Made by a program: the position numbers and the translations under genes. The notes beneath the pieces were generated by a model. That model was not told where the DNA came from, did no database searches, and saw nothing but the letters and a program-made list of their open reading frames with translations. A stretch of 64,000 nucleotides of DNA from Zygnema circumcarinatum SAG 698-1b (taxonomy: Eukaryota > Plantae > Zygnematophyceae), in contig CM074811.1 in NCBI GenBank assembly GCA_037447605.1, positions 496,001 through 560,000 of the forward strand. Direction: 5' to 3'. Below are positions 1-64,000 of the stretch, in pieces. Every line of letters starts with the position of its first letter. Position 1 is the stretch's first letter.

Positions 1-240
1 TGGAGGGCGGATAAAAGTCGGCGACCAATGAGAGTTCGACACGACTATTCACGTGGGCGAATGGGAGGTCGTCAGCTAAGCACCTTTGTCGCGGAGTGGT
101 CGCATTGGACGGTGCGCTACAACGGCACGCCACGTGGCAACGTTAGGACGAAGGTGAGACGGCGACGTCGTTATAGTGTGAACGCGCTTTCGCGTGATCG
201 TGATTGGAAGCAAACGAAAGCGTGGATTTGAAGTCAAGGC

Positions 241-305
241 GTTCACACGTGTTAAGTTTGGGACACGTGTGAACAGGTCTCCCTTTTATCCCTCTAAGGG
301 ATAAA
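241..305. promoter_or_regulatory. Two adjacent inverted repeats in the PYRD promoter, the first carrying paired CACGTG G-boxes
   Basis: GTTCACACGTGT-N10-ACACGTGTGAAC (241-274) and TTTATCCCT-CTA-AGGGATAAA (285-305). Further CACGTG sites occur near 49 and 131. Confidence 0.45.
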
Positions 306-468
306 CTAAACCTTTAACAAGACTCACCTTACTTTTCATTTTAAGGGATGAGGTAATGCACATGCAAAGCCACTTCACAGTCAGATCAATGCCACATCCT
401 CCCACTTCACATACCGTAAAGAGCATATATATAGGAGTGAAGGAAACATAGTAGCTCGCATTTTTCCA

Positions 469-2613
469 ATGGCGCTCTCTCTCCTCTCTCCCTCTCCCTC
501 TAACTCTCTCGCTCCTTCTCTCTCCTGCTCCGGAGCTTCCCCCTTCCCCTTCCCTTCGCCTACAACCTCCGCATCTTCTCCCTCCTCTCTCCTTCTCCCT
601 CGTCCCCATTCTCTCCCCCCCTGCTCTGCTGTACTTGCATACCCGAACACCCTAAAATCCCTGCAATACCTAAACACCCCAAAAGCCTATTTTCCTCTAA
701 GCTTTCTGAATGGGCTCAAATCCCTTAAGAACCTAAATTCTTTGAACCCAAAATCCCCTTTAACGCAAATTGATGACCCCCCTCCTCGGTTGGGGACTGT
801 TTGCTCTGCTTCCTCTGTCGGAGTCCTCCCCTTTCTCTCCTCCGCTGGGAGCAGTCTCCCGCAGGGAGCGACGGAGGAGGATGCAATTTATATGCGGAGG
901 GCGGTGGAACTTTCAAGGAAGGCGCTGGGAAGAACGTCTCCCAACCCTATGGTTGGGTGTGTCATTGTGAAGGACGGAGAGGTGGTGGGAGAGGGATTTC
1001 ATCCCAAAGCAGGAGAGCCACACGCTGAGGTGCGCTCCCTCTCTTTCTTGCCAGCTCTCTCACACTCTCCCTCCTAGTCTCTCCATCTCTCTCCGCTTGT
1101 CTCTCCCTTCTGTCCCCTTCACCTTCCTCCGCCCGCTTCCCCCCGCCTCTCCCCCTTAATGCACCTCCTCCCCTCTCCTCCCACTTCCCCCTCCTCTTTC
1201 CTTTCCCCTCTTCCTCTCTTCCTCCTTCCCTTCACTCTCTCTCACTTTTGCTTAGCCACCACTTTCCCTCTCTCTCTCCCTCTGGCTCTCTCTCGTTTCT
1301 ACTCTCTCTCTCCTCGCTCTAACCTTCTCCCTGTTTCCCCCCTCTTCTTTCTCTCTCTCTCTCTCCCCGCTCTTTCTCTCTCTCTCCCCCCTCTCTCCCT
1401 CTCTCTCTCTCTCTCCCTCTCAGGTGTTCGCGCTGCGGGAAGCGGGCCACGCTGCTGCGGGGGCAACAGCCTATGTGAGTCTTGAGCCGTGCAACCACTT
1501 CGGCCGCACTCCTCCCTGCAGTCAGGCGCTGGTGAAGGCGAAGGTCAAGAAGGTGGTGGTCGGGACTATGGACCCCAACCCTAAGGTGGCGGGGAAGGGC
1601 ATAGAGACTCTGCGGAAGGCGGGAATCGAGGTAGTCGTGGGAGTGGAGGAGCAGCTCTGCCGAGTGAATGTGGAGGCTTTTGTGTGCCGCATGCTCGAGA
1701 AGAGGCCCCTTGCGGCTGTTAGGTGAGAGAAAAAAAACCCCTAAAAACTCAAAAGCTTTAAAAAGTTTTGAAGTTTACTACCTTCCTTAGAAAAAAAGGT
1801 AAAAAAACGCAAATAGAAACTCAAAATTTCTATAAAGTACGAAACCCGGAACACCTTAAGAAATAAGTCGAGTAGAAAGGGGTTATTTCTAACTTTTAAA
1901 AGCTGGTAATTGTAACAAATTGGGTATGGGAATGCTTACTGGTTCGCGTGATGGGTTTCAGGTATTCGATGTCTCTTGATGGGAAAGCTCTCGCAGGCAT
2001 CGGCGAAAGTGGGAATGTGGAGGGAAGCTATTACAGCAAACTGCTGTCTGAGTATGACGCAGTTGTGATCACTGATCAAGCCCTTACTTCAAACCCTTCA
2101 GTTTATTCATCGGAAGCAGGAGCGAAGCAGCCGCTCAGAGTTGTACTTGCTTGGAGTTTGGACTTGCCTAAGGATGCCTCCATTTTCGATACCTCCGTAG
2201 CCCCAACACTTGTCATCAGCGATGAAAAAGCACTTTCGAAGGATGTGGAGAGGTCAAGCAGAGAGGGAGGAGATGCTGCAGAGACTTGGCTGAGGGGGAA
2301 GGGGGTGGATATAGTGATAGTGGATGAGATTGACTTAGACAATGTGCTGGATATGTGCTATCAAAGGGATGCAAGCTCCCTTTTGTGGGATGCCCAAGGG
2401 CCTCTAACAGCGAGTGGTGAAAGTTTTCTGGGAAAGAAGACGGTTGATGATGGGGTTGTTGATAAAGTCATCGCCACCATTTTGCCTGTGTTTGTTGGAG
2501 GGGAGGAAGGAGGGTTCCGGTTTGAGTTAGATGGAGGATCGGTGCGTTTGGATAAAGTAAGCACATACATGTCAGGGGAGGATGTGGTGGTTCAAGGCTA
2601 TCTAAAGAAGTAG
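469..2613 (+). CDS. PYRD: Riboflavin biosynthesis pyrimidine deaminase (plant PyrD / RibD family) with N-terminal transit-peptide-like region; 3 exons: 469-1029, 1424-1722, 1962-2613
   Basis: Spliced product contains [15 protein letters not shown]|VFALREAG and [13 protein letters not shown] zinc-deaminase motifs, followed by a RibD-C-like region (YSMSLDGK). GT/AG junctions at 1030/1423 and 1723/1961 keep the frame. The first ~140 aa are Ser/Pro/Leu-rich. Confidence 0.93.
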
Positions 2614-4379
2614 AGTCTATGAGGAAGTTGAAGGGTCGGTTCATCCTCGGAGACAGTGGCAGAGGCTGGGCATATAGTGCTAACTGTACAGATGCAACCA
2701 ATTTTGAGCTTTTGCCTATTTATCTGCTCGTTTGAGGAGATTTAAGTGCACAGTTACTTTCATCTTTTTTGAAGGGTTAGTGGTTCAATGTAGGTTTTTT
2801 TGGGTTCAAGAAGACTTTCTTTGTAGAAGAAGTTTTTGTAAGTCAAATTTTGGCCTCTTCGTTTTCAAGAGTCTTCCTTTGGGCTTGTGCGTGAAACTGC
2901 GTGCTCTTTCTACTCCCCTTCTCGAGCAAACCGAATTTAAAGTAATGAATAGTGTGAGATTGAGATTTGAGCGGTTTGAGATTGTCTATGAAGTTATCTC
3001 GAAGCTGATTATCTAACAGATCAATCGCATGATGAGACATGGCATTGCTCAAGAGAATCAGAGAAGAGAAGAGAAGAGAGAACAAGAGAGGAGAAGAGAA
3101 GAGAGACGAAGAGAGGAGAAGTTTTGACGAGCTTGAGACCATATCTTGTTATCAGTATATGGATAGGATTACTTTCATTGTGAGCATGACACTTCTTTAC
3201 CCACATCTCTCGATAAGTTACGAGAACACATTTTGTAGATTCACCTCCTGACGAGAGAGGTTGTGCAAAGGATGTGAAATGAGCTTGCATAAAGTCAATC
3301 TGTGGCAGTTCCCCAACTTGATTTCTGTTTTAAGATTAGGAGAAAGGAAGGAAACGAAGGAGGGGATTAAGAAAGGAGGGGAACACAGTACAGTAAGCAC
3401 AAATAGAGTATCAAAAGACTGAGATTTCAAAACCTTCCACATGAAATGAGCAATGAGAAGGGCAATTTTGTCAGTTCGTATTCATTGCAGCTTTGCAAGT
3501 CAACCTTGAACGAGCGAACCTTTCACAGGCCCTTCCAGTTTCCTTTCCAGCTACTTGGTTCCATGATTTCTTGAATGGACTTGGAAAAGACGGACCTGGC
3601 GAGGTCTGGGTTCTAATATCTGCTCATTCTCTTCTTGATAGAGAGCTATTCTGAAAGCGTTTCTTTCTTCTCTGTAGAAATTTTGTGTTTCATGACTGAG
3701 CGACATAGAACGAACAGCCGTCTGCTCCATTTGCGACTGGTATTGACTTAGCAATTTAAAACGTTCTCTGATTTCATTTCACAAGAGAAAACTTACTATA
3801 TATTTCTATAATATAGACCAGAACTAGTACTAGACTGTCGCATCGCCAGTCTCTGGTTGAGCATGAAACTATTCATGAAGGGGGTCTGCTGAAGGCCGTA
3901 CGGACTTTTAGGGTTTCGTAGGCGACCGCATACCGTACTCAGATTTCAAGACGATATTCACTACAAAAGGTGAGTCAGGTAAAACTGTTGATTAACTACC
4001 ATGTATGCAGATATGGCTGGCTGCGAAAAGAGCTTAAAGAGCAAGAGTATTACATGAATGATGCAACAGTGAGAAAAAAAACTCGAAACTTCAGAAAAGG
4101 GAAGCAAAAAAAACGGAGGTTGTGAAATTTGGAAGCTGAGACCGATGCCGAAAGTGATGCAAATATGTAAGGGAGCTGTATGTGACGCAGAGAGAGCTGT
4201 TAGCTGGAAGCGAACGACAAGAGAAGGAATATTCTCCTTGAAAATTGAGCCTATAAGTCATCCTTATCCTTATTCCAGGAAGCGCTGCTATACGCCTCAT
4301 TAGTCTTCCGTCTTGCTGAAAAAATCCAACAGCTGATCACAGGAAAATCTTACCATCGTTTGCAAAGAATCAGGAAACG

Positions 4380-4896
4380 ATGAATTCGAGTGCACGACAC
4401 GAAGTCCGCACACAAAAGAAGGTTGAAGAAGGTGCGTTTATTCTGTTATTTATCACCTGCCTCCCCTTTCCTTGCCCTGTAGATGTAAGCGGAGTGGAGC
4501 TGAATATGGCTTTTGGAGTTACGGTTTGTGTATGCATACGCAGTCTTTGGAGTTCTGTGTCTGGATGGAAAAAAAATGACATTTGGATATTCATTTTCTA
4601 CTAATAACGAAGTATACCATCATCCTTATTGTTTGGCTGTGTGGGTTTGAATGGCGTTGTGAAGAAAGCGAGTCACATTCTGTTTTTGGTCCCAAAACTC
4701 CCTAAGAATGCCTATCTGAAGGTCAAAGATGCAGCTGTCAGTTACATTTTATTTGCACGTGTGCTTGACGGAGAAGGCAATGTTCCCTATTGTTGAGAGT
4801 GAAAGGTGAAACGTTCTTTCCTGCAATGGTCCATTGGATGTTGGCTGCTTTTCTGGATCATTCGATGGTAAATTCTATTAATTGATGAACGTTTTG

Positions 4897-4967
<71 letters not shown>

Positions 4968-5423
4968 ATCTCTCTATCTCTCTCGAATTTGGCAGCATTA
5001 AGGAGCAAAATGAAGGCGGCAGCTCTGCAGAAGTGCAAGCCAACTTTGGCTGCCTTTGCTGAATGCGCAAGTGGGCGCCTTCTTTCTGTTGTTTGGGCGT
5101 GCCGGCAGGAAGCCAAAGCCATGAACGAGTGCTTGAAGCAATAGTAAGGAACAAGCATTCCTGTACAACTGCAGAGGGCGAGAGAGAGAAGGAGAGACAG
5201 AGGGAGGGGAAGGAGGGGAGGAGAGAAGGGGGTGGGGTGGGGTGGATGGCATCGTCTTGTTTTCTTCCTATAGTCTCGATTAGTGTTTTCTGACTCGGTA
5301 TATTGTGGGCCTTTCTTTCTATTGTCGATTTGCAGCACCACTGATGAAGTCTTGGAGCAGTTCAAAAGGGAGTATCTGGAGGCACAGGAGCAGAAAAAGC
5401 AGGCCATTCCGGTGGAGTCATAG
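4380..5423 (+). CDS. CMC1: COX assembly mitochondrial protein CMC1-like (twin Cx9C); 3 exons: 4380-4431, 4996-5143, 5336-5423
   Basis: Spliced product MNSSARHEVRTQKKVEEALRSKMKAAALQKCKPTLAAFAECASGRLLSVVWACRQEAKAMNECLKQYTTDEVLEQFKREYLEAQEQKKQAIPVES*. It has two Cx9C motifs, canonical splice sites, and matches the recalled plant CMC1 pattern (KKVEEALRSKMK...SVVW.CR). Confidence 0.88.
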
Positions 5424-6475
5424 CAGGGTTCTAGTTTGTTGTAAAAAACTGCTCACTGCTTTTGGGTCGAAGGTTGCGATAGATTAAAGGTGACAGGAAA
5501 CTCTTTCTTTTCTCGAATTCGTTCTCGCTTTTCATTTCTCTCCAATCAAGGGCATCAAGTGATGACTCTTCAATATTTTATTCTAAACAAGGTCTCATTT
5601 TGTCTTTTTGAAACTCAGACAGCATGTCTTACAAGTAAAAACCAATTTGGCCATAGATCAGATGTGTTACTTTTGAGCTTGCTTTGATTGCTGAAGAGAG
5701 AGCTGAGATGTATACTGCCCTGCAACTTCACCCCCAGCAAAAGTCTCACAAGAATGGCAAGAAAAAGTCTGCAGAAATTGCAATGTGAGAGCTTTGGCTC
5801 GATGTGAAGTCACTCGAGTTCAATGTCCATGAAAATGTTTTAAGCATATGAGAAGAACTGCATGCTTATAATAAACAGTGCAGATGCCTCCCCACATTTA
5901 AGATTCAACGGCTCGGATGCCTCCAGAGCAGGTGCATTTTTAACGGCTCAGATTATCTCCATCGAGAGTGCACGATTCAACGGCTCCGATGCCTTCAAAA
6001 CTGGTGCATTTTCGACGGCTTGGATGTTCTCCATACTTTTCACTCGTGGTTTCTTTTTCCGACAACGCGGGTCACTCCCCTCTCCAACTCAGCACACTCT
6101 CCCTCTCCCTCTCCCCGAGTCACTGGCACTTCCCTCGCTCGGCCTCCCTCTGACCCCCTCTCCCTCTCGCGCTCTCTCTCCCTCTCCACTTCTCTCTCAC
6201 TCTAAACCCTGCACCCCGTTGCATTTCCATAACCCGCAAAATTCAAATTCAAATTCAAATTCTGATTCTGATTCAAATTCTCCTGTTCTTATCCAATCAT
6301 TAATCCTAGTTTGTACGCAAGCATAAATTCAAATCCCTTATCCCTTAAAAATGAAGTTAAACCTTTCAACCGTAACTACATTAAGTCCACCACAACCCTA
6401 ACAAGCTAACAAATCCCTTCCTCTCCCCCTTCTGCCCCCCCTCTCTCTCTCTCTCTCCTGCCTCCTTCCGCAACC

Positions 6476-9292
6476 ATGGCTCTCCGCTACTGCTCAGCGG
6501 CCCCTGGGAGGATCTGCCTCACCTTCTGCAGCGCCGCATGGCATCCAAAAGCACACATCCGCACTCCCATGCCATGTGCCTTCAATCCAGACAAAGCCAA
6601 TCTGCTAACATTGGCAATTTCTCATATTTCTCAAATTACACAAGGGAAGCATCTTCCGCAAGTTGTTAAAGCTCAGAAATTTCAGAAAAAACGGCTTAAA
6701 GTAGAAAAGATGCGGGGAATGTGCAGCTGCGCGCTCCATTCTGAAAGCGACGGAGGAAGGAAGGAATTAGGGTTAGAGTTGGGAGTTATCCTGGGAATAG
6801 AGACAAGCTGCGATGATACGGGCGCAGCGGTGGTGAGTGTCTCCGCGGTGGTTAGCTGTGGGAGGAGGGTGCGGGAAGGGACGGGAAGGACAGGGAGAAC
6901 GGGAGAGCCAGAGGGGGAAAGAGAGAGAGAGATTGAAGTCAACCTGAATGAAAATACAATATCATGTCGCTCCAGCTGTTCAAATTTGTTAATGTATACG
7001 CGCAAGTAGAAGAGGGAGAGGGAGAGGAAACGGGAGGAGAGCAAACGGGCGAAAGTGAAAACTGGTGATTTGAGCGAGCAGGAAGGCAGCGCAGTGTCAA
7101 GCAGTGTTGTTTGTCGTAGGAGGTCAATTTCTTAAAGTAAGTGCATGCAAATATTAACACAAAGCTGCAGTATGAGTGTCAGCCGATAATCCTTGAAATG
7201 ACACATGCGATATGGTTTGATTAGCAGCAAACGAACATACTCTCGGCTTAATTATGTTGTGCTCCGCTTCTTGTGGATAGGTGACCACTGGAGGTCACAT
7301 TCTCGGAGAAGCGTTGGCTTCTCAGGTGAGGCTCTGGCTAGCTTTCTTATCTTGATCAATAACACCATCATTTAAATCATCGCCTTCATCATCGTAGTCA
7401 CTGTTGTCAACTTCATCATCAGGATCATGATCATCAACATCATCATCATCGTCATCGTCATCTTCATCCCGTCAATAATAACCCCTTCATGCTCAACGTC
7501 AGAATTACAACTCGATGTCGTAAGTGAGGATGTAGATTGAGAAGGCTTGCACATGTCTTATTCTCTCTCTCCACCTCTCCCTCTCTCTCGCCTTATCTCT
7601 GACTCAGCTTTCGTAAATGTCTTGTCCATGCTTCTTGGAGGAGAGGAGCAGCCGTACCCTTCCTTTTCATGTCTTGATAAAGACTGCCAATGGCTGTGTG
7701 ATGCAGGGAGAGCTACACGCTCAATGGGGCGGCATCGTGCCAACCTTAGCACAGGAAGAGCATGCGAAAGCAATTCATACGGTTGGTATTCTGATCCAAC
7801 CACGTTTAAAGTTCAACTTGGAGATATATATAGTTTGTAAGGTAGTGATGATCAGTGAGTGTTACATGTTGTATGCATTTCGCAGGTAGTAGCAAATGCG
7901 TTAGAGCAAGCGGGTATCACCGAGAAGGATCTTTCAGCAGTGGCTGTTACAATTGGACCTGGACTTAGTCCCTGTTTGCGAGGTGGGAGTCAGCTCCAAG
8001 GCCCGTTCCGTTCCGTTACTGTAATCAGTTCAGTTGTGCAGCTCGGTGTCCCTGTTCAGTCTTTACGCTGTTTTCGCTGCTGTCCTTGTTGTTAGTTGCC
8101 TCGAAGGACCTCAAGGACGAGGCGCAGGGAGAGGGCGAAAGAGAGGCATAGAGAGAGAGAGTGGGAGAGAGGGAGGGAGTTTAAAAACCATAGATCTGAT
8201 TAGTTTTCATTTTCGGCTGTTGTCGAACTCCAGTCGGTGTGCAAAAGGCGCGAGCAATAGCAAAAAAGGAACAGATTCCGATAATTGGGGTGCATCACAT
8301 GGAAGCTCATGCACTAGTAGCCAGGTGAGAAGCCGCGCCTTATTGTTCTACATAAATATCATATCTTGTAGGATATTTAAACTTTTATTTCTATGTCACA
8401 ATGCGAGTTGCACATTAAAGGATATATGTAGTTATCTAACTAGAAACATGGAATAGAACAGTCTGTTACTGCTATGGCCGGTTTTACCTTCTCTTTTCTC
8501 CCCTCCCCCTCCCCACCTCCCTCCCTCCCTCATCTCTCTCTCTCTCTCCCCCTCTGCCCCTTTTCCGTGACTTGTCGAACAGGCAGGCAGAGCAGGCAGT
8601 GACATTCCCGTTCCTCACACTCCTCATTTCAGGTGCTCTTATTTCAGAAAAATCCGTTGCGCTCCTTTTTAACTTGTAATTTCGCACGTAACCGCAAAAA
8701 ATGTGCAATATAAGCATTGGCTATCTTCAAAACCCTATTTATTCTCGGAATTGGTTGAAGATCGTCCCTCCTCCTCCCCCCTCCCACACTCTCTCGCTCT
8801 CGCGTTCTCTCTCTCATCGGACTGCGACTGCGATTTCAGGTGGCCACAACCTTCTGCTTTTGGCTCACGGGGTTGGCCGCTATACCCAGCTCGGCTCCAC
8901 ACTGGATGACGCATTAGGGGAGGTGAGAACAGAAAAGACAAAAAGAGGGTCGGGGGAGGGGGGAGGGGGAGAGGGGGAGAGCAAAAGGAGGGAAGAGAAA
9001 ACTCAACTTATCTGCTCTTCCTTCCCAGCTATCAAACTTGACTCACCAGAATTAAGAAATCGAAATACTGCATGGACATGAATTCCTCTTTCCTTTCGTC
9101 CCTGTTTCTTCTCTCTCTCGCTCTCTCTCTCCCCCCGTTTTTTGTGGGTATGATATTGACAGGCGTATGATAAGACAGCTCGCTTGTTGGGTTTGGACTT
9201 ATCAAGAGGAGGAGGCCCTTCTTTGGAAGCGATTGCAAGAGAAGGTGACTCTCAACGGTTCAAATTTTCGGTAGAGCCCTCCAAACTCATCG

Positions 9293-9323
<31 letters not shown>

Positions 9324-11248
9324 AGAACTTCGATTCCGTTTCTCTTCAGTTGCGTACTGGCATCGAACGGTCGGCAAGAAGGAACCTGATCCTCAGAACA
9401 GAACGGAAACAGAGATAGAAACAGAGATAAAAGCCGATAGACAAGGGGCATTTGGATTGATGATTCGAATACATGGAAAATTACTGACTGACTTCCTACT
9501 CACTTTAGCTAATGACTGACTACGAGTAACGTTAGCGCAGGTTCCTATGCGGAGTGCCAAAAACTGTGAATTTTCTTACGCGGGGCTCAAGTCTTCCGTC
9601 CGGTTGGCAATAGAGAGAGAACTTCCGTAAGTTTCCCTCTGACTTTTGTACCAACTATGTGTGAGGGAGTGAGGGAGTGATACGAGTTGCGTTTTATTCT
9701 CCACTCAATATGCTCAAAGTGAGAGCGGGAAATGAACCAACCTTCTTTCTTTTGAATGAGTGTGAGAGAGAGAGGATATATGAGTGAGTGAGAGAGCTGA
9801 AATTTGCAGATGTGCAGAAAAGGAGCCCATTGGAAATGCATCTCCTGAGGACCGGCAGACGAGGGCAGACATAGCCGCATCATTCCAGGTAAGAAGTGGC
9901 GAAATTTCACTTTCCCGGGAGCTTTTTTTATTCACAATTTTGAGCCCCATTTCGTGAGGAATGTATACCCAATTATACACTAATCAATTCAATTCCTTTT
10001 ATTTAACTTCTGTCCTATATACTGGGGGGGCTTCAGAGAGTGGCTGTGCAGCACTTGGAAGATCGGACGAAGAGAGCAGTGGAATGGGCGATCGAGATGG
10101 AGCCACGTGTCAGCTGTCTGGTGAGCAGATGGGGCTATTTCCTTTGAACGAAAGAAGATGGGCCTCTTCCCATATTTGAATTTCTTTCTCCCCTCAACTG
10201 CTCCCCACACCCTCCTTCCCCCCCTTCCCCTTTTTTTTTCCTTTTTTGTCTTTCTAATCATTAAAACATCTAATCCAGCACAATTTTCAGGTGGTTGCCG
10301 GAGGAGTAGCATCGAATACTTACATCCGCTCTCGCCTCGACGAAGTCGCAAAGGAAGCAAAAGTGCAGCTCGTCTGCCCTCCTCCCAGACTGTGCACAGA
10401 TAACGGTGAGAGTTTCGTGGTTTCAAAAGTTGGGCTTTTCACCCTTTCACCGATTTGAAGATGTCTTTGCTTTCTTGGCCTCTTGGGTGTTTGAGCCTTT
10501 GACGATTCCGAAGGGGAGCTACAAAGTGCACGCATGCACGGACCCTCTCCCTCTCCCTCTCACCCTCCCTCGCCCTCTCTCTCCCTCTCCATCCCTCTCC
10601 CTCTCCCTCCCCCTCTCCCTCCCCCTCTCCCTCCCTCTCCATCCCTCTCCCCCTCACCAATATACATGGGTCAATAGGACGAGTGGACTTGGCACCAGGC
10701 CCATGCATAGGAGGGATCCATGTAAGGCTTTACAGAGGCTCAAGATGGGCCTATGTAAGGGTATTAACTTTATTGAGGGTGGGGTTTCTTCTTTAGGAGT
10801 CATGGTGGCCTGGGCGGGCGCGGAACGCTTCAAGCTCGGACTATGGGAAAGTCCGCCTTCATTGGATGAGCCAGACGACGCATGGGTATGTATGTGCAGC
10901 TCAGCCAGTTTCAGTTAAACGGATTTCCGTTCTCTCAAACAGCTGAAAGCTAGTTCTGCTGCTGTTGTTGTCTATGAAGACGGTCCTTTGTAGCAGTTTC
11001 AGAACTAAACAAGTGCTGTTGTTTAACAAGAGGGAAGTCGCTATATAAACACGGGAAGTGGTGCCAGGTCCTGTGGACCTTTCAGTTTAACGGAAAGGCT
11101 GTCTCCATGTTGATTTTTGCAGGTGGATGTGCGTCCGAGGTGGCCCCTAGGGGAGAGGTTGAATGGCCCCTCCGAGGCCGTTAAGTCCTCCAAGAAACGG
11201 AACGTCTTCCCCTCTCTCACCTCTCTCTCAAGCTCCGATCGGAGCTGA
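6476..11248 (+). CDS. GCP1: Organellar tRNA N6-adenosine threonylcarbamoyltransferase (TsaD/Qri7/OSGEPL1, plant GCP1), about 14 exons
   Basis: Exons encode [86 protein letters not shown] and RPRWPL. All are joined by GT-AG introns. Last exon is 11123-11248. Confidence 0.95.
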
Positions 11249-11532
11249 GCTTTGATAAAGTTATCTTTGATAAAGTGAGTTTGATGAGGTTTTTCTATAT
11301 TGGAGGGATGGTCCTGTACTGGCCTTTCATGCATTTAGGGTTTCTTGTAACATTCACACGTGCAGCAGCGGTCTATGGTTTCTAGAGCTCATGAGACATC
11401 TCCATGGTCCGCCAGGAAGAGGGCCCTAAGGCTGCAACTAGTACTTAAAAATATATGCAGCCCTTCTTTTGGGCCCAAAGTTGCAAAAGCGCCAAGCGAC
11501 CTCGTTTGTTCTGCCTCCCTCGCCCTCTTTCT

Positions 11533-11990
11533 NNNNNNNNNNTCCCCCCCCCCCCCCCCCCCCCCCTCTCACTCCCACTCCCTCTCACCCGCCCTCTCCC
11601 TCCGTCTCCCTCATCCACTCCCTCCCTTCCTCTCTCCCTCCCTCTCTCCCTTCCTCTCCCCCTCTCTCCCTCCCTCCCTCTCTCCCTCCCTCCCTCTCCC
11701 TCTCTCCCTCCCTCCCACCCTCTCTCCTCCCTCTCCCTCCGTCTCTCACATCAATCTCTCCCCCCTTCGCGCTCTCCCTCCCTCCCTCTCCCTCCATCCC
11801 ACTCCCTCTCTCCCTCCCTCTCTCCCTCCATCTCTCTCTCCCTCCATCCCTCTCTTCCCCCCTCTCCCTCCGTCGCCCTCTCCCTGCCTCTCCCTCTCCC
11901 TGCCTCTCCCTCTCCCACTCATCTTCTCTCCCCCCCTCTCTCCCTCCCTTTCCCACTCGCTCCCCTCTCATTCCCTCCCTACCGCGCCTC
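11533..11990. repeat. CT-rich low-complexity tract beside a 10-N scaffold gap (one of many CT/GA tracts; other gaps at 49534, 61272 and 61765)
   Basis: Almost pure pyrimidine sequence. It generates the long spurious S/L/P and R/E/G ORFs in the ORF track. Confidence 0.9.
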
Positions 11991-12110
11991 CTCGCACTCA
12001 TTCCGAGTCCACTCCGCGTTTACTCCAGGGTCCACCACATTCGCCACTGCCACGTGGCGACCCGATCGGCCCTTAACCTCGCAACCCCCGAACCCAATCA
12101 AATACCCCCC

Positions 12111-12216
12111 GTACATAAAGTACACAAAAGCGTACGATCCGTACACTACCGGCATCGCTTCTCAACATTGTACGGACCATATGGCAACGGACCAACGGTA
12201 CATGTCCGTACCGTAC
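12111..12216. promoter_or_regulatory. Cluster of 8 GTAC cores upstream of TM9SF (candidate SBP/SPL-binding, copper-response-type elements)
   Basis: GTAC occurs at 12111, 12120, 12132, 12141, 12170, 12198, 12208 and 12213, about 370-470 bp before the ATG. Confidence 0.4.
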
Positions 12217-12578
12217 AAATGTCCACCCGCTTCCGCGCGGGTCCCTCCGTCCCCTCGGCGCTCTCCCACAGCCTCCCACTCTCTCCCTCTCCCTCTCTCC
12301 CTCGGCCTCTCCCGCTCTCCCTCTGCCTCTCCCTCTCTCTCTCGAGCTCTCCCCGCTCATCTCTCTCTGCTATCTTCTCCCCGCTCTCTCTGTATGGAAG
12401 AAAGAAGGTTGTGAGGCGAAGGATTGAGGAGATAGGTGGCTGATGTTTGTCAAGACAGCTGGCGCTTGAGAGGCGCTGCAGCAGAAGACGAGAGAGGGAG
12501 GGGAAGAGGGAAAAGTAGAGAGAGAGGGAGGGTGTGAGAGGGAGAGGTAAAGGGAGGTAAAGGAAGAAGCAGCCTGCG

Positions 12579-15500
12579 ATGATGGATCCCCGGTGTAGGC
12601 TTTCCCTGCAGGCCCTTACACTTCTCCTGCTGTCCACCGCAGTCTCTTGCATAGAAATCTCCCACAAGGTCAGCGCTCCTACTCCCTCCCACTCTCCCTC
12701 TCCAACTCCTCCTGTCCCGTCCTCTCTTTCCGTCTCCATTCGTGTTTTCCTGTCATCCCTTTTCCTTCCCTGCGGAGGGTTCAGATCCATCCCAGATCCT
12801 TCATGCCCCTGCTGATGCGCCATGTATGGCGATGCTAATGGTATGCATGGCGCCGCTCCTGACATACAGCGCGAATGCGTGCATGCAATACATGCATGCG
12901 TGGCATGTGGCATGTGCAGTATACCATCGGCGATCAGGTGAAGCTGTGGGTGAACAAGGTGGGGCCGTACAACAACCCTCAGGAGACCTACAACTACTAC
13001 TGGCTGCCCTTTTGCAAGCCGGCGGTGCAGAAGTCGGCGGAGCGGAAATGGGGTGGCCTTGGAGAGGTCTTGGAAGGGAACGAACTGATTGACAGTCAGA
13101 TAGAAATCAAGTTCAGAAGTGAGTTGATGGGGATGGAGAGAGGGGGGCCAGGGTATGAAGATTTTTTCGTTTTAACGGTGATCTCCGATGCAGGGTCTTT
13201 AATTTTGTCGAATATGGATTTGTTAGGGATTGTGGGCGTTGTTTGGGAAGGTTCGCACGCAGAAATGCACGTAGAGGGAGAGTGCGCGTGATCTGAATGT
13301 CTTGGAACGAATTAGGGTTTTAAACAGTGCAGAAACTGGCATTTTCTGACTCATTTTCTGCGAAGTTTGCAGTGGACATGCCCAAGAGAACTATCTGTCA
13401 GAAACCTCTGGATGAGAAAACTTCAATGAAGTTCAAGGATGCCATTAAGCAGCAGTATTGGTACGAGCTTTTTATGGGTGAGCGCTCGCTCTCGCTCTCC
13501 CCTACTTTCACTGTGCGCGCGAGGATCGTTCTAATACAATGTCTGCTGTCGCATTCTTTTTGACAATGTGACTGTTATACTGATGCTGAACATGGGTTCT
13601 GGCTTGGTGGTGGGATGCAGATGATCTTCCAATTTGGGGTGAGGGATAATTTCTTTCCATCCATTCCCGCAGCCCTAGCCGCCGTGCGGCTCATCTACAG
13701 CTTGTGCCATGGATATTTTCGTTGTCTAACATTGTACCATTTTGTGAGCGTTTTCTCCTACTGTTTGCTGAATATCTGCCTCCTGGAGGAGAATGTGATC
13801 AGGGTTTGTGGGAGAGGATCGAGAGAAGGCCGAGCAGGGGGCTGGAGCTGACCAAGTGTTCATATTCACACACAAAAGCTTTGATATATATTACAACGGA
13901 GAGCAGGTCTGTACAATGTGATCAGTTTTTCTTAAGGTTTTGTTTGGGGGGTCGATTTTAGGTTTGAGAAGTAAGCTCCATATTCGCCTTCCCCGTAGAG
14001 AATCTACATGGACTTTCCCGCTGGTCTTTTCTGAAACAGAATGCTGAAGCCAATCAGTCTTAGAGTTTTTTCAAGCGCCAATTCGGGAGCTAATTCAGAC
14101 ATTGTTTATAGTACGCTTTCTCTCATTCCAATTTGGAAGTATTGACTGCAGATCATTCATGTAAATCTCTCATCGGAGACTCCGAGGCCTGTCAGCCCGT
14201 CTACCACTCTGGATTTCACGTACTCTGTCACCTGGCAGAAGACTGACATTCCGTTCTCCAAGCGGTTTGATCGATATCTCGATAACAACTTTTTCGAGCA
14301 TCAGGTCAGGAAAAAATTCCTCGAACAAATTCTGCTACATCCACCCGCCACCTTCTTTCAGCGGTCTTCCAGCGATCTGACTAGTCAGACTGCTGGTGGG
14401 CTGCGTCCTTTCCCTCTCTCATTAAGAGGCTTGAGCCTTTTTGCTGCATATAGTGAAGAGTTATGTGGCTTTCGTGGGGGTTACAGATTCACTGGTTCTC
14501 TATTTTCAACTCCTTCATGATGGTTATTTTTCTGACGGGTCTCGTCTCCATGATTTTGATGCGGACCCTCCGCAACGACTATGCTAAATATGCTCGCGAG
14601 GAGGATGATCTCGAAACTCTTGTAAGTTCTAGGAGTTAAATGTGTACCTGAACTCTTGGTGAACTTTTCAAGCTCAACACCTTGAATGCCGAGTCTCTGG
14701 AAGCCGTTAATCTGAAAATGGGCAATGCGTCTACTTAATTCTGCAGGAAAGGGACGTGAGTGAAGAGTCCGGGTGGAAGCTTGTCCATGGAGACGTGTTC
14801 CGTTCTCCGCGATATTTGGTGCTTCTCTCTGCTCTTGTCGGAACGGGGACGCAGCTCACTCTCCTAGTGCTTTGTGTCATCTTGATCGCCATCGTGGGCA
14901 CACTCTATGTGGGGTAAGTTTGTCATTATTCCCCACAGAATAATGGGCAAATGGTGAACTGGGTTTATTTTGTCGTATCTCTCAGCCACAATTTGCAGTT
15001 CATCCGTGGGTAGCAGAGCCAGTGATGTCCCACCGACGTGCAAAATCTTAAAGTGTGTTAAGGTTAGGGTTCGCTCCTGTTGAACGGGTTTTGCTCAATT
15101 TGGGCTTTATGGCAAGTGGTAGGCTTCGCGTTCATGTACAGGGTTATGTTGTGCCTAGCTACCTTCATCCCCTCATGCCTCATCCGTTGTACTTTGTACA
15201 GACGTGGAGACATTGTTACTGTGTTCATCATCTGCTATGCATTGACGTCGTTTTTGGCTGGATATGTGAGCGGAGGATTCTACTCTCGAAATGACGGTGA
15301 GTTTCCAAAGCAACGGTTTTTCTGTAGGGCTCTCTGTTGCTTCCATTTGGAAAGTGTCATCCAATCTCATTAAGAACGTGAAACTCTTCTTTACCCACTG
15401 TCTTGTCGTCTCGCTTCCATTTCCCCCCCCACCCCCCCCTTTCCTTCCCCCACCTTCCCTTTGCTTCTATTCAATCGCCCCCTTTCCCCCTTTCCCCCTT

Positions 15501-17628
15501 TCCCCCTTTCCCCCTTTCTCCCTTTCCCCGTTCTCCCACTCTTCCCATCACTTACCTTCTTCTCGTCTTCTTCTTGCTTTAGCTTCTTCTTGTTTTCCCT
15601 CTTCTGCTTCTGATTAGGCGATTCGGAAGCTGTGAGTGCAGGAAAGCATTGGATGAAAGCCATGCTTCTCACAGCCACTCTCTTCCCCTTCACCTGCTTT
15701 GGCATCGGCTTCGCATTGAACACTGTGGCTATTTTCTATCACTCCTTGGCAGCCATTCGCTTCAGCTACATGGTGAGTTTCAAGCACAAGCTTTTCACGA
15801 TGCCTAGTTTCCATGAGCATAGCAGTTTTCCTTGTATGAGTTTTTACATTGTATGGTCACTAATCAAAGCTGATGTTCGACCGAGACATAGCTAATTTTA
15901 GCTCTATTCTCTCTACTTTCTACATAAGTTAGGGTAGCTTAGTCTGCTGCTCTATCACTTGTTCACTGATGATGCAATTTTTCCAGAAAGTCTGACCGTA
16001 TTTTCACTTTTGCAGGTTGTGGTGCTCTTGATTTGGGCCTTCATCTCCTTCCCTCTAGCTACCCTCGGCACTATTGTGGGTCGGAACTGGAACGGAACTC
16101 CGGACAATCCATGCAGAGTGAAGACGATTCCTCGACCCATTCCGCAGAAGAAGTGGTATTTGACTCCATGGGTGATTTCGCTAATGGGAGGATTGTTGCC
16201 CTTCGGAAGCATCTTCATTGAGATGTATTTCATCTTCACATCATTCTGGAATTACAAGGTCAGTTCCTCAAGGATGTTGTTTCTGTGAATATTCGTGCGT
16301 TATCTATCTGTGTATACCTTCTCATTCACGTACAATATGAATAGTGGAGCTTATACCAGCGGGCCCCTGCAACTTTACCACTCTACTAGGGGTACTTTGT
16401 TGCTGATTATGTTATAGGCGACATTGCGAATGAGGCTCGTTTAAGACTTTGATTGAAAAAACTTCATGAAGATCAGGCAGCAAGCCTTTATGGGTTGCTT
16501 GAAATCGCCTTATGTTATAACCTCTAACTGATTGAGGTGGTTTAGTATTCTTAACGGTCAGCCATTAGGGCTTGTAAAGTCGCACATTCTGAAACTGGAA
16601 TACAAGAAGAAAGAACAAAGCTATTCCCTTAGACTACAGGTTGGCCATGTAGGTCCGGTATAGTGATTTTTTATGTAACGGAAAATTGTCTTATTCCTAC
16701 CTCATGCAATTAGAGACCCTGCATACTAGTAGAGCCTGCCAACCCAGCCATTTTTATGAGCCAACTATGAAGGTTTATAGGCGCACTTCATTTCTAAGAA
16801 TCCCATTGTCATAGGCCGGAGAAAGGCAGATTATGTCTGCTCTGCATCTCTCTCAAAAAGCTCCGCAACCTTGTTTTCTCACATGGGCCTCCTTTTTTAC
16901 ATACTAAGTGGAATGTACGCGAGATCCAACAATTCGATACATGAACGAACTATTGAAGACCTAATGTGTGCTACCACGGCTTGCAGGTGTACTATGTGTA
17001 CGGCTTCATGCTCCTTGTGTTCCTCATCTTGATAATAGTGACAGTGTGCGTCACCATTGTGGGCACATACTTCCTCCTCAATGCGGAGAACTACCACTGG
17101 CAGTGGACGTCGTTCTTCTCGGCAGCCTCCACCGCCGGATACGTCTACCTTTACTCTATCTATTATTACAAATTCAAAACGAAAATGTCCGGGTTCTTCC
17201 AGCTCAGTTTCTACTTCGGATACACCCTCATGTTCTGCCTTGGTTTGGGTGTCCTGTGTGGTAAGCGACAGTCCCTCTCTCTCTTTCCTCACCCCACTCT
17301 CTCTCTCTCTCTTTCTGTCTCTCTATCTCGATTTCTCTCTCCTCTCCCGCCGCCCTCCTGGCAGGCTGCATGATGTAGGGAATAGTCAAAACCAAAGGAT
17401 GGAGGGATCTCATCTGAAGGACCATAGGACTAGAGAAGGAATGTTAGCAATCAGAGTTCTCAAGCAGAGTTATAAGGAGTGAAAAGGGAGAGAACCCTTT
17501 CAAGTTCTAATGGTCCCCCTCTGTATGGTGATGCGTCGCTTGTTGTTGGAATTTATGCAGGCGCTATTGGGTACCTTGGTTCATCCATGTTTGTGAGACG
17601 GATTTACCGCAATATTAAGTGCGATTAG
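12579..17628 (+). CDS. TMN1: Transmembrane 9 superfamily protein (endomembrane protein 70, TMN1-like), multi-exon
   Basis: Signal-peptide exon 12579-12668. Later exons encode [89 protein letters not shown] and [10 protein letters not shown]. The C-terminus is [10 protein letters not shown] with the KxD motif (TAG 17626-17628). Confidence 0.96.
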
Positions 17629-19159
17629 AGGCCACTCAGGTATCAGTTGGAGGGAGGAGGAGAGGGAGGGAGGGAGAGTGAGCAGTCCACAGTGCATGGA
17701 TTAAGGCGAGGTTCAGGAAGGAAAGGGAGGATTCAGCATGGCGAAGGTTGGGAGGGAGATACAGAAAGAGAGCGAGAGAGAGGAAGAGCGAGAGAGAGGG
17801 AGAGAGAGAGGGAACTGGCATCCGTAGCCAGAGGGTTCCGATGTACTTGCCTGCTGTATATGACAGGCACTTCATTTTGGCTCGCTAGGGGAGGTGGCAA
17901 GGTCACAATGGCAAGCACATGTTGTAGACAACGGTACAGTTATCGTTACCGTAATAGTTGGCGCTTGGAAGGGTTTCCTGGAAGGTGCAGATTCTGCTTT
18001 AACTGAAACAGTTTAACAGGAAAAAGCATTAGGAGATGTAGTGCATATAGCTGACAGATAACCGCTGCTTCAAGCGCAGTTTGGCCGGCTCGGGATTGGG
18101 GCCAGGGGGGATGTATCTGGGAGGAAGGCTCTCTGCCTTTTCCTAAGGGGGGGCGAGGTCTGGCCCTTGTGAGCTTTGTTTGCTTTTAAGGCGTTTCTCT
18201 GAACTCGCTGTTCTTCGTTTGTCTGCCATTTTCTCAGGGTATAGGGTTTAGGGTTCGGGGTTGAGGGTTGATTGAGTTGGAAGTGATTGAGTGGCATGCC
18301 ATGGCATGGCATGATCTCACCATGAAGTGATCCATGGCCTCGCCATTGATGAACCCTTTCTCTGTGAAGTCTTTGTGGTTGAAACCCTTCAACCAGGAAA
18401 ACCTTTCTTCCGAAGTGTAAAAATTCTGAACCCTTGACATTCTTGAAGCGTTTCAAGACCCCTCAGATCCTTCGCAACCTTAAAACTTGGTAGTCTTCTT
18501 ATTCAGACCGCGCTGCCTTAGATCTCCTTCGCCTATGAAAGCATTGTCATCTCGAAATAGAGTCTCTAGATTGGTGCAGTTTTGGTGCATGGCGCATGAC
18601 ATGAAGGTTCCACAAAAGCCCAACCTAAGGCATTGGCCTCTCTACAATGCATATAGGAACGATTTTGTCTCTTAAACTTTTGACATGGACATGAAATCAG
18701 ACAAAAACTGGACAGAGCTCAGAGGATCATGTTTGTAAATATTTTTTTTAGAAAAAACCAAATGTTGTACGACCTTGAAAAAATCTAATTCGAACACGTG
18801 GCAATCCCTCATTGGTAATGGATGAACCAAATTCAGAACATCGATCCTCAGTTGGAGCTCAGATCTATGTACGCAGTTCTGAAAAAATCGTTCAACGGAA
18901 GCCGTCTTGTGCGCGCCTGCAAAGCTTGCATAGAGAGGGATTAGGGTTCGGGCGGAGACGAGCCGCAGATTTTAGGGTTCCCATCCTCCTCCCTCCCTTT
19001 CTCCCACCTCTCCCTCTCTCACTTCTCTTTTCCCACCCTCTCGTCGCTCTCTCCCTCTATCTGTTCCTCTGCGTGTCTCTCCCTCTGCCGCTCTGTGTGT
19101 GTGTGTCTCTCTCTCTCTCACTCTCTCTCTTTCTCCCTCTGTCCCACTCAGCCGCAGCC

Positions 19160-20050
19160 ATGTCGATGTCCAAGAGCTCCAAGATGCTGCAGTACATCAA
19201 CTACCGCATGCGCGTCACGATCACGGACGGGCGGCAGCTGGTGGGGAAATTCATGGCGTTCGACCGCCACATGAACCTCGTGCTCGGCGACTGTGAGGAG
19301 TTCCGCAAGCTCCCGCCAAAGAAGGGGAAGGGCACGGAGGAGCGCGAGGAGAGGCGCACGCTCGGCCTCCTCCTCCTGCGAGGAGAGGAGGTAGTCTCGC
19401 TCACTGTGGAGGGCCCTCCTCCTCAGGAAGACTCTCGCCCTAAGGGCGTTGGAGCAGGGGCAGGGGGAGGCCCGGGAGTAGGACGAGCAGCAGGAAGAGG
19501 AGTTCCCACAGCTCCATTAGGGCAAGCTCAGCCGGGACTTGCAGGGCCCATCAGGGGAGTAGGAGGACCTGTTCCTTCCATGATGCAGCCGCAGATGAAC
19601 CGTCCTGGAGTCCCTCAAGTAAGTGCTCCCCCTATGTCATATGGCGCTCCTCCAGGTGGCCCCCCTCCTGGCTCTCGCCCTCCTCTAAGCTTCCCTCCCC
19701 CCGGAGCTCCTCAAATGGGGGGGCAGCAACCCAGGCCTCCGGGGCCGCCACCTGGCGTCCGCCCTATGGGCCCCCCTGGCAGTGGGCCGCCACCTGGAAT
19801 GTATGGGGGTCCACCACGTCCGGGCATGCCTCCCCCCCCAGGGATGATGGGCCAGCAGGGCATGCCGCCGCAGTTCCAAAGGGGTCCACCCATGCCCCAG
19901 ATGATGAGGGGGCCGCCTATGGGGGGGCCACCTGGCGGGCGTGGAATGCCGCCACCTGGCATGATGGGGGGACCGCCACGTCCCGGTATGCCTCCGCCTC
20001 CCCCAGGGATGTATGGCCCCCCCAGACCATCAGGTCCTCCTCAGCAGTAA
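19160..20050 (+). CDS. SmB: Small nuclear ribonucleoprotein SmB/B', intronless CDS
   Basis: [50 protein letters not shown] Sm1 motif, [20 protein letters not shown] Sm2 motif, and a PGM/PPP-rich tail. The true ATG is at 19160; the ORF-track start at 18812 reads through the 5' leader. Confidence 0.96.
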
Positions 20051-21555
20051 GGGCGATGTTGGGAAGGGGAGGAGCGGGTTGGAGGAGAATATTAGGGTTA
20101 AGGTTTTGGTTGGAGCAACTGAAAGGCCGTCAGGTTTCAGGGTCTTTCCACTTTTTTTTTTCGGAGATGGGAAGAAGAGGCCCCTCATATTGGCAGAATG
20201 GGTGAGGCTGCAATATCATAAAGGTTATCAATTAGGTCACCTTCGCAATCTCAATTGATGTCGAATTATCTCGCAAGGACTTCGCTAGGTTGTCTAGGCT
20301 TCTCCAGCTATGGAAGTTGGCAATATGTGGTGCTTCATGCTATCTCTCAAGGCATTGAGGAAGAATAGAGCAGTCGAGGGTAGAGTAGCATTTCTCATAA
20401 TGACAGAATCCCCTCTCTGCTGTTGCTTGGCAAAAGCAAGCTCCTTTACGCGTTAGGGTTCGAAGTTCCATGGTCAGTTCCATGGTCAAAGAACGAACGG
20501 TGGAGTTCAATGCTGTAAGGAAGCAAGGCTCACAGAGCACGTGTAAAAAAAAAAAAGAGATGTGTTTGATGCTATGCTCTGTTGCCGCATTATGCTCTTC
20601 TTGTAAATCGAGGCACAGCAGGGAGGTGGTCCTACCTTTTGTAAGGGACCACAGACTCGGCGACGCCTTGTAACCGTTTCAATGGATGGGGCCCAGTTCA
20701 TTGTCTTGCGCCAATTTGTTCGATCTTGCCATGTCCTTTGATGCCTTGATGTCATGAAGCCGATTGAAGTGAAGGGCGAGGAAATGATGCTGCAATTGAG
20801 TCACTCACTCCAAGTACGCTTCCACAATTCAATGATGAATGAAAGCTCTAAACACCACAGATCCCATCACCACCTTCATAAACAAAATATATAACTAATT
20901 AAATTGCAAATATTGGTTTTACCAGCATGTGAACATTCCTTACATTCATTCCTGTTCTTAACACAGGGCTCACACGGCCCTAACAGGTACACATATGGAA
21001 GTTAAACATCATAGAACCAACGCCAGCCCGTCCAGTTCCGTAAGCCCGTTTCAATTCAAGTCAAGCATATAGCCTGCGTCTACGTGACAGGTTTACATGG
21101 AGAGGAGCGTAGCTGTTCGGACACATTTTTGAAAATTTTGTAAAACTGGGTAGCATGGAACGGGGGAGCTTTTCCAGCTTCGAGCTGGGCCCAGTCATGG
21201 CCGGCGGATACTCCTGGAGGGCTTTCCTGCAGCCATTGCCGCCATGGCTGCACAACTGAAGCTTTGGCTGTGAAAGAGGAAGGCCGTGAGCCTTTTCTGA
21301 TAAACTTACGCTTCTCGTTTTCCTTTGGAAGCGATGAAATTTGAAGTTTTGAACCGTCAAATTTGCTTCTTCTAGCAGCTTATATCTCAGATGGAAAGGT
21401 CCTATTTTCGGGAGATACGGCATTTGAATGTCCAGAACATGCAATACATTGCCCATGGAATGTTGCTCCAATGCGTTGTCCTTCGTCCGTTATCGTCAGA
21501 CATGCATTCAGCGAAGCTTGTACTCTGCTATTGATTGTTTGAACCTTGCAGAGAC

Positions 21556-24500
21556 ATGGAGATTGTCTCAAAAGCAAAGTCTGGTGAGTTCTATGAGCCG
21601 TCTGGTCTCACCAATTCATCCTGAATCTATTCATACGCCAGCATTGATAAGGATTTCATTTTCTGCGTTTGGCTAAATGGGAACCTGCTAGTCTCTGCAG
21701 CATTTCAGGCGGTTTCAGCAAAAGCGGAACGAGTTATATCTGACATAAAAGCCGATGCAAATGGATTTATTGTCAGCATCAGTGGCAATTCTGGAAGTCC
21801 TTCCAGCTATGCTCCTCAAGGTAGCACCTTGTCTTGCATTAATTATAGCCATTGTAATTCCAGGAAAACCTGGAATCTACACCTATTATGTGTCCTGGTG
21901 CTGAGCATTTGGCAAGTGCCCAATTAGATCAAATGGGGAGACGTTCAGTCTTGGAGCTTGTTGTGTCAGCAGTCAAATGCGCGTTCAAGAGGGGGATAAA
22001 CTAGTTTGGAATGTCCCAACATTCAAGAAGTTTGTTGTGCTTGTCATGTATTACGACACAGTGACGATTTCATAGCTTACAAATTTCATTGCATACAATG
22101 CAGGCCGGGCAGGCGATCCACCATGGGTCGGCAAGACAGAGCAGGAAAAGCTGTATGAGATAGAGTTGAAAGAACGCATGTTGGAAATTTCCAAGGTGAG
22201 TAGACTGCCAGCATTATTGTTGACTATAAGTTATGAGTCTGGTGAGTTTGAGGATTCATCCACGCTTGTAGCTCTCAGAAAGAAGTGAAATCGTAAGTTT
22301 TTTTTTAACACGCTTAAGTAATGCTTTGTCTTGGTGATTCTGACAGTCACCAGACATTTTTATTCGGAAAGACGCTGATGAAATTCTTAACATTGATTTG
22401 CGCACGGCTATGCCTTCTGCTGCAGCAGCCCTAGAGGTATGTGCCAATTTCCCAGTCCTGAAAGCATGTCTGCAGTTATCATTCTCCACGAGTCGGGCTC
22501 CAGTAACCGGGTGGATCTCTATAGAAAGTACCCTGTTAAGCGGAAGCCATGACGGTTTGCCACGTTTGCAGATTTGGAGTTGTGGCATTCTGTAATTGGT
22601 GCAATCTCTAGTGATGTAACGTGAAGCGGCTTGGTTTTGAACTTGCCCAGGAAGATGACATTGCCAAGATTAGCGAGTGCAATGAATGACACGGCACGTA
22701 TTGCTCTTGGCAGGAAGACGAGTCATTAAGGAACTTAAGGGCTGAGCTTGTGCCCAAAAAAGTTAAAGAGCACGATTTCTGGCGGCGGTATTTTACAGCA
22801 GTGAAGAGGATCCGGCAGGAGGTTCTCCCAAGGGAAGACTCTGCAATTTCAGCGACAGATGCCTCTCTGTCTGACTGCTCTGAGTCGACTGTGCAGTCCG
22901 TATCATCATCACCTTTGGTACAAACACACACAGAGACCCTTTGTTACGGTTGAATCAATGGGATCTATTGACCATTCATTTCTGCAATTCCTGATCATAG
23001 TACACAAACCCGGAATTTTAAGGTGGCTGGGTTCTTGTGGATGTTCTAAGCACGTAGACGATGGACGGGTGACAACCTGCAAAAGTAGTTCTCTTGTCTC
23101 TGAGTAGCAGGAAAGACTCAGACTCTTGTTATGATTTATGAAGCATGTTTTGATGTGTGTCGCAGAGAGTAGAGACGGATGCTTTGGAGGAGGAGGCCTA
23201 TGAGAGTGCCTACCGGTCGGTTGCAATTGCCTCCTCTCGAGTAGTACGGCGCCTTGCAGCTGCTGTTGGGTATGTCCTCTTGCTGCTTTACTTTCCCCAC
23301 TGATATCTTTTCTGAAGGTCCACTATTAAAGGTGTTGTGTCTTGAGTGCAAAAGTTTTGGCCATGTGGCATTTGTCAATGTTCTCATATGTGAGAATTTA
23401 CAAAATCTGAACCTCTATTTCTACTTTGAACTTGCGTCATTCCTCTCTTATGTTTCTGAAGTTTCCTTGGTTTAGCGGTCCTCATTGTGCAGAGTTGCAA
23501 GGGGAGTGAGGACAATTATAGACCTGGCAACTCCGGAAGACAACAGTCCGTTAAGCACAGAGCAGGTGCAAGTTGTCGCGGAAAAACTGACTGCCAGCAT
23601 AAAGCACTCTGTGGGGGCGGGAATAGCGGCCTTGGGCTCACTTTCGGTGAGGGAGAAGGACAAGAATAAGGAGAAGGAGAAGGAAAAGGAACGGCAAAAA
23701 GAAATGAAGAAGTACACAGGCGAATGCCATCCCTTGCTTTGGTCCCTCTTTGAAGCTGGTGAGCGCTCTCTTTCGCTCTCACTCTCACTCCCGCTCCCTC
23801 TCCCCCCCTCTCCACATCATATACTCTCCTCTTCTCTCTCCCCTCTGCTCTCCCCTCCCTATCCCTCCCCCTTTCCTTCCCCCATGCCCTCTCCCCACTC
23901 CTCTGCCCTGTCTCCCTCTCAACCTTACCTGCCCCCGCCTTCCCCTTCCCGGCCTTTTTCAATCATGTCCATATATCAGCCACATGCTCTCCAGACATGT
24001 CTAGGTTCATTTCAAGGTAGTTTTATTCATCAAAGGACATTTCAAGTTACAGAGTTTGTTTTGAGACCTTGATCTGAAGGTATGGGTCACCACTTTCGAC
24101 TGCTTCGCAGATACCCAATATGTTGAAGCCCGGGACAAAGAATCGACCTGGAAACCAATCCGTACTGCAGAAGAAAGCTTCATTGAAGATATTCATGGAG
24201 CCCCTCCCGACAGCTTTGTTCCACAGTTGGCGGAAATTATGGCCGGAATCAAGAGTGAGCAGAAAATGGCCATTTTCTGGCAAGAAGTTGTCAAGGAGGT
24301 GACGCCCACTAACCAACTAACCAAGTAGCGGAATTCTAATAGCACATTATTGTAGCTTATGCAAGCTGGAAGCAGATTTCATACCTGAAAGTTGTCAACA
24401 CTCTCCTCTCCCATCTCCCCACACTTCCTTTCTATGGGAGCTTGCTTCTTGTGCCTCGTTTAGGCTGATATAGGGGCCAGTCTTTTGGGATTTTGGGATA

Positions 24501-27500
24501 CTCAGCTGCGGCAGAGGTGGCTGGAAGGAACGCCTATTCCCCGACTCCCTCCTGAGGCCAACCCGGACATGCACACTTGCTTACTAAACCAACAGTTGCA
24601 ACTTGTTAACTGCTGCATAGCTAGAAGAAAGAGGAGGGAGAGTGCTCTTGCAGACCTTGAATTGGTTGAAAAACTTCCTCTGCCGACGAGCTATTACTCT
24701 TCAGCCATAGAGTCAAGCCAGGATTCATGCAAGCACGTAGAGGAGAATAGCAAGGAGGCTGCAAATAACAATCCTTTGTTGCAAATGGAAATGGAAACGG
24801 AGAATGGTGGTGGAGAGTCTCCCCCATTCCTTGTAACGAAGCTTGCAGATGGAAGTCTGGCCAAAAGACTGGGAGTCGCCAATCCTGTTCCAAGTTTGAA
24901 GCTGCTCGATACTGGGGAGCCTCTATGTGCTCCTTTATGTCAGGTCTGTGCGGGTGTTTGGGTGCTAAGCATGGCTCTTAAAAAAAAAAAAACCTTATTT
25001 TTGTCAATTTCATAGCCTTTTGATTGGGTAGGTAACTGACAGACCGTTTTGTGTTCTGTTCTTGCTGCCATGTTCCTTGATGAAGCCATGTGCTTTTCTG
25101 TGAGTCCTCACTGATGATAAGTTTTCTTTTGCCTTTTTGCGATGGTGTTATTGTCGTGCTCGGATTTTAGGACGGACCAGTCCTGACGGAAGACTTCGTT
25201 AGAGAGACCGAAGAGCTAATCATGCGAACAGGAAGGTAGGGCTTTGTAAGGAACTCTTTTACATGTTTTGAGCAATCGTATGAAGTCAGTTGTTGCTTTT
25301 GATTTTAGTGCTTGTATTCCACGTGCTTGAATAACAGAAAGCCAGTAGTCTGTATCTGATAGGTCATAGTGATTCCTTTGTACGTTGCTTCATACTGTAT
25401 AACCAATCTATAAGGATAACTCTGCAATATAAGAATTAGACTACATAATCTCGCAGTCCTTACATTCTAACACACGAGCCTTGGTGTTGTTGTACTGTTT
25501 CCACAGTGGAGGATCTCACTCTTACCTCTCCTCCTTTGTAATATGCTTGATACATGCAGTGTGGGCACGGGCTGTTCTCAGCTCTTCTCCGACATGCAAG
25601 CCTTTAAGGTGTGAAGAATATTCCAAGGCTTTGGGGTTTGCCCATACAGAAACAGCGACCCTTTCTTGGGGGCTGCCATGAGAGGCAGAGAGGGGAAGGG
25701 TATGAGAGGGCTTAAGCGGAGGGACGGGCAACGGAAGTCGAAGGGAGAGAATGTAGGATTATATCGATAGATATTGGGAGTAAACGTATGCTTGCTCACC
25801 TATACGTTGTTGAAATTAGCTGAAGAGGACCTTTCTACTATTTCTACATGGACGTACCCATCATCAAGGATTGCATGGTTCGACTGACTGTGAAGTAAAA
25901 CTGAAACTTAGCTGAGCTGAGATGAGATGAGCTAAACTGAACTGAAGTTCAAGTATCCTCTTTGACAGGCGGCGAATCCGGGGGCAATCATTGAAGATTT
26001 TGTTCGATGGTATTCGCCTCCCGATTGGGCAAGCGAACAGTATGACGCAGAGGGGACTCCTGCTTCAAACTCAGCCTCTGTGGAAGAGCAAGAAGGGAAT
26101 GCTCAGGCTGACAGTTGCAGTCAAGTCTCACCCAACAGTAACGGAGCTGAAGGTTTGACAATGAAGACTGCCCGAGGGTTCCTTAGCACCCGCATGCAGG
26201 CGGAAGGTGAGCCAAGAAAACTTAAATACTTGAAAAACTCGAAGAGTTCTTCAATGCCTATTATTGCCCTTGAATTCTCAGCTGATTATTTGACACTCTT
26301 CTAAGTATGAAGCTGTATTATTGCTGTAAGTACTGATAATGGGCGAGGCGACTTGGGTGGCAGGAAACCTTTGGAAGGAGCTCTGGCAATCAGCAAAGGC
26401 TGTGCCAGCAGCAAGACAAGCACCTCTCTTCGATGAGGAGTTGTTGGGGTGAGTGAAACTCTGCTTTCCTGTTATGAAACAGATATGAAATTTTCTGTGG
26501 AAAAAAATTGTAAGAAAAAAAAAAAAAAAAAAAATTGTAAACTTGTAAAATTGTTTCTTTTTTTTTTGAAAATTGTGATGTATAACCCTTACAGACTATC
26601 GGTTTACTCTCCCTCCATCCCGCAATCACTCTCTCGTGTTTTTGGAATTGAACGCAGTGAGAGCACACTTGATGCTTTGGAAAACATTGCGCCATCTGAT
26701 CTCTTTGAGCAGCTGTTTATCGCCGCTGTAAGTAATAATGCCCTTCACTCTGAGGCTTGTCTGATTGCTTTTCTGATTTCTTGGAACAGCTGAAGAAACG
26801 TGCTGCTTCTGTAGGCTTGAAAAATTTGCCTGTTGGGTCATCTTGTCCAGTTGGGAGCAGGATTTGCCATAGCCATCTCGGCCCCACAGGCTAAGCATGA
26901 GCCCTTCGCAACCTGCCTTGAGGAATGCAGCTCATATGTTACTTCCACTTGTACTCGCGGAATGAGTGCAGCAAAGCTTGAGCGTTTGTGCCAGGTAAGT
27001 GTATAAAATGTAGTATGATCAAATTGAAGCGGAACAGAAGTTAACAGAAAGGAAGGTTCAAAACATAAGAAGAACTAGTCAGAGCGTTGGGTATCCTGCG
27101 TACAGTTCGTCTGTACCCTTATCTACTCGTTGAGAATGCAGCCTGGGTATCTCAGATACTTAAGGAGGTTGGCATCGTGCGCAGACCTCCCTTTCCTGCT
27201 CTCGCCCCCCCTCTCTCCCTCCATTCTCCCTCTCTTTCAACCTTTCCCTCCCCCTTTTTGTTCTCGACTGTCGTCAGCCATAGTCGATTAACGAATACTT
27301 CCTCCTTCAAACCCGAAGGACAGAAAAAATTCTTACATGGTTGATGTGGGGCGCTCCTATGTAGGTATATGAAGTGATGGAGACAGCCGTACACACTCCC
27401 CCTGAAGGTCAGAACAGCTCTCCAAACTTATGGAACTCGCTTGCTTTCGTACGCCACGAAGGTAACAGCAGGTCTTCTAGTGGGAGGTTTGAGGGCTTCC

Positions 27501-27781
27501 AGCTTCCACGGATAGGCTTTGGGATTAGCAGACTTTCAGAATCTGATGGAAAGGAAATTCCCGAAGGAGATTCTGAGGAGCAGCCAACCCGGCAAGCAGA
27601 AAATGCTTTGAAGAAGACCAAGGGAAATGAGGAGACTGAGAGTTCAAGTAATGGGGACTCTGATAAAAGGATTGATATTCTGAGGCTCCTGAATATAAGG
27701 GGGGCAGGGAGAAGCGCGCGCGGGAGTGAAGCGGATAAACCGCGTATGGCGGAGCATGAAGGGGAGTGGATGCTTCTATGA
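21556..27781 (+). CDS. RAB3GAP1: Rab3 GTPase-activating protein catalytic subunit-like protein with an N-proximal BSD domain, about 15 exons
   Basis: Exons encode MEIVSKAKSAFQAVSAKAERV (21556-21583, 21701-), DIHGAPPDSFV..LAE..MAIFWQEVVKELRQRW, PDMHTCLLNQQLQLVNCCIARR, PVLTED, GCSQLFSDMQAFKAANPGAIIEDFVRWYSPPDW, LSTRMQAEGNLWKELW and PLFDEE. A BSD-like LRAELVPKKVKEHDFWRRYF starts in the exon at 22714. Confidence 0.9.
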
Positions 27782-28012
27782 GGTGGAGAAGGTTGGCGGG
27801 AGGGAGTGAGGGAGACAGAGAGGGGGAGAGAGGGCGAGAGAGAGAAATAGTCTGCTGGTGTGCGGTGTATAGTCATGAACTGGACTTTGGGGTTTCTGGG
27901 GGGTAGGGTAATAGGGTTCTAGGTGTGTAAGGTCCGAGTACTGTGGGGTGCCCCCCCCCAGACAGCCAACAAAGAGGTTGTCTTTTATTTCTGCAAGATT
28001 CAATGTACAGAC

Positions 28013-28043
<31 letters not shown>

Positions 28044-29346
28044 ACGTATGAGGGCAGTAGTAGGCCGTCCATACTAGTCGTGTTAGCTTTCTAAGAGTGA
28101 CTGATTCTTGTGTGATCTCTCCGGAGATTCGCTTTATGTCAGATCATGTAATAGAGGAGCTTTCGCTAATGAAAGGCCTCAAAACCCTAAAACCTGAATG
28201 TCAAACTCCCCTCAAAACCCTAAAACCGCCAGAGCATACCTTGAACTCGTTCATCCCCTTTTCTCTGAATCCGCCACGCGTTGTCACCATGTGACCCGAC
28301 AGATGCACATCTCAGTAGAACCTCTCTGTGAGGTCAATGCCACATTCTCGCTTCCCTGCTCTATTTCGACCATCGATCTCAATCTCCATCCCCTATAGAC
28401 TAAGTCCTCAGTAGTCACCAAATCTCTAACCAAATCCCAATAGGAGCCCCAACGCGAAAAAAAACCGAAACGCGGAACGCGATAATGCTACTGACCGCCT
28501 TCCCACAACCCTCAGACATGTGTTACAACGGGCGATGACATTAACAGGGAATAAAATGACGTTCTAAGCAAAAACTTGGAACCTTTGACCATAGACAGCC
28601 CTTGAACACCCCTCCTGCGCGCCTTGCTCCAGTTGAAATGAGAATAGCGTGTAGAGAACACTCATTTGTATGACCATATAAGGAGGGCTTTCAAGTCCGG
28701 CGATCTCGGCTTTAGAACTATACGCGGAGATGCGATTTTTATGTTTCCTTCCAGGGTTGCTCAAATGATCGTTGGAACTGTCATGTCAGAGACGGGGTAG
28801 GGAGGGGGGAGGGGGAGGGGAAAGGGTGGGGTGGGGGGAGAGGGAGGGAGGAGAGAGAGGGGGAAGTGGGAGAGGGGAAGGGGGGAGAAGGGAGAGGCGA
28901 GAGGGGAAGGGGGGAAAAAAAGCGGGGGGGGGGGGTTGGGGGTTGGAGGGGGGGACGGGGGAGGGGGGAAGGGGGAAGGTGTGGAGGAGGCAGAGGGAGC
29001 ACAGAGGGCAAACAGCAGATGCAGACGGGGAGGGGTGGGAGGGGAGGGATGGGAACGAGGGGAGGGATGGGGGGAAGAGGAGCGAAGAAAGAGGGAGGGG
29101 AGAGTTGGGAATGACGGAAAATGGTAAAGAGGGAGGGAGAGAGACTAGGGAGTGGGAGGGAGAGGGAGAGGGAGAGAGTGCGAGAGAGAGCGGGAGACAA
29201 GCACTAAAGAAGAAGTGTTCTTTAAGTCGAATCACAAAATCATTTGCCCATTCACAGGGCTCCAGTCCCCGTCCTTCTCCTAAACGTCTGCGACAGCTAT
29301 TCTACAAAACCCTGCTAGGAAGCCTTAAGCCGTTCTCCCTCTCCCT

Positions 29347-32300
29347 CTACCTCCATTTTCTCTCCAGCTCCCTCCTCTCCGCCAGCACCCACGTCACCAG
29401 GATGGCCCCCAGCAGGGCGGCTATGGTAACCAGCAGCAGCACGTAGCTGAAGTCCTCTGAAAGCGTGTCGTAGGTCCGCGAGGGAGCTGTCCGCAAGTAG
29501 AAGAGGTCGATCCCGTGAGCGAACACGAGGGTGGTGGACTCCAAACGGGAGGGCTCCGAGAGGACTCCCCTCAGGCCCTCCACCTGCAGCCCGTGGGTCA
29601 AGTAGGCCTGCAGGGAGGGAGAGAGAGGAGAGGGGAAATGCATAGTCAGCACTCAAAGCACTGAGGGAGTGGAGGAAAGCATAACTGAGGGCAATGGGTG
29701 CAAGAGAGTCGAGGGGAGGGGGAAAAGGGAGGGGATGAGTGCGGGTCTGAGATAGATAGAGAGAGAGAGAGAGAGTGAGACAGAGAAGAACCCAAATGCG
29801 ACATACCTGCGGAGTGATGGGAAGTGTGTCGGAATATGGCAGAAGACCCTCTTCCCTATCTTGCTGTGTTGGAGTTATGGACCTCCGAGGGTCCAGAAAA
29901 CGTTTATCCATTGCTAAGACCTGCAATAGATAGGCTTTCATTACTATTCGAGTGCAACAACGGCAATTTAAGGCCCAATCAGTCATGCAATTCTAAATCG
30001 CCAAGAAAGGAGAGTACTTTTGCTCACTCCTAAACCTGTTCTCCCTCCCCCTCTCTTTCTCTCCCTCTCTCAGGTCTCCTTCACTCCCCATTTTTCATCC
30101 TGCTCCTGTCATCCCCCATCCGTCCCCCCCTTTGATTTTCCTCACCTGGTCCGCTACAGTGCCCAGCAGGAGCTGCCTGTTGGTGATTCCTCTGCTTGTA
30201 GAAGTCACTGTCATTGTTTTTAAAGAGTGAGAGAAGAAGTAACTTTGGCTCTGAACCCTAACCGAGGGAACGGCCCACGAGGAGAGGGGTGCGGTCAGGT
30301 TTCCTCCTCCAAAGCCAAGTGCGTATTTTGCTATCTCTCCGGCGGAGCCCTGTTATCGAGGAGGATTTGGCAGGGGGAGAGAAAGAAGGAGAGAGGGGGG
30401 GGGGAGAGAACGGGGGAGTGAACAAGGTCAGATTAATTGGCCATTCTGAAAGGATTCTTGCATAACGACACAATGTTTCTCTTCTCTTGTTGCTAGATGA
30501 TTCAAAAGTTTGAGGGTGCAACGGATGGAGTGGAAAGTTTGGAGAGCTAGTTTTTTCAAGCGCTAAGTTCATGACACACGTTTGCTTATCCGGAAAACCT
30601 TCAACAAGTACGATCTCACGAAATCTTACTATTGGAATGTGTTATTCATTTCTTTTTCACTTGAATTTCCTAACAGAAGGGAGTTCCCATACCCGATCTG
30701 AATCATCGTAGAGCTCCACCACCGACATCTCATACCGATGGTTTCGCAGATTGAAGTAATGATAGACTATCCAGTTCTCAGCCATAGCCTGGACCCCCCA
30801 GGACAACTGTACATCACTTCCTTGCTCTCTCTATTCTTCCACACCCAAATATATTCGATATGAAAACGAAAAGTTTTAGAAAGGTAATGGGAAAGAAGAG
30901 GGGGAGAGAGGTATGTAGAATGAGGGGAAAGGAAGCTGCCTGCCCTCCAAACATCTGCAATTTCTTAGAATTCCCTTTCCCTTTCCCGTTCCCATTCCCG
31001 TTCCCGTTCCCTCCCTTTGTTCCCATTCCCTTTGGTAGTTCCTATTCATGCTATGTTTGCATATGAGTGATTACCGCATGTACAGGGCCTTGCATATTGT
31101 TATGAACAATTCGATGAAGTACTCGTCCCGTCACGGTGTCGAGAATGTAAGCGACCATCCATGACTCTTCCGGAGTGATGGGTCCGAGAGCAGCTGCTTT
31201 TGGGGGAGCTACAGTTGCTACAAAAAGCAGGTTCTTGTTGATGTATTTGTACTGCACTGACCTGTTTCCAAGGGCTCGAGTCTGCGTGTGCACACTCTGT
31301 ATGAAAAAACACGACAAGGCAGAGTAAGAAGAGAGATGGTAAGAAGGGAAAAAATGATTAGAGGAAAATGAGGGAAGTAGACGGAAGGAGAGGAAAAGGT
31401 GGGGAAGGGATCGGAAGATTATAAACAGGCTCAATATTCGTAAAGGCATGAGTGTGAGCGAATGTAATTATCAAATTCGAACTGAAAATAAATGAAGGGA
31501 AAAAAGTACTACCTCATCTGCTCTCCTCGCCACAGCTGTTGCAATTCTTTCCATGTCTGCCGGAAAAATCACCTTCCACAGCTCTATACTGCCAAATTGT
31601 AGTCCTTCCGGCTCCTTCTCTTGCCTCTCCTTTACCTTTTCTCCCACCCCATATCCTCGAATCTCTCCCTCCTCATTCACGACATAGAAAAACACAGTCG
31701 ATGCATGGCGAGTGAACAGAAAGTTCGCTTCCTCAGTCATCGGAAGAACATGAATTTTGGGAGTTTTCTCGTCACTGACAAGCATCAACAGTCTTTTCCC
31801 ATTGCTGTCAATCAGTGGCAGCTGAATGGAGAGAGATATCGGGAAGGTAAAATCTACTGACTGCACCTGTTCTCCAGTGTGTCCGTTCACATACACAATC
31901 ATACTGCCACCTTCTTTTGTGGGTCCCTTTCTTCCTAAGACTATGATTTCGGGAGCTTGATTTTTCAATACACGATGGGTATCTTGGGAAACCATAAGCT
32001 TTAAGGGAACAGGTTTCTCCAACACTGAGGCATATGAGCCGAAAGGAGCCCGGAAAGACTGAATTAGGGTTGACCACATGATTCTTCCATCCCCTGTATG
32101 TAAAGCGAGTAGCTTTCCTGGTCGAGTTAAGAGAATGATGAGCCTTCGGAATCCGTTATGGTCTCGAAAAGGGGCATTTTTTGCTGAATTACTTATTCTC
32201 ATTTTCTGAACCAGCTCTCTCTCCTCCGGTGTAGCCATCATCACTGTCGTTTTCGCTCTCAGCCAATGGTCCTGCAATAGGATAAGGATAAGGATAGGAT

Positions 32301-34875
32301 TAAGGATTTCCACTTAACATGCTTCGCATTTTGGAGACTTCAACGACATTGTTGGTTCAAACACGATATCAAGATTACGGCATTGTTCACTTTAAAGGAG
32401 ACAGTAAAAATGAGAACCAATGGAAGAACACCCAAATGACCATACGAAAGAATGAATTCTCACCTTGAACCAGTCTTGTAGAGTGTGCTCTATCACGTGC
32501 TCTCCCTTTCCTTTTGCTGCTGATGGGAGGTCCACTATCTTCACATCCACGACTGAGGCCAAAGCTTCCTCCCTCTCCCACACAACTCTTCCCTGCCATA
32601 TTGTAAGGTCCAAGAGGAACATTGAGTAAGGGCCATATTCACACCACCTTAGGGGGCATGCAGAGGAGTGGGATAAAAAAAAACGTCCTCTATAATGAGA
32701 TGGATCGAAAAAGCACTTCACCTGTTGTAGAAGAGATAACGAGTCATCTTCTGCGACAACAAGCAGGCGGTATCCAAAAGAATCTTTCTTTTCTCGTCTA
32801 TAGGAATTGATGAATACGACTTCCACATTTCCCCTCCCTGCCTTCAGAGTCACTTTCTCTTCACTGCCCTCCTCGACCTCCCCTTGCGCTGTAATTGCCT
32901 GCAAATTACATTCAAAACCGCCATGACAACCACAGAAAGGAAAGACCAAAGCAAGAAGGCAGACAGAAGGAGGCGAGAAAGGGAGGGAGGAAAGGGAGAG
33001 AGTGTGTGAGGAGAGGGGGAGAGAGCAGGACTGTACCTTCACGACGATCTCACGCCCTTCCTCTTCTCCGGTATGGTGTACCACCCCAATAGCAGATCTT
33101 CCATCTTCAAGCTTCAGCATGTCACTTAAAGCAGCTGGTTGCCTAACTTCCATTATAGCTTTCAGCTTGCCTCCCTCCCCCACTTCTACCACGATAAAAG
33201 AACCACGAGCTCCTAGTCCAAATGCTCCATCAAGCTTAGCTGGTAGCAGGACTGCCCCTGAAGACTCTCCTACCTTAACGAGCTCTCCCACACTGCTTTC
33301 CACAAGGGTTAAAGGTTGTCTGTTAATTTCCGCAGTGAAGATTTTACTCCCTTCATAGTCAAGCACGACTAAGAAGTTTCCTGTGAGTATGAGTCTGGAA
33401 GCTGAGAGAGTCACAGGAGCTAAAGCATTGGTCAACTGCTCTGCCTCGCCAGTTTCAATATTTATACGTGTGATAGCAATGCCAAGCGCACTTAAGCCCG
33501 TCGGATTTGTGAAACTGACAGCATAAATTGCGTCTTTTGTGACATGAAGTCTGCACAAATCACCCCACACGAGAGTGAGCTTAATCAAACACATGAAGAT
33601 TTCCCTACAGAGCATTTAGGAGTGGAATGTACAGAGATCCGGCTTCGAAATGTGAATAGAAGTTGGAGTTGAAACAAAGCAGCCTGCATATTCAGGGACT
33701 CACTTGGTTGCAGATACCCTTGTCTGCCATTTTAGTTCTCCAGTAGCTCCCGAAAGTCGATAGACTCCTCCTCCCGATAGGACCACTATATCTCTTAGAG
33801 ACCCACCTTCTGCATCTGTCTGCTGCCTCCTTCCAAAAGCCCCCCAAAAGCAGCAACGTCTCCATTATTCACTGACATCCTCTCGCAGGTTCTATATATC
33901 CGTAGTTCTAAGTTTCCAGCATTCTAAGCTTTCTAAAATTTTGGGGATTTTTAGGATGTAGGAATTTTTAGAAATTTTAAGGTTCCACTCACTGGTATTG
34001 TATGAAAGTCAACTGCGGCATCGACTGTCAAGTCCTTGAAAGGAAGGATAGTTGCATCCCATTGCAAAACTCCATCCATGGCGCTCCATGCTCGCAGCAG
34101 CTTCCCTCCTCCAGATAAAGTCACCACATCTGAACCCCTCTCTCTCTCTTGATAACGTAAGGTTTTGGAGAGAATACAAATCGTTCATATGCCAACAAAT
34201 TTCATGAGTTCCAAGTGGAGTTTCTTTTCTCTGGAGGGAGGATTCTGTGTAGAGAAAACAAAAGAAGGAAAACGCAGGATGTTTTGTTCTCACATTTGCT
34301 GTACACTTGCAGCCCCTCGATTGGCTCATTCTCTCCCAACACACGCCTCCATGCTGGAAGCCCACAAGGAAGTCGAAGATAAGAAAAAATTGAGTTTACG
34401 AACTGTTCGTGTTGCAGCCAAAAAACAGGGATTGATCAAAGGCATTGTATTCAGTATAAGTATCGTCTTGCTCTTCTTACCAATTTGGCCTGTCTTCAGG
34501 TTAAGAGCAGCCAATACATTCTGCTCCGTAGCCACATAGACCCGTTTCCGTTGGCCCTGGGTTTGGAACTCAGCCAACTTTACCCTTCCAATGTACTTCT
34601 GATGCCTGCATAAGGATGACGTAAAGAAAATCTTTCAGTCGTTGCCCACATTCTGAAAGAATCGTTCCAATCCTTGAGGCATCTCATGCGCTTCAAAAGA
34701 ATTTGCGGCTTATTCTGCAACTTTTTCATGGGATGCGAGTATCAGGAAAGTGATAGGTTTCAGCTTACCAGTCGTACATACCGACTTGATCTTCGAATAG
34801 TCCATGGATTCCCTGAATAGCCAGTAGCACTATGATGCTGGCTATGCTAATGACGGAACGGGATTTAGCAGCCAT
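29347..34875 (-). CDS. EMC1: ER membrane protein complex subunit 1 (PQQ-like propeller + DUF1620 + C-terminal TM), multi-exon
   Basis: First exon MAAKSRSVISIASIIVLLAIQGIHGLFEDQVGMYDW, then HQKYIGRVK..KRVYVATEQNVLAALNLKTGQI, WEREEALASVVDV, RDHNGFRRLIILLTRPGKL, LGNRSVQYKYINKNL, DKRFLDPRR and SRLESTTLVFAHGIDLFY..PSRTYDTL. It ends with a TM segment and ..ELERKWR*. Confidence 0.95.
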
Positions 34876-35431
34876 GGATGCTCCTTTATGACCAGCGTTT
34901 CCAGCCTAAAATCGGTCCTAATTTCTCGTCACAATCGCTGATATTGTATTGCGCCTGATACCCTCGTCGCCCCAAGTAGACCTGAAAACAAGAGTCTGCA
35001 ACACGGAAAACTCGAAGATCATCCATAATTACTCCAAATATTTGGTTCTTAAAAGGACAGTCACTCAACGGCTGATGAGTGCTAAAGAAAGGAATAGAGG
35101 GGGACAAACTCACCGCTAAGTCTATGTTTGATGTGCTCCTTCAAAAGTTCCTGATACATGACCAGAAGCTCTCACGATGTCAGGTGAAAATAGAATGCAT
35201 TGCTTTAATGCCTCACAAACATGCAGATGGGTACAATGCTCATGAGACCAATGATGAAGTGTTCAAATAAAGAGTCAAAGACGCACTCAGCTGGGTCATT
35301 CGTCACAGGGTTTAGAGATATGAGTGAAATTAGGATGAGAATTCACACTGGATTAATAACAGAACCATTCAGACATTCCTCATGCATGCACACCGTGCTT
35401 TCCTTCTCAAAGTCTTCAGCTATAGGCGCAC

Positions 35432-36260
35432 CTACGTCTGCTTCCCAAAGGATGTTGGAGTTGGCGCCTTTTTCGTGCGGAACATCATATAGCCAAGAGG
35501 TAATACCACTCCCACCATCATAATTATGGCTCCAATAATGTACCGGGTCGGACCCGGGGGCTCCACTTCCAACAGGTGGCGAGCCTGCTCAGACCCAACA
35601 CCTTTCCTGAGAAACAGATTCTCAAAAGGAGACGAGCTCCTTCAGTTTATTAATCGTTGTTCGACTTATATCATGAATGTCATACACGTTCACATACGCT
35701 GTACATAGGCGACATTATTACATAAATTTATTTTATGCGTCTCTATCTATTCGGTTCTAAGCTCTGAAACGTCATTTGCCGATCACCACACTTCCCACCT
35801 GAAATAGTTCAGCTATGGATGGGCATGTTTGACTAAAGAGTCTAAAGTTTGACAGAATTTTATATTTTCTACATAAAAGTTGTTCAAGGCGACATACTCT
35901 GTCTCCTAATATGTCATGAAATAGAGCTGGTTCCCTGTATGTCAATTTTTTCATCTTCAACATCTCGGAGACATTTAGCTCACTAGTCATTGCTCGCACA
36001 GAACTGAATGCTGAATCAGACTCGTTTATCAGGTACTCAAAATTGGACGTCCAAAGCGTATTTAGAATAATAGTAGCCACAGTAATAACAAGATCTTTCT
36101 GGACATTAAGTAACACTATTCCAGATCTCAATTTAAAAAGAAGCACGGCATCCTGCACCTTGCTTCGCCTATCACACCTTCTCAGACCGACGAGTGGGCG
36201 CATGTTGCACAGAGGGAGGGAAAGTGAGAGAGTGAGGGCGAGGAGGCCGAGAGATCTCAT
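35432..36260 (-). CDS. Small (85 aa) predicted single-pass membrane protein with signal peptide; 2 exons: 36260-36178 and 35606-35432
   Basis: Spliced: [85 protein letters not shown]. The phase-2 junction AG|GTGTGA ... TTTCTCAG|G matches. It has a hydrophobic N-terminus and a 20-aa TM followed by basic residues. The start codon is not certain. Confidence 0.7.
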
Positions 36261-39200
36261 TACCAAACTGAGTACGCACTAGCATGCACAAGGTAGAAGC
36301 CATAAAGATGCTAGAAGGGAGGGGGGAGCAGTGGTGGGACTAAAGATGCTGGAAACCCTAAAACACCCTTCAAACAAGAAGTGCTGGTTGCAGAAAATAC
36401 GAGTTACTAATTTGTAAGTAGAAGAAGGAGATGAGGGGGAGATGAGGGGGGAGATGAGGCGGAGATGAGGAGGAGGCTGAGGAGGAGGAGGGCAGGAGAA
36501 TGGGGAGGAGGAGGAGGAGGGCAAAGTTCTCACCGGCATGGCGGAGCAGCAATGCAAGTGATCAATCAAACTGCCAAAGCACTGCCTGCCTGCATCCGAT
36601 CAGGAACAGCCGCGAAATGTAGAAGAGCTTTAAAAAATGAGGCTTCTAGAAGTATACATAAACAGGATGGCATCAAGCAGGTCATGAAGCAGACATGCAT
36701 CCATCATCCATCGTCCTTCAAAATCAGGAAGAATGTGAAAATCAGATATTGGGGTTGACCATTCAGAGTTGGACTGCTGTCCATCCTTTTCAGGGTTTTC
36801 TCAGAAAATTAGCAAAAGAGTCTCTGGGGAAATCAGCCGGAAGGAAAGGGGGGAGTGGCTTACTTTGTGCTCTTAGCCGGACATGGCTGCGTAGAAAATG
36901 GAGGATGAGAGGGACGCGCCTTCCCGCGCAGATGAGGGCTTTGAGAAAGCGTGAGAGGGAGCAACTGCGAGGAGCGAGAGGGAGGGACGGAGAGGGAGAT
37001 GGCGGAGGGGCTATAATTGGGGCTAAAAACGTTTTGTCATGGAAAGGCAGTCGCTAGAAAAAATGGACAATGCATGAACAAAGCAAACGCGGCCACTTGT
37101 TGAACAAAAGTTTGCAAATGCGAACTTGCCATTCGCTTTAGAGATGAGCCACCGTGCACTAGCAAAGCATGCGCCAGTCCCGTTCTAGCGTCGTTGAAGC
37201 GAGCGACGAGCGCAGCGCAACCAAAGTCGCTGTTGCAGGATCGCTGTCGTTCTGACGCAGTTCCAGTTCCAGTTCCAGTTCCACTCCAGTGTTGGCAGGG
37301 CCTATCGCTGCCCGCCACGTGTCCTATTTGGACGTCCCGTGTCCCCACTAAGAACAGCGCCCTAGCGTCCTGTTCAGACTCTGACCAAATCTCCTGACCA
37401 TCGACAACGGCTAAGGACCGTACAGTGTACTTCACTACGTAGCCTATACCCCCTATTGTACACTACAATCACCACAATTAGTAATTTTTTTACTGGGCGA
37501 TTCTTTAGGTAGCATTGCGCAAGTTGTTGGTCTGTACTGGCCGTCACATTTTTTAGAATAGCAGTACGTTTCTGGGCATAAGGCCGCATTTATAAGACCT
37601 GATGTTGCGCTTTGTTCAACTTGGAAGCAACAACATTTTCATAGCTTTGGTAATCTGCTGGGTAGAAGTTACCGAGCTGATTCGATTGAAAAGTAAAGTA
37701 CTAGCTTTTTGCCAGCAAAACATATGCTCTTTAGGGTAATCCGCAACGGGAATTCCTTGGCTAGACATAATGTCTTCTTCTACTCAATGGTACATATTAG
37801 CGATTCAGCATGAGATTTGAGTGTATCTCTTGTACTCTTAATCATACAATTTTTATCAGCCAACGTAAAGACTGCACCCTTGGCTTTTTTTTTTTTTTTC
37901 GTGGGCTTCTTGGGCTGTGGCTGTCTTGGTAGCCAACTTAATTTTTTGGTACTCCCCCCCCCCGATAAAGTAGCCAAGCTCAATAAAAAACTCAAAAAAT
38001 TAATACGGAAACAAAAAAAATATTCACAAAGTAAAAATAGCGAAAACCTTACTATGCATTTAGGCCTCCCAAACTTCACCTTAAGCACAGAACATTTTCA
38101 AATTTATTAATCCATGGGGCTCATGCTTCCCAGGGCATTAGAATAATGACTATTGATGCTTCTTCATACTGTATGAGTGGTTCAGCACATTGATGACCAT
38201 CCAAGCTGCCAAAGGACTTGAATTTGCCTACTTGACGTAGTAATTGCCTACTAAATGCCAAAAAAAAAAAAATCTGAGCGAGTATATTCTTTGATATGCC
38301 TTTGGAATTGGTATGCTATGCGTATGTGCGTATGTGCTATCTGTTACCCATGTTTGAACACCCGAGCAATTTGCTTAATCTGATTGGTTGCTAAAATAAC
38401 GTAATCCTTCCCGTTGAGAGCAGTTTTATATGCAGCATTACACATGTGTGTAGAGAAAGGAGAAGCGAAATTTAATTTGCATGGTGGTTACCCAAAAATT
38501 GGCCATGCGCGAAGAATATTTGAAGCCAACCAACGTTTTATGGAGGGAAAATAGTTTTTTTAAACGAGTCTTGTAAATACTACACTATTGCTATGTAAGT
38601 AAGAATTTTCTCAATTATTTCATTGGCAAAAGCTTGTTGCAATAAGTAGCGCCTCTTTTTGGTGTCTGCATACATGATGACTTACCATGTTTATGGAAGG
38701 AAAAAAGCTGGGGCTTACTGCGCCGTGGTATTGGGTTTTCCCGACCTGCACCCTCAACTATTTCAGCAGAAAATACAAACCAGGAAAGGGCAGCGCTAAC
38801 CGAATCAATATTTCATTTTAGGGTTTTTGTGGGGCAAGGTATTGCTGGGTCAGTGCTTTTGGGATTTTTCGGGCAAGCCGTCTTTTTTTACCATCCAGCA
38901 ATGCCTCCATTAATTTTTCCCCATGCGCTAGCAAGGCTCTTGTTTGAAATGCCTTATGAGCATCAGATGCTGCCGTTGGGTAAGAGCTGCAAACAGAATG
39001 TGTTGTAGCAGCTTGGCTGCAAACAAGAATAACAATAAAGGATAACATTGCTATGTTAGAGATTTTTATGCGTTCTAAGACAACTTACAGGGAAGCAATA
39101 ACCAAAAATAAATAATAAACGGCCAGGTTCGCCACTGAGAACGACCTCGTGCTGACGTGGCGCACGCTTTCAATGGACCGATCTGACTGACCAGTGTTGA

Positions 39201-40334
39201 ACCCACAGCCGACTGGGCCACGTGGACCATTCCCAGCCCGCCACGTGTCTAAAAGTCGGACGTGCCGGGTCCAGAGACGCAGCCCTCGCCATCAGAACGG
39301 ATCCAAAACAAATTTGCAGAAAGTGAAACTTGATCGCATCGCAGGAGGCACCCTCGCCTACATTCCGCCCATCCCATTCTCCTCCGAGCAGCAGATCGAT
39401 CCGCAGTGCCAGTAACCAAAATGAAGTTGAAAATGTTCCAACTTCTGACCAAAGGCAACTCATAACATTCCATAACACAATTTTCAGCTTATCACATTTC
39501 TCGAAGTTTGAAGGGCGATCATGGTCTGGTGCCCAACCAATGGCCGCGATCGACTGTCTACATAACGCCGCAATGCCAACGAGAAACCAAAGCCGACGAC
39601 GAACCATCCATCTATTTATCCATCCATACATCCATCCATTCACCCCCCAAGCGTGCCTTTATGCATCCCCTGTGCATGCCATTGCCATGGCGCGTCCACT
39701 CCCTCATCATGCCATGCATGTGCAGGTACGCGCACTATTGTAGAGCCATACTAAGTTTGATCGCCTCCTCCTCTGATGGTGAGAAGGAAGGAGGAGAAGC
39801 GTCAAGCGCCCCATGGGCCACTCTCGCATGCGACAAAAGTCGCATGCCTATTCGCACTCGCTGCGGCCGCGGTCGGTCGGTGTTTTGTCGTCTCACAGGC
39901 CCCTGATCCGCCGCTTCAAGGCATGCCTGCATGCAAAAGGAGACCGTTAGGAGCAGGTAGATGAAGGAAGGTGAATCTTGAAAGAAAGGGGGCAAACGAA
40001 TGGAGGAGATTTGAAGTAAAGCATGAAAAGCATCCGTTATTTGAATGCAACAAATGACCTCTCTAGGAATTTGAAGCAATAAGATAACTCTTAGTGTCTT
40101 GTGAAGAGGATTATAACGGATCTCTCGTAAAGCAAAAGCTGACTTCCCATCAGATAGCCTAATGATAACCAAACAGTTATTGAACGCAACGCATCTTCAA
40201 GTTCAACAATTGCGCAGAGTTGAATCCAAACATTCCAAAATGATCAGAAGAAAGACAACACTACGCAGCAAAAGCCATAGGAGGTGTCAAGGGACAAGGC
40301 GAACAGTACCAGCATCGGTAACTGGAGGAGGGGC

Positions 40335-43300
40335 TTAAAAAGAACGGCTCGGAGGGGGACGTCGAGGAGGGGGTCGACGGCTGGGAGGAGGCTTACGTGG
40401 AGGGGGCCTTTTTGAAGGGGGCCGAGGACGGGGAGGAGGTGGACGCGGAGGAGGGGATCGTGAAGCTGCAGAAATGCAGGGCATTGTGTGAGTTTCCGTT
40501 CATAATTAAAGGCGAACTCACTTCTTTCATAACTTACATATTCTAATCGAAACACGTCCTTATAAACGTTTTGGGAAGATGCAGAACGAAATGAAGACCA
40601 GTCAAAATGAAAATAAACTTACTTCAAGACTTCTGACATCGTATTTCATCATCTATGTGCATCTCAGGCTATATGCATCTCCACGAAAAATCAGATTCCG
40701 GTGTCATTTCTCGGGCTACGCAATTTTCTCTTTGAAAAGCAGAAAAGTCAAACTCGCAAGTTATCTAGCTACTGCAACTGTCGACAAGATATGTTGTAGC
40801 TATTGGGTCGAGAAAATTTTGAAGCTAAAACCATGATATCGGAGCAGCACTCGATATATCCTAATAAACTCTGCACCATTTTCTGAAAGGGCTTGCAGAG
40901 TTCACCAAGTTTTCTTACAGTGTGCTTCTGGAAGGTCGAGAATTGAATCTCTTCTATTTGCGGCATCAAATGGATCGCATTCAGTGTGCTCTAACAACAA
41001 CGACAGTGTAAACTTGATAGAAATGCGATAGTTTCCACAACCTATGCCACTCTTTTCTTCACCTTTCTTACGAGTATTTACAAGCAGCAATTTGCAACTG
41101 ACCACACGTGCCCAATGCCAGCGCATATCCCGCGTCGCATGTGCACGTGGCCGTGTCGTAACCGCACGTGCCGCGGCTGCCGCACGCTCCCTCGGGAGAA
41201 CCGCTCTGGCAGAAGGCCGCGCACACTTCCGGAGGTCTCTGATTTGGAGCTGCGCCACATCCTGTGATGTTGCGATAAATGCAGTTGTTGTCATAGGAAT
41301 TGGAGGGGGAGCAATAAGGTTGCCCGTATATTGTAATGTTGATTGGCCCGGAGAAGTAGTTGTCTTGGATCTCCAAGTCATTAGGGGTACCGATCGCAAG
41401 TGCAATGGAGCCAGTCAACTTGTTATTATTCAAGTACCTGATGACATTAAGGGTGGCGCGTTAGAGAGGGAGAGAGAGAGAGGGGAACAGTAAACCAAAA
41501 CCCGTTCAAGTCTTCCTTGTGTTACATCAAATGAAAACTTTCGTTTGTGCTCTCTGCAAAGTCTCTGCCTCCATCTTCACGACCCTACGCAACCTTCAGC
41601 CTTCAAACACTGAAACCCTAAATCTCTAAGCCTTTCCCTACATCCATTCCACCTACAATCCCATAAACCCTGCACTCACTAAATCCCCATGGCTTCTAAA
41701 CCCTTTTACTCATATGCCCCTAAACCCCTTGATTTTTAAGACTTAAAACCTAAAACCCTCAACCCTAGCCCTAATCCGTAAATCCCTAATTCGAAAATCT
41801 GGAATCTCTCGCATGCAAAACTGCGCGTTGTTGTGCATCAAAAAAGCCCGCGCCGTGACAGAAGTGACCATAAATATGAAATCAACTAAAAACTCACGCA
41901 AGCGTGAAATAAATGTGAAGTTTGAGAGGTACGAATGTTTTTTGCCGAGAACCAAAAAATTTCAAATTGCAAATACAGGGTTATCGAAGCAGCGGTGCTT
42001 ACAGGTAATGTAGTTGGGTGAGTTTAGAGATGAAGCCGGACACTCTCCCCTCCAGTTTGTTGCTGCTCAGAACCCTACAGACACACATAACGACGAAAAA
42101 ATTGTCGAAAAGGATATGGCTGGTTCTGGACTGAACACGAGTAAATCAGGTATTCAACTCTTCGTTCTATAGTCGAATTCTCAAACGCAGTCTCACAAAA
42201 AGGCAGTGCGAGATTAAAATTTACTCGCATATAACACCAAAAGTGAAAACAACCACGCGGCGAAGATTTGCCACGCAATCATGGATACACAACATCGAAA
42301 GTTGCTGCTTTGAAAGGTGCAATAAGTCACTACACTTATAAATTTAGAATAAAAGCCATGAAAATTCATATAAATCATACAAATTGGCGAGGTTCCCAAT
42401 AGAGTTTTGGATGACGCCCCTCAGAATCAGTAAAGCGTCTACATCTGATGTATCATCCATCGATCGTCACAAAAGGCTTCACCAGCTCAGCAGATGTTTT
42501 GCATCAAAAATAGAAAAAAAAAATTGAAACTCGGTTGAATGACTGCTCAAATGCAAACCGAAGCTCACGGGCGGAAGGCCTCTTGCAGGCCAACACCGGC
42601 AGGAGGAGGTGCAAGAGTACGGTACGGCGGCATCTGGATTAGAGGAGTGGCGCAAGGAAGAATCTGAAGCGTATCTGGCATTGTGACGTGATTGGTTGGA
42701 AGATTCTCGACACGTCAGTGCGATCTGATACAGGGCGAGGGGCTTTCAGCTTCTTAAATACTTACAAGGAATACAGATTCGTAAGTTTGCCGATAGAGTC
42801 CGGGATAGACCCCGTTAGGGAATTAGAAGCCAAGGTTCTGCCAAAAAGAAAAAAGAATCGGCACTGAATAAACATGCTGCCACGACTAGCATTTCTATCA
42901 CTGGCATTCCTTTGTATGGAAGTTCTATCACTTTCATTTCAGATTTAAGGGAAAAAATGCTTACAATGCGTAAAGATTCACAAGGTTGCCGATAGTATCC
43001 GGAATAGACCCCGTTAGAGAATTTTCATAAAACGATCTGCCAAAAATAAAAAAAAGGCATAGAATAAACATGCTGGCACGACTGGCATTTCTGTCACTGG
43101 AATTTCTCTGTCTGACATTTCTGTCACTTTCATTTCAGATTTATAGGCAAAAATACTTACAATGCTTGTAGATTCGCAAGGTTGCCGATAGAATCCGGGA
43201 TAGACCCCGTAAGGGAATTAGCACCCAAGTCTCTGCCGGAAAAAAAAAAAAAAAGGCACTGAATAAACATGCTACAACGAGAGCATTTCTCTGTATAGCA

Positions 43301-44360
43301 ATTCTATCACGTTTGTTTCAGATTTATGGAGAAAAATACTTACAAAAAATTAACATTCGTAAGGTTGCCGATAGAATCCGGGATAGACCCCGTTAGGGAA
43401 TTTTGATAAAACGATCTGCCAAAAATAAGAAAAAGGGCACTGAATAGACATGCTGCCACAACTAGCATTTCTATCACTGGCATTCCTCTGCCTGACGTTT
43501 CTGTCACTTTCGTTTCAGATTTTTGGGGAAAAATACTTACAATGAGTAAAGATTTGCAAGGTTGCCGATAGAATCCGGAATAGACCCCGTTAGGAAATTA
43601 GCACCCAAGTCTCTGCCAAAAATAAAAAAAATAGGCACTGAATAAGCATGCTGCCACGACTAGCATTTCTATCACTTTCATTTCGGATTTATGAGGAAAA
43701 ACACTTACAATGATTGCAGATTCGCAAGGTTGCCGATGGCAGGTGAAATGCTTCCTTTAACACCATAGAAACTTAAACCTCTGCAAAAAGCAGGTTAGCA
43801 GTGAAAGCGTCAAAAGAAAAAAGGGCCGCGGGCAGTAGAAGGACTGCTCCAGATGGCCCTTAGTAGTCCCTTTTTGAGGAGGCTTCTTCACAGGATCTTC
43901 CTCGCAGCTTCAGGCTGCAGTTCAGCAGCTATGGAATCTGCGGAGCCTCCAACATCACAAGCGGTGTTCAGTCAAAGTGTGGCTCACAGCTCAGTAACGC
44001 GCCCGGTTGCGTCGCATGTGATCCCACTCCATTTGCTGCAGTCGGTTTCACTCGCTGTCCAGGATGTGAGGTTTTGTACGTTGGTGAGTGCCGCTTTGAC
44101 AGCGAGAAGAGCGTCCCCTGCGCCCAAGCGCGAGCAGATGCAGGATTGGATTGAGGCCGCGGTCCGCTTCAAAAAGCACAAACAGAGGCCCCGCCGCGGG
44201 CAGGCCGCCTCTCCCCTTCTTCCATAGAGGGCGGGCGGGCGGGCCGCGGCGGCTCACTGTCTCGCGGGTCGATGGCCTGAGCGGCGGCTTCGCGCGGGGC
44301 GGCGGCGGCGGCAAAGAGGAGGAGCGCCGCCGCGAGAGAGAGAGACCGCGCGCGCGCCAT
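40335..44360 (-). CDS. Secreted LRR-EGF-like-Pro/Arg-rich protein, paralogue A (7 single-LRR exons)
   Basis: Exons: signal 44360-44258; LRRNT 44117-43988 (RDALLAVKAAL..LTSW..DCSKWSGITCDATGRVTEL); 72-nt LRR exons at 43780-43709, 43612-43541, 43415-43344, 43232-43161, 43036-42965, 42837-42766 and 42074-42003; LRR + Cys cap + EGF-like exon 41437-41103 (CGSRGTCGYDTATCTCDAGYALALGTC); possible exon 40990-40919; final exon 40465-40335 (SRSPPPRPPPPRPRPP..RSF*). All junctions are GT-AG and in frame. Confidence 0.85.
42766..43780 (-). repeat. Tandem exon-intron array, 6 units of about 170-200 bp, each with one 72-nt LRR exon
   Basis: Each unit contains CAG|A..TCCCTAACGGGGTCTATCCCGGATTCTATCGGCAACCTT..TT|GTAAG on the minus strand, encoding xLxxNSLTGSIPDSIGNLxNLxxL. 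Confidence 0.92.
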
Positions 44361-44520
44361 CGCGGCCAAGCGCCCGCCGGAGACACCAGGGGACGGGACG
44401 CGGGGGCGGCCAGAGGCGAGGAGAGGGCGGGGAGGGGCGGGAGGGAGGGGCCTGCGGGGAGGGAGGGCGCCTTCCTCCGCCATGGCTTGGGACAGCGACG
44501 GACGACGGCTCGCTGGCGTG

Positions 44521-44935
44521 GGGTTATTATTATACTATGGCACCGCCATACTTTGTACGGATGACGGTCTCGATGCACCGACACGATGTACTGTACCGTC
44601 AGGATGCTTCCACCGACATTGTTAAATACGGCACCGACATCACAAGCGGAGGACGCAAGCCAAAATGGACGCTGTGGACCAATCAGCGTCGGTCAATGAA
44701 ATTCGACGGTGACGCTTTGTTCTTGGGATGATTATATACTATGGGACCATCATACTTCGTACGGACGGCTGTCTCGATCGACCGACATGATGTACCATCA
44801 GGATGCTTCCACCGACATTTTTACATTATGGCACCGACATCACAGGCGGAGGCCGCGAGCCCATGAGAGCTGTAGACCAATCAGAGTCGGTCAATGAAAT
44901 TCGACGGTGACGCGTTGACTTGGGACGGTTATTAT
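44521..44935. repeat. Degenerate tandem duplication, about 205 bp x2, upstream of LRR paralogue A
   Basis: The blocks 'tatactatgg..ccatact..gtacgga', 'caggatgcttccaccgacatt', 'ggcaccgacatcaca' and 'gtcggtcaatgaaattcgacggtgacgc' each occur twice, about 205 bp apart. Confidence 0.8.
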
Positions 44936-45802
44936 AGGGTAGTGTTAAATCCACCCCTTTTTTTCGATCGACACACCCCTTTTCCGCTGGGCAGATTTAA
45001 AAAAAAACACAAACGGAAAATGCTTTTTTCACACCTTTTTAGAATCGATACAACACCTTTTTCCGTCGGGCAGATTTTATTTTACAAAAAAAAGGTCGAA
45101 ACCCTGAAGAATGCGTCTGCCCTGCCACAAGATATACAGTACCCCCCCCCCAATATTTTCCACCCTAGTACTTGCGTTTCCCAAGAAATTCGCCATGATT
45201 TTGCCGAAAACCACTTTTAGTATGGTAAGTCAATGTTATTGTATTAGGGGTGTAACCTAACCTGACCTATTTCTCAACACAAAATCTGTTAATCGAAACG
45301 GATTTGGGACGGAACATGGGTCACGCTATTCCGCTGTAATATAAGTACGGATAAAATCTTTAAATCGTACGGTATACGTACGGCGCCAATAGGAGCTCGC
45401 GACAGGGCCCGGCGGGCGGCCATGTGCTTCCGTACTATAGATCCGTATTATACAATTTAAGGTTCGATACAATGTATAATACAGTATTAATACTGTATTA
45501 TACACTGTATAATACCTTAACGCAACTGTTAACAGCCGTACAATCGGAACATAGATCCGTACGGCAATTATGTACGAAATTAGTGTACGAACACGTACGG
45601 ATCAAGTCACACGTGTTGAGTGTTTGGCAAGTGACGTGACTTGGAAAGTGCTGGAATTTCAATATTATAATCAAATTTTGTTCAGCTAACCACGAAAATA
45701 AAAAAAATACGTTAAATACATTAAAAATACACTGTATTTTTAAAATGTTGTATAATACGCATGTATTATACAGTGTATTAATACACGCGTTTGATACACA
45801 CG

Positions 45803-48800
45803 TGCCCTGTCGGCGTCTGCCGCCACTCGCCCGCCCTCCCTTTCGGACGCCTCCGCTCGACATCGTCGGGCAGTTCAGTTAGGCCGATGCGGGGAGTTGT
45901 CTCGCGCTGCTCGCGCTCTTCGACCCTTTACGCCCGCCCCGGCCAACAACGACACTTTGGATCGCCTTCGGACTCTCCATCCGGATGCGCCTGCGGATGT
46001 CCCTTCCTTCATCGACACTTTTGAGCCTGTCGACTCGTTTGTGCTTGATCGTGCCGCTTTCATTCGGGCGCTTACTCGCTCCCCTCATTTGTCTGCAGGG
46101 GGGCCTTCGGGCATGGTTTATGAGTTGCTTCGTGATGTGTTTTCTCCAGACACCGGGGATAGTGGGTTTGGTTTGCTTTTTCAGATTGCTTGTGTCATAT
46201 CGCGGGGGTGCATTGTTCCTAGATCCGTGAGTGTATTTGTACGTCAGCTCGTTTGCGTTTTACTTTTAAACCTGCAGGGGAGTTCGCCCCATAGCCGTAG
46301 GGAGGTTTTGTATCGCATGGTTGCTCGCGCTATGTGTTTTCAGTTACAGGGGGCCTTTCAGGATCATTTTTCCCCTTACCAGTTTGGTGTGGCGACCCCT
46401 GGGGGCTGCGAGGCCGTAGTTCATGGCATTCGTGCGACGTTGGATCTTCACCCTGATTGGGTTGTTTTGCAGGTTGATGTGACAAACGCTTTTAATACGG
46501 TGGATCGTCATGAGATTTTTCGCGAGTTACGAGAGGCCCCTGCACCGATTGCGTCCCTTTTTCCTTTTGTGCGCACATTTTATTCTCGTTCGAGCCCGCT
46601 CCTTTTTCCTCTTGGCGATGCATCTGGTGGAGTGGCGACCTTGGAGTCTGCGACCGGGACCCGCCAAGGCGACCCTTTAGGAGGTCCTTTGTTCGCTTTG
46701 GCGCACATTCGTGCGCTTCGAGCTTCGGCACAGGCTTTTCCAGGCTGCCTTTTTCCATCAGTGGCCGACGATACTCATATCATTGGCCCTGCTGACCAGG
46801 TCGTTGCCGCGTTTACTGATTTTACTACTCGATTGGCCGCTATGCGTTTGACGGTAAATTTGTCGAAGTGTTTTGCTTGGTCTCCGGTTGGTATCCCTTC
46901 TACCCTTTCGCTCCCTTGTGGTATCCAGACTTGTGCTGATGGAATTGGTATTCGTGTTTTAGGCTGCCCTTTCGGCGTTGCATCTTATGTTGATCGTTTT
47001 GTTGATGATGCTTTGGTTGAGGATACGTCTCAGGTCGATGAGCTTCCACATCTTTCAGATCCTCAGGTGGCTTTTTCTTTGCTTACTCGTTGTTTTGCTT
47101 TGCGTCCGTCATACCTTTTGCGAACTCTCCCTCCTAACCCTGCTTTCCTTGAGTCATTGCAATCTTTCGATGAGCGTTTGTTTTCTGTATGTCATCGCCT
47201 TTTGGGTCCTGGTATTTTCGATCGACCGGAGGGTCCGCTTGCACGTACGCAAGCCTCGCTCCCTATTTCGGCGGGCGGTTTAGGACTCATCCCGACAATT
47301 CGTGTGGCGCCTTCTGCGTTTTTGGGTAGTTGGGCTCTCGTTGCTCCTATTTTGGCTTCGCGTTTTATTGTGGCTGATCGTCCGTTGCTTCAGTCTGTTG
47401 TCGCTCATGTTGATGATGGTGATCTTCCGTTTCAGGTTGCATTGCGTGACGCCCATGGTTTGCTTCCTGCTAGTGCTCAGGCTCGTACGCCCCCGTTTGT
47501 TTCGCTTGCCGTCGAGTCTGTTCCACGTGTCCAGCTCACTTTGACTGATGAGGTTGTTGCTGCTGAGTTCTCTACCCTTATTGCGGCTCTTCCTTCTGAT
47601 GTTGCGCGTGCTCGGCTTCGCTCTTGTGCGGGTCCTGGGGCTGGGGCTTGGTTGGCTGTTACCCCGATATTTTCCACCCTTCGTTTGACCCCAGGCCAGT
47701 TTCAGCTTGCAGCGCGACTTCGTCTCGGGCTCCCCCATCCGCCATTGCAAGGTTCTCCTCTGTTGATGTATTGGGTACATCAAGGTGTTGGTACTTAGTT
47801 CCTAGCATGAATGTTGTCCGGGAGATCAATGTGCTGGTATAGGGACAATGTCATGCATGAACGGTCATGTTTGGTGTAGGACCGAACATGGGGGGTGCCC
47901 GTATCATTAGGGCACTGTACGGCAGGTCTAGGAATAGTTTAGGGTCGTAGGTTTGCGGCTTTGACTTAGATCGAACCAAAGGGGGTGCGCGGAGTGCGCT
48001 TGGACGGATTGGAGCGCGGCCGTACGGACGGCGCGTGAATTGTACGGACGACGCGGAAGTTTGCGGACGCGGAGATTTGGAAGCGCGGGAGGCGGATTTG
48101 CGTGAAGCGACATGATTGGTCGCGACAGCACGCAAAACGCGGCGCATCTCTGAGCGTGACGTGACGCAGGGTTCGGCAATGTCGGTGGAGAACTTGTGAG
48201 ATATTTGGAGTGCGCTGATTGGTCGCAGCGCGAGTGCGGAGTACGGAGCGCAAAGCGGCTGAGTGCGCCGCGAGTGCGCGGAGTACTGACGAGCGAATCT
48301 AATTGGTCGCGGCGCGAGCGCGAAACGCAGAGGGAGAAGTTGCGGCGCGGAAACGACAAGGGAATATCGGCGGCGAATCGAGACACGCCATGTGGACCAC
48401 TTGCGGAGTGGGTTCGCTGGCTCGATTGTACGGCAGAATGGTCGGCGGGCGAAGAATGCTACTGAGGGCTGGCGAAGCGGCGGAACTGTACGGATGGACA
48501 AGAACTAGGTCGGCGCCATCGTAGGTTTACGAGGCGCACTAGCTGGTCGCTAATTCTGAGTGCGCCCACTCAGCGGAATGCAAGGGCCGGCCGTGACGTG
48601 ACAATTGTGTCACGTCACATCGCCATGGTTGCTTAAGAGAGAGCAAGCTTGGCTCTCTCACTACTCACTCACTAACTCAAGCTCAACTCTCTCTGAATGT
48701 AATGCTGCTCTGTCGTTGGTTGTTTAGGAAGAGCAAGCAGAGGTTGAGGCGTAGAGGAGTCCGGCCTTGTGTATGAAGGTCGTGAGAACTAGCTCTCATC

Positions 48801-49781
48801 ATGCTAAGCTTTAGTGAAGAAGTTAGATGATGTGTCCCTCATGTGTTGAGGTGGAGGAGGAGTTCAAGGAGGCAGTTAGTGCCTGGCTACTGCAGTTGGG
48901 GTGTAGGCTATCTATGAGAATAGGATAGTGCTCATGTAAGGAGGAGAATCTAGCATAAGGGATTATGTAGATTTCCTAAAGAGCTTGTATTACACTCTTG
49001 AAGTTTAAGGAGTTTTATGGCCGTGGGCTTTCTCCTTATTACTGCATCATTTGTCATGTGAGTCCTCGTGTTGGATTGACGTGGTGGATGAGTGGAGGCA
49101 GCCATTGTATGGGCGGTGTGTTGCTCCACATGAGGAGATCATTGAAGAAGCGTGGACTTGAGGAGCCGAGACCATGGAGGAGTTGAAGTGTTCTTGTAGG
49201 TGACGCGTTTAGTTTTCCGCTGTGCGCACCTGGCAAGGGGTGGATGGAAGGCAGTTCGTGGAGGAAGCGGTATGTGGCCCAAGTGGAAGATTGAGAAAGT
49301 TTTGAGCTTCATCCGGGCATGTATTTATCCCTTCCTTGAAGTCTGCCCCCCTCGGGCCCTCCTTGCACCAACATCCTCGTTGTGTTTGTGGTGATTCGAT
49401 TGATGCGCAGGGCGTTCATCTACTTCGATGTGCACACGGGGGCGAACGCATTTTGGCTCATAATGTTGTGCGCGATGCGATTGCTGCGGTGGCTCAAGAA
49501 GCTAACTACCTTGTGCGACGGGAGCCGAGCCACNNNNNNNNNNGTGACCGTGTTGGTGGACTTCCGCCGCTCCCTCGTCGCGACGTGCCTCACATCGGTG
49601 ACCTTCGCGGCTGCTTCTAGGGCTGCGTTGTTGTGCCTAGGCGTAGTTTTCCGCTCATAGCTTCGTTTTATTGTGTTTCGGTCCTTTGTGACCAGTCCTT
49701 CGTGGTTCCACATTTTGCCTTTATCCATGTAAATTTGATGGCCTCGCCATCGCGAGTTCAATGAAAGTTTGCGTTACTCCT
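45803..49781 (+). mobile_element. 5'-truncated, defective CRE-clade-like non-LTR retrotransposon (RT + C-terminal Cys/His finger)
   Basis: RT ORF 45897-47740 has QFGVATPGGCEAVVH, LQVDVTNAFNTVDR, GTRQGDPLGGPLF, SVADD, and RVLGCPFG. It resumes at ~49359 with CVCGDSIDAQGVHLLRCAHGGERILAHNVVRD. It is flanked by the direct repeat GTTTGATACA(C/T)ACG (45789-45802, 49782-49795), a probable TSD. The KPAG/GVRPIAVG motif near 46268-46300 is frameshifted. Confidence 0.85.
47741..49358. mobile_element. About 1.6-kb non-coding insertion splitting the retrotransposon ORF (class unresolved)
   Basis: The RT-side sequence ..LRLGLPHP (to 47740) and the finger-side sequence SLHQHPRCVCG (from ~49359) join in frame if this block is removed. 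The block has no recognisable coding motif. Boundaries are approximate. Confidence 0.55.
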
Positions 49782-49916
49782 GTTTGATACATACGGATCT
49801 ATACTCCGTACAGAGAGAAACAGTGCGGCCGCAGGCCGGACTCTAACATAAGACCACCCGCCTATTGGTCTGACTCCCCCTAATAATAATAATAATAGGG
49901 GGTGTCAGACCTAATA

Positions 49917-50116
49917 GGGGGAGTCAGACCTTGGCCATCGCTTACGAAATTCCCGACTTCCTTATACTAAAAGTCACTTCTTTCGTGTACGAATTCCGGG
50001 TCAGGATCCGCCGCTCCGCCGTACACAGCTGTACCGAAATGCGTACCTAGCCAATGCTGAATTCGCCCGACAGGCTTACGAAATTGGTTTGGCGATGGTC
50101 AAGGTCCGACTCCCCC
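49917..50116. mobile_element. About 200-bp MITE-like element, copy 1
   Basis: Terminal inverted repeats GGGGAGTCAGACCTTGGCCATCGC ... GCGATGGTCAAGGTCCGACTCCCC. A second similar copy lies at 50229-50422. Confidence 0.65.
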
Positions 50117-50228
50117 TATTGGTAACACGGACTTCCTTATATTTGCAAATTCCAAGATTTTCGCCCAATATTTGCAGAAACCATGGCGAAAATATTAGGG
50201 GGGGGTACTATACTCCGTCCGTACATTA

Positions 50229-50422
50229 GGAGTCAGTCCATGACCATCGCTTACGAATTTCCCGAATTCCTTATACTAAAAGTCACTTCCTTCGTGTACG
50301 AATTTCGGGTCGGGATCCGCACCTCCACCGTACACAGCCGTACCGAAATGCATACCTGCCAATCATGATTCGCCCGATAGGCTTACGACATTGATTTGGC
50401 GATGGTCAAGGTCTGACTCTCC
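50229..50422. mobile_element. About 195-bp MITE-like element, copy 2
   Basis: Colinear with 49917-50116 (shared 'ccttatactaaaagtcacttc', 'gtaccgaaatgc', 'ggcttacga', 'tttggcgatggtcaaggtc'). Confidence 0.6.
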
Positions 50423-51509
50423 TTATTCGTACGAAAGGTAGCCTCTCTGACGCGAGCGCCATTTGCAACGCCAAAACCTAAAATTGCGATCGACAACCGT
50501 ACGTTCGTACAGGCTGTTCAATTTCAACGGTCGTATGGTTGTTCTAAAAGTGTTCTAAAACTCTGAAACGTTTGGATATTAGAACATTCGAAGACTGAAA
50601 TTTAAAGCTCCACCATTCCTTTGTACGGACTTTTTGCCATTCCTGGTCCCGAGCAGGCTGTGCCGTCCCGGTGCATGCATACATGGATGACGTCATCTTC
50701 ACGTGTTAAAGCCCCGCCTACGTAAACGAACGTGACGTGACGTGACGTGACGTGACAGAACCCCCCTCTCCCCCATTCTCCTTCGATCAGATCGACCCAC
50801 AGTGCCAGACACCAAAATGAAGTTGGAAATGTTGCACCTTCTGACCAAAGACAGCTCAAAATTATGCATCCCCTGTGCATGCCACTGCCATGGTGCGTCC
50901 ACTCCCTCATCATGCCATGCATGTGCAGGTACGCACACTACTGTAGAGCCATACTAAGTTTGACCGCCTCCTCCTCCTCTGAAGGTACCAAGAGGGAGGA
51001 GAGGCGTCACGCGCCCCATGGGCCGGTCTCGCATGCGACAAAAGTCGCATGCACTTGTTGAGGCCACGGTTGGTCGGTGTTGTGTCATTGCGCAGGCCCC
51101 GATCCGCCTGCATGCAAAGGAGACCAAGGAGCAGGCCGATGAAGGAAAGTGAATCTTGAAAGAAAGGGGGGAAACGAATGGAGGAGATTTTAAGTAGAAC
51201 ATGAAAAGCATCCGTTATTTGAATGCAACAAATGACCTCTCAGGAATTTGATGCAATAAGATAACTCTTAGTGTCTTGTGAAGAGGATTATAACGGATCT
51301 CTCGTAAAGCAAAAGCTGACTTCCCATCAGATAGCCTAATGATAACAAAAAAGGTATTGACTGCAACGCATCATCCAGTTCAACGATTGTGCAAAGTCGA
51401 ATCCAAACATTCCAAAATGATAAGAAGAAAGACAACACCGCAGCAAAAGCCATAGGAGGTGTCAAGGGACAAGGCGAACAGTACCAGCATCGGTAATTGG
51501 AGGAGGGGC

Positions 51510-54500
51510 TCAGAAAGAACGGCTCGGAGGGGGACGTCGAGGAGGGGGTCGACGGCTGGGAGGAGGCTTACGTGGAGGGGGCCTCCTTGAAGGGGGCCGA
51601 GGACGGGGAGGAGGTGGACGCGGAGGAGGGGATCGTGAAGCTGCAGAAATGCAGGGCATTGTGTGAGTTTCCGTTCATAATTAAAGGCGAACTCACTTCT
51701 TCCATAGCTTACATATTCTAATCGAAACACGTTCTTATAAACGTTCTGGGAGGATGCAAAACGAAATGACGACCCTTCAAATTTAAAGTAAACTTACATC
51801 AAGACTTCTGCCATCATATTTCATCATCTATGTGCATCTCAGGCTATATGCATCCCCACGGAGTCAGGTTCCTGTGTCATTTCTTGGGGGATGCAATTTT
51901 CTCTTTGAAAAGCAGAAAATTCAAACTAGCAGGTTATATAGCTACTGCAATTGTAGACAAGATATGTTGTAGCGTGCACGCGATTGGATTGGGTCGAGAA
52001 AATTATTGAAAGCTAAAACCATGATATCGGAGCAGCACTCGATATATCCTAATAAACTCTGCACCATTTTCTGAAAGGGCTTGCAGAGTTCACCAAGTAG
52101 TACTCGCCATGTTCTTCTAGAAGGTCGATAATTGAATCTCTTCTATTGGCGGCATCACATGCATCGCATTCAGTGTGCTCTAACAACAACGACAGTGTAA
52201 AAGTTGATAGAAATGCGACAGTTTCCACAACCTATGCCACTCTTTACTTTTCCTTTCTTGCGAGTATCTACAAGCAACAGGTTGCAACTCACCACACGTG
52301 CCCGATGCCAGCGCATATCCCGCGTCGCATGTGCACGTGGCCGTGTCGTACCCGCACGTGCCGTGGCCCCCGCACGCTCCCTCGGGAGAACCGCTCTGGC
52401 AGAAGGCCGCGCACTCTTGCGGAGGTCTCTGATATTGAGCTGCGCCACATCCTATGACGTCGCGATAAATGCAGTTGTTGGTATAGTTGAAGTAGCAATA
52501 AGGTTGCCCATATGTTGTAATGTTGATTTGCCCGGAGAAAAAGTTGGCTTCGATCGACAAGTCATTTAGGTTATAGCTCGCAAGAGTTATGGAGCCAGTC
52601 AACTTGTTGTTCTTTAAGTACCTGATGACATTAAGGGTGGCGCGTTAGAGAGAAGGAGGAACTTTCCAACAAAACCTGTTCAAGTCTTCCTTGTGTCACC
52701 GCCACTGGAAACATTCGCTTGTGCTGTCTCCAAAGTCTCGGACTCCATCTTCACGACCCTACGCAACCTTCAGCCTTCAAACACTGCACCCCTAAATCTC
52801 TAAGCCTTTCCCTACATCCATTCTACCTGCAATCCCATAAACCCTGAACCCACTAAACCCGCATAGCTTCTAAACGCTTCAACTCATAATCCCCTAAACC
52901 TCGAGTTTTAAGACCTAAAACCTTCAACCCTAAACCCTAACCCTAATCCTAATCTAGCCCTAACTCTATATCCTAAAAATCTTAACAACGAAATCCAATC
53001 TCTTGCATGCAAAAGTGCGCATTGTTGTGCGTCAAAAAAGCCCGCGCCGTGACAGGAGTGACCAAACATATGAAAGAAGTGACCAAAGCTATGAGATAAC
53101 TTAAAACTCATGCAAGCGCAAAATAAATGTAATAGTTTGAGAGGTACAAATGCTCGGCCGAGAGCAAAAATTCAAACTGCAAATACAGCGTTATCGACTC
53201 AGCGGTGCTTACAGTCGTTCCAGTCGGGTGAGTTTAGTGATGAAGCCGGATACTCTCCCCTCCAGTTTGTTGCTGCTCAGGTCCCTACAGACATACATAA
53301 CGACAAAAATCCCAACGAAAAGGACTGAACAGATATAAATCAGGTATTCAACTCCACGTTCTATAGTCGAATTCTCAAACGCAGTCTCACAAAAAGGCAG
53401 GGCGCGATTAAAATTTTACTCGCATATAAGCACCAAAAATAACTACGCGGCAAAGTTTTTCCACGCACTCACGAATACACAACATCGAAACTTGCTGCTT
53501 TGCGAGATGCAATAAGTCACTACACTCATGATTTCAGGAAAATAGCCATACAAATTCATGCAAATCATACAATTTCGCGAGGTTCCCAATAGAGTTCGGG
53601 ATAACGCCCCTCAGAATAAGTAAAGCGTCTCATGTGAATTAGCATCCAACGATCTTCATAAAAAGCTTCACGAGCTTGGCGGATATCTTGCGGCAAAAGA
53701 AAAACTAACAAAATGAAACTCAGTTGAATGATTGCTCAAATGCAAACCGAAGCTCGAAGTTGCCACGTGCCAAACAACCAAGCAGAAGTTTCATGGCATC
53801 TCCTCCTCCATGGAGGGAGGAGGGGACGGACGGCTTTGCGCAACATGACATGGAGGAGAAGATGCCGACATGGAACACGCGCAATTGGAATGACATGGGT
53901 CCTCTCAAGGGCGGGGCGCCGCCCGGCGGAAGGCCGCTCGCAGACCGGCACAGGTAGGAGGAAGTACGAGAGTACGGTAAGGCAGCGTACGGATCGGAGT
54001 GGCGCAGGGAAGAATCTGAAGCGTATCTGACACTGCGACGTGATTGGCTGGAAGATTCTCGACACGTCAGTAAGATCTGATACGGAGCGAGGGGCTTTCA
54101 GCTTTTTAAATACTTACAAGGCTTGCAGATTCGCAAGGTTGCCGATAGAATCCGGGATAGAGCCCATGAGGGAATTATTACGCAAGTCTCTGCCAAAAAA
54201 AAAAAATAGGAACTAAATAAACATACTGCCACGACTAGCATTACTTTCACTGGCATTCCTCTGTTTGACATTTCTATCACTTGAATTTCAAATTTATGGG
54301 GAAAAATACTCACAATCTTTCCAGATTCGCAAGGTTGCCAATAGAATCCGGGATAGACCCCGTTAGGGAGTTATCACGCAAGTATCTGCCAAAAATAAAA
54401 AAAAAGCACTGAATGAACATGCTGACACGACAAGCACTTCTATCACTGGCATTCCTCTGTCTGGCAGTTCCATCACCTTCATTTCAGATTTGTGGGGAAA

Positions 54501-57500
54501 AATACTTACAAACTTCCCAGATTCGAAAGGTTGCCGATAGAATCCGGGATAGACCCCGTAAGAGAAGTAGAACCCAAGGATCTGCCAAAAAATAATAAAA
54601 AAGGCACTAAATAAATATGCTGCCACGACTAGCACTTCTAGCACTGTCATTCCTTTGTCTGGCATTTCTATCACTTTCATTTGAAATGAAATGAAATGAA
54701 ATACTTACAAGTAGTTCAGATTCGCAAGGTTGCCGATAGAATCCGGAATAGACCCAGTTAGGGAATTAGAACCCAAGGATCTGCCAAAAATAATAAAAAA
54801 GGCACTAAATAAATATGCTGCCACGACTAGCACTTCTAGCACTGTCATTCCTTTGTCTGGCATTTCTATCACTTTCATTTGAAATGAAATGAAATGAAAT
54901 ACTTACAAGTAGTTCAGATTCGCAAGGTTGCCGATAGAATCCGGAATAGACCCAGTTAGGGAATTAGAACCCAAGGATCTGCCAAAAATTTAAAAAAATA
55001 GGCACTGCATAAACATGCTGCCACAACTTGCTTTTTTGTCACTGGCATTCCACTGTCGGGCATTTCTATCACTTTCATTTCAAATTTAAGGGGAAAATTA
55101 CTCACAAGTATCGCAGATTCGCAAGGTTGCCAATAGAATCCGGAATAGAACCCGTCAGGGAATTAGAATCTAACCATCTGCAAAAAAAAAACAAAAAAGG
55201 CACTGAATAAACTTGCTGCCACGACTAGCATTTCTCTCACTGGCATTCCTCTGTCTGACATTTCTTTCACTTTCATTTCAGATTTATACGGAAAAATACT
55301 TACAAGTACAACAGATTCGCAAGGTTGCCGATAGAATCCGGGATAGACCCCGTTAGGGAATTGTGATACAAGATTCTGCCAAAAATAAAATAAAAGGCCC
55401 CTGAATAAACAATCTGCCACGACTAGGATTTCTATCACTGGCATTACTCTGTATGGCATTTCTATCACTTTCATTTAAGACTCATGGGGAAAAATACTTA
55501 CAAGTACTGCAGATTCGCAAGGTTGCCGATAGAATCCGGGATAGACCCCGTGAGGGAATTGTTATACAAGTATCTGCAAAAAATAAAATAAAAGGCGCCT
55601 GAATAAACATTCTGCCACGACAAGCATTTCTATCACTGGCATTACTCTGTATGGCATTTCTATCACTTTAATTTAAGATTCATGGGGAAAACTACTTACA
55701 CGTTGATCAGATTCGCAAGGTTGCCGATAGAATCCGGGATAGACCCCGTTAGGGAATTTGAATACAAGTATCTGCAAAAAATAAAATAAAAGGCCAATGA
55801 TTAAACATTCTGCCACGACTAGCATTTCTATCACTGGCATTTCTCTGTATGGCATTTCTATCACTTTAATTTAAGATTCATGGGGAAAACTACTTACACG
55901 TTGATCAGATTCGCAAGGTTGCCGATAGAATCCGGGATAGACCCCGTTAGGGAATTTTGATACAACCATCTGCCAAATATAAAATAAAAGGCCCCTGCAT
56001 AAACATTCTGCCACGACTAGCATTTCTATCACTGGCGTTACTCTGTATGTTATTTCTATCACTTTCATTTCAGATTTATGGGGAAAAATACTTACAACAA
56101 TCGCAGATTTACAAGGTTGCCGATAGAATCCGGAATTGACCCCGTTAGGGAATTTGAATACAAGTATCTGCAAAGAATAAAATAAAAGGCCCCTGAATAA
56201 ACATTCTGCCACGACTAGGATTTCTATCACTGGCATTTCTCTGTATGGCATTTCTATCACTTTCATTTCAGATTTATGGGGAAAAATACTTACAAGTTAT
56301 GCAGATTCGCAAGGTTGCCGATAGAATCCGGGATAGACCCTGTTAGGGAATTAACACCCAAGTCTCTGCCAAAAATGGAAAAAAAAAAATAAGGCACTCA
56401 ATAATATGCTGCCACAACTAGCATTTCTATCACTGGCATTACTCTGTATGGCATATCTATCACTTTCATTTCAGATTTATGGGGAAAAATACTTACAAGT
56501 ACAACACATTCGCAAGGTTGCCGATAGAATCCGGGATAGACCCCGTTAGGGAATTGTGATACAATATTCTGCCAAAAATAAAATAAAAGGCCCCTGAATA
56601 AACAGTCTGCCACGACTAGGATTTCTATCACTGGCATTACTCTGTATGGCATTTCTATCACTTTCATTTCAGATTTATGGGGAAAAATACTTACAAGTTG
56701 ATCAGATTCGCAAGGTTGCCGATAGAATCCGGGATAGACCCCGTTAGGGAATTTTGATACAACCATCTGCCAAAAATAAAATAAAAGGCCCCTGAATAAA
56801 CATTCTGCCACGACTAGCATTTCTATCACTGGCATTACTCTGTATGCGATTTCTATCACTTTCATTTCAGATTTATGGGGAAAAATACTTACAAGAACTG
56901 CAGATTCGCAAGGTTGCCGATAGAATCCGGGATAGACCCCGTTAGGGAATTTGAATACAAGTATCTGCAAAAAATAAAGTAAAAGGCCCCTGAATAAACA
57001 TTCTGCCACGACTAGCATTTCTATCACTGGCATTACTCTGTATGCGGTTTCTATCACTTTCATTTCAGATTTATGGGGAAAAATACTTACAAGTACTGCA
57101 GATTAGCAAGGTTGCCGATAGAATCCGGGATAGACCCCGTGAGGGAATTGTTATAAAAGTATCTGCAAAAAATAAAATAAAAGGCCCCTGAATAAACATT
57201 CTGCCACGACTAGCATTTCTATCACTGGCATTACTCTGTATGGCATTTCTATCACTTTCATTTAAGATTCATGGGGAAAACTACTTACAATTCTCTCAGT
57301 TTCGCAAGGTTGCCGATAGAATCCGGGATAGACCCCGTTAGGGAATTTTGATACAACCATCTGCCAAATATAAAATAAAAGGCCCCTGAATAAACATTCT
57401 GCCACGACTAGCATTTCTATCACTGGCATTACTCTGTATGGCATTTCTTTCACTTTCATTTCAGATTTATGGGGAAAAATACTTACAATGTTTCCAGATT

Positions 57501-58388
57501 CGCAAGGTTGCCGATAGAATCTGGGATAGACCCAGAAAGTGAATTATTACCCAAGTCTCTGCCAAAAAAAAAATAAATAAATAAGGCACTCAATAATATG
57601 CTGCCACAACTAGCATTTCTATCACTGACATTACTCTGTATGGCATTTCTATCACTTTCATTTAAGATTCATGGGGAAAAATACTTACAATGATTGAAGA
57701 TTCGCAAGGTTGCCGATAGAATCCGTGATTGACCCTGTTAGGGAATTCCCCTTCAAGTCTCTGCCAAAAACGAGAAAAAAAAATAAGGTACCGACTATGG
57801 GCAGGTTAGCAGTGAGAACGTCAGAAGGAAAAAGGGCCACGGGCAGTAGAAGAACTGCTCCGGGCGGCCCTGTTAGCCGAAGAAAAGTGTCGTTTTTCTC
57901 TGAGGAGACTTCTGACTGCAGACCCTCCTGGCAGCCTCGGGCTGCAGTTCAGCAGCTTTGGAATCCGCGGAGCCCTCCAACATCACAAGCGGTGTTCAGT
58001 CAAAGTGTGGCTTACAGCTTAGTAACGCGCCCCCTTGCGTCGCATGAGATCCCACTCCAGTTGCTGCAGTCGGGGTTACTCGTTTTCCAGGAGGTGAGCC
58101 ATTGTGCGTTGTTGAATGCCGCTTTGACAGCGAGAAGAGCGTCCCCTGCGCCCAAGCGCGAGCAGATGCAGGATTGGATTGAGGCCGCGGTACGCTTCAA
58201 AAAGCACAAACAGAGGCCCCGCCGCGGGCAGGCCGCCTCTCCCCTTCTTCCATAGAGGGCGGGCGGGCGGGCCGCGGCGGCTCACTGTCTCGCGGGTCGA
58301 TGGCCTTAGCGGCGGCCTCGCGTGGGGAGGCGGCGGCGGCAAAGAGGAGGAGCGCCGCCGCGAGAGAGAGAGACCGCGCGCGCGCCAT
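51510..58388 (-). CDS. Secreted LRR-EGF-like-Pro/Arg-rich protein, paralogue B (20 single-LRR exons)
   Basis: Exons: signal 58388-58286; LRRNT 58145-58016; nineteen 72-nt LRR exons starting at 57760, 57558, 57360, 57162, 56964, 56766, 56568, 56365, 56167, 55969, 55771, 55573, 55375, 55177, 54978, 54780, 54581, 54385 and 54189; LRR exon 53284-53213; LRR/Cys/EGF exon 52621-52293; possible GC-donor exon 52179-52108; Pro/Arg exon 51640-51510. Every LRR exon is stop-free in the LRR frame. Confidence 0.88.
54118..57760 (-). repeat. Tandem exon-intron array, 19 units of about 198 bp (72-nt LRR exon + about 126-nt intron)
   Basis: Exon starts are spaced 196-204 bp apart. Each unit has a CAG acceptor and a GTAAG/GTGAG donor, and the intron sequences are nearly identical. 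Confidence 0.95.
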
Positions 58389-58964
58389 CGCGGCCAAGCG
58401 CCCGCCGGAGACACCAGGGGACGGGACGGCGGGGCGGCCAGAGGCGAGGAGAGGGCGCGGAGGGGCGGGAGGGAGGGGCCTGCGGGGAGGGAGGGCGCCT
58501 TCCTCCGCCATGGCTTGGGACAGGGACTGACGGCGCGCCCTCATTCGCTGCCCGAATTTATTCGACGGACCATATTAGTAGAATAATCGTCGTGGGACCA
58601 GCGAGGAAATAATTATTTTCGCATGGCCCATTTTTAAGCATATTCGGTCGCAGGAGAATTCGAGACACGTAGCAGAGTATTGATACAGGACAAGACCTTT
58701 TTGTCGTTTTGTTCACATCGTCGAGTTGGCATTGCCCGACTGGATGTACGGCGGGCGGCCCAATTTGTCCTGTCGAACTGAAGGCTCAAATTTTTGTACA
58801 GTTTAGTTGTCGTTAGCGCCAGGCCCTCAGGGGAGTATCAAGCCGTAGGAAAAAGGGACTTCGATGTTGCCCAGTTCCATAATCGCCTAGTTACCGTTAA
58901 ACTGAACGGTTCCCAGATCGGCTCACAGGGGTCATATGGCCGTTGCGCGACCAAAGGCCATGAC

Positions 58965-59395
58965 ATTGGAACCAACCAATGAATTGCCAACCATTCGATT
59001 GTTGTGGAATGAACCATGAGACCATGAGATTGGAACGAACCAACCATCCAACCCTTGAATTGCCAACCATTCATTTGATGTGGCATGAGCCGTAAGACCA
59101 TGGCATTGGAACCAACCAACCAACCAGCCAACCAATGAATTACCAACCATTCGATTGTTGTGGTATGAACCATGAGACCATGAGATTGGAACGAACCAAC
59201 CATCCAACCCTTGAATTGCCAACCATTCATTTGATGTGGCATGAGTCGTAAGACCATGGCATTGGAACCAACCAACCAACCAGCCAACCAATGAATTACC
59301 AACCATTCAATTGATGTGGTATGAACCATGAGACCTTGAGATTGGAACCAACCAACCAACCAGTCAACCAATGAATTGCCAACCATTCATTTCAT
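58965..59395. repeat. Minisatellite, about 78-bp unit (alternating 76/80 bp), about 5.5 copies, rich in CCAA
   Basis: The anchor TGAATT(G/A)CCAACCATTC occurs at 58980, 59056, 59136, 59212, 59292 and 59372. Confidence 0.9.
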
Positions 59396-60498
59396 GGTTG
59401 TCTGGGTCGCAACAAAGTAATCATCGCAACCATTGGCAACGGTCGGCCATTGAGTCCAATTCTTGGCACCCACTAGCAATGGGTTGTTGGTTCAGCTGTT
59501 GGCTCAGTTGAGAATTTGGTGACTATTGAAGAAAGCCAACGGAAATGTTGACCGGCGAGCCAGTTAACGCACAGATGTTAGTTCCATGCGATGTTTTTGT
59601 CCCATCCTTCAACGCAGCGCCCATTCAGTTACACATGTAGCGCACAGTTTTCCGGTAACCGACTAGGACCAGGACCATTTTGATCAAATCAGCATCACCA
59701 ACAGTCATTCGCCACGTGTACCAACTTGACACGTGCCACATCCTCATTGAGGGATGCTCGGCCGTTGCTTAAAGAGCCCCCTCCCTGCCTGCTTCCCTCT
59801 CTTTCTTCAGCAATTCCCGCCACCCCTTTGGGAATTGCATAGCTGCAAACTTCAGTTTTCAGTTTGCAGTTTACAATTTGACGTGGTATGTCTTGCTGGT
59901 TTCTTGGAAAACTCATGCTCTCACTCTCCCTCGCAAAGTGGGAAGACCTGTCGGTGACATATACAACGACATGGGGCCATAAAGCAACATGTTTTGAATT
60001 CATGAAAGGAGAGAGGGAGGGAGAGAGAGATGAGGAGCGAGAGAGAGAGAACGGGGGGGAATGGGTGGGCGGGAGAGAGAGGGAGACAGAGAGAGAGAGA
60101 GAGACAGAACTCTTCACCACAATTTGGAACAAGACGAAGATCGAAGTCTTCTTCATTTCCATGCAACTTCAATCCAGCCAATGATAAGCCTCCAATCGAA
60201 CAGCACATGAAGGTCCCCTCCCTATGTCTCATGCATCACAGGCTCGCGGTAGGTCACTGGTGGTCTCATGGCTGCGATGTCAAGTCAGTTATGGACATGC
60301 TTCATGCTCTATACAATAATCCCTTGCTTTAGTACACGCATGTACATGGATGGCCCTTCGCCCTGCATCCTACCCAACGTGAGACGACGAAGCTGCAAAG
60401 CCTAACTCTTCCAATGCAAAACTTCCCAACCAGTCCTTTTTTCATTCTCAGCCAAAAGTAACTCTAAAAGACCCTTTTTTTTCTCTCCTTATTCACTA

Positions 60499-61222
60499 TC
60501 AAGCCGTGGCTTCCTTCTCGTCCTTTTCCGCTTCATAGTGAGTCCTCACTTCTTCCAGCTCGCAGAGCACCCCGTGGTTGGATTTAGGGTTCAAAAAGAT
60601 GACTGGGTGCTGATGCGCCCCCAGCTTTGGATGGGGTGAGAGCGTCTGCAGGCCTTTCTCCTTCACATGAACCATAGCTGCTTCGATATCATCCACCTAT
60701 CTCAAACAAAGGAAGATAAAAAAGAAAGGTAAGAGAGCATTTAGGGCATTTAGGATTCTCTCAAGGCTCGCCCTTCCTACCCGCTTCTTACCATTTTCTA
60801 TGGTAAGCGAAAGTTTTGTACGGAATAGGGGGCCATATCAGTAAACAAAGGTTGAAAAGATACGTACTGTGAGGCAGAGGTGGTGTAGGCCTCCCCGTGG
60901 GTTTTTCTCCAAGAATCCGGCAATGGGGCTGTTATCTCCAAGAGGGTGGAGGAGTTCTATGCAGAAGTTCGCCACCCGCACAAACGCAACGGTGACTCCA
61001 TGTGCCGGTTGTGGCTGTTGACGCCGCCGAACATACAAATCAAGTCAAGTTGATTCTCTTCGCGTCAAATAAAGTTCGAGTTATTCAATACTTCCAAAAG
61101 CTCAAACTTGGGGCACGAAAAAAAATATCGAAGATACAAAAATGTATCTACCACGTTGAATGCACAGAAGGCAAGCATGGGCTGGTGATAAATGCCTCCC
61201 CGGCTGCTCTGAACGCCAACCC

Positions 61223-61271
<49 letters not shown>

Positions 61272-61281
61272 NNNNNNNNNN

Positions 61282-61333
<52 letters not shown>

Positions 61334-61674
61334 GTGTGTCCATGCAAATTGCCCTTCCAATTGGAGAAACCAACCGACCCAAGGGCCCAAACCATCCTAC
61401 TCCTTCGAACAATCCTAGCCGATGCCTACAACAGTTTCAGAACCAATTGGTAACGGAACTGTGAACTGACCAGAGGGTCCGACACATGTGCCCCGAACAC
61501 GGTCCGGTAGTGCTCCGCCGCCGCCTCGAGGTCCGGCACAGCGATGGCGATGTGGTTGAGGCCCTTCACAGCGAAGGGCAGATCCTCGGGCGGACCGCGC
61601 ACTGTCACGCCGCCCACGCGGCCCCCACTGCCCGAACCCACGTGGATGTTCTGCGTGAGGGAGAGAGAGAGAGA

Positions 61675-61718
<44 letters not shown>

Positions 61719-62575
61719 ATGAATGTGAGAGAGGGAGAGAGAGAGAGAGAGAGAGAGAGGGAATNNNNNNNNNNCTTGAGAGATGGCTCTAAAGTGTGTT
61801 GAAATAATGGCGAAGAAGGGGTAGGCGAGAGAGGAGAACGAGGGGAGAAGGGTGGAGGGGGAGGGAGAGAGGAGGGCGAAGGGGGGAGGGGGTGGGAGGG
61901 AAGGGGAAAATCTCAGAGGGAGAGAAGCGGGAGCGGGGCGCTCTCTCTTTCTCTCTCTCTCTCGCTCGTTCTTGGGGGGGCGAAGCAGCGTGAGTTAAAA
62001 AAAAAGAGAAGGGAGGGAAACTTCGCGAGAGTAGAATGGAGAGACGAGGGAAGAGACGGAGAGGGCAACAAATGTGGGAGGGAAAGGTAAGACTGGGAGG
62101 ACATGATAGAATGAAAGGGATAAGTAACTTGAAGGGAACACGAGCACAGGGAGGCGAAAGAAAGGAACAAATCAATCTAATAAAAATTACATCTTAAACG
62201 ACTCCACCAAATGTGCAAAACACGCTGTTCCCAAGTACGAGTAAAATTGACGGAACTTGAAATTTAAATTCAGTTCAGTTCAAAAGCGAAAATAAGAAGT
62301 TTAGTAATAGTTAAAATTCACCAGAAGAAAAAATTGACCACCAAGAAATTTTAAATTCTCAAATATTCTCTCCTTACAGATGAGATTGCGCTGGAACTGA
62401 AGCTCCTCCGCCACTCTCCCGCGAATGCAGCACTCTTCTCCTCCGTCCCGAACCCTAGAACAGCCCCTTCCTCCGCTGCCAATGGTGCTGAACCCTGCAG
62501 AGCTGCAAGCGGCCATGGCTGCCGCGCAGAAACCCTTAAAGCCAGCCTTGAAACGCCCCGTAGCCGGGCAGCCAT
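60499..62575 (-). CDS. MCEE: Methylmalonyl-CoA epimerase (VOC family) with mitochondrial-type presequence; 4 exons: 62575-62378, 61650-61471, 61014-60868, 60696-60499 (240 aa)
   Basis: Motifs [60 protein letters not shown] and [23 protein letters not shown] match recalled MCEE. All junctions are phase 0 GT-AG. The N-terminus is Arg/Ala/Ser-rich. Confidence 0.92.
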
Positions 62576-62816
62576 GGCGATTACACGGGGTAGGAAAGTG
62601 AGAGGGGTAGTGGAGGGCTGTAAGGGTAGGGAGAAGAAAAGAAGACCAGCCCTCTCTCTTTCCCCCTCTCTCTCCCTCTGGTGTCCCTCTCCACTCCCTC
62701 AACTCTCTCCCTCTCTCTCACCCCCACTCTGAACTCAACCTCACGCTCTCGCTAATTCCCTCTCGCACGGAATATCTTTCTGTCTCGCTTCACAATTATG
62801 TGGGTTGGGAGAGGTT

Positions 62817-62874
<58 letters not shown>

Positions 62875-64000
62875 GGGGGGAGTGGGTGGAAGCGAAAGCG
62901 CACCGAGAGAGTCGAGAAAGCACGCGAGAAGTCATGCTTATGCGGTGTTAGTGTTAGTGTCGCTTTTGCTGAGTCAGCGTATGGCGAACGCTGAGCTGGT
63001 GACCTGCCAGCTCAGTAGAAACGGGCAGTAAAAATGTTATTTTTCAGAAGCGGTCAGACCGTCCTTAAACTTTGGAGCCAATAGGAAACGAGGCACGAGG
63101 CTTCGTCGAAACGATAGAAAATGTTTGGGTTTCGGGCAGTGGATGTTTGTTTTTGGTATTTTGGCCAGAGATATTTTTTGAAGTAAATGGAAACGTTTTT
63201 GTTCGACCGTACGTTGTTTGAAAGGAATGTTACTGGCGGAAAGTCCCAAAATGCTCTGCCCGAGATTTTTACGGCCAATGACCACTCTCCGACTGCAGGA
63301 GGAAAAAAGGTTTTATTGTTTGTGAATTTTTACGGTCAGAGAAAGTTTAATTTGACAGTTTTTGTTTGGCCAACTTATCTTTTGTGTGCTACAACAATCT
63401 TTTGGATATTGCCAAATTATAAAAAGTAACCTGCAAATTAGTGAATGTGTTACGATTTGTGTCTTCAAACCTCTTGAAAAGTACTAATTCTGTATGATGA
63501 ACCATCAATTGTGTGGTGTTAAGAAAAACCGTTTAGCTGGCGTTAATCAGTTCCTGTCTCAGTAAAAACTGTGCGTCATAGAACGCCGGATCCTCGAAAA
63601 CCTGAACCTTCAAACCTGGACTTTCTTCTATAATGTTGTTCGACCAGTTCAACTTTTCCGGCAGATCCATTTCTTCAACAGTTCAACAAAGTTCAAATTT
63701 TCTCGGAGAACTATATACCCCCCCCCCTTATGGTTATCCCGCCCCTGTTTTTTTGGAATCCCACTCTCCCATTTTGGCTATTCCGCCCCCTCCCATTTTG
63801 GTTACCCCCCCCATTTTGGATATTTCGGGAGGAGATTCTGCTCTTTCTCTGTCGCTCCTTTGCTCTCTCCTCTAGTCTCTCTCTCCTCTACTCTCTCCTC
63901 TCTACTCTCTCCTATGCTCTCACTCCTCTCTCTCTCTCCTCTAGTCTCTCTCCTCTGCTCTTCAAGAGAGAGAGAGAGAGGGAGAGAGAGAGAGAGCCGA

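Follow-up and report, generated by a model that had tools for sequence, protein, structure and literature searches.

Two paralogous genes, A and B, with intact reading frames were found in the analysed window, a stretch of 64,000 nucleotides from the streptophyte alga Zygnema circumcarinatum SAG 698-1b. They carry 6 and 19 LRR exons, respectively, and probably encode secreted plant-type LRR proteins. In the interpretation that we favor, at a probability of roughly 70%, B grew by unit duplication after the gene duplication and A stayed short, the ends of the two genes were kept alike by gene conversion, and the ligand face changed rapidly.

Both copies are located on the minus strand. The duplicated segments, whose homology limits were derived from blastn and sliding divergence, span positions 39373-44505 (gene A with short flanks) and 50772-58532 (copy B). 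A single colinear blastn path runs through exons, introns, and the 3' flank. It connects A 39659-42566 with B 50862-53755 (85.7% over 2977 bp) and A 43790-44504 with B 57801-58532 (90.6%), with the repeat array in between. An additional 90-bp homology block (39373-39462 and 50772-50858) reaches the outer coordinates of the first-pass annotation, whose two colinear copies in direct orientation, including introns and 3' flank, are thus borne out. An insertion of about 200 bp (39463-39658) is specific to copy A. Outside the homology limits the flanks are unrelated, and so are the promoters upstream of about -145. The unrelated flanks and introns differing by 9-18% support the classification of the two copies as true paralogues and not haplotigs.

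The spacer between the genes contains a retroelement fragment, a reverse-transcriptase ORF on the plus strand (45897-47798; Pfam RVT_1, E 5e-15, 56 bits), and an assembly gap of 10 N (49534-49543). This gap is situated outside both genes, 1.2 kb past the 3' homology limit of B and 5 kb upstream of A, and breaks a small TE-like ORF to its left. Because it sits in the spacer, neither reading frame is affected, but how close together the copies lie depends on a scaffold join, so that their adjacency and spacing are putative. The description of the pair as tandem hangs on the join across the gap; the TE nest suggested next to it comes down to the reverse-transcriptase ORF and some local repeats.

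Gene A (40335-44360) is predicted to comprise 11 exons and 400 codons (400 aa) ending in TAA, with GT-AG borders throughout, consistent phases, and no internal stop. Its signal peptide exon E1 (44360-44258) and LRRNT exon E2 (44117-43988) are followed by the array L1-L6 (42766-43780; exons 43780-43709, 43612-43541, 43415-43344, 43232-43161, 43036-42965, and 42837-42766), exon P1 (42074-42003), a Cys-rich exon (41437-41103), and a Pro-rich exon (40465-40335). Gene B (51510-58388) likewise is intact in its predicted model of 24 exons and 710 codons (710 aa) with canonical GT-AG borders, and its stop codon TGA occupies the position of TAA in A. Here, E1 (58388-58286) and E2 (58145-58016) precede the array L1-L19 (54118-57760; spacing 196-203 bp, introns 124-131 nt), P1 (53284-53213), the Cys-rich exon (52621-52293), and the Pro-rich exon (51640-51510). 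The expression of both genes, like their splicing, is a prediction.

The counts of 6 and 19 repeat exons given in the first-pass annotation were reproduced by a minus-strand scan for AG, 72 nt, and GT, in which all exons were open in one frame, and by Tandem Repeats Finder (A, period 196 with 4.7 copies; B, period 198 with 18.5 copies and 87% match). All 25 array exons are 72 nt long and every intron is in phase 2. A 38-nt exon core had 23 matches with up to 3 mismatches, whereas 0 were expected; all of them are minus-strand matches inside the two arrays. No plus-strand copies of this core were detected, and opposite-strand alignment scores in the introns were at background level. The 24 array-type exons share the pattern x-L-x-x-N-S-L-T-G-S-I-P-D-S-I-G-N-L-A-N-L-x-x, in which a Leu codon is split, and the peptide strings quoted earlier agree with the translations. 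Array A consists of one distinct and five array-type exons: its first LRR deviates from the consensus at 18 of 44 core positions, compared to 3 of 44 in B, confirming that A keeps a distinct first LRR and that the first LRR of B is array-type. As distant relatives possess the type found in A, a derived state of the first LRR of B is supported. Each gene has two further LRRs outside the array, in P1 and at the start of the Cys-rich exon, plus one dead LRR exon in the post-array intron. In A the dead exon (42362-42433) has indels and a lost GTAAGT donor (score 43 in local alignment to the unit consensus); its orthologue in B is at 53552-53623 (score 51). Since it is present in both copies, the dead exon predates the gene duplication.

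From the N-terminus, the proteins are predicted to consist of a signal peptide and an LRRNT cap, followed by the array with one 24-residue LRR in each 72-nt exon and by two LRRs outside the array; a C-terminal cap containing an EGF-like cysteine module and a short, basic, proline-rich tail complete them. Pfam LRRNT_2 (PF08263) scored 36.9 bits in A and 36.4 bits in B (cut-off 20.7). The consensus of the 24-residue plant LRR, after Kobe and Kajava, is LxxLxLxxNxL(T/S)GxIPxxLGxLxx, and the array units of both genes conform to it. Judged by eye, E1 encodes a putative signal peptide that begins with basic residues, has a 16-residue core of Ala and Leu, and ends rich in Ala. Both copies also have an in-frame ATG (44483 and 58511) located 41 codons upstream, and with a start there the hydrophobic segment could lie internally in the protein. 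The final exon contributes 42 residues rich in Pro and Arg, which form a basic tail with R/K-PPP and one SPPP, before a stop at the same position in A and B. The conserved 3' flank showed neither a hydrophobic stretch nor additional coding homology, and no transmembrane segment or kinase follows the ectodomain.

Matches of the Cys-rich module to EGF families remained below the Pfam thresholds (EGF_2, 14.6-17.8 bits, cut-off 22.1; EGF_Teneurin, 16.6-17.9 bits, cut-off 24.3; E 0.003-0.04). Its motif C-x-C-x2-G-Y-x6-C is kept in relatives, of which 8 matched in 1.84 billion representatives. Fold searches with an AlphaFold model (pLDDT 83.6) returned no EGF domain and nothing above Z 3. The C-terminal part of the model aligned weakly to 6qxp (Z 2.4, rmsd 5.2, 84 residues), which we take to be the LRX2-RALF4 complex, although the entry title names no protein. 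A PDB sequence search returned no match to LRX, and in it the last LRR plus cap matched the end of the PEPR1 ectodomain (E 8e-5). The best match in a whole-library protein search had 41% identity, nothing being close to gene A or B, and public collections yielded no relative derived from transcripts. The order of Cys module and Pro-rich stretch recurs in short secreted-type relatives and in a Mesotaenium endlicherianum LRR receptor kinase (ME000014S01168, P0003; 40% identity over 105 residues, E 2.5e-5; Pkinase 4.7e-37). One of the short relatives, P0009, is on intronless 1.5-kb contigs of sequencing-run assemblies that we read as transcripts. Our literature search found no paper on a protein family combining LRRs, a cap/EGF-like Cys module, and a basic proline tail. 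Expression, secretion, and a wall-associated role in ligand binding seem plausible for A and B.

A tree of the units computed with IQ-TREE resolved a clade of 10 units exclusive to B (support 99/98) and the pairs BL1+BL7 (95/92) and BL15+BL16 (100/100), and the units of A formed no clade. The young block BL2-BL12 (55502-57558) contains the 10 units, BL7 being the exception among its 11. Units of the clade are 90-98% alike, with a mean intron K2P of 0.062 (2-10%) versus 0.19 for all other unit pairs; such low divergence could partly reflect homogenization by conversion instead of recent copying. Counting the clade, BL1/BL7, and BL15/BL16, 11 of the 13 extra units in B appear to be B-specific duplications. 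This supports the view that A and B came to differ in exon number mainly after the gene duplication, by tandem amplification inside B. The units are mosaic, with identical 5' cassettes joined to different 3' cassettes and introns. In the four-gamete test 39 of 91 informative site pairs failed, and the incompatibility was clustered by distance (permutation p 0.0008). BL15 and BL16 (54588-54989) form a perfect duplication with a 204-nt exact match at offset 198, which reflects a very recent duplication or else an error of the assembly; in the latter case the count of 19 could be 18. Of the accordion-like expansion and contraction proposed in the first-pass annotation, the expansion in B thus agrees with the unit tree. 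The only traces of contraction seen are the loss of the ancestral first LRR in B and the dead exon older than the duplication.

Unconverted introns of A and B have K2P values of 0.156-0.217 and silent sites 0.10, so the gene duplication is not very recent, contrary to what had been assumed. Divergence falls to about 2% in the 5' leader, signal exon, and intron 1 (A 44118-44505, B 58146-58532), compared to 12.5% for the introns overall (about 9 differences in 388 bp, Fisher 1e-12). Intron 1 differs at 1 of 140 nt. The near-identity of signal exon and intron 1 marks a gene-conversion tract, and conversion has homogenized both gene ends, the 5' end and the Pro-rich 3' end. With K2P values of 0.19, 0.06, and 0.00, one locus offers a dated series of events.

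The five predicted ligand-facing codons per repeat (xxLxLxx) are split across the splice junctions, two at the end of an exon and three at the start of the next. They diverge about four times faster than the introns: their pN is 0.53-0.61, compared to pN 0.02-0.04 and pS 0.14-0.19 for the other codons and an intron diversity of 0.15. AL6 and BL19, which are positional orthologues, have differences at 9 of 15 ligand-facing nucleotides, whereas the rest of the exon has 6 in 57 and the adjacent intron 103 in 666 (Fisher 1.4e-4). Differences in the non-repeat parts had been assigned to putative surface residues. Changes do accumulate preferentially at positions predicted to face the ligand (7 of 13 codons versus 8 of 40 others, p 0.03), but the replacement excess in the LRRNT exon by itself is not significant (p about 0.36). 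The dN/dS ratio of the non-array exons is 1.0 overall, which is also expected from relaxed constraint on one copy. The Pro-rich exon has 1 replacement in 42 codons. A and B have kept each of the ten cysteines in the Cys-rich exon as well as the LRR scaffold residues.

Exons that are symmetric, with phase 2 on both sides, in similar 198-bp exon-plus-intron units allow misaligned recombination or slippage to add or remove whole repeats with the frame kept. Presumably by unequal crossing-over, copy B would have gained about eleven units after the gene duplication, in one burst of about nine followed by two single duplications, and would have lost the ancestral first LRR, with A remaining short. 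Gene conversion held the 5' end and the Pro-rich end alike, and the ligand-facing codons meanwhile changed at their elevated rate. The predicted products are solenoids of about 8 (A) and 21 (B) repeats with different concave faces.

Alternatively, the ancestor had about 19 or more units, most of which A lost, and the low divergence in the young block of B results from conversion among units. Conversion was demonstrably active at the locus, as shown by the 5' and 3' tracts, the units are mosaic, and the dead exon demonstrates that exon loss occurs; moreover, the distance between older units of the two copies (K2P 0.19) matches that between the genes and would be compatible with different ancestral numbers. 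We nevertheless consider this explanation unlikely. A single local burst is a simpler explanation than conversion that brought ten introns to 2-10% but spared BL7 amid them and BL13-BL18, the recurring orders of cassettes in the young block are typical of duplication of several units at once, and the array of A lacks a deletion scar, small intron indels aside.

It is very unlikely that array lengths or the side-by-side placement result from repeat mis-assembly or the scaffold join, to which the gap between the copies, the BL15/BL16 duplicate, and the poor resolution of the young units by short reads would point. Each array lies inside a single contig with no N within either gene, all units but one pair are distinguishable, and frame and splice sites are kept in all 25 exons. 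Collapsed or split haplotypes are ruled out by the intron distances, the unrelated flanks, and different indels. Least probable of all, one copy might be an unexpressed, decaying duplicate whose differences are neutral drift and not functional divergence. This would fit the dN/dS of 1.0, the unrelated promoters, and the missing transcript-derived relatives. However, 11 plus 24 exons show no stop, frameshift, or lost splice site despite 10-18% neutral divergence, the stop codon switched between TAA and TGA yet stayed in place, and the conserved cysteines, scaffold residues, and Pro-rich exon as well as the concentration of changes at ligand-facing positions argue against decay.

Growth of LRR domains by duplication in repeat arrays is already known from tomato Cf genes, brown-alga ROCO genes, and Tetrahymena. 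The tomato genes Cf-2/Cf-5 and Cf-4/Cf-9 are said, in work by Dixon and colleagues of 1998 and related studies, to be clustered paralogues or alleles differing chiefly in LRR copy number, reportedly because nearly identical repeats recombined unequally, and to have hypervariable xxLxLxx residues. Like these, A and B are plant-type LRR paralogues, predicted to be extracellular, with different copy number and fast-changing xxLxLxx residues. In contrast to A and B, with one exon per repeat and no membrane anchor, the Cf LRR domain is intronless, and the proteins are membrane-anchored with proven immune function. The land-plant wall proteins LRX and PGIP are secreted plant-type LRR proteins without kinase, and in LRX the LRR domain precedes a Cys-rich region and a proline-rich part that binds the wall. 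A and B share the lack of a kinase and the LRX order of LRR, Cys-rich, and proline-rich parts, but their Cys module is EGF-like with few relatives, and the homology found to LRX and PGIP is that of generic LRRs. The tail does not fit the LRX extensins: it has only 42 residues, is basic, and contains one SPPP, hence is no long extensin domain with repeated Ser-Pro(3-5). A tail of this length followed by the stop, with no transmembrane segment, also argues against an LRR receptor-like protein or kinase. P0003 shares the LRRs, the cap/EGF-like Cys module, and the proline-rich stretch, but continues into a transmembrane segment and protein kinase where A and B end.

In the 'type I' ROCO arrays of Ectocarpus and Saccharina, each LRR occupies one exon of 72 nt flanked by introns in phase 2, loci that were duplicated recently differ in LRR exons, inactivated exons remain in introns, concave-face positions are under positive selection, and combinatorial exon skipping at splicing has been proposed (PMC3341825, PMC11378527). 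A and B share the exon type, paralogues differing in exon number, relic intron exons, and fast concave-face change. The ROCO proteins, however, are intracellular LRR-ROC-COR GTPases, whereas A and B are predicted to be extracellular with an LRRNT cap; brown-alga introns carry opposite-strand LRR exons, the Ectocarpus hallmark of 'dynamic shuffling', which are absent here, and the variable motif lies inside the exon instead of across each splice junction. Tetrahymena LRR genes contain arrays of 90-bp exons of equal length with almost all introns in phase 2, in which unequal crossing-over gives more or fewer repeats, sometimes in association with retroelements (PMC6564038). Equal exon length and intron phase are common to A and B, but exon size, LRR class, the presence of thousands of genes, and the ciliate germline genome set Tetrahymena apart. 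It is doubtful, though conceivable, that the arrays of A and B act as a fast germline 'accordion' providing each strain with its own set of extracellular LRR binders, to which exon skipping could add combinatorial variety. Each splice junction would then build one hypervariable beta-strand from two exons, and every gain, loss, or skip of a unit would create a new chimeric binding strand.

The protein family of A and B has few public relatives, one of them the Mesotaenium receptor kinase. The pair represents two natural proteins with about 8 and 21 repeats on one scaffold, which may be used to compare binding and localization. Clustered paralogues, gain of whole repeats, conversion at conserved ends, and fast change of the ligand face are common to A/B and plant resistance-gene clusters, although in A and B each repeat is on its own symmetric exon. 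Thus, an alga on the land-plant line would already build and diversify extracellular plant-type LRR binders in the manner of these clusters.

Our blastn comparison of the two stretches gave a single colinear path on the same strand, with blocks pairing 39659-42566 of copy A with 50862-53755 of copy B (85.7% identity over 2977 bp) and 43790-44504 with 57801-58532 (90.6%). A further 90-bp block (39373-39462 and 50772-50858) lies past an A-specific insertion of approximately 200 bp. The limits of homology are thus 39373-44505 and 50772-58532, and outside of both the sequences are unrelated. A scan for 72 nt flanked by AG and GT found 6 exons in A and 19 in B, each series in one common open frame. 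The blastn path and the exon scan together confirmed the first-pass annotation of two direct-orientation copies with 6 and 19 repeat exons.

Exons were placed via conserved anchors and joined in a script to determine length and stop count, and sequence searches were run exon by exon. In the predicted models, gene A has 11 exons (400 codons) and gene B has 24 (710 codons), both on the minus strand, with GT-AG introns throughout and without internal stops. Both genes start with a putative signal-peptide exon of 103 nt, followed by an LRRNT exon of 130 nt (Pfam LRRNT_2, 36.9 bits in A and 36.4 bits in B, cut-off 20.7). Then come the array of 72-nt LRR exons, one extra 72-nt LRR exon of another type, an exon of 335 nt in A and 329 nt in B that encodes the final LRR, a C-terminal cap and an EGF-like cysteine module, and a last exon of 131 nt encoding 42 Pro/Arg/Lys-rich residues. 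This proline-rich tail is not followed by a hydrophobic segment in either gene. The stop position is common to both, the codon being TAA in A and TGA in B. Both copies also have a second in-frame ATG (44483 and 58511, minus strand), which precedes that of the signal peptide by 41 codons and has a good context (G at -3 and +4); the extension encoded from it is Pro/Arg-rich, and homology between A and B starts just 22 nt upstream of it.

Neither gene contains an N, hence both reading frames are independent of the 10-N gap at 49534-49543. The gap falls within the 6.3-kb spacer; it precedes gene A by about 5 kb and lies 1.2 kb outside the 3' homology limit of B. It separates the contig carrying A (11543-49533) from that carrying B (49544-61271), so the tandem placement in direct orientation at a distance of about 6 kb depends on the scaffold join. 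Two other interpretations of the pair were considered. A haplotig or false duplication was rejected because the flanks are unrelated and the introns of the copies differ by 9-18%. A single long "multi-headed" gene spanning both copies was rejected as well, since start, signal exon and conserved stop are present separately in both, and the two are divided by a reverse-transcriptase ORF on the other strand.

This reverse-transcriptase ORF (45897-47798, plus strand) has 633 codons and matches RVT_1 with an E-value of 5e-15. About 1.5 kb downstream of it, a short Cys/His-rich ORF (49336-49533, plus strand), which looks retroelement-derived, is cut by the left edge of the gap and has no recognisable continuation on the right side. 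Both ORFs may belong to one decayed non-LTR retroelement whose 3'-end was lost in the gap. Further 10-N gaps were found at 61272-61281 and 61765-61774, the second adjoined by long (GA)n runs. Local direct duplications of approximately 205 bp are present at 44519-44936 (83%), abutting the 5' homology limit of copy A, and at 49920-50431 (88%). A tandem repeat of 80/156 bp (5.4 or 2.7 copies, match up to 94%) is located at 58972-59396, about 440 bp upstream of the homology limit of copy B. Elsewhere in the window, ORFs at 469-2613 (plus strand) with cytidine-deaminase and RibD C-terminal domains represent a RibD gene of riboflavin synthesis, with a best public relative of 53% identity, which places the proteins of this genome outside the searched collections, and a 412-codon ORF at 18812-20050 (plus strand) encodes an LSM domain (E 9e-17).

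Tandem Repeats Finder reported a period of 196 bp with 4.7 copies in A and of 198 bp with 18.5 copies and 87% match in B. With up to 3 mismatches allowed, there are 23 instances of the 38-nt exon core in the window (0 expected), exclusively on the minus strand and within the two arrays, and an exact scan of JGI metagenomes for this core gave no match. All array exons have phase-2 introns on both sides. Thus, the split codon always encodes Leu (Val in two units), and gain or loss of any number of units leaves the frame intact. In the coding frame each array intron opens with a stop (TTG TAA). A 221-codon ORF at 56398-57063 (minus strand), which crosses three array units in another frame and is possible because the unit of 198 nt equals 66 codons, probably arises as a side effect of the repeat. 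The post-array intron of both copies carries a dead LRR exon with indels and a lost donor (42433-42362 in A, 53623-53552 in B). As it is common to both genes, it died before the duplication. Inverted LRR exons of the Ectocarpus type were not present in the introns of A and B.

The relationships of the array units, designated AL1-AL6 and BL1-BL19, were derived from an alignment of all units comprising the conserved exon core and the intron, with the hypervariable codons left out. In the resulting tree, BL2-6 and BL8-12 form one clade of ten B units (support 99/98), and BL1+BL7 (95/92) and BL15+BL16 (100/100) are B-only pairs. The five A units form no clade and are placed unresolved among the older B units; the tree is star-like here, and one-to-one orthology of A units and old B units is not resolvable. 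Mean intron divergence (K2P) amounts to 0.062 among young-clade units; for BL1/BL7 it is 0.073, and BL15/BL16 share a perfect 204-nt match at an offset of 198. All other unit comparisons, whether within A, between A and B, or among old B units, gave a K2P of about 0.19, equal to that of the unconverted introns of the genes. Hence, an old wave of unit copying and the gene duplication are indistinguishable in age. From these patterns, a later wave confined to B appears to have generated about nine units, followed by two single duplications, and B-specific events would account for 11 of the 13 extra units. The ancestral unit number was perhaps six to nine. Of the accordion-like expansion and contraction previously proposed, expansion is shown by the B-only clade and pairs, contraction for the most part is not. 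The proposal that the first LRR exon is array-type in B and distinct in A was borne out. Homology in intron 2 ends 9 nt before the acceptor of A, and past this break B carries, in place of the sequence of A, the 3'-end of an array-type intron together with an exon of the array type. The distinct first LRR of A resembles that of the distant relatives P0001 and P0004, which indicates that A kept the ancestral state; the first LRR was lost in B and replaced by an array-type unit.

Several young units are mosaics. The 5' cassette WLYQN is shared by BL3, BL6 and BL10, and YLYSN by BL5, BL9 and BL11, with differing 3' cassettes and introns, whereas BL10 and BL11 have a common 3' cassette and intron and unlike 5' cassettes. 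When the four-gamete test was applied to the young clade, 39 of 91 informative site pairs failed, with incompatibility increasing with the distance between sites (permutation p 0.0008). This fits repeated out-of-register recombination or conversion as the presumed mechanism. Its substrate would be the 44-nt exon core, which hardly varies, together with the similar introns.

Introns of A and B differ by 12.5% overall: 18% in intron 2, 15.5% in the post-array intron, 14% in the next, and 9% in the last intron together with the 3' flank. The first 390 bp of homology, comprising leader, signal exon and intron 1, differ by only about 2% (Fisher 1e-12 for the whole tract); intron 1 alone differs at just 1 of 140 nt (Fisher 2e-7 versus the other introns). 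A second tract of low divergence, about 3%, surrounds the Pro-rich exon. We read both tracts as gene conversion between the paralogues. Contrary to the recent gene duplication initially assumed, the event is not very recent, as shown by the K2P of 0.16-0.22 in unconverted introns and the divergence of 0.10 at silent sites. For the non-array exons, pN (0.101) and pS (0.102) are about equal, an average masking a split: cysteines, LRR scaffold and Pro-rich exon are strongly conserved, whereas replacements are numerous in the last LRRs and the LRRNT exon. Taken by itself, the LRRNT exon gave no significant signal of positive selection (15.5 replacement versus 1.5 silent changes, p about 0.36). Its divergence of 13% equals the intron background, and its contrast with intron 1 is attributed to conversion of the latter.

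In the non-array LRRs, predicted ligand-facing codons changed in 7 of 13 cases versus 8 of 40 others (p 0.03). Nucleotide diversity of the array exons reaches 0.34-0.39 at the two exon ends, versus 0.07 in the core and 0.15 in introns. For the five x-position codons of the xxLxLxx motif (exon nt 65-70, 2-4 and 8-13), pN is 0.53-0.61; the other eighteen have a pN of 0.02-0.04 and a pS of 0.14-0.19. In AL6 and BL19, the only clear positional orthologue pair, 9 of 15 ligand-facing nucleotides differ; the corresponding counts are 6 of 57 for the rest of the exon and 103 of 666 for the orthologous intron next to it (Fisher 1.4e-4). Taken with the array codon rates, this puts the divergence of the predicted ligand face at about four times that of neutral DNA, within the arrays as well as between the paralogues. 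Tyr and Trp are abundant at ligand-facing positions in the young block of B, unlike in A. Because the intron is placed inside the variable motif, each predicted beta-strand is built from two exons.

A word-index protein search with the Cys-rich exon, covering proteins of 61-194 aa for this query, found no match. A whole-library HMMER search yielded 8 weak matches among 1.84 billion representatives, the best with E 1.9e-6 and 41% identity. The lack of a near-identical protein in this search indicates that both genes are without public transcript or annotation. Several matches share a common order of LRRs, cap, a QR-x4-C-x-AFC ... C-x-C-x2-GY module and a proline-rich stretch. P0003 (Mesotaenium endlicherianum ME000014S01168) runs on into a membrane segment and protein kinase, whereas P0004, P0006 and P0009 are short proteins without kinase. 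P0009 is encoded on intronless 1.5-kb contigs in assemblies of two sequencing runs; these read as transcripts, so that short kinase-less relatives are probably expressed somewhere. P0001, which is of the plant LRR type and also carries the cap/EGF-like module, is labelled in EukProt as Leptophrys vorax, an alga-eating amoeba, and may be a green-alga prey sequence in that transcriptome. In PEPR1, the last LRR and the cap are matched by the first 50 residues of the Cys-rich exon (E 8e-5). The AlphaFold model of this exon (pLDDT 83.6) had no match in a Foldseek search against the PDB, and a wide VIA-align search with the model returned LRR C-terminal ends alone, with Z below 3. The EGF label is plausible, not proven, and derives from sub-threshold Pfam matches and the cysteine pattern.

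Variation in LRR copy number among clustered extracellular LRR paralogues is classically known from the tomato Cf genes. Brown-alga ROCO genes encode one LRR per 72-nt phase-2 exon and show duplicated loci with unlike LRR exons, relic exons and positive selection at the concave face (PMC3341825, PMC11378527). Tetrahymena has arrays of equal-length phase-2 LRR exons that grow and shrink by unequal crossing-over (PMC6564038). Compared to these systems, genes A and B belong to another lineage and encode a probably extracellular plant-type LRR protein with LRRNT, Cys module and basic proline tail. Moreover, they are without opposite-strand intronic exons, and the splice junction is located inside the variable motif. 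We found no papers on such arrays in streptophyte algae. The pair represents a clean, well-dated case of receptor genes evolving in a known mode, within an algal protein family about which little is known.

Follow-up and report, generated by a model that had tools for sequence, protein, structure and literature searches.

In several land-plant receptor genes, ERECTA and SERK among them, each LRR is encoded by an exon of 72 nt. The LRR domains of the Cf genes are intronless and their products carry a TM anchor; Cf-2 and Cf-5 contain stretches of nearly identical LRRs in which the solvent-exposed residues of the xxLxLxx strand carry most of the variation. PGIP is secreted and has LRRs but no TM segment or kinase, and its concave face is under positive selection. 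In lampreys, VLR genes are completed somatically: the germline gene is incomplete and receives its segments from hundreds of donor cassettes that flank it.

The LRR-kinase genes of rice likewise devote one 72-nt exon to each LRR, the first Leu codon of xxLxLxx being split by a conserved phase-2 intron (PMC3050792), and in tomato Cf-2/Cf-5 the LRR copy number is 25 to 38 via recombination (PMC10515242). Outside plants, in brown-algal ROCO (LRR-GTPase) genes, LRR exons of 72 bp have been shuffled (Zambounis et al., 2012, PMC3341825; Teng et al., 2024, PMC11378527), and both LRR relics, intronic or on the reverse strand, and alternative splicing are documented for them (PMC3341825; PMC11378527). 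A set of LRR genes in Tetrahymena also grows by intragenic duplication of exon-plus-intron units (2019, PMC6564038).

Gene model and array structure

The window, the 64-kb stretch of DNA analyzed here, contains on its minus strand a gene (gene A; Table 1) whose 24-exon model has GT-AG ends at 23/23 introns and a stop-free ORF of 710 aa, comprising in order a putative signal peptide, an LRRNT cap, 21 LRRs, a Cys-rich/EGF-like module and a Pro/Arg tail. Between gene A and a neighboring paralogue, B, conservation is so even (about 85%, in introns as well) that it does not show where exons begin and end, and exon limits were therefore set by splice sites and reading frame.

A preliminary description of this DNA had proposed 19 consecutive open 72-nt phase-2 exons with a nearly invariant core at 54118-57760, and coordinates, splice sites and reading frame bear this out. 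Each of the 19 LRR exons is exactly 72 nt long, preceded by AG and followed by GTAAGT (GTGAGT in two); the LRR frame is open in 19/19, and every intron has in-frame stops. The first base of each exon is the third base of a split Leu or Val codon, so the introns are in phase 2. In the core, 11 of the 23 columns are invariant and a further 5 near-invariant. TRF reports a single array (54108-57770, period 198, 18.5 copies, 87% matches) whose repeat unit is a 198-bp exon plus intron, and the 18 array introns (124-131 nt) are mutually 86-94% identical. The units, symmetric exons of fixed length with one LRR apiece, can be aligned at the DNA level, and units 15 and 16 are nearly identical.

Table 1. 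Features of gene A and its neighborhood, in positions of the window.
Feature	Positions	Strand	Basis or remark
Exon 1, start codon and predicted signal peptide	58286..58388	minus	ATG at 58388, donor GTGAGC
Exon 2, LRR N-terminal cap (LRRNT_2)	58016..58145	minus	Pfam PF08263, E=6.3e-9
Array exons 1-5 (high-low)	57760-57689, 57558-57487, 57360-57289, 57162-57091, 56964-56893	minus	
Array exons 6-10 (high-low)	56766-56695, 56568-56497, 56365-56294, 56167-56096, 55969-55898	minus	
Array exons 11-15 (high-low)	55771-55700, 55573-55502, 55375-55304, 55177-55106, 54978-54907	minus	
Array exons 16-19 (high-low)	54780-54709, 54581-54510, 54385-54314, 54189-54118	minus	
Young block, units 2-12	55502..57558	minus	introns form one clade; unit 7 intron of older type
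Putative decayed LRR piece	53560..53640	minus	within 833-nt intron after array exon 19; LRR-like half repeat in translation
LRR exon 20, 72 nt, phase 2	53213..53284	minus	AG/GTAAGC, open in frame
Exon with last LRR, C-terminal cap and Cys-rich EGF-like module	52293..52621	minus	Pfam, splice sites, frame
Last exon, Pro/Arg-rich tail and stop	51510..51640	minus	stop position common to paralogue B
Paralogue B, same gene with only 6 array-type LRR exons (43780-42766)	39373..44507	minus	nucleotide identity

The N-terminus encoded by exon 1 is hydrophobic and Ala/Leu-rich and probably serves as a signal peptide; exon 2 ends in phase 2 with the donor GTAAGC. LRR exon 20 has diverged from the array units and has its counterpart in paralogue B at 42074-42003. 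The exon that follows gives weak Pfam matches to EGF_2 and EGF_Teneurin (E about 0.006-0.008, under the curated cut-offs), and over the stretch of the last exon the two genes share about 97-99% identity. No TM segment was found in frame after the last LRR of the gene A model, tblastn with Mesotaenium LRR-EGF-TM-kinase relatives as queries found no kinase in the 64-kb window, and a ROC-COR GTPase module is absent after the LRRs, where the model ends in the EGF-like module and Pro/Arg tail. The piece in the intron after array exon 19 lacks a 72-nt exon that is both open and correctly phased, and we read it as a probable decayed LRR remnant.

Comparison with described LRR genes

Gene A closely resembles the land-plant LRR receptor genes, with which it shares the phase-2 intron position, the 72-nt exons, the 24-residue LRR and the LRRNT_2 cap. 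The intron that splits each face, put forward earlier as a special architecture, is thus nothing peculiar to this locus, the same layout being conserved in plant LRR-kinase genes (PMC3050792). The LRR exons of the land-plant genes are old and their introns unrelated, whereas those of the array are recent copies; LRR receptor kinases and TM-anchored receptor-like proteins carry a TM segment, with or without a kinase, after the LRRs, and gene A has neither. In its putative signal peptide with LRRNT_2, its 24-residue repeat and its phase-2/72-nt layout, gene A has the features of plant extracellular LRR proteins. The repeat consensus is of the 24-residue LxxLxLxxNxLxGxIPxxxGxL type, and a profile of the repeat, built without exon 14 (the other array computations used the full array), matched only plant LRR ectodomains in the PDB, LRX2 included; the best match was At4g26540 (2.4e-25), and FLS2, GSO1, MIK2 and SERK were also matched.

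The brown-algal ROCO genes, to which the array had been likened, also have one LRR per 72-bp phase-2 exon, tandem duplication and shuffling of exons, and positive selection on the concave face (PMC3341825; PMC11378527). However, the ROCO proteins are cytosolic LRR-ROC-COR GTPases with another type of LRR, and their exon consensus keeps the whole xxLxLxx strand inside one exon (Zambounis et al., 2012, PMC3341825), unlike the array here. The two lineages being unrelated, the likeness is one of convergence. The Tetrahymena LRR genes resemble the array in having tandem units detectable at nucleotide level, uniform intron lengths, a "junction" residue split by a phase-2 intron and recent clonal expansions, but differ in a 30-residue repeat, tens of thousands of exons genome-wide and an association with non-LTR retrotransposons (PMC6564038). 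With its alignable exon-plus-intron units and its excess of face change, the array of gene A is of the brown-algal ROCO and Tetrahymena kind; it works like the ROCO LRR domains but belongs outside the ROCO family.

Tomato Cf-2/Cf-5 and PGIP are, like the predicted product of gene A, extracellular plant-type LRR proteins; unlike Cf, gene A has introns copied with each repeat and a C-terminus made of an EGF-like module and a Pro/Arg tail. With the lamprey VLRs the array shares an LRR scaffold and a hypervariable, Tyr-rich concave face. The antibody/VLR-like combinatorial system that had been envisaged is not supported: the germline gene is complete (710 aa), and no donor LRR cassettes were found outside genes A and B when both strands of the 64-kb window were scanned. 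Nothing in the data points to an antibody-like diversity machine; the authors of the ROCO studies had likewise speculated on adaptive-like immunity (PMC3341825; PMC11378527). The belief that such an array was undescribed also fails in kind, given the published analogues in brown algae and Tetrahymena and the copy-number recombination of Cf-2/Cf-5.

Duplication history

Paralogue B has flanks 82-91% identical in nucleotides to gene A, introns included, and its shorter array has a TRF period of 196. A single LINE-like ORF lies between the two paralogues, outside the array. In the intron tree, introns 2-6 and 8-12 form one clade of 10 units (support 99/96, tip lengths 0-0.03), and the remaining introns of gene A are intermixed with those of paralogue B. 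About ten of the array units stem from a burst that followed duplication of the neighboring 6-unit paralogue.

Exchange of segments between units over evolutionary time, as had been supposed, was detected with the PHI recombination test (p<0.0005), the units being mosaic; in array exon 1 the 5' half has been converted. The half-faces have likewise been reassorted as claimed, since faces are re-paired across introns while the two halves of a single exon remain linked (P=0.0008).

Face variation and selection

Variation lies at the exon ends and exceeds that of the neighboring introns, in agreement with the preliminary description. The variable codons of the unit are 1, 3, 4, 22, and 23 (per-site diversity 0.43-0.77, with one third position at 0.11). 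Diversity is 0.58 for these five xxLxLxx face codons, compared with 0.13-0.14 for introns, 0.07 for the exon core and 0.18 for synonymous sites of the other codons; in 100,000 random draws of 15 intron columns the face diversity was never reached, and a Mann-Whitney test gives p=2e-9. The per-position codon comparison supports the diversifying selection that had been proposed for the concave face: pN of the face codons is 0.60 against a pS of 0.18 at other codons and 0.14 in introns, and after Jukes-Cantor correction the values become 1.20, 0.21 for synonymous sites and 0.15. The 18 scaffold codons, with pN 0.025 and pS 0.184 (pN/pS about 0.14), are held by purifying selection. Comparison of A with B gives the same picture, with face diversity of 0.56 against 0.14-0.17 for introns, again a roughly 4-fold excess.

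In the invariant Leu and Asn codons amid the face codons, synonymous positions have diversities of 0.20 and 0.11 and are thus unsaturated, so the faces are not ancient relics. A mutational hot spot at the splice junctions was ruled out, as the hypervariable codons are separated by invariant Leu and Asn codons and conservation extends to the intron ends beside them. Within the young clade, intron diversity is 0.059, that of codons 22-23 is 0.63 and that of codons 1, 3, and 4 is 0.37, for a corrected face/intron ratio of about 23. Such a ratio is high for point mutation and selection alone; probably conversion has also homogenized introns and cores, or face segments have been brought in from other arrays.

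Among face residues Tyr is foremost (23/95), followed by Ser, Asn, Gln, Gly, Asp, and Arg; of the enrichment reported earlier for Y/W/R/N/D/H, the part concerning Tyr, mainly, and Asn, Asp and Arg stands, and Trp and His are minor. The 18 faces were listed correctly, as were the half-modules that recur among them (WLYQN x3, YLYSN x3, ILYHN x2; IN x3, QY x2, LY x2, NY x2). It is true that all 18 full faces differ, but this is expected from random pairing of the observed halves (P=0.80).

Relatives

The ORF of the LRRNT exon gave no matches in a homologous-protein search. An exhaustive search of representative protein libraries with the C-terminal exon found at most 44% identity, so gene A's own protein is absent from the libraries searched; the source was traced for 16 relatives, and those named to species are from Mesotaenium and Closterium. 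Two proteins, P0024 and P0025, share the domain order of gene A and come from short Logan contigs nearly filled by their ORF, which are probably transcript assemblies. Six DNA runs from three studies contain about half of the words of the locus. Runs of unspecified kind contain 0.14-0.20 of them, where an exon-only transcript would give 0.20-0.21, an indirect hint of transcription.

A Closterium gene (L001), whose units were found by a regex scan and aligned with MAFFT, has at least 10 units of about 800-1,275 bp in the same phase-2, 72-nt exon layout, with an intron distance of 0.09 and a face diversity of 0.56; its C-terminus differs from that of gene A.

Discussion

The comparisons establish the duplication history, the mosaicism and the selection pattern of the gene A array, and we regard it as quite probable that gene A is a germline-encoded, secreted, plant-type LRR protein whose LRR domain has grown by tandem duplication and whose faces are positively selected. 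The domain would have been lengthened by repeated tandem duplication of the 198-bp unit of one LRR exon plus intron, probably through unequal crossing-over, starting from an ancestral array of some 6-8 units common to the neighboring paralogue and adding about ten more in the recent burst. Breakpoints falling mostly within introns would mean that whole exons were copied and that the face halves flanking an intron were re-paired. Positive selection would then have driven change at the five solvent-exposed positions of xxLxLxx at several times the neutral rate, with the 18 scaffold codons kept by purifying selection. The outcome would be a long, Tyr-rich, putative concave binding surface whose rapid germline evolution parallels that of PGIP or Cf-type plant proteins. 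Secretion, suggested by the N-terminal sequence, and a role in defense or wall sensing are plausible for the protein, and the sensing of pathogens or of self/non-self suggested earlier would be a candidate role.

A variant of this explanation, rather than its opposite, holds that the faces are older than their frames: conversion and unequal exchange would homogenize introns and cores, selection would reject homogenization of the faces, and face segments might come from other LRR arrays. This concerted evolution, combined with selection preserving diversity, would account for face codons that differ at 2-3 bases per codon between units with almost identical introns, for the high ratio in the young clade, for the clear PHI mosaicism and for the converted half of array exon 1. 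It would, however, need conversion tracts of 1-3 bases, as the Leu and Asn synonymous sites amid the faces are as little diverged as the introns; the intron tree shows structured clades rather than uniform homogenization, and the 4-fold face excess exists between the paralogues too. We consider it a possibility of rather low probability.

Much less probable is a generator of diversity within one organism, whether by exon skipping or alternative splicing in the manner of Dscam or ROCO, or by somatic recombination in the manner of VLR. All 19 exons are symmetric (phase 2-2), such that any skip keeps the frame, their splice sites are near-identical and the units are alike enough to recombine; alternative splicing of 72-bp LRR exons is known from Ectocarpus ROCO genes (PMC11378527). 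Yet strong consensus splice sites on every exon favor constitutive splicing, the germline gene is complete with no silent donor cassettes beyond the two genes in the 64 kb, and germline evolution accounts for the whole pattern, which recurs in the Closterium gene with its different C-terminus. That the array is a non-functional repeat, be it a satellite-like tandem array, a dead gene or an assembly artefact resembling exons, is hardly credible. The perfect 198-bp tandem repeat does look satellite-like in TRF and units 15 and 16 are almost identical, but such a repeat does not explain 19 exons that are all open between introns with in-frame stops, a clean 24-exon ORF, the low scaffold pN/pS or a core less diverse than the introns; about half of the words recur in six DNA runs from three studies, and P0024 and P0025, probably transcript-derived, have the same domain order.

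The growth of the LRR domain in gene A involves no new mechanism, as tandem exon duplication, unequal exchange and diversifying selection on xxLxLxx are already documented elsewhere. The locus is a clean and quantifiable case of a plant-type extracellular LRR domain growing and gaining new, putative binding faces, in an alga of the sister lineage to land plants, with dated layers in the form of an old core, a young burst and a neighboring paralogue as reference. In the papers searched, the Zygnema and Spirogyra genome papers among them, such arrays were not described for zygnematophytes, and a genome-wide census could therefore shed light on the early history of cell-surface recognition in plants. 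It is conceivable, though improbable, that reassortment of half-faces by intron recombination is the selected function for which the introns were retained, and that exon skipping might add a repertoire of isoforms within an organism; the 19-unit array, its 6-unit neighbor and the Closterium gene are the leads toward such a reading.

Array architecture and gene model

The exon array is real and statistically strong: the coordinates, core motif, face list and recurring half-modules of the preliminary description were all correct on re-reading. The array consists of 19 blocks of exactly 72 nt, every one open in a plant-type LRR frame, with a pyrimidine tract and AG on its 5' side and GTAAGT on its 3' side (GTGAGT for 2 of the 19); the introns measure 124-131 nt, and TRF reports a single array (54108-57770) of period 198, with 18.5 copies and 87% matches. 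At exon starts the split codon takes two bases from the previous exon and the third from the next (TT/A for Leu; GT/A for Val, twice), so all array introns are phase 2. The assembly of each face (the concave, ligand-facing xxLxLxx strand of one LRR) across a splice junction had been presented as a special device; it is the normal layout of a plant LRR gene.

Splicing 24 exons in silico gave GT-AG borders in 23 of 23 introns and a 710-aa ORF with no internal stops. No transmembrane segment continuing in frame was found in the gene A model, and tblastn with Mesotaenium LRR-EGF-TM-kinase relatives found no kinase in the window; from its sequence, a secreted LRR protein is the best reading of the product. 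In the PDB, a repeat profile built without exon 14 matched plant LRR ectodomains alone; At4g26540 was the best (2.4e-25), with further matches to FLS2, GSO1, MIK2, SERKs, HSL1, TMM, BAK1, ERL1 and LRX2. Several runs of unknown kind held 0.14-0.20 of the sampled words of the locus, and DNA runs about 0.5; an exon-only transcript would hold 0.20-0.21, so these runs give a weak hint of transcription.

Features of the LRR locus and its surroundings, with the Closterium locus
Feature	Position	Strand	Remark
Exon with ATG and hydrophobic N-terminus	58388-58286	minus	upstream of array
LRRNT_2 cap exon	58145-58016	minus	Pfam E=6.3e-9; upstream of array
19-exon array	54118-57760	minus	gene A
Array exon 1	57689-57760	minus	
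Array intron (example)	57688-57559	minus	
Open frame crossing exons and introns	56401-57102	minus	234 aa
Insertion in gene A	53940-53761		~160 nt
Decayed half-LRR piece	53560-53640	minus	
Diverged LRR exon	53284-53213	minus	72 nt; downstream of array
Exon with last LRR, cap and Cys-rich EGF-like module	52621-52293	minus	329 nt; downstream of array
Pro/Arg-tail stretch	51468-51707	minus	
Last exon, Pro/Arg-rich tail	51640-51510	minus	downstream of array
Paralogue B	44507-39373	minus	
First LRR exon of paralogue B	43709-43780	minus	
Reverse-transcriptase ORF	45897-47798	plus	633 aa; RVT_1, E=5e-15
Tandem repeat	58972-59396		80/156 nt
LRR / EGF-like / legume-lectin / papain-peptidase gene (L001)	2392-11162		Closterium sp. 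Naga37s-1

Each array intron (~126 nt) carries an internal direct repeat of ~15 nt, one copy of which is missing from the 96-nt first intron of paralogue B, so the unit intron gained or lost ~30 nt by internal duplication or deletion. The long open frame that crosses exons and introns is not a gene; it lies in the wrong frame and arises from the 198 = 66 x 3 periodicity. Within the 833-nt intron 3' of array exon 19, the decayed half-LRR piece has no open in-phase 72-nt exon and is probably a dead array unit; the insertion near it is absent from paralogue B. The GC-rich Pro/Arg-tail stretch, open in all three frames, is ~97-99% identical between the paralogues vs ~85% around it, which indicates strong constraint or recent conversion.

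Diversifying selection on the faces

Diversity at the face codons (1, 3, 4, 22 and 23 of the exon, the x positions of xxLxLxx) is 0.58, against 0.14 in the array introns and 0.07 in the exon core; none of 100,000 random sets of 15 intron columns reached the face value. By the Nei-Gojobori method pN is 0.60 at the face codons, whereas the other 18 codons, the scaffold, have a pS of 0.18 and a pN of 0.025; purifying selection thus acts on the scaffold, and this in itself speaks for translation of the array exons. Once Jukes-Cantor correction is applied, the faces change at ~6-8 times the rate of silent sites, and the same excess separates paralogues A and B (face 0.56 vs intron 0.14-0.17). The faces are rich in Tyr (23 of 95 residues).

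The hypervariable codons flank invariant Leu and Asn codons whose synonymous positions have diverged no more than the introns. This low synonymous divergence disfavours a mutational hot spot at the faces, and also the survival of ancient faces in a homogenised frame. The diversifying selection proposed for the faces is borne out, and together with recombination among units it holds as the account of the array's evolution; an antibody/VLR-like combinatorial system, as had been suggested, is unsupported, and the array can be explained without it.

Recombination and duplication history

Recombination among the 198-bp units (one exon plus its intron) was likewise confirmed: the pairwise-homoplasy (PHI) test gave p<0.0005, and the units are mosaics. 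Within an exon, the variable 5' end and the variable 3' end co-recur above chance (P=0.0008), whereas face pairings across introns show no recurrence beyond chance; most exchange breakpoints therefore lie within introns, and half-faces (the part of a face contributed by one exon) have been re-paired over evolutionary time. All 18 faces do differ, as had been remarked, but random pairing would be expected to give the same (P=0.80). When compared with paralogue B, array exon 1 is of array type in its 5' half and keeps the original sequence in its 3' half: it differs from the first LRR exon of B at 20 of 57 scaffold sites, and reading of both translations places these differences in the 5' half, the 3' end being identical, so a conversion or crossover breakpoint also fell inside an exon core.

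Paralogue B is a second whole-gene copy on the same strand, 82-91% identical including introns, with only six array-type exons. When all array introns are placed in one tree, ten of those from A (introns 2-6 and 8-12) group in a supported young clade whose tips are very short, and the other A introns are intermixed with those of B; the gene duplication was therefore followed by a burst of ~10 units, which lengthened an ancestral array of ~6-8. The most interesting detail of the array is the face/intron ratio within this young clade, ~23 after correction, which suggests that frame homogenisation or imported face segments add to point mutation.

Relatives and comparable arrays

The protein of gene A itself was absent from the searched libraries (1.84 billion representatives), among which its C-terminal module has 22 weak relatives (best identity 44%). 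Sources were traced for 16 of the 22, the species-named ones being Mesotaenium and Closterium, which marks the organism studied here as a zygnematophyte; one relative came from the transcriptome of an amoeba that feeds on such algae. Two relatives, P0024 and P0025, have the LRR / EGF-like / basic Pro-rich tail architecture in common with gene A, and come from short Logan contigs, probably transcript assemblies, that are nearly filled by the ORF.

The Closterium gene at L001, the genomic locus of one of these relatives, has at least ten tandem 72-nt phase-2 LRR exons that share the register of the Zygnema array. Its introns (~730-1,200 nt) are 87-97% identical, differing by 9%, and its face codon diversity is 0.56; the same pattern has thus arisen in another genus, although the C-terminus, a lectin and a peptidase, differs from that of gene A.

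One-LRR-per-exon arrays are already published outside Zygnema, in brown algae and Tetrahymena. Brown-algal ROCO genes contain arrays of 72-bp phase-2 exons with shuffling, positive selection on the concave face and alternative splicing (PMC3341825, PMC11378527), and the Tetrahymena arrays have 90-bp phase-2 exons with uniform introns and are associated with a non-LTR element (PMC6564038). Recombination also drives LRR copy-number variation in tomato Cf-2/Cf-5 (PMC10515242). In the window, the reverse-transcriptase ORF, LINE-like in appearance, stands between gene A and paralogue B, and the tandem repeat is found just upstream of gene A, beyond the region duplicated in B.
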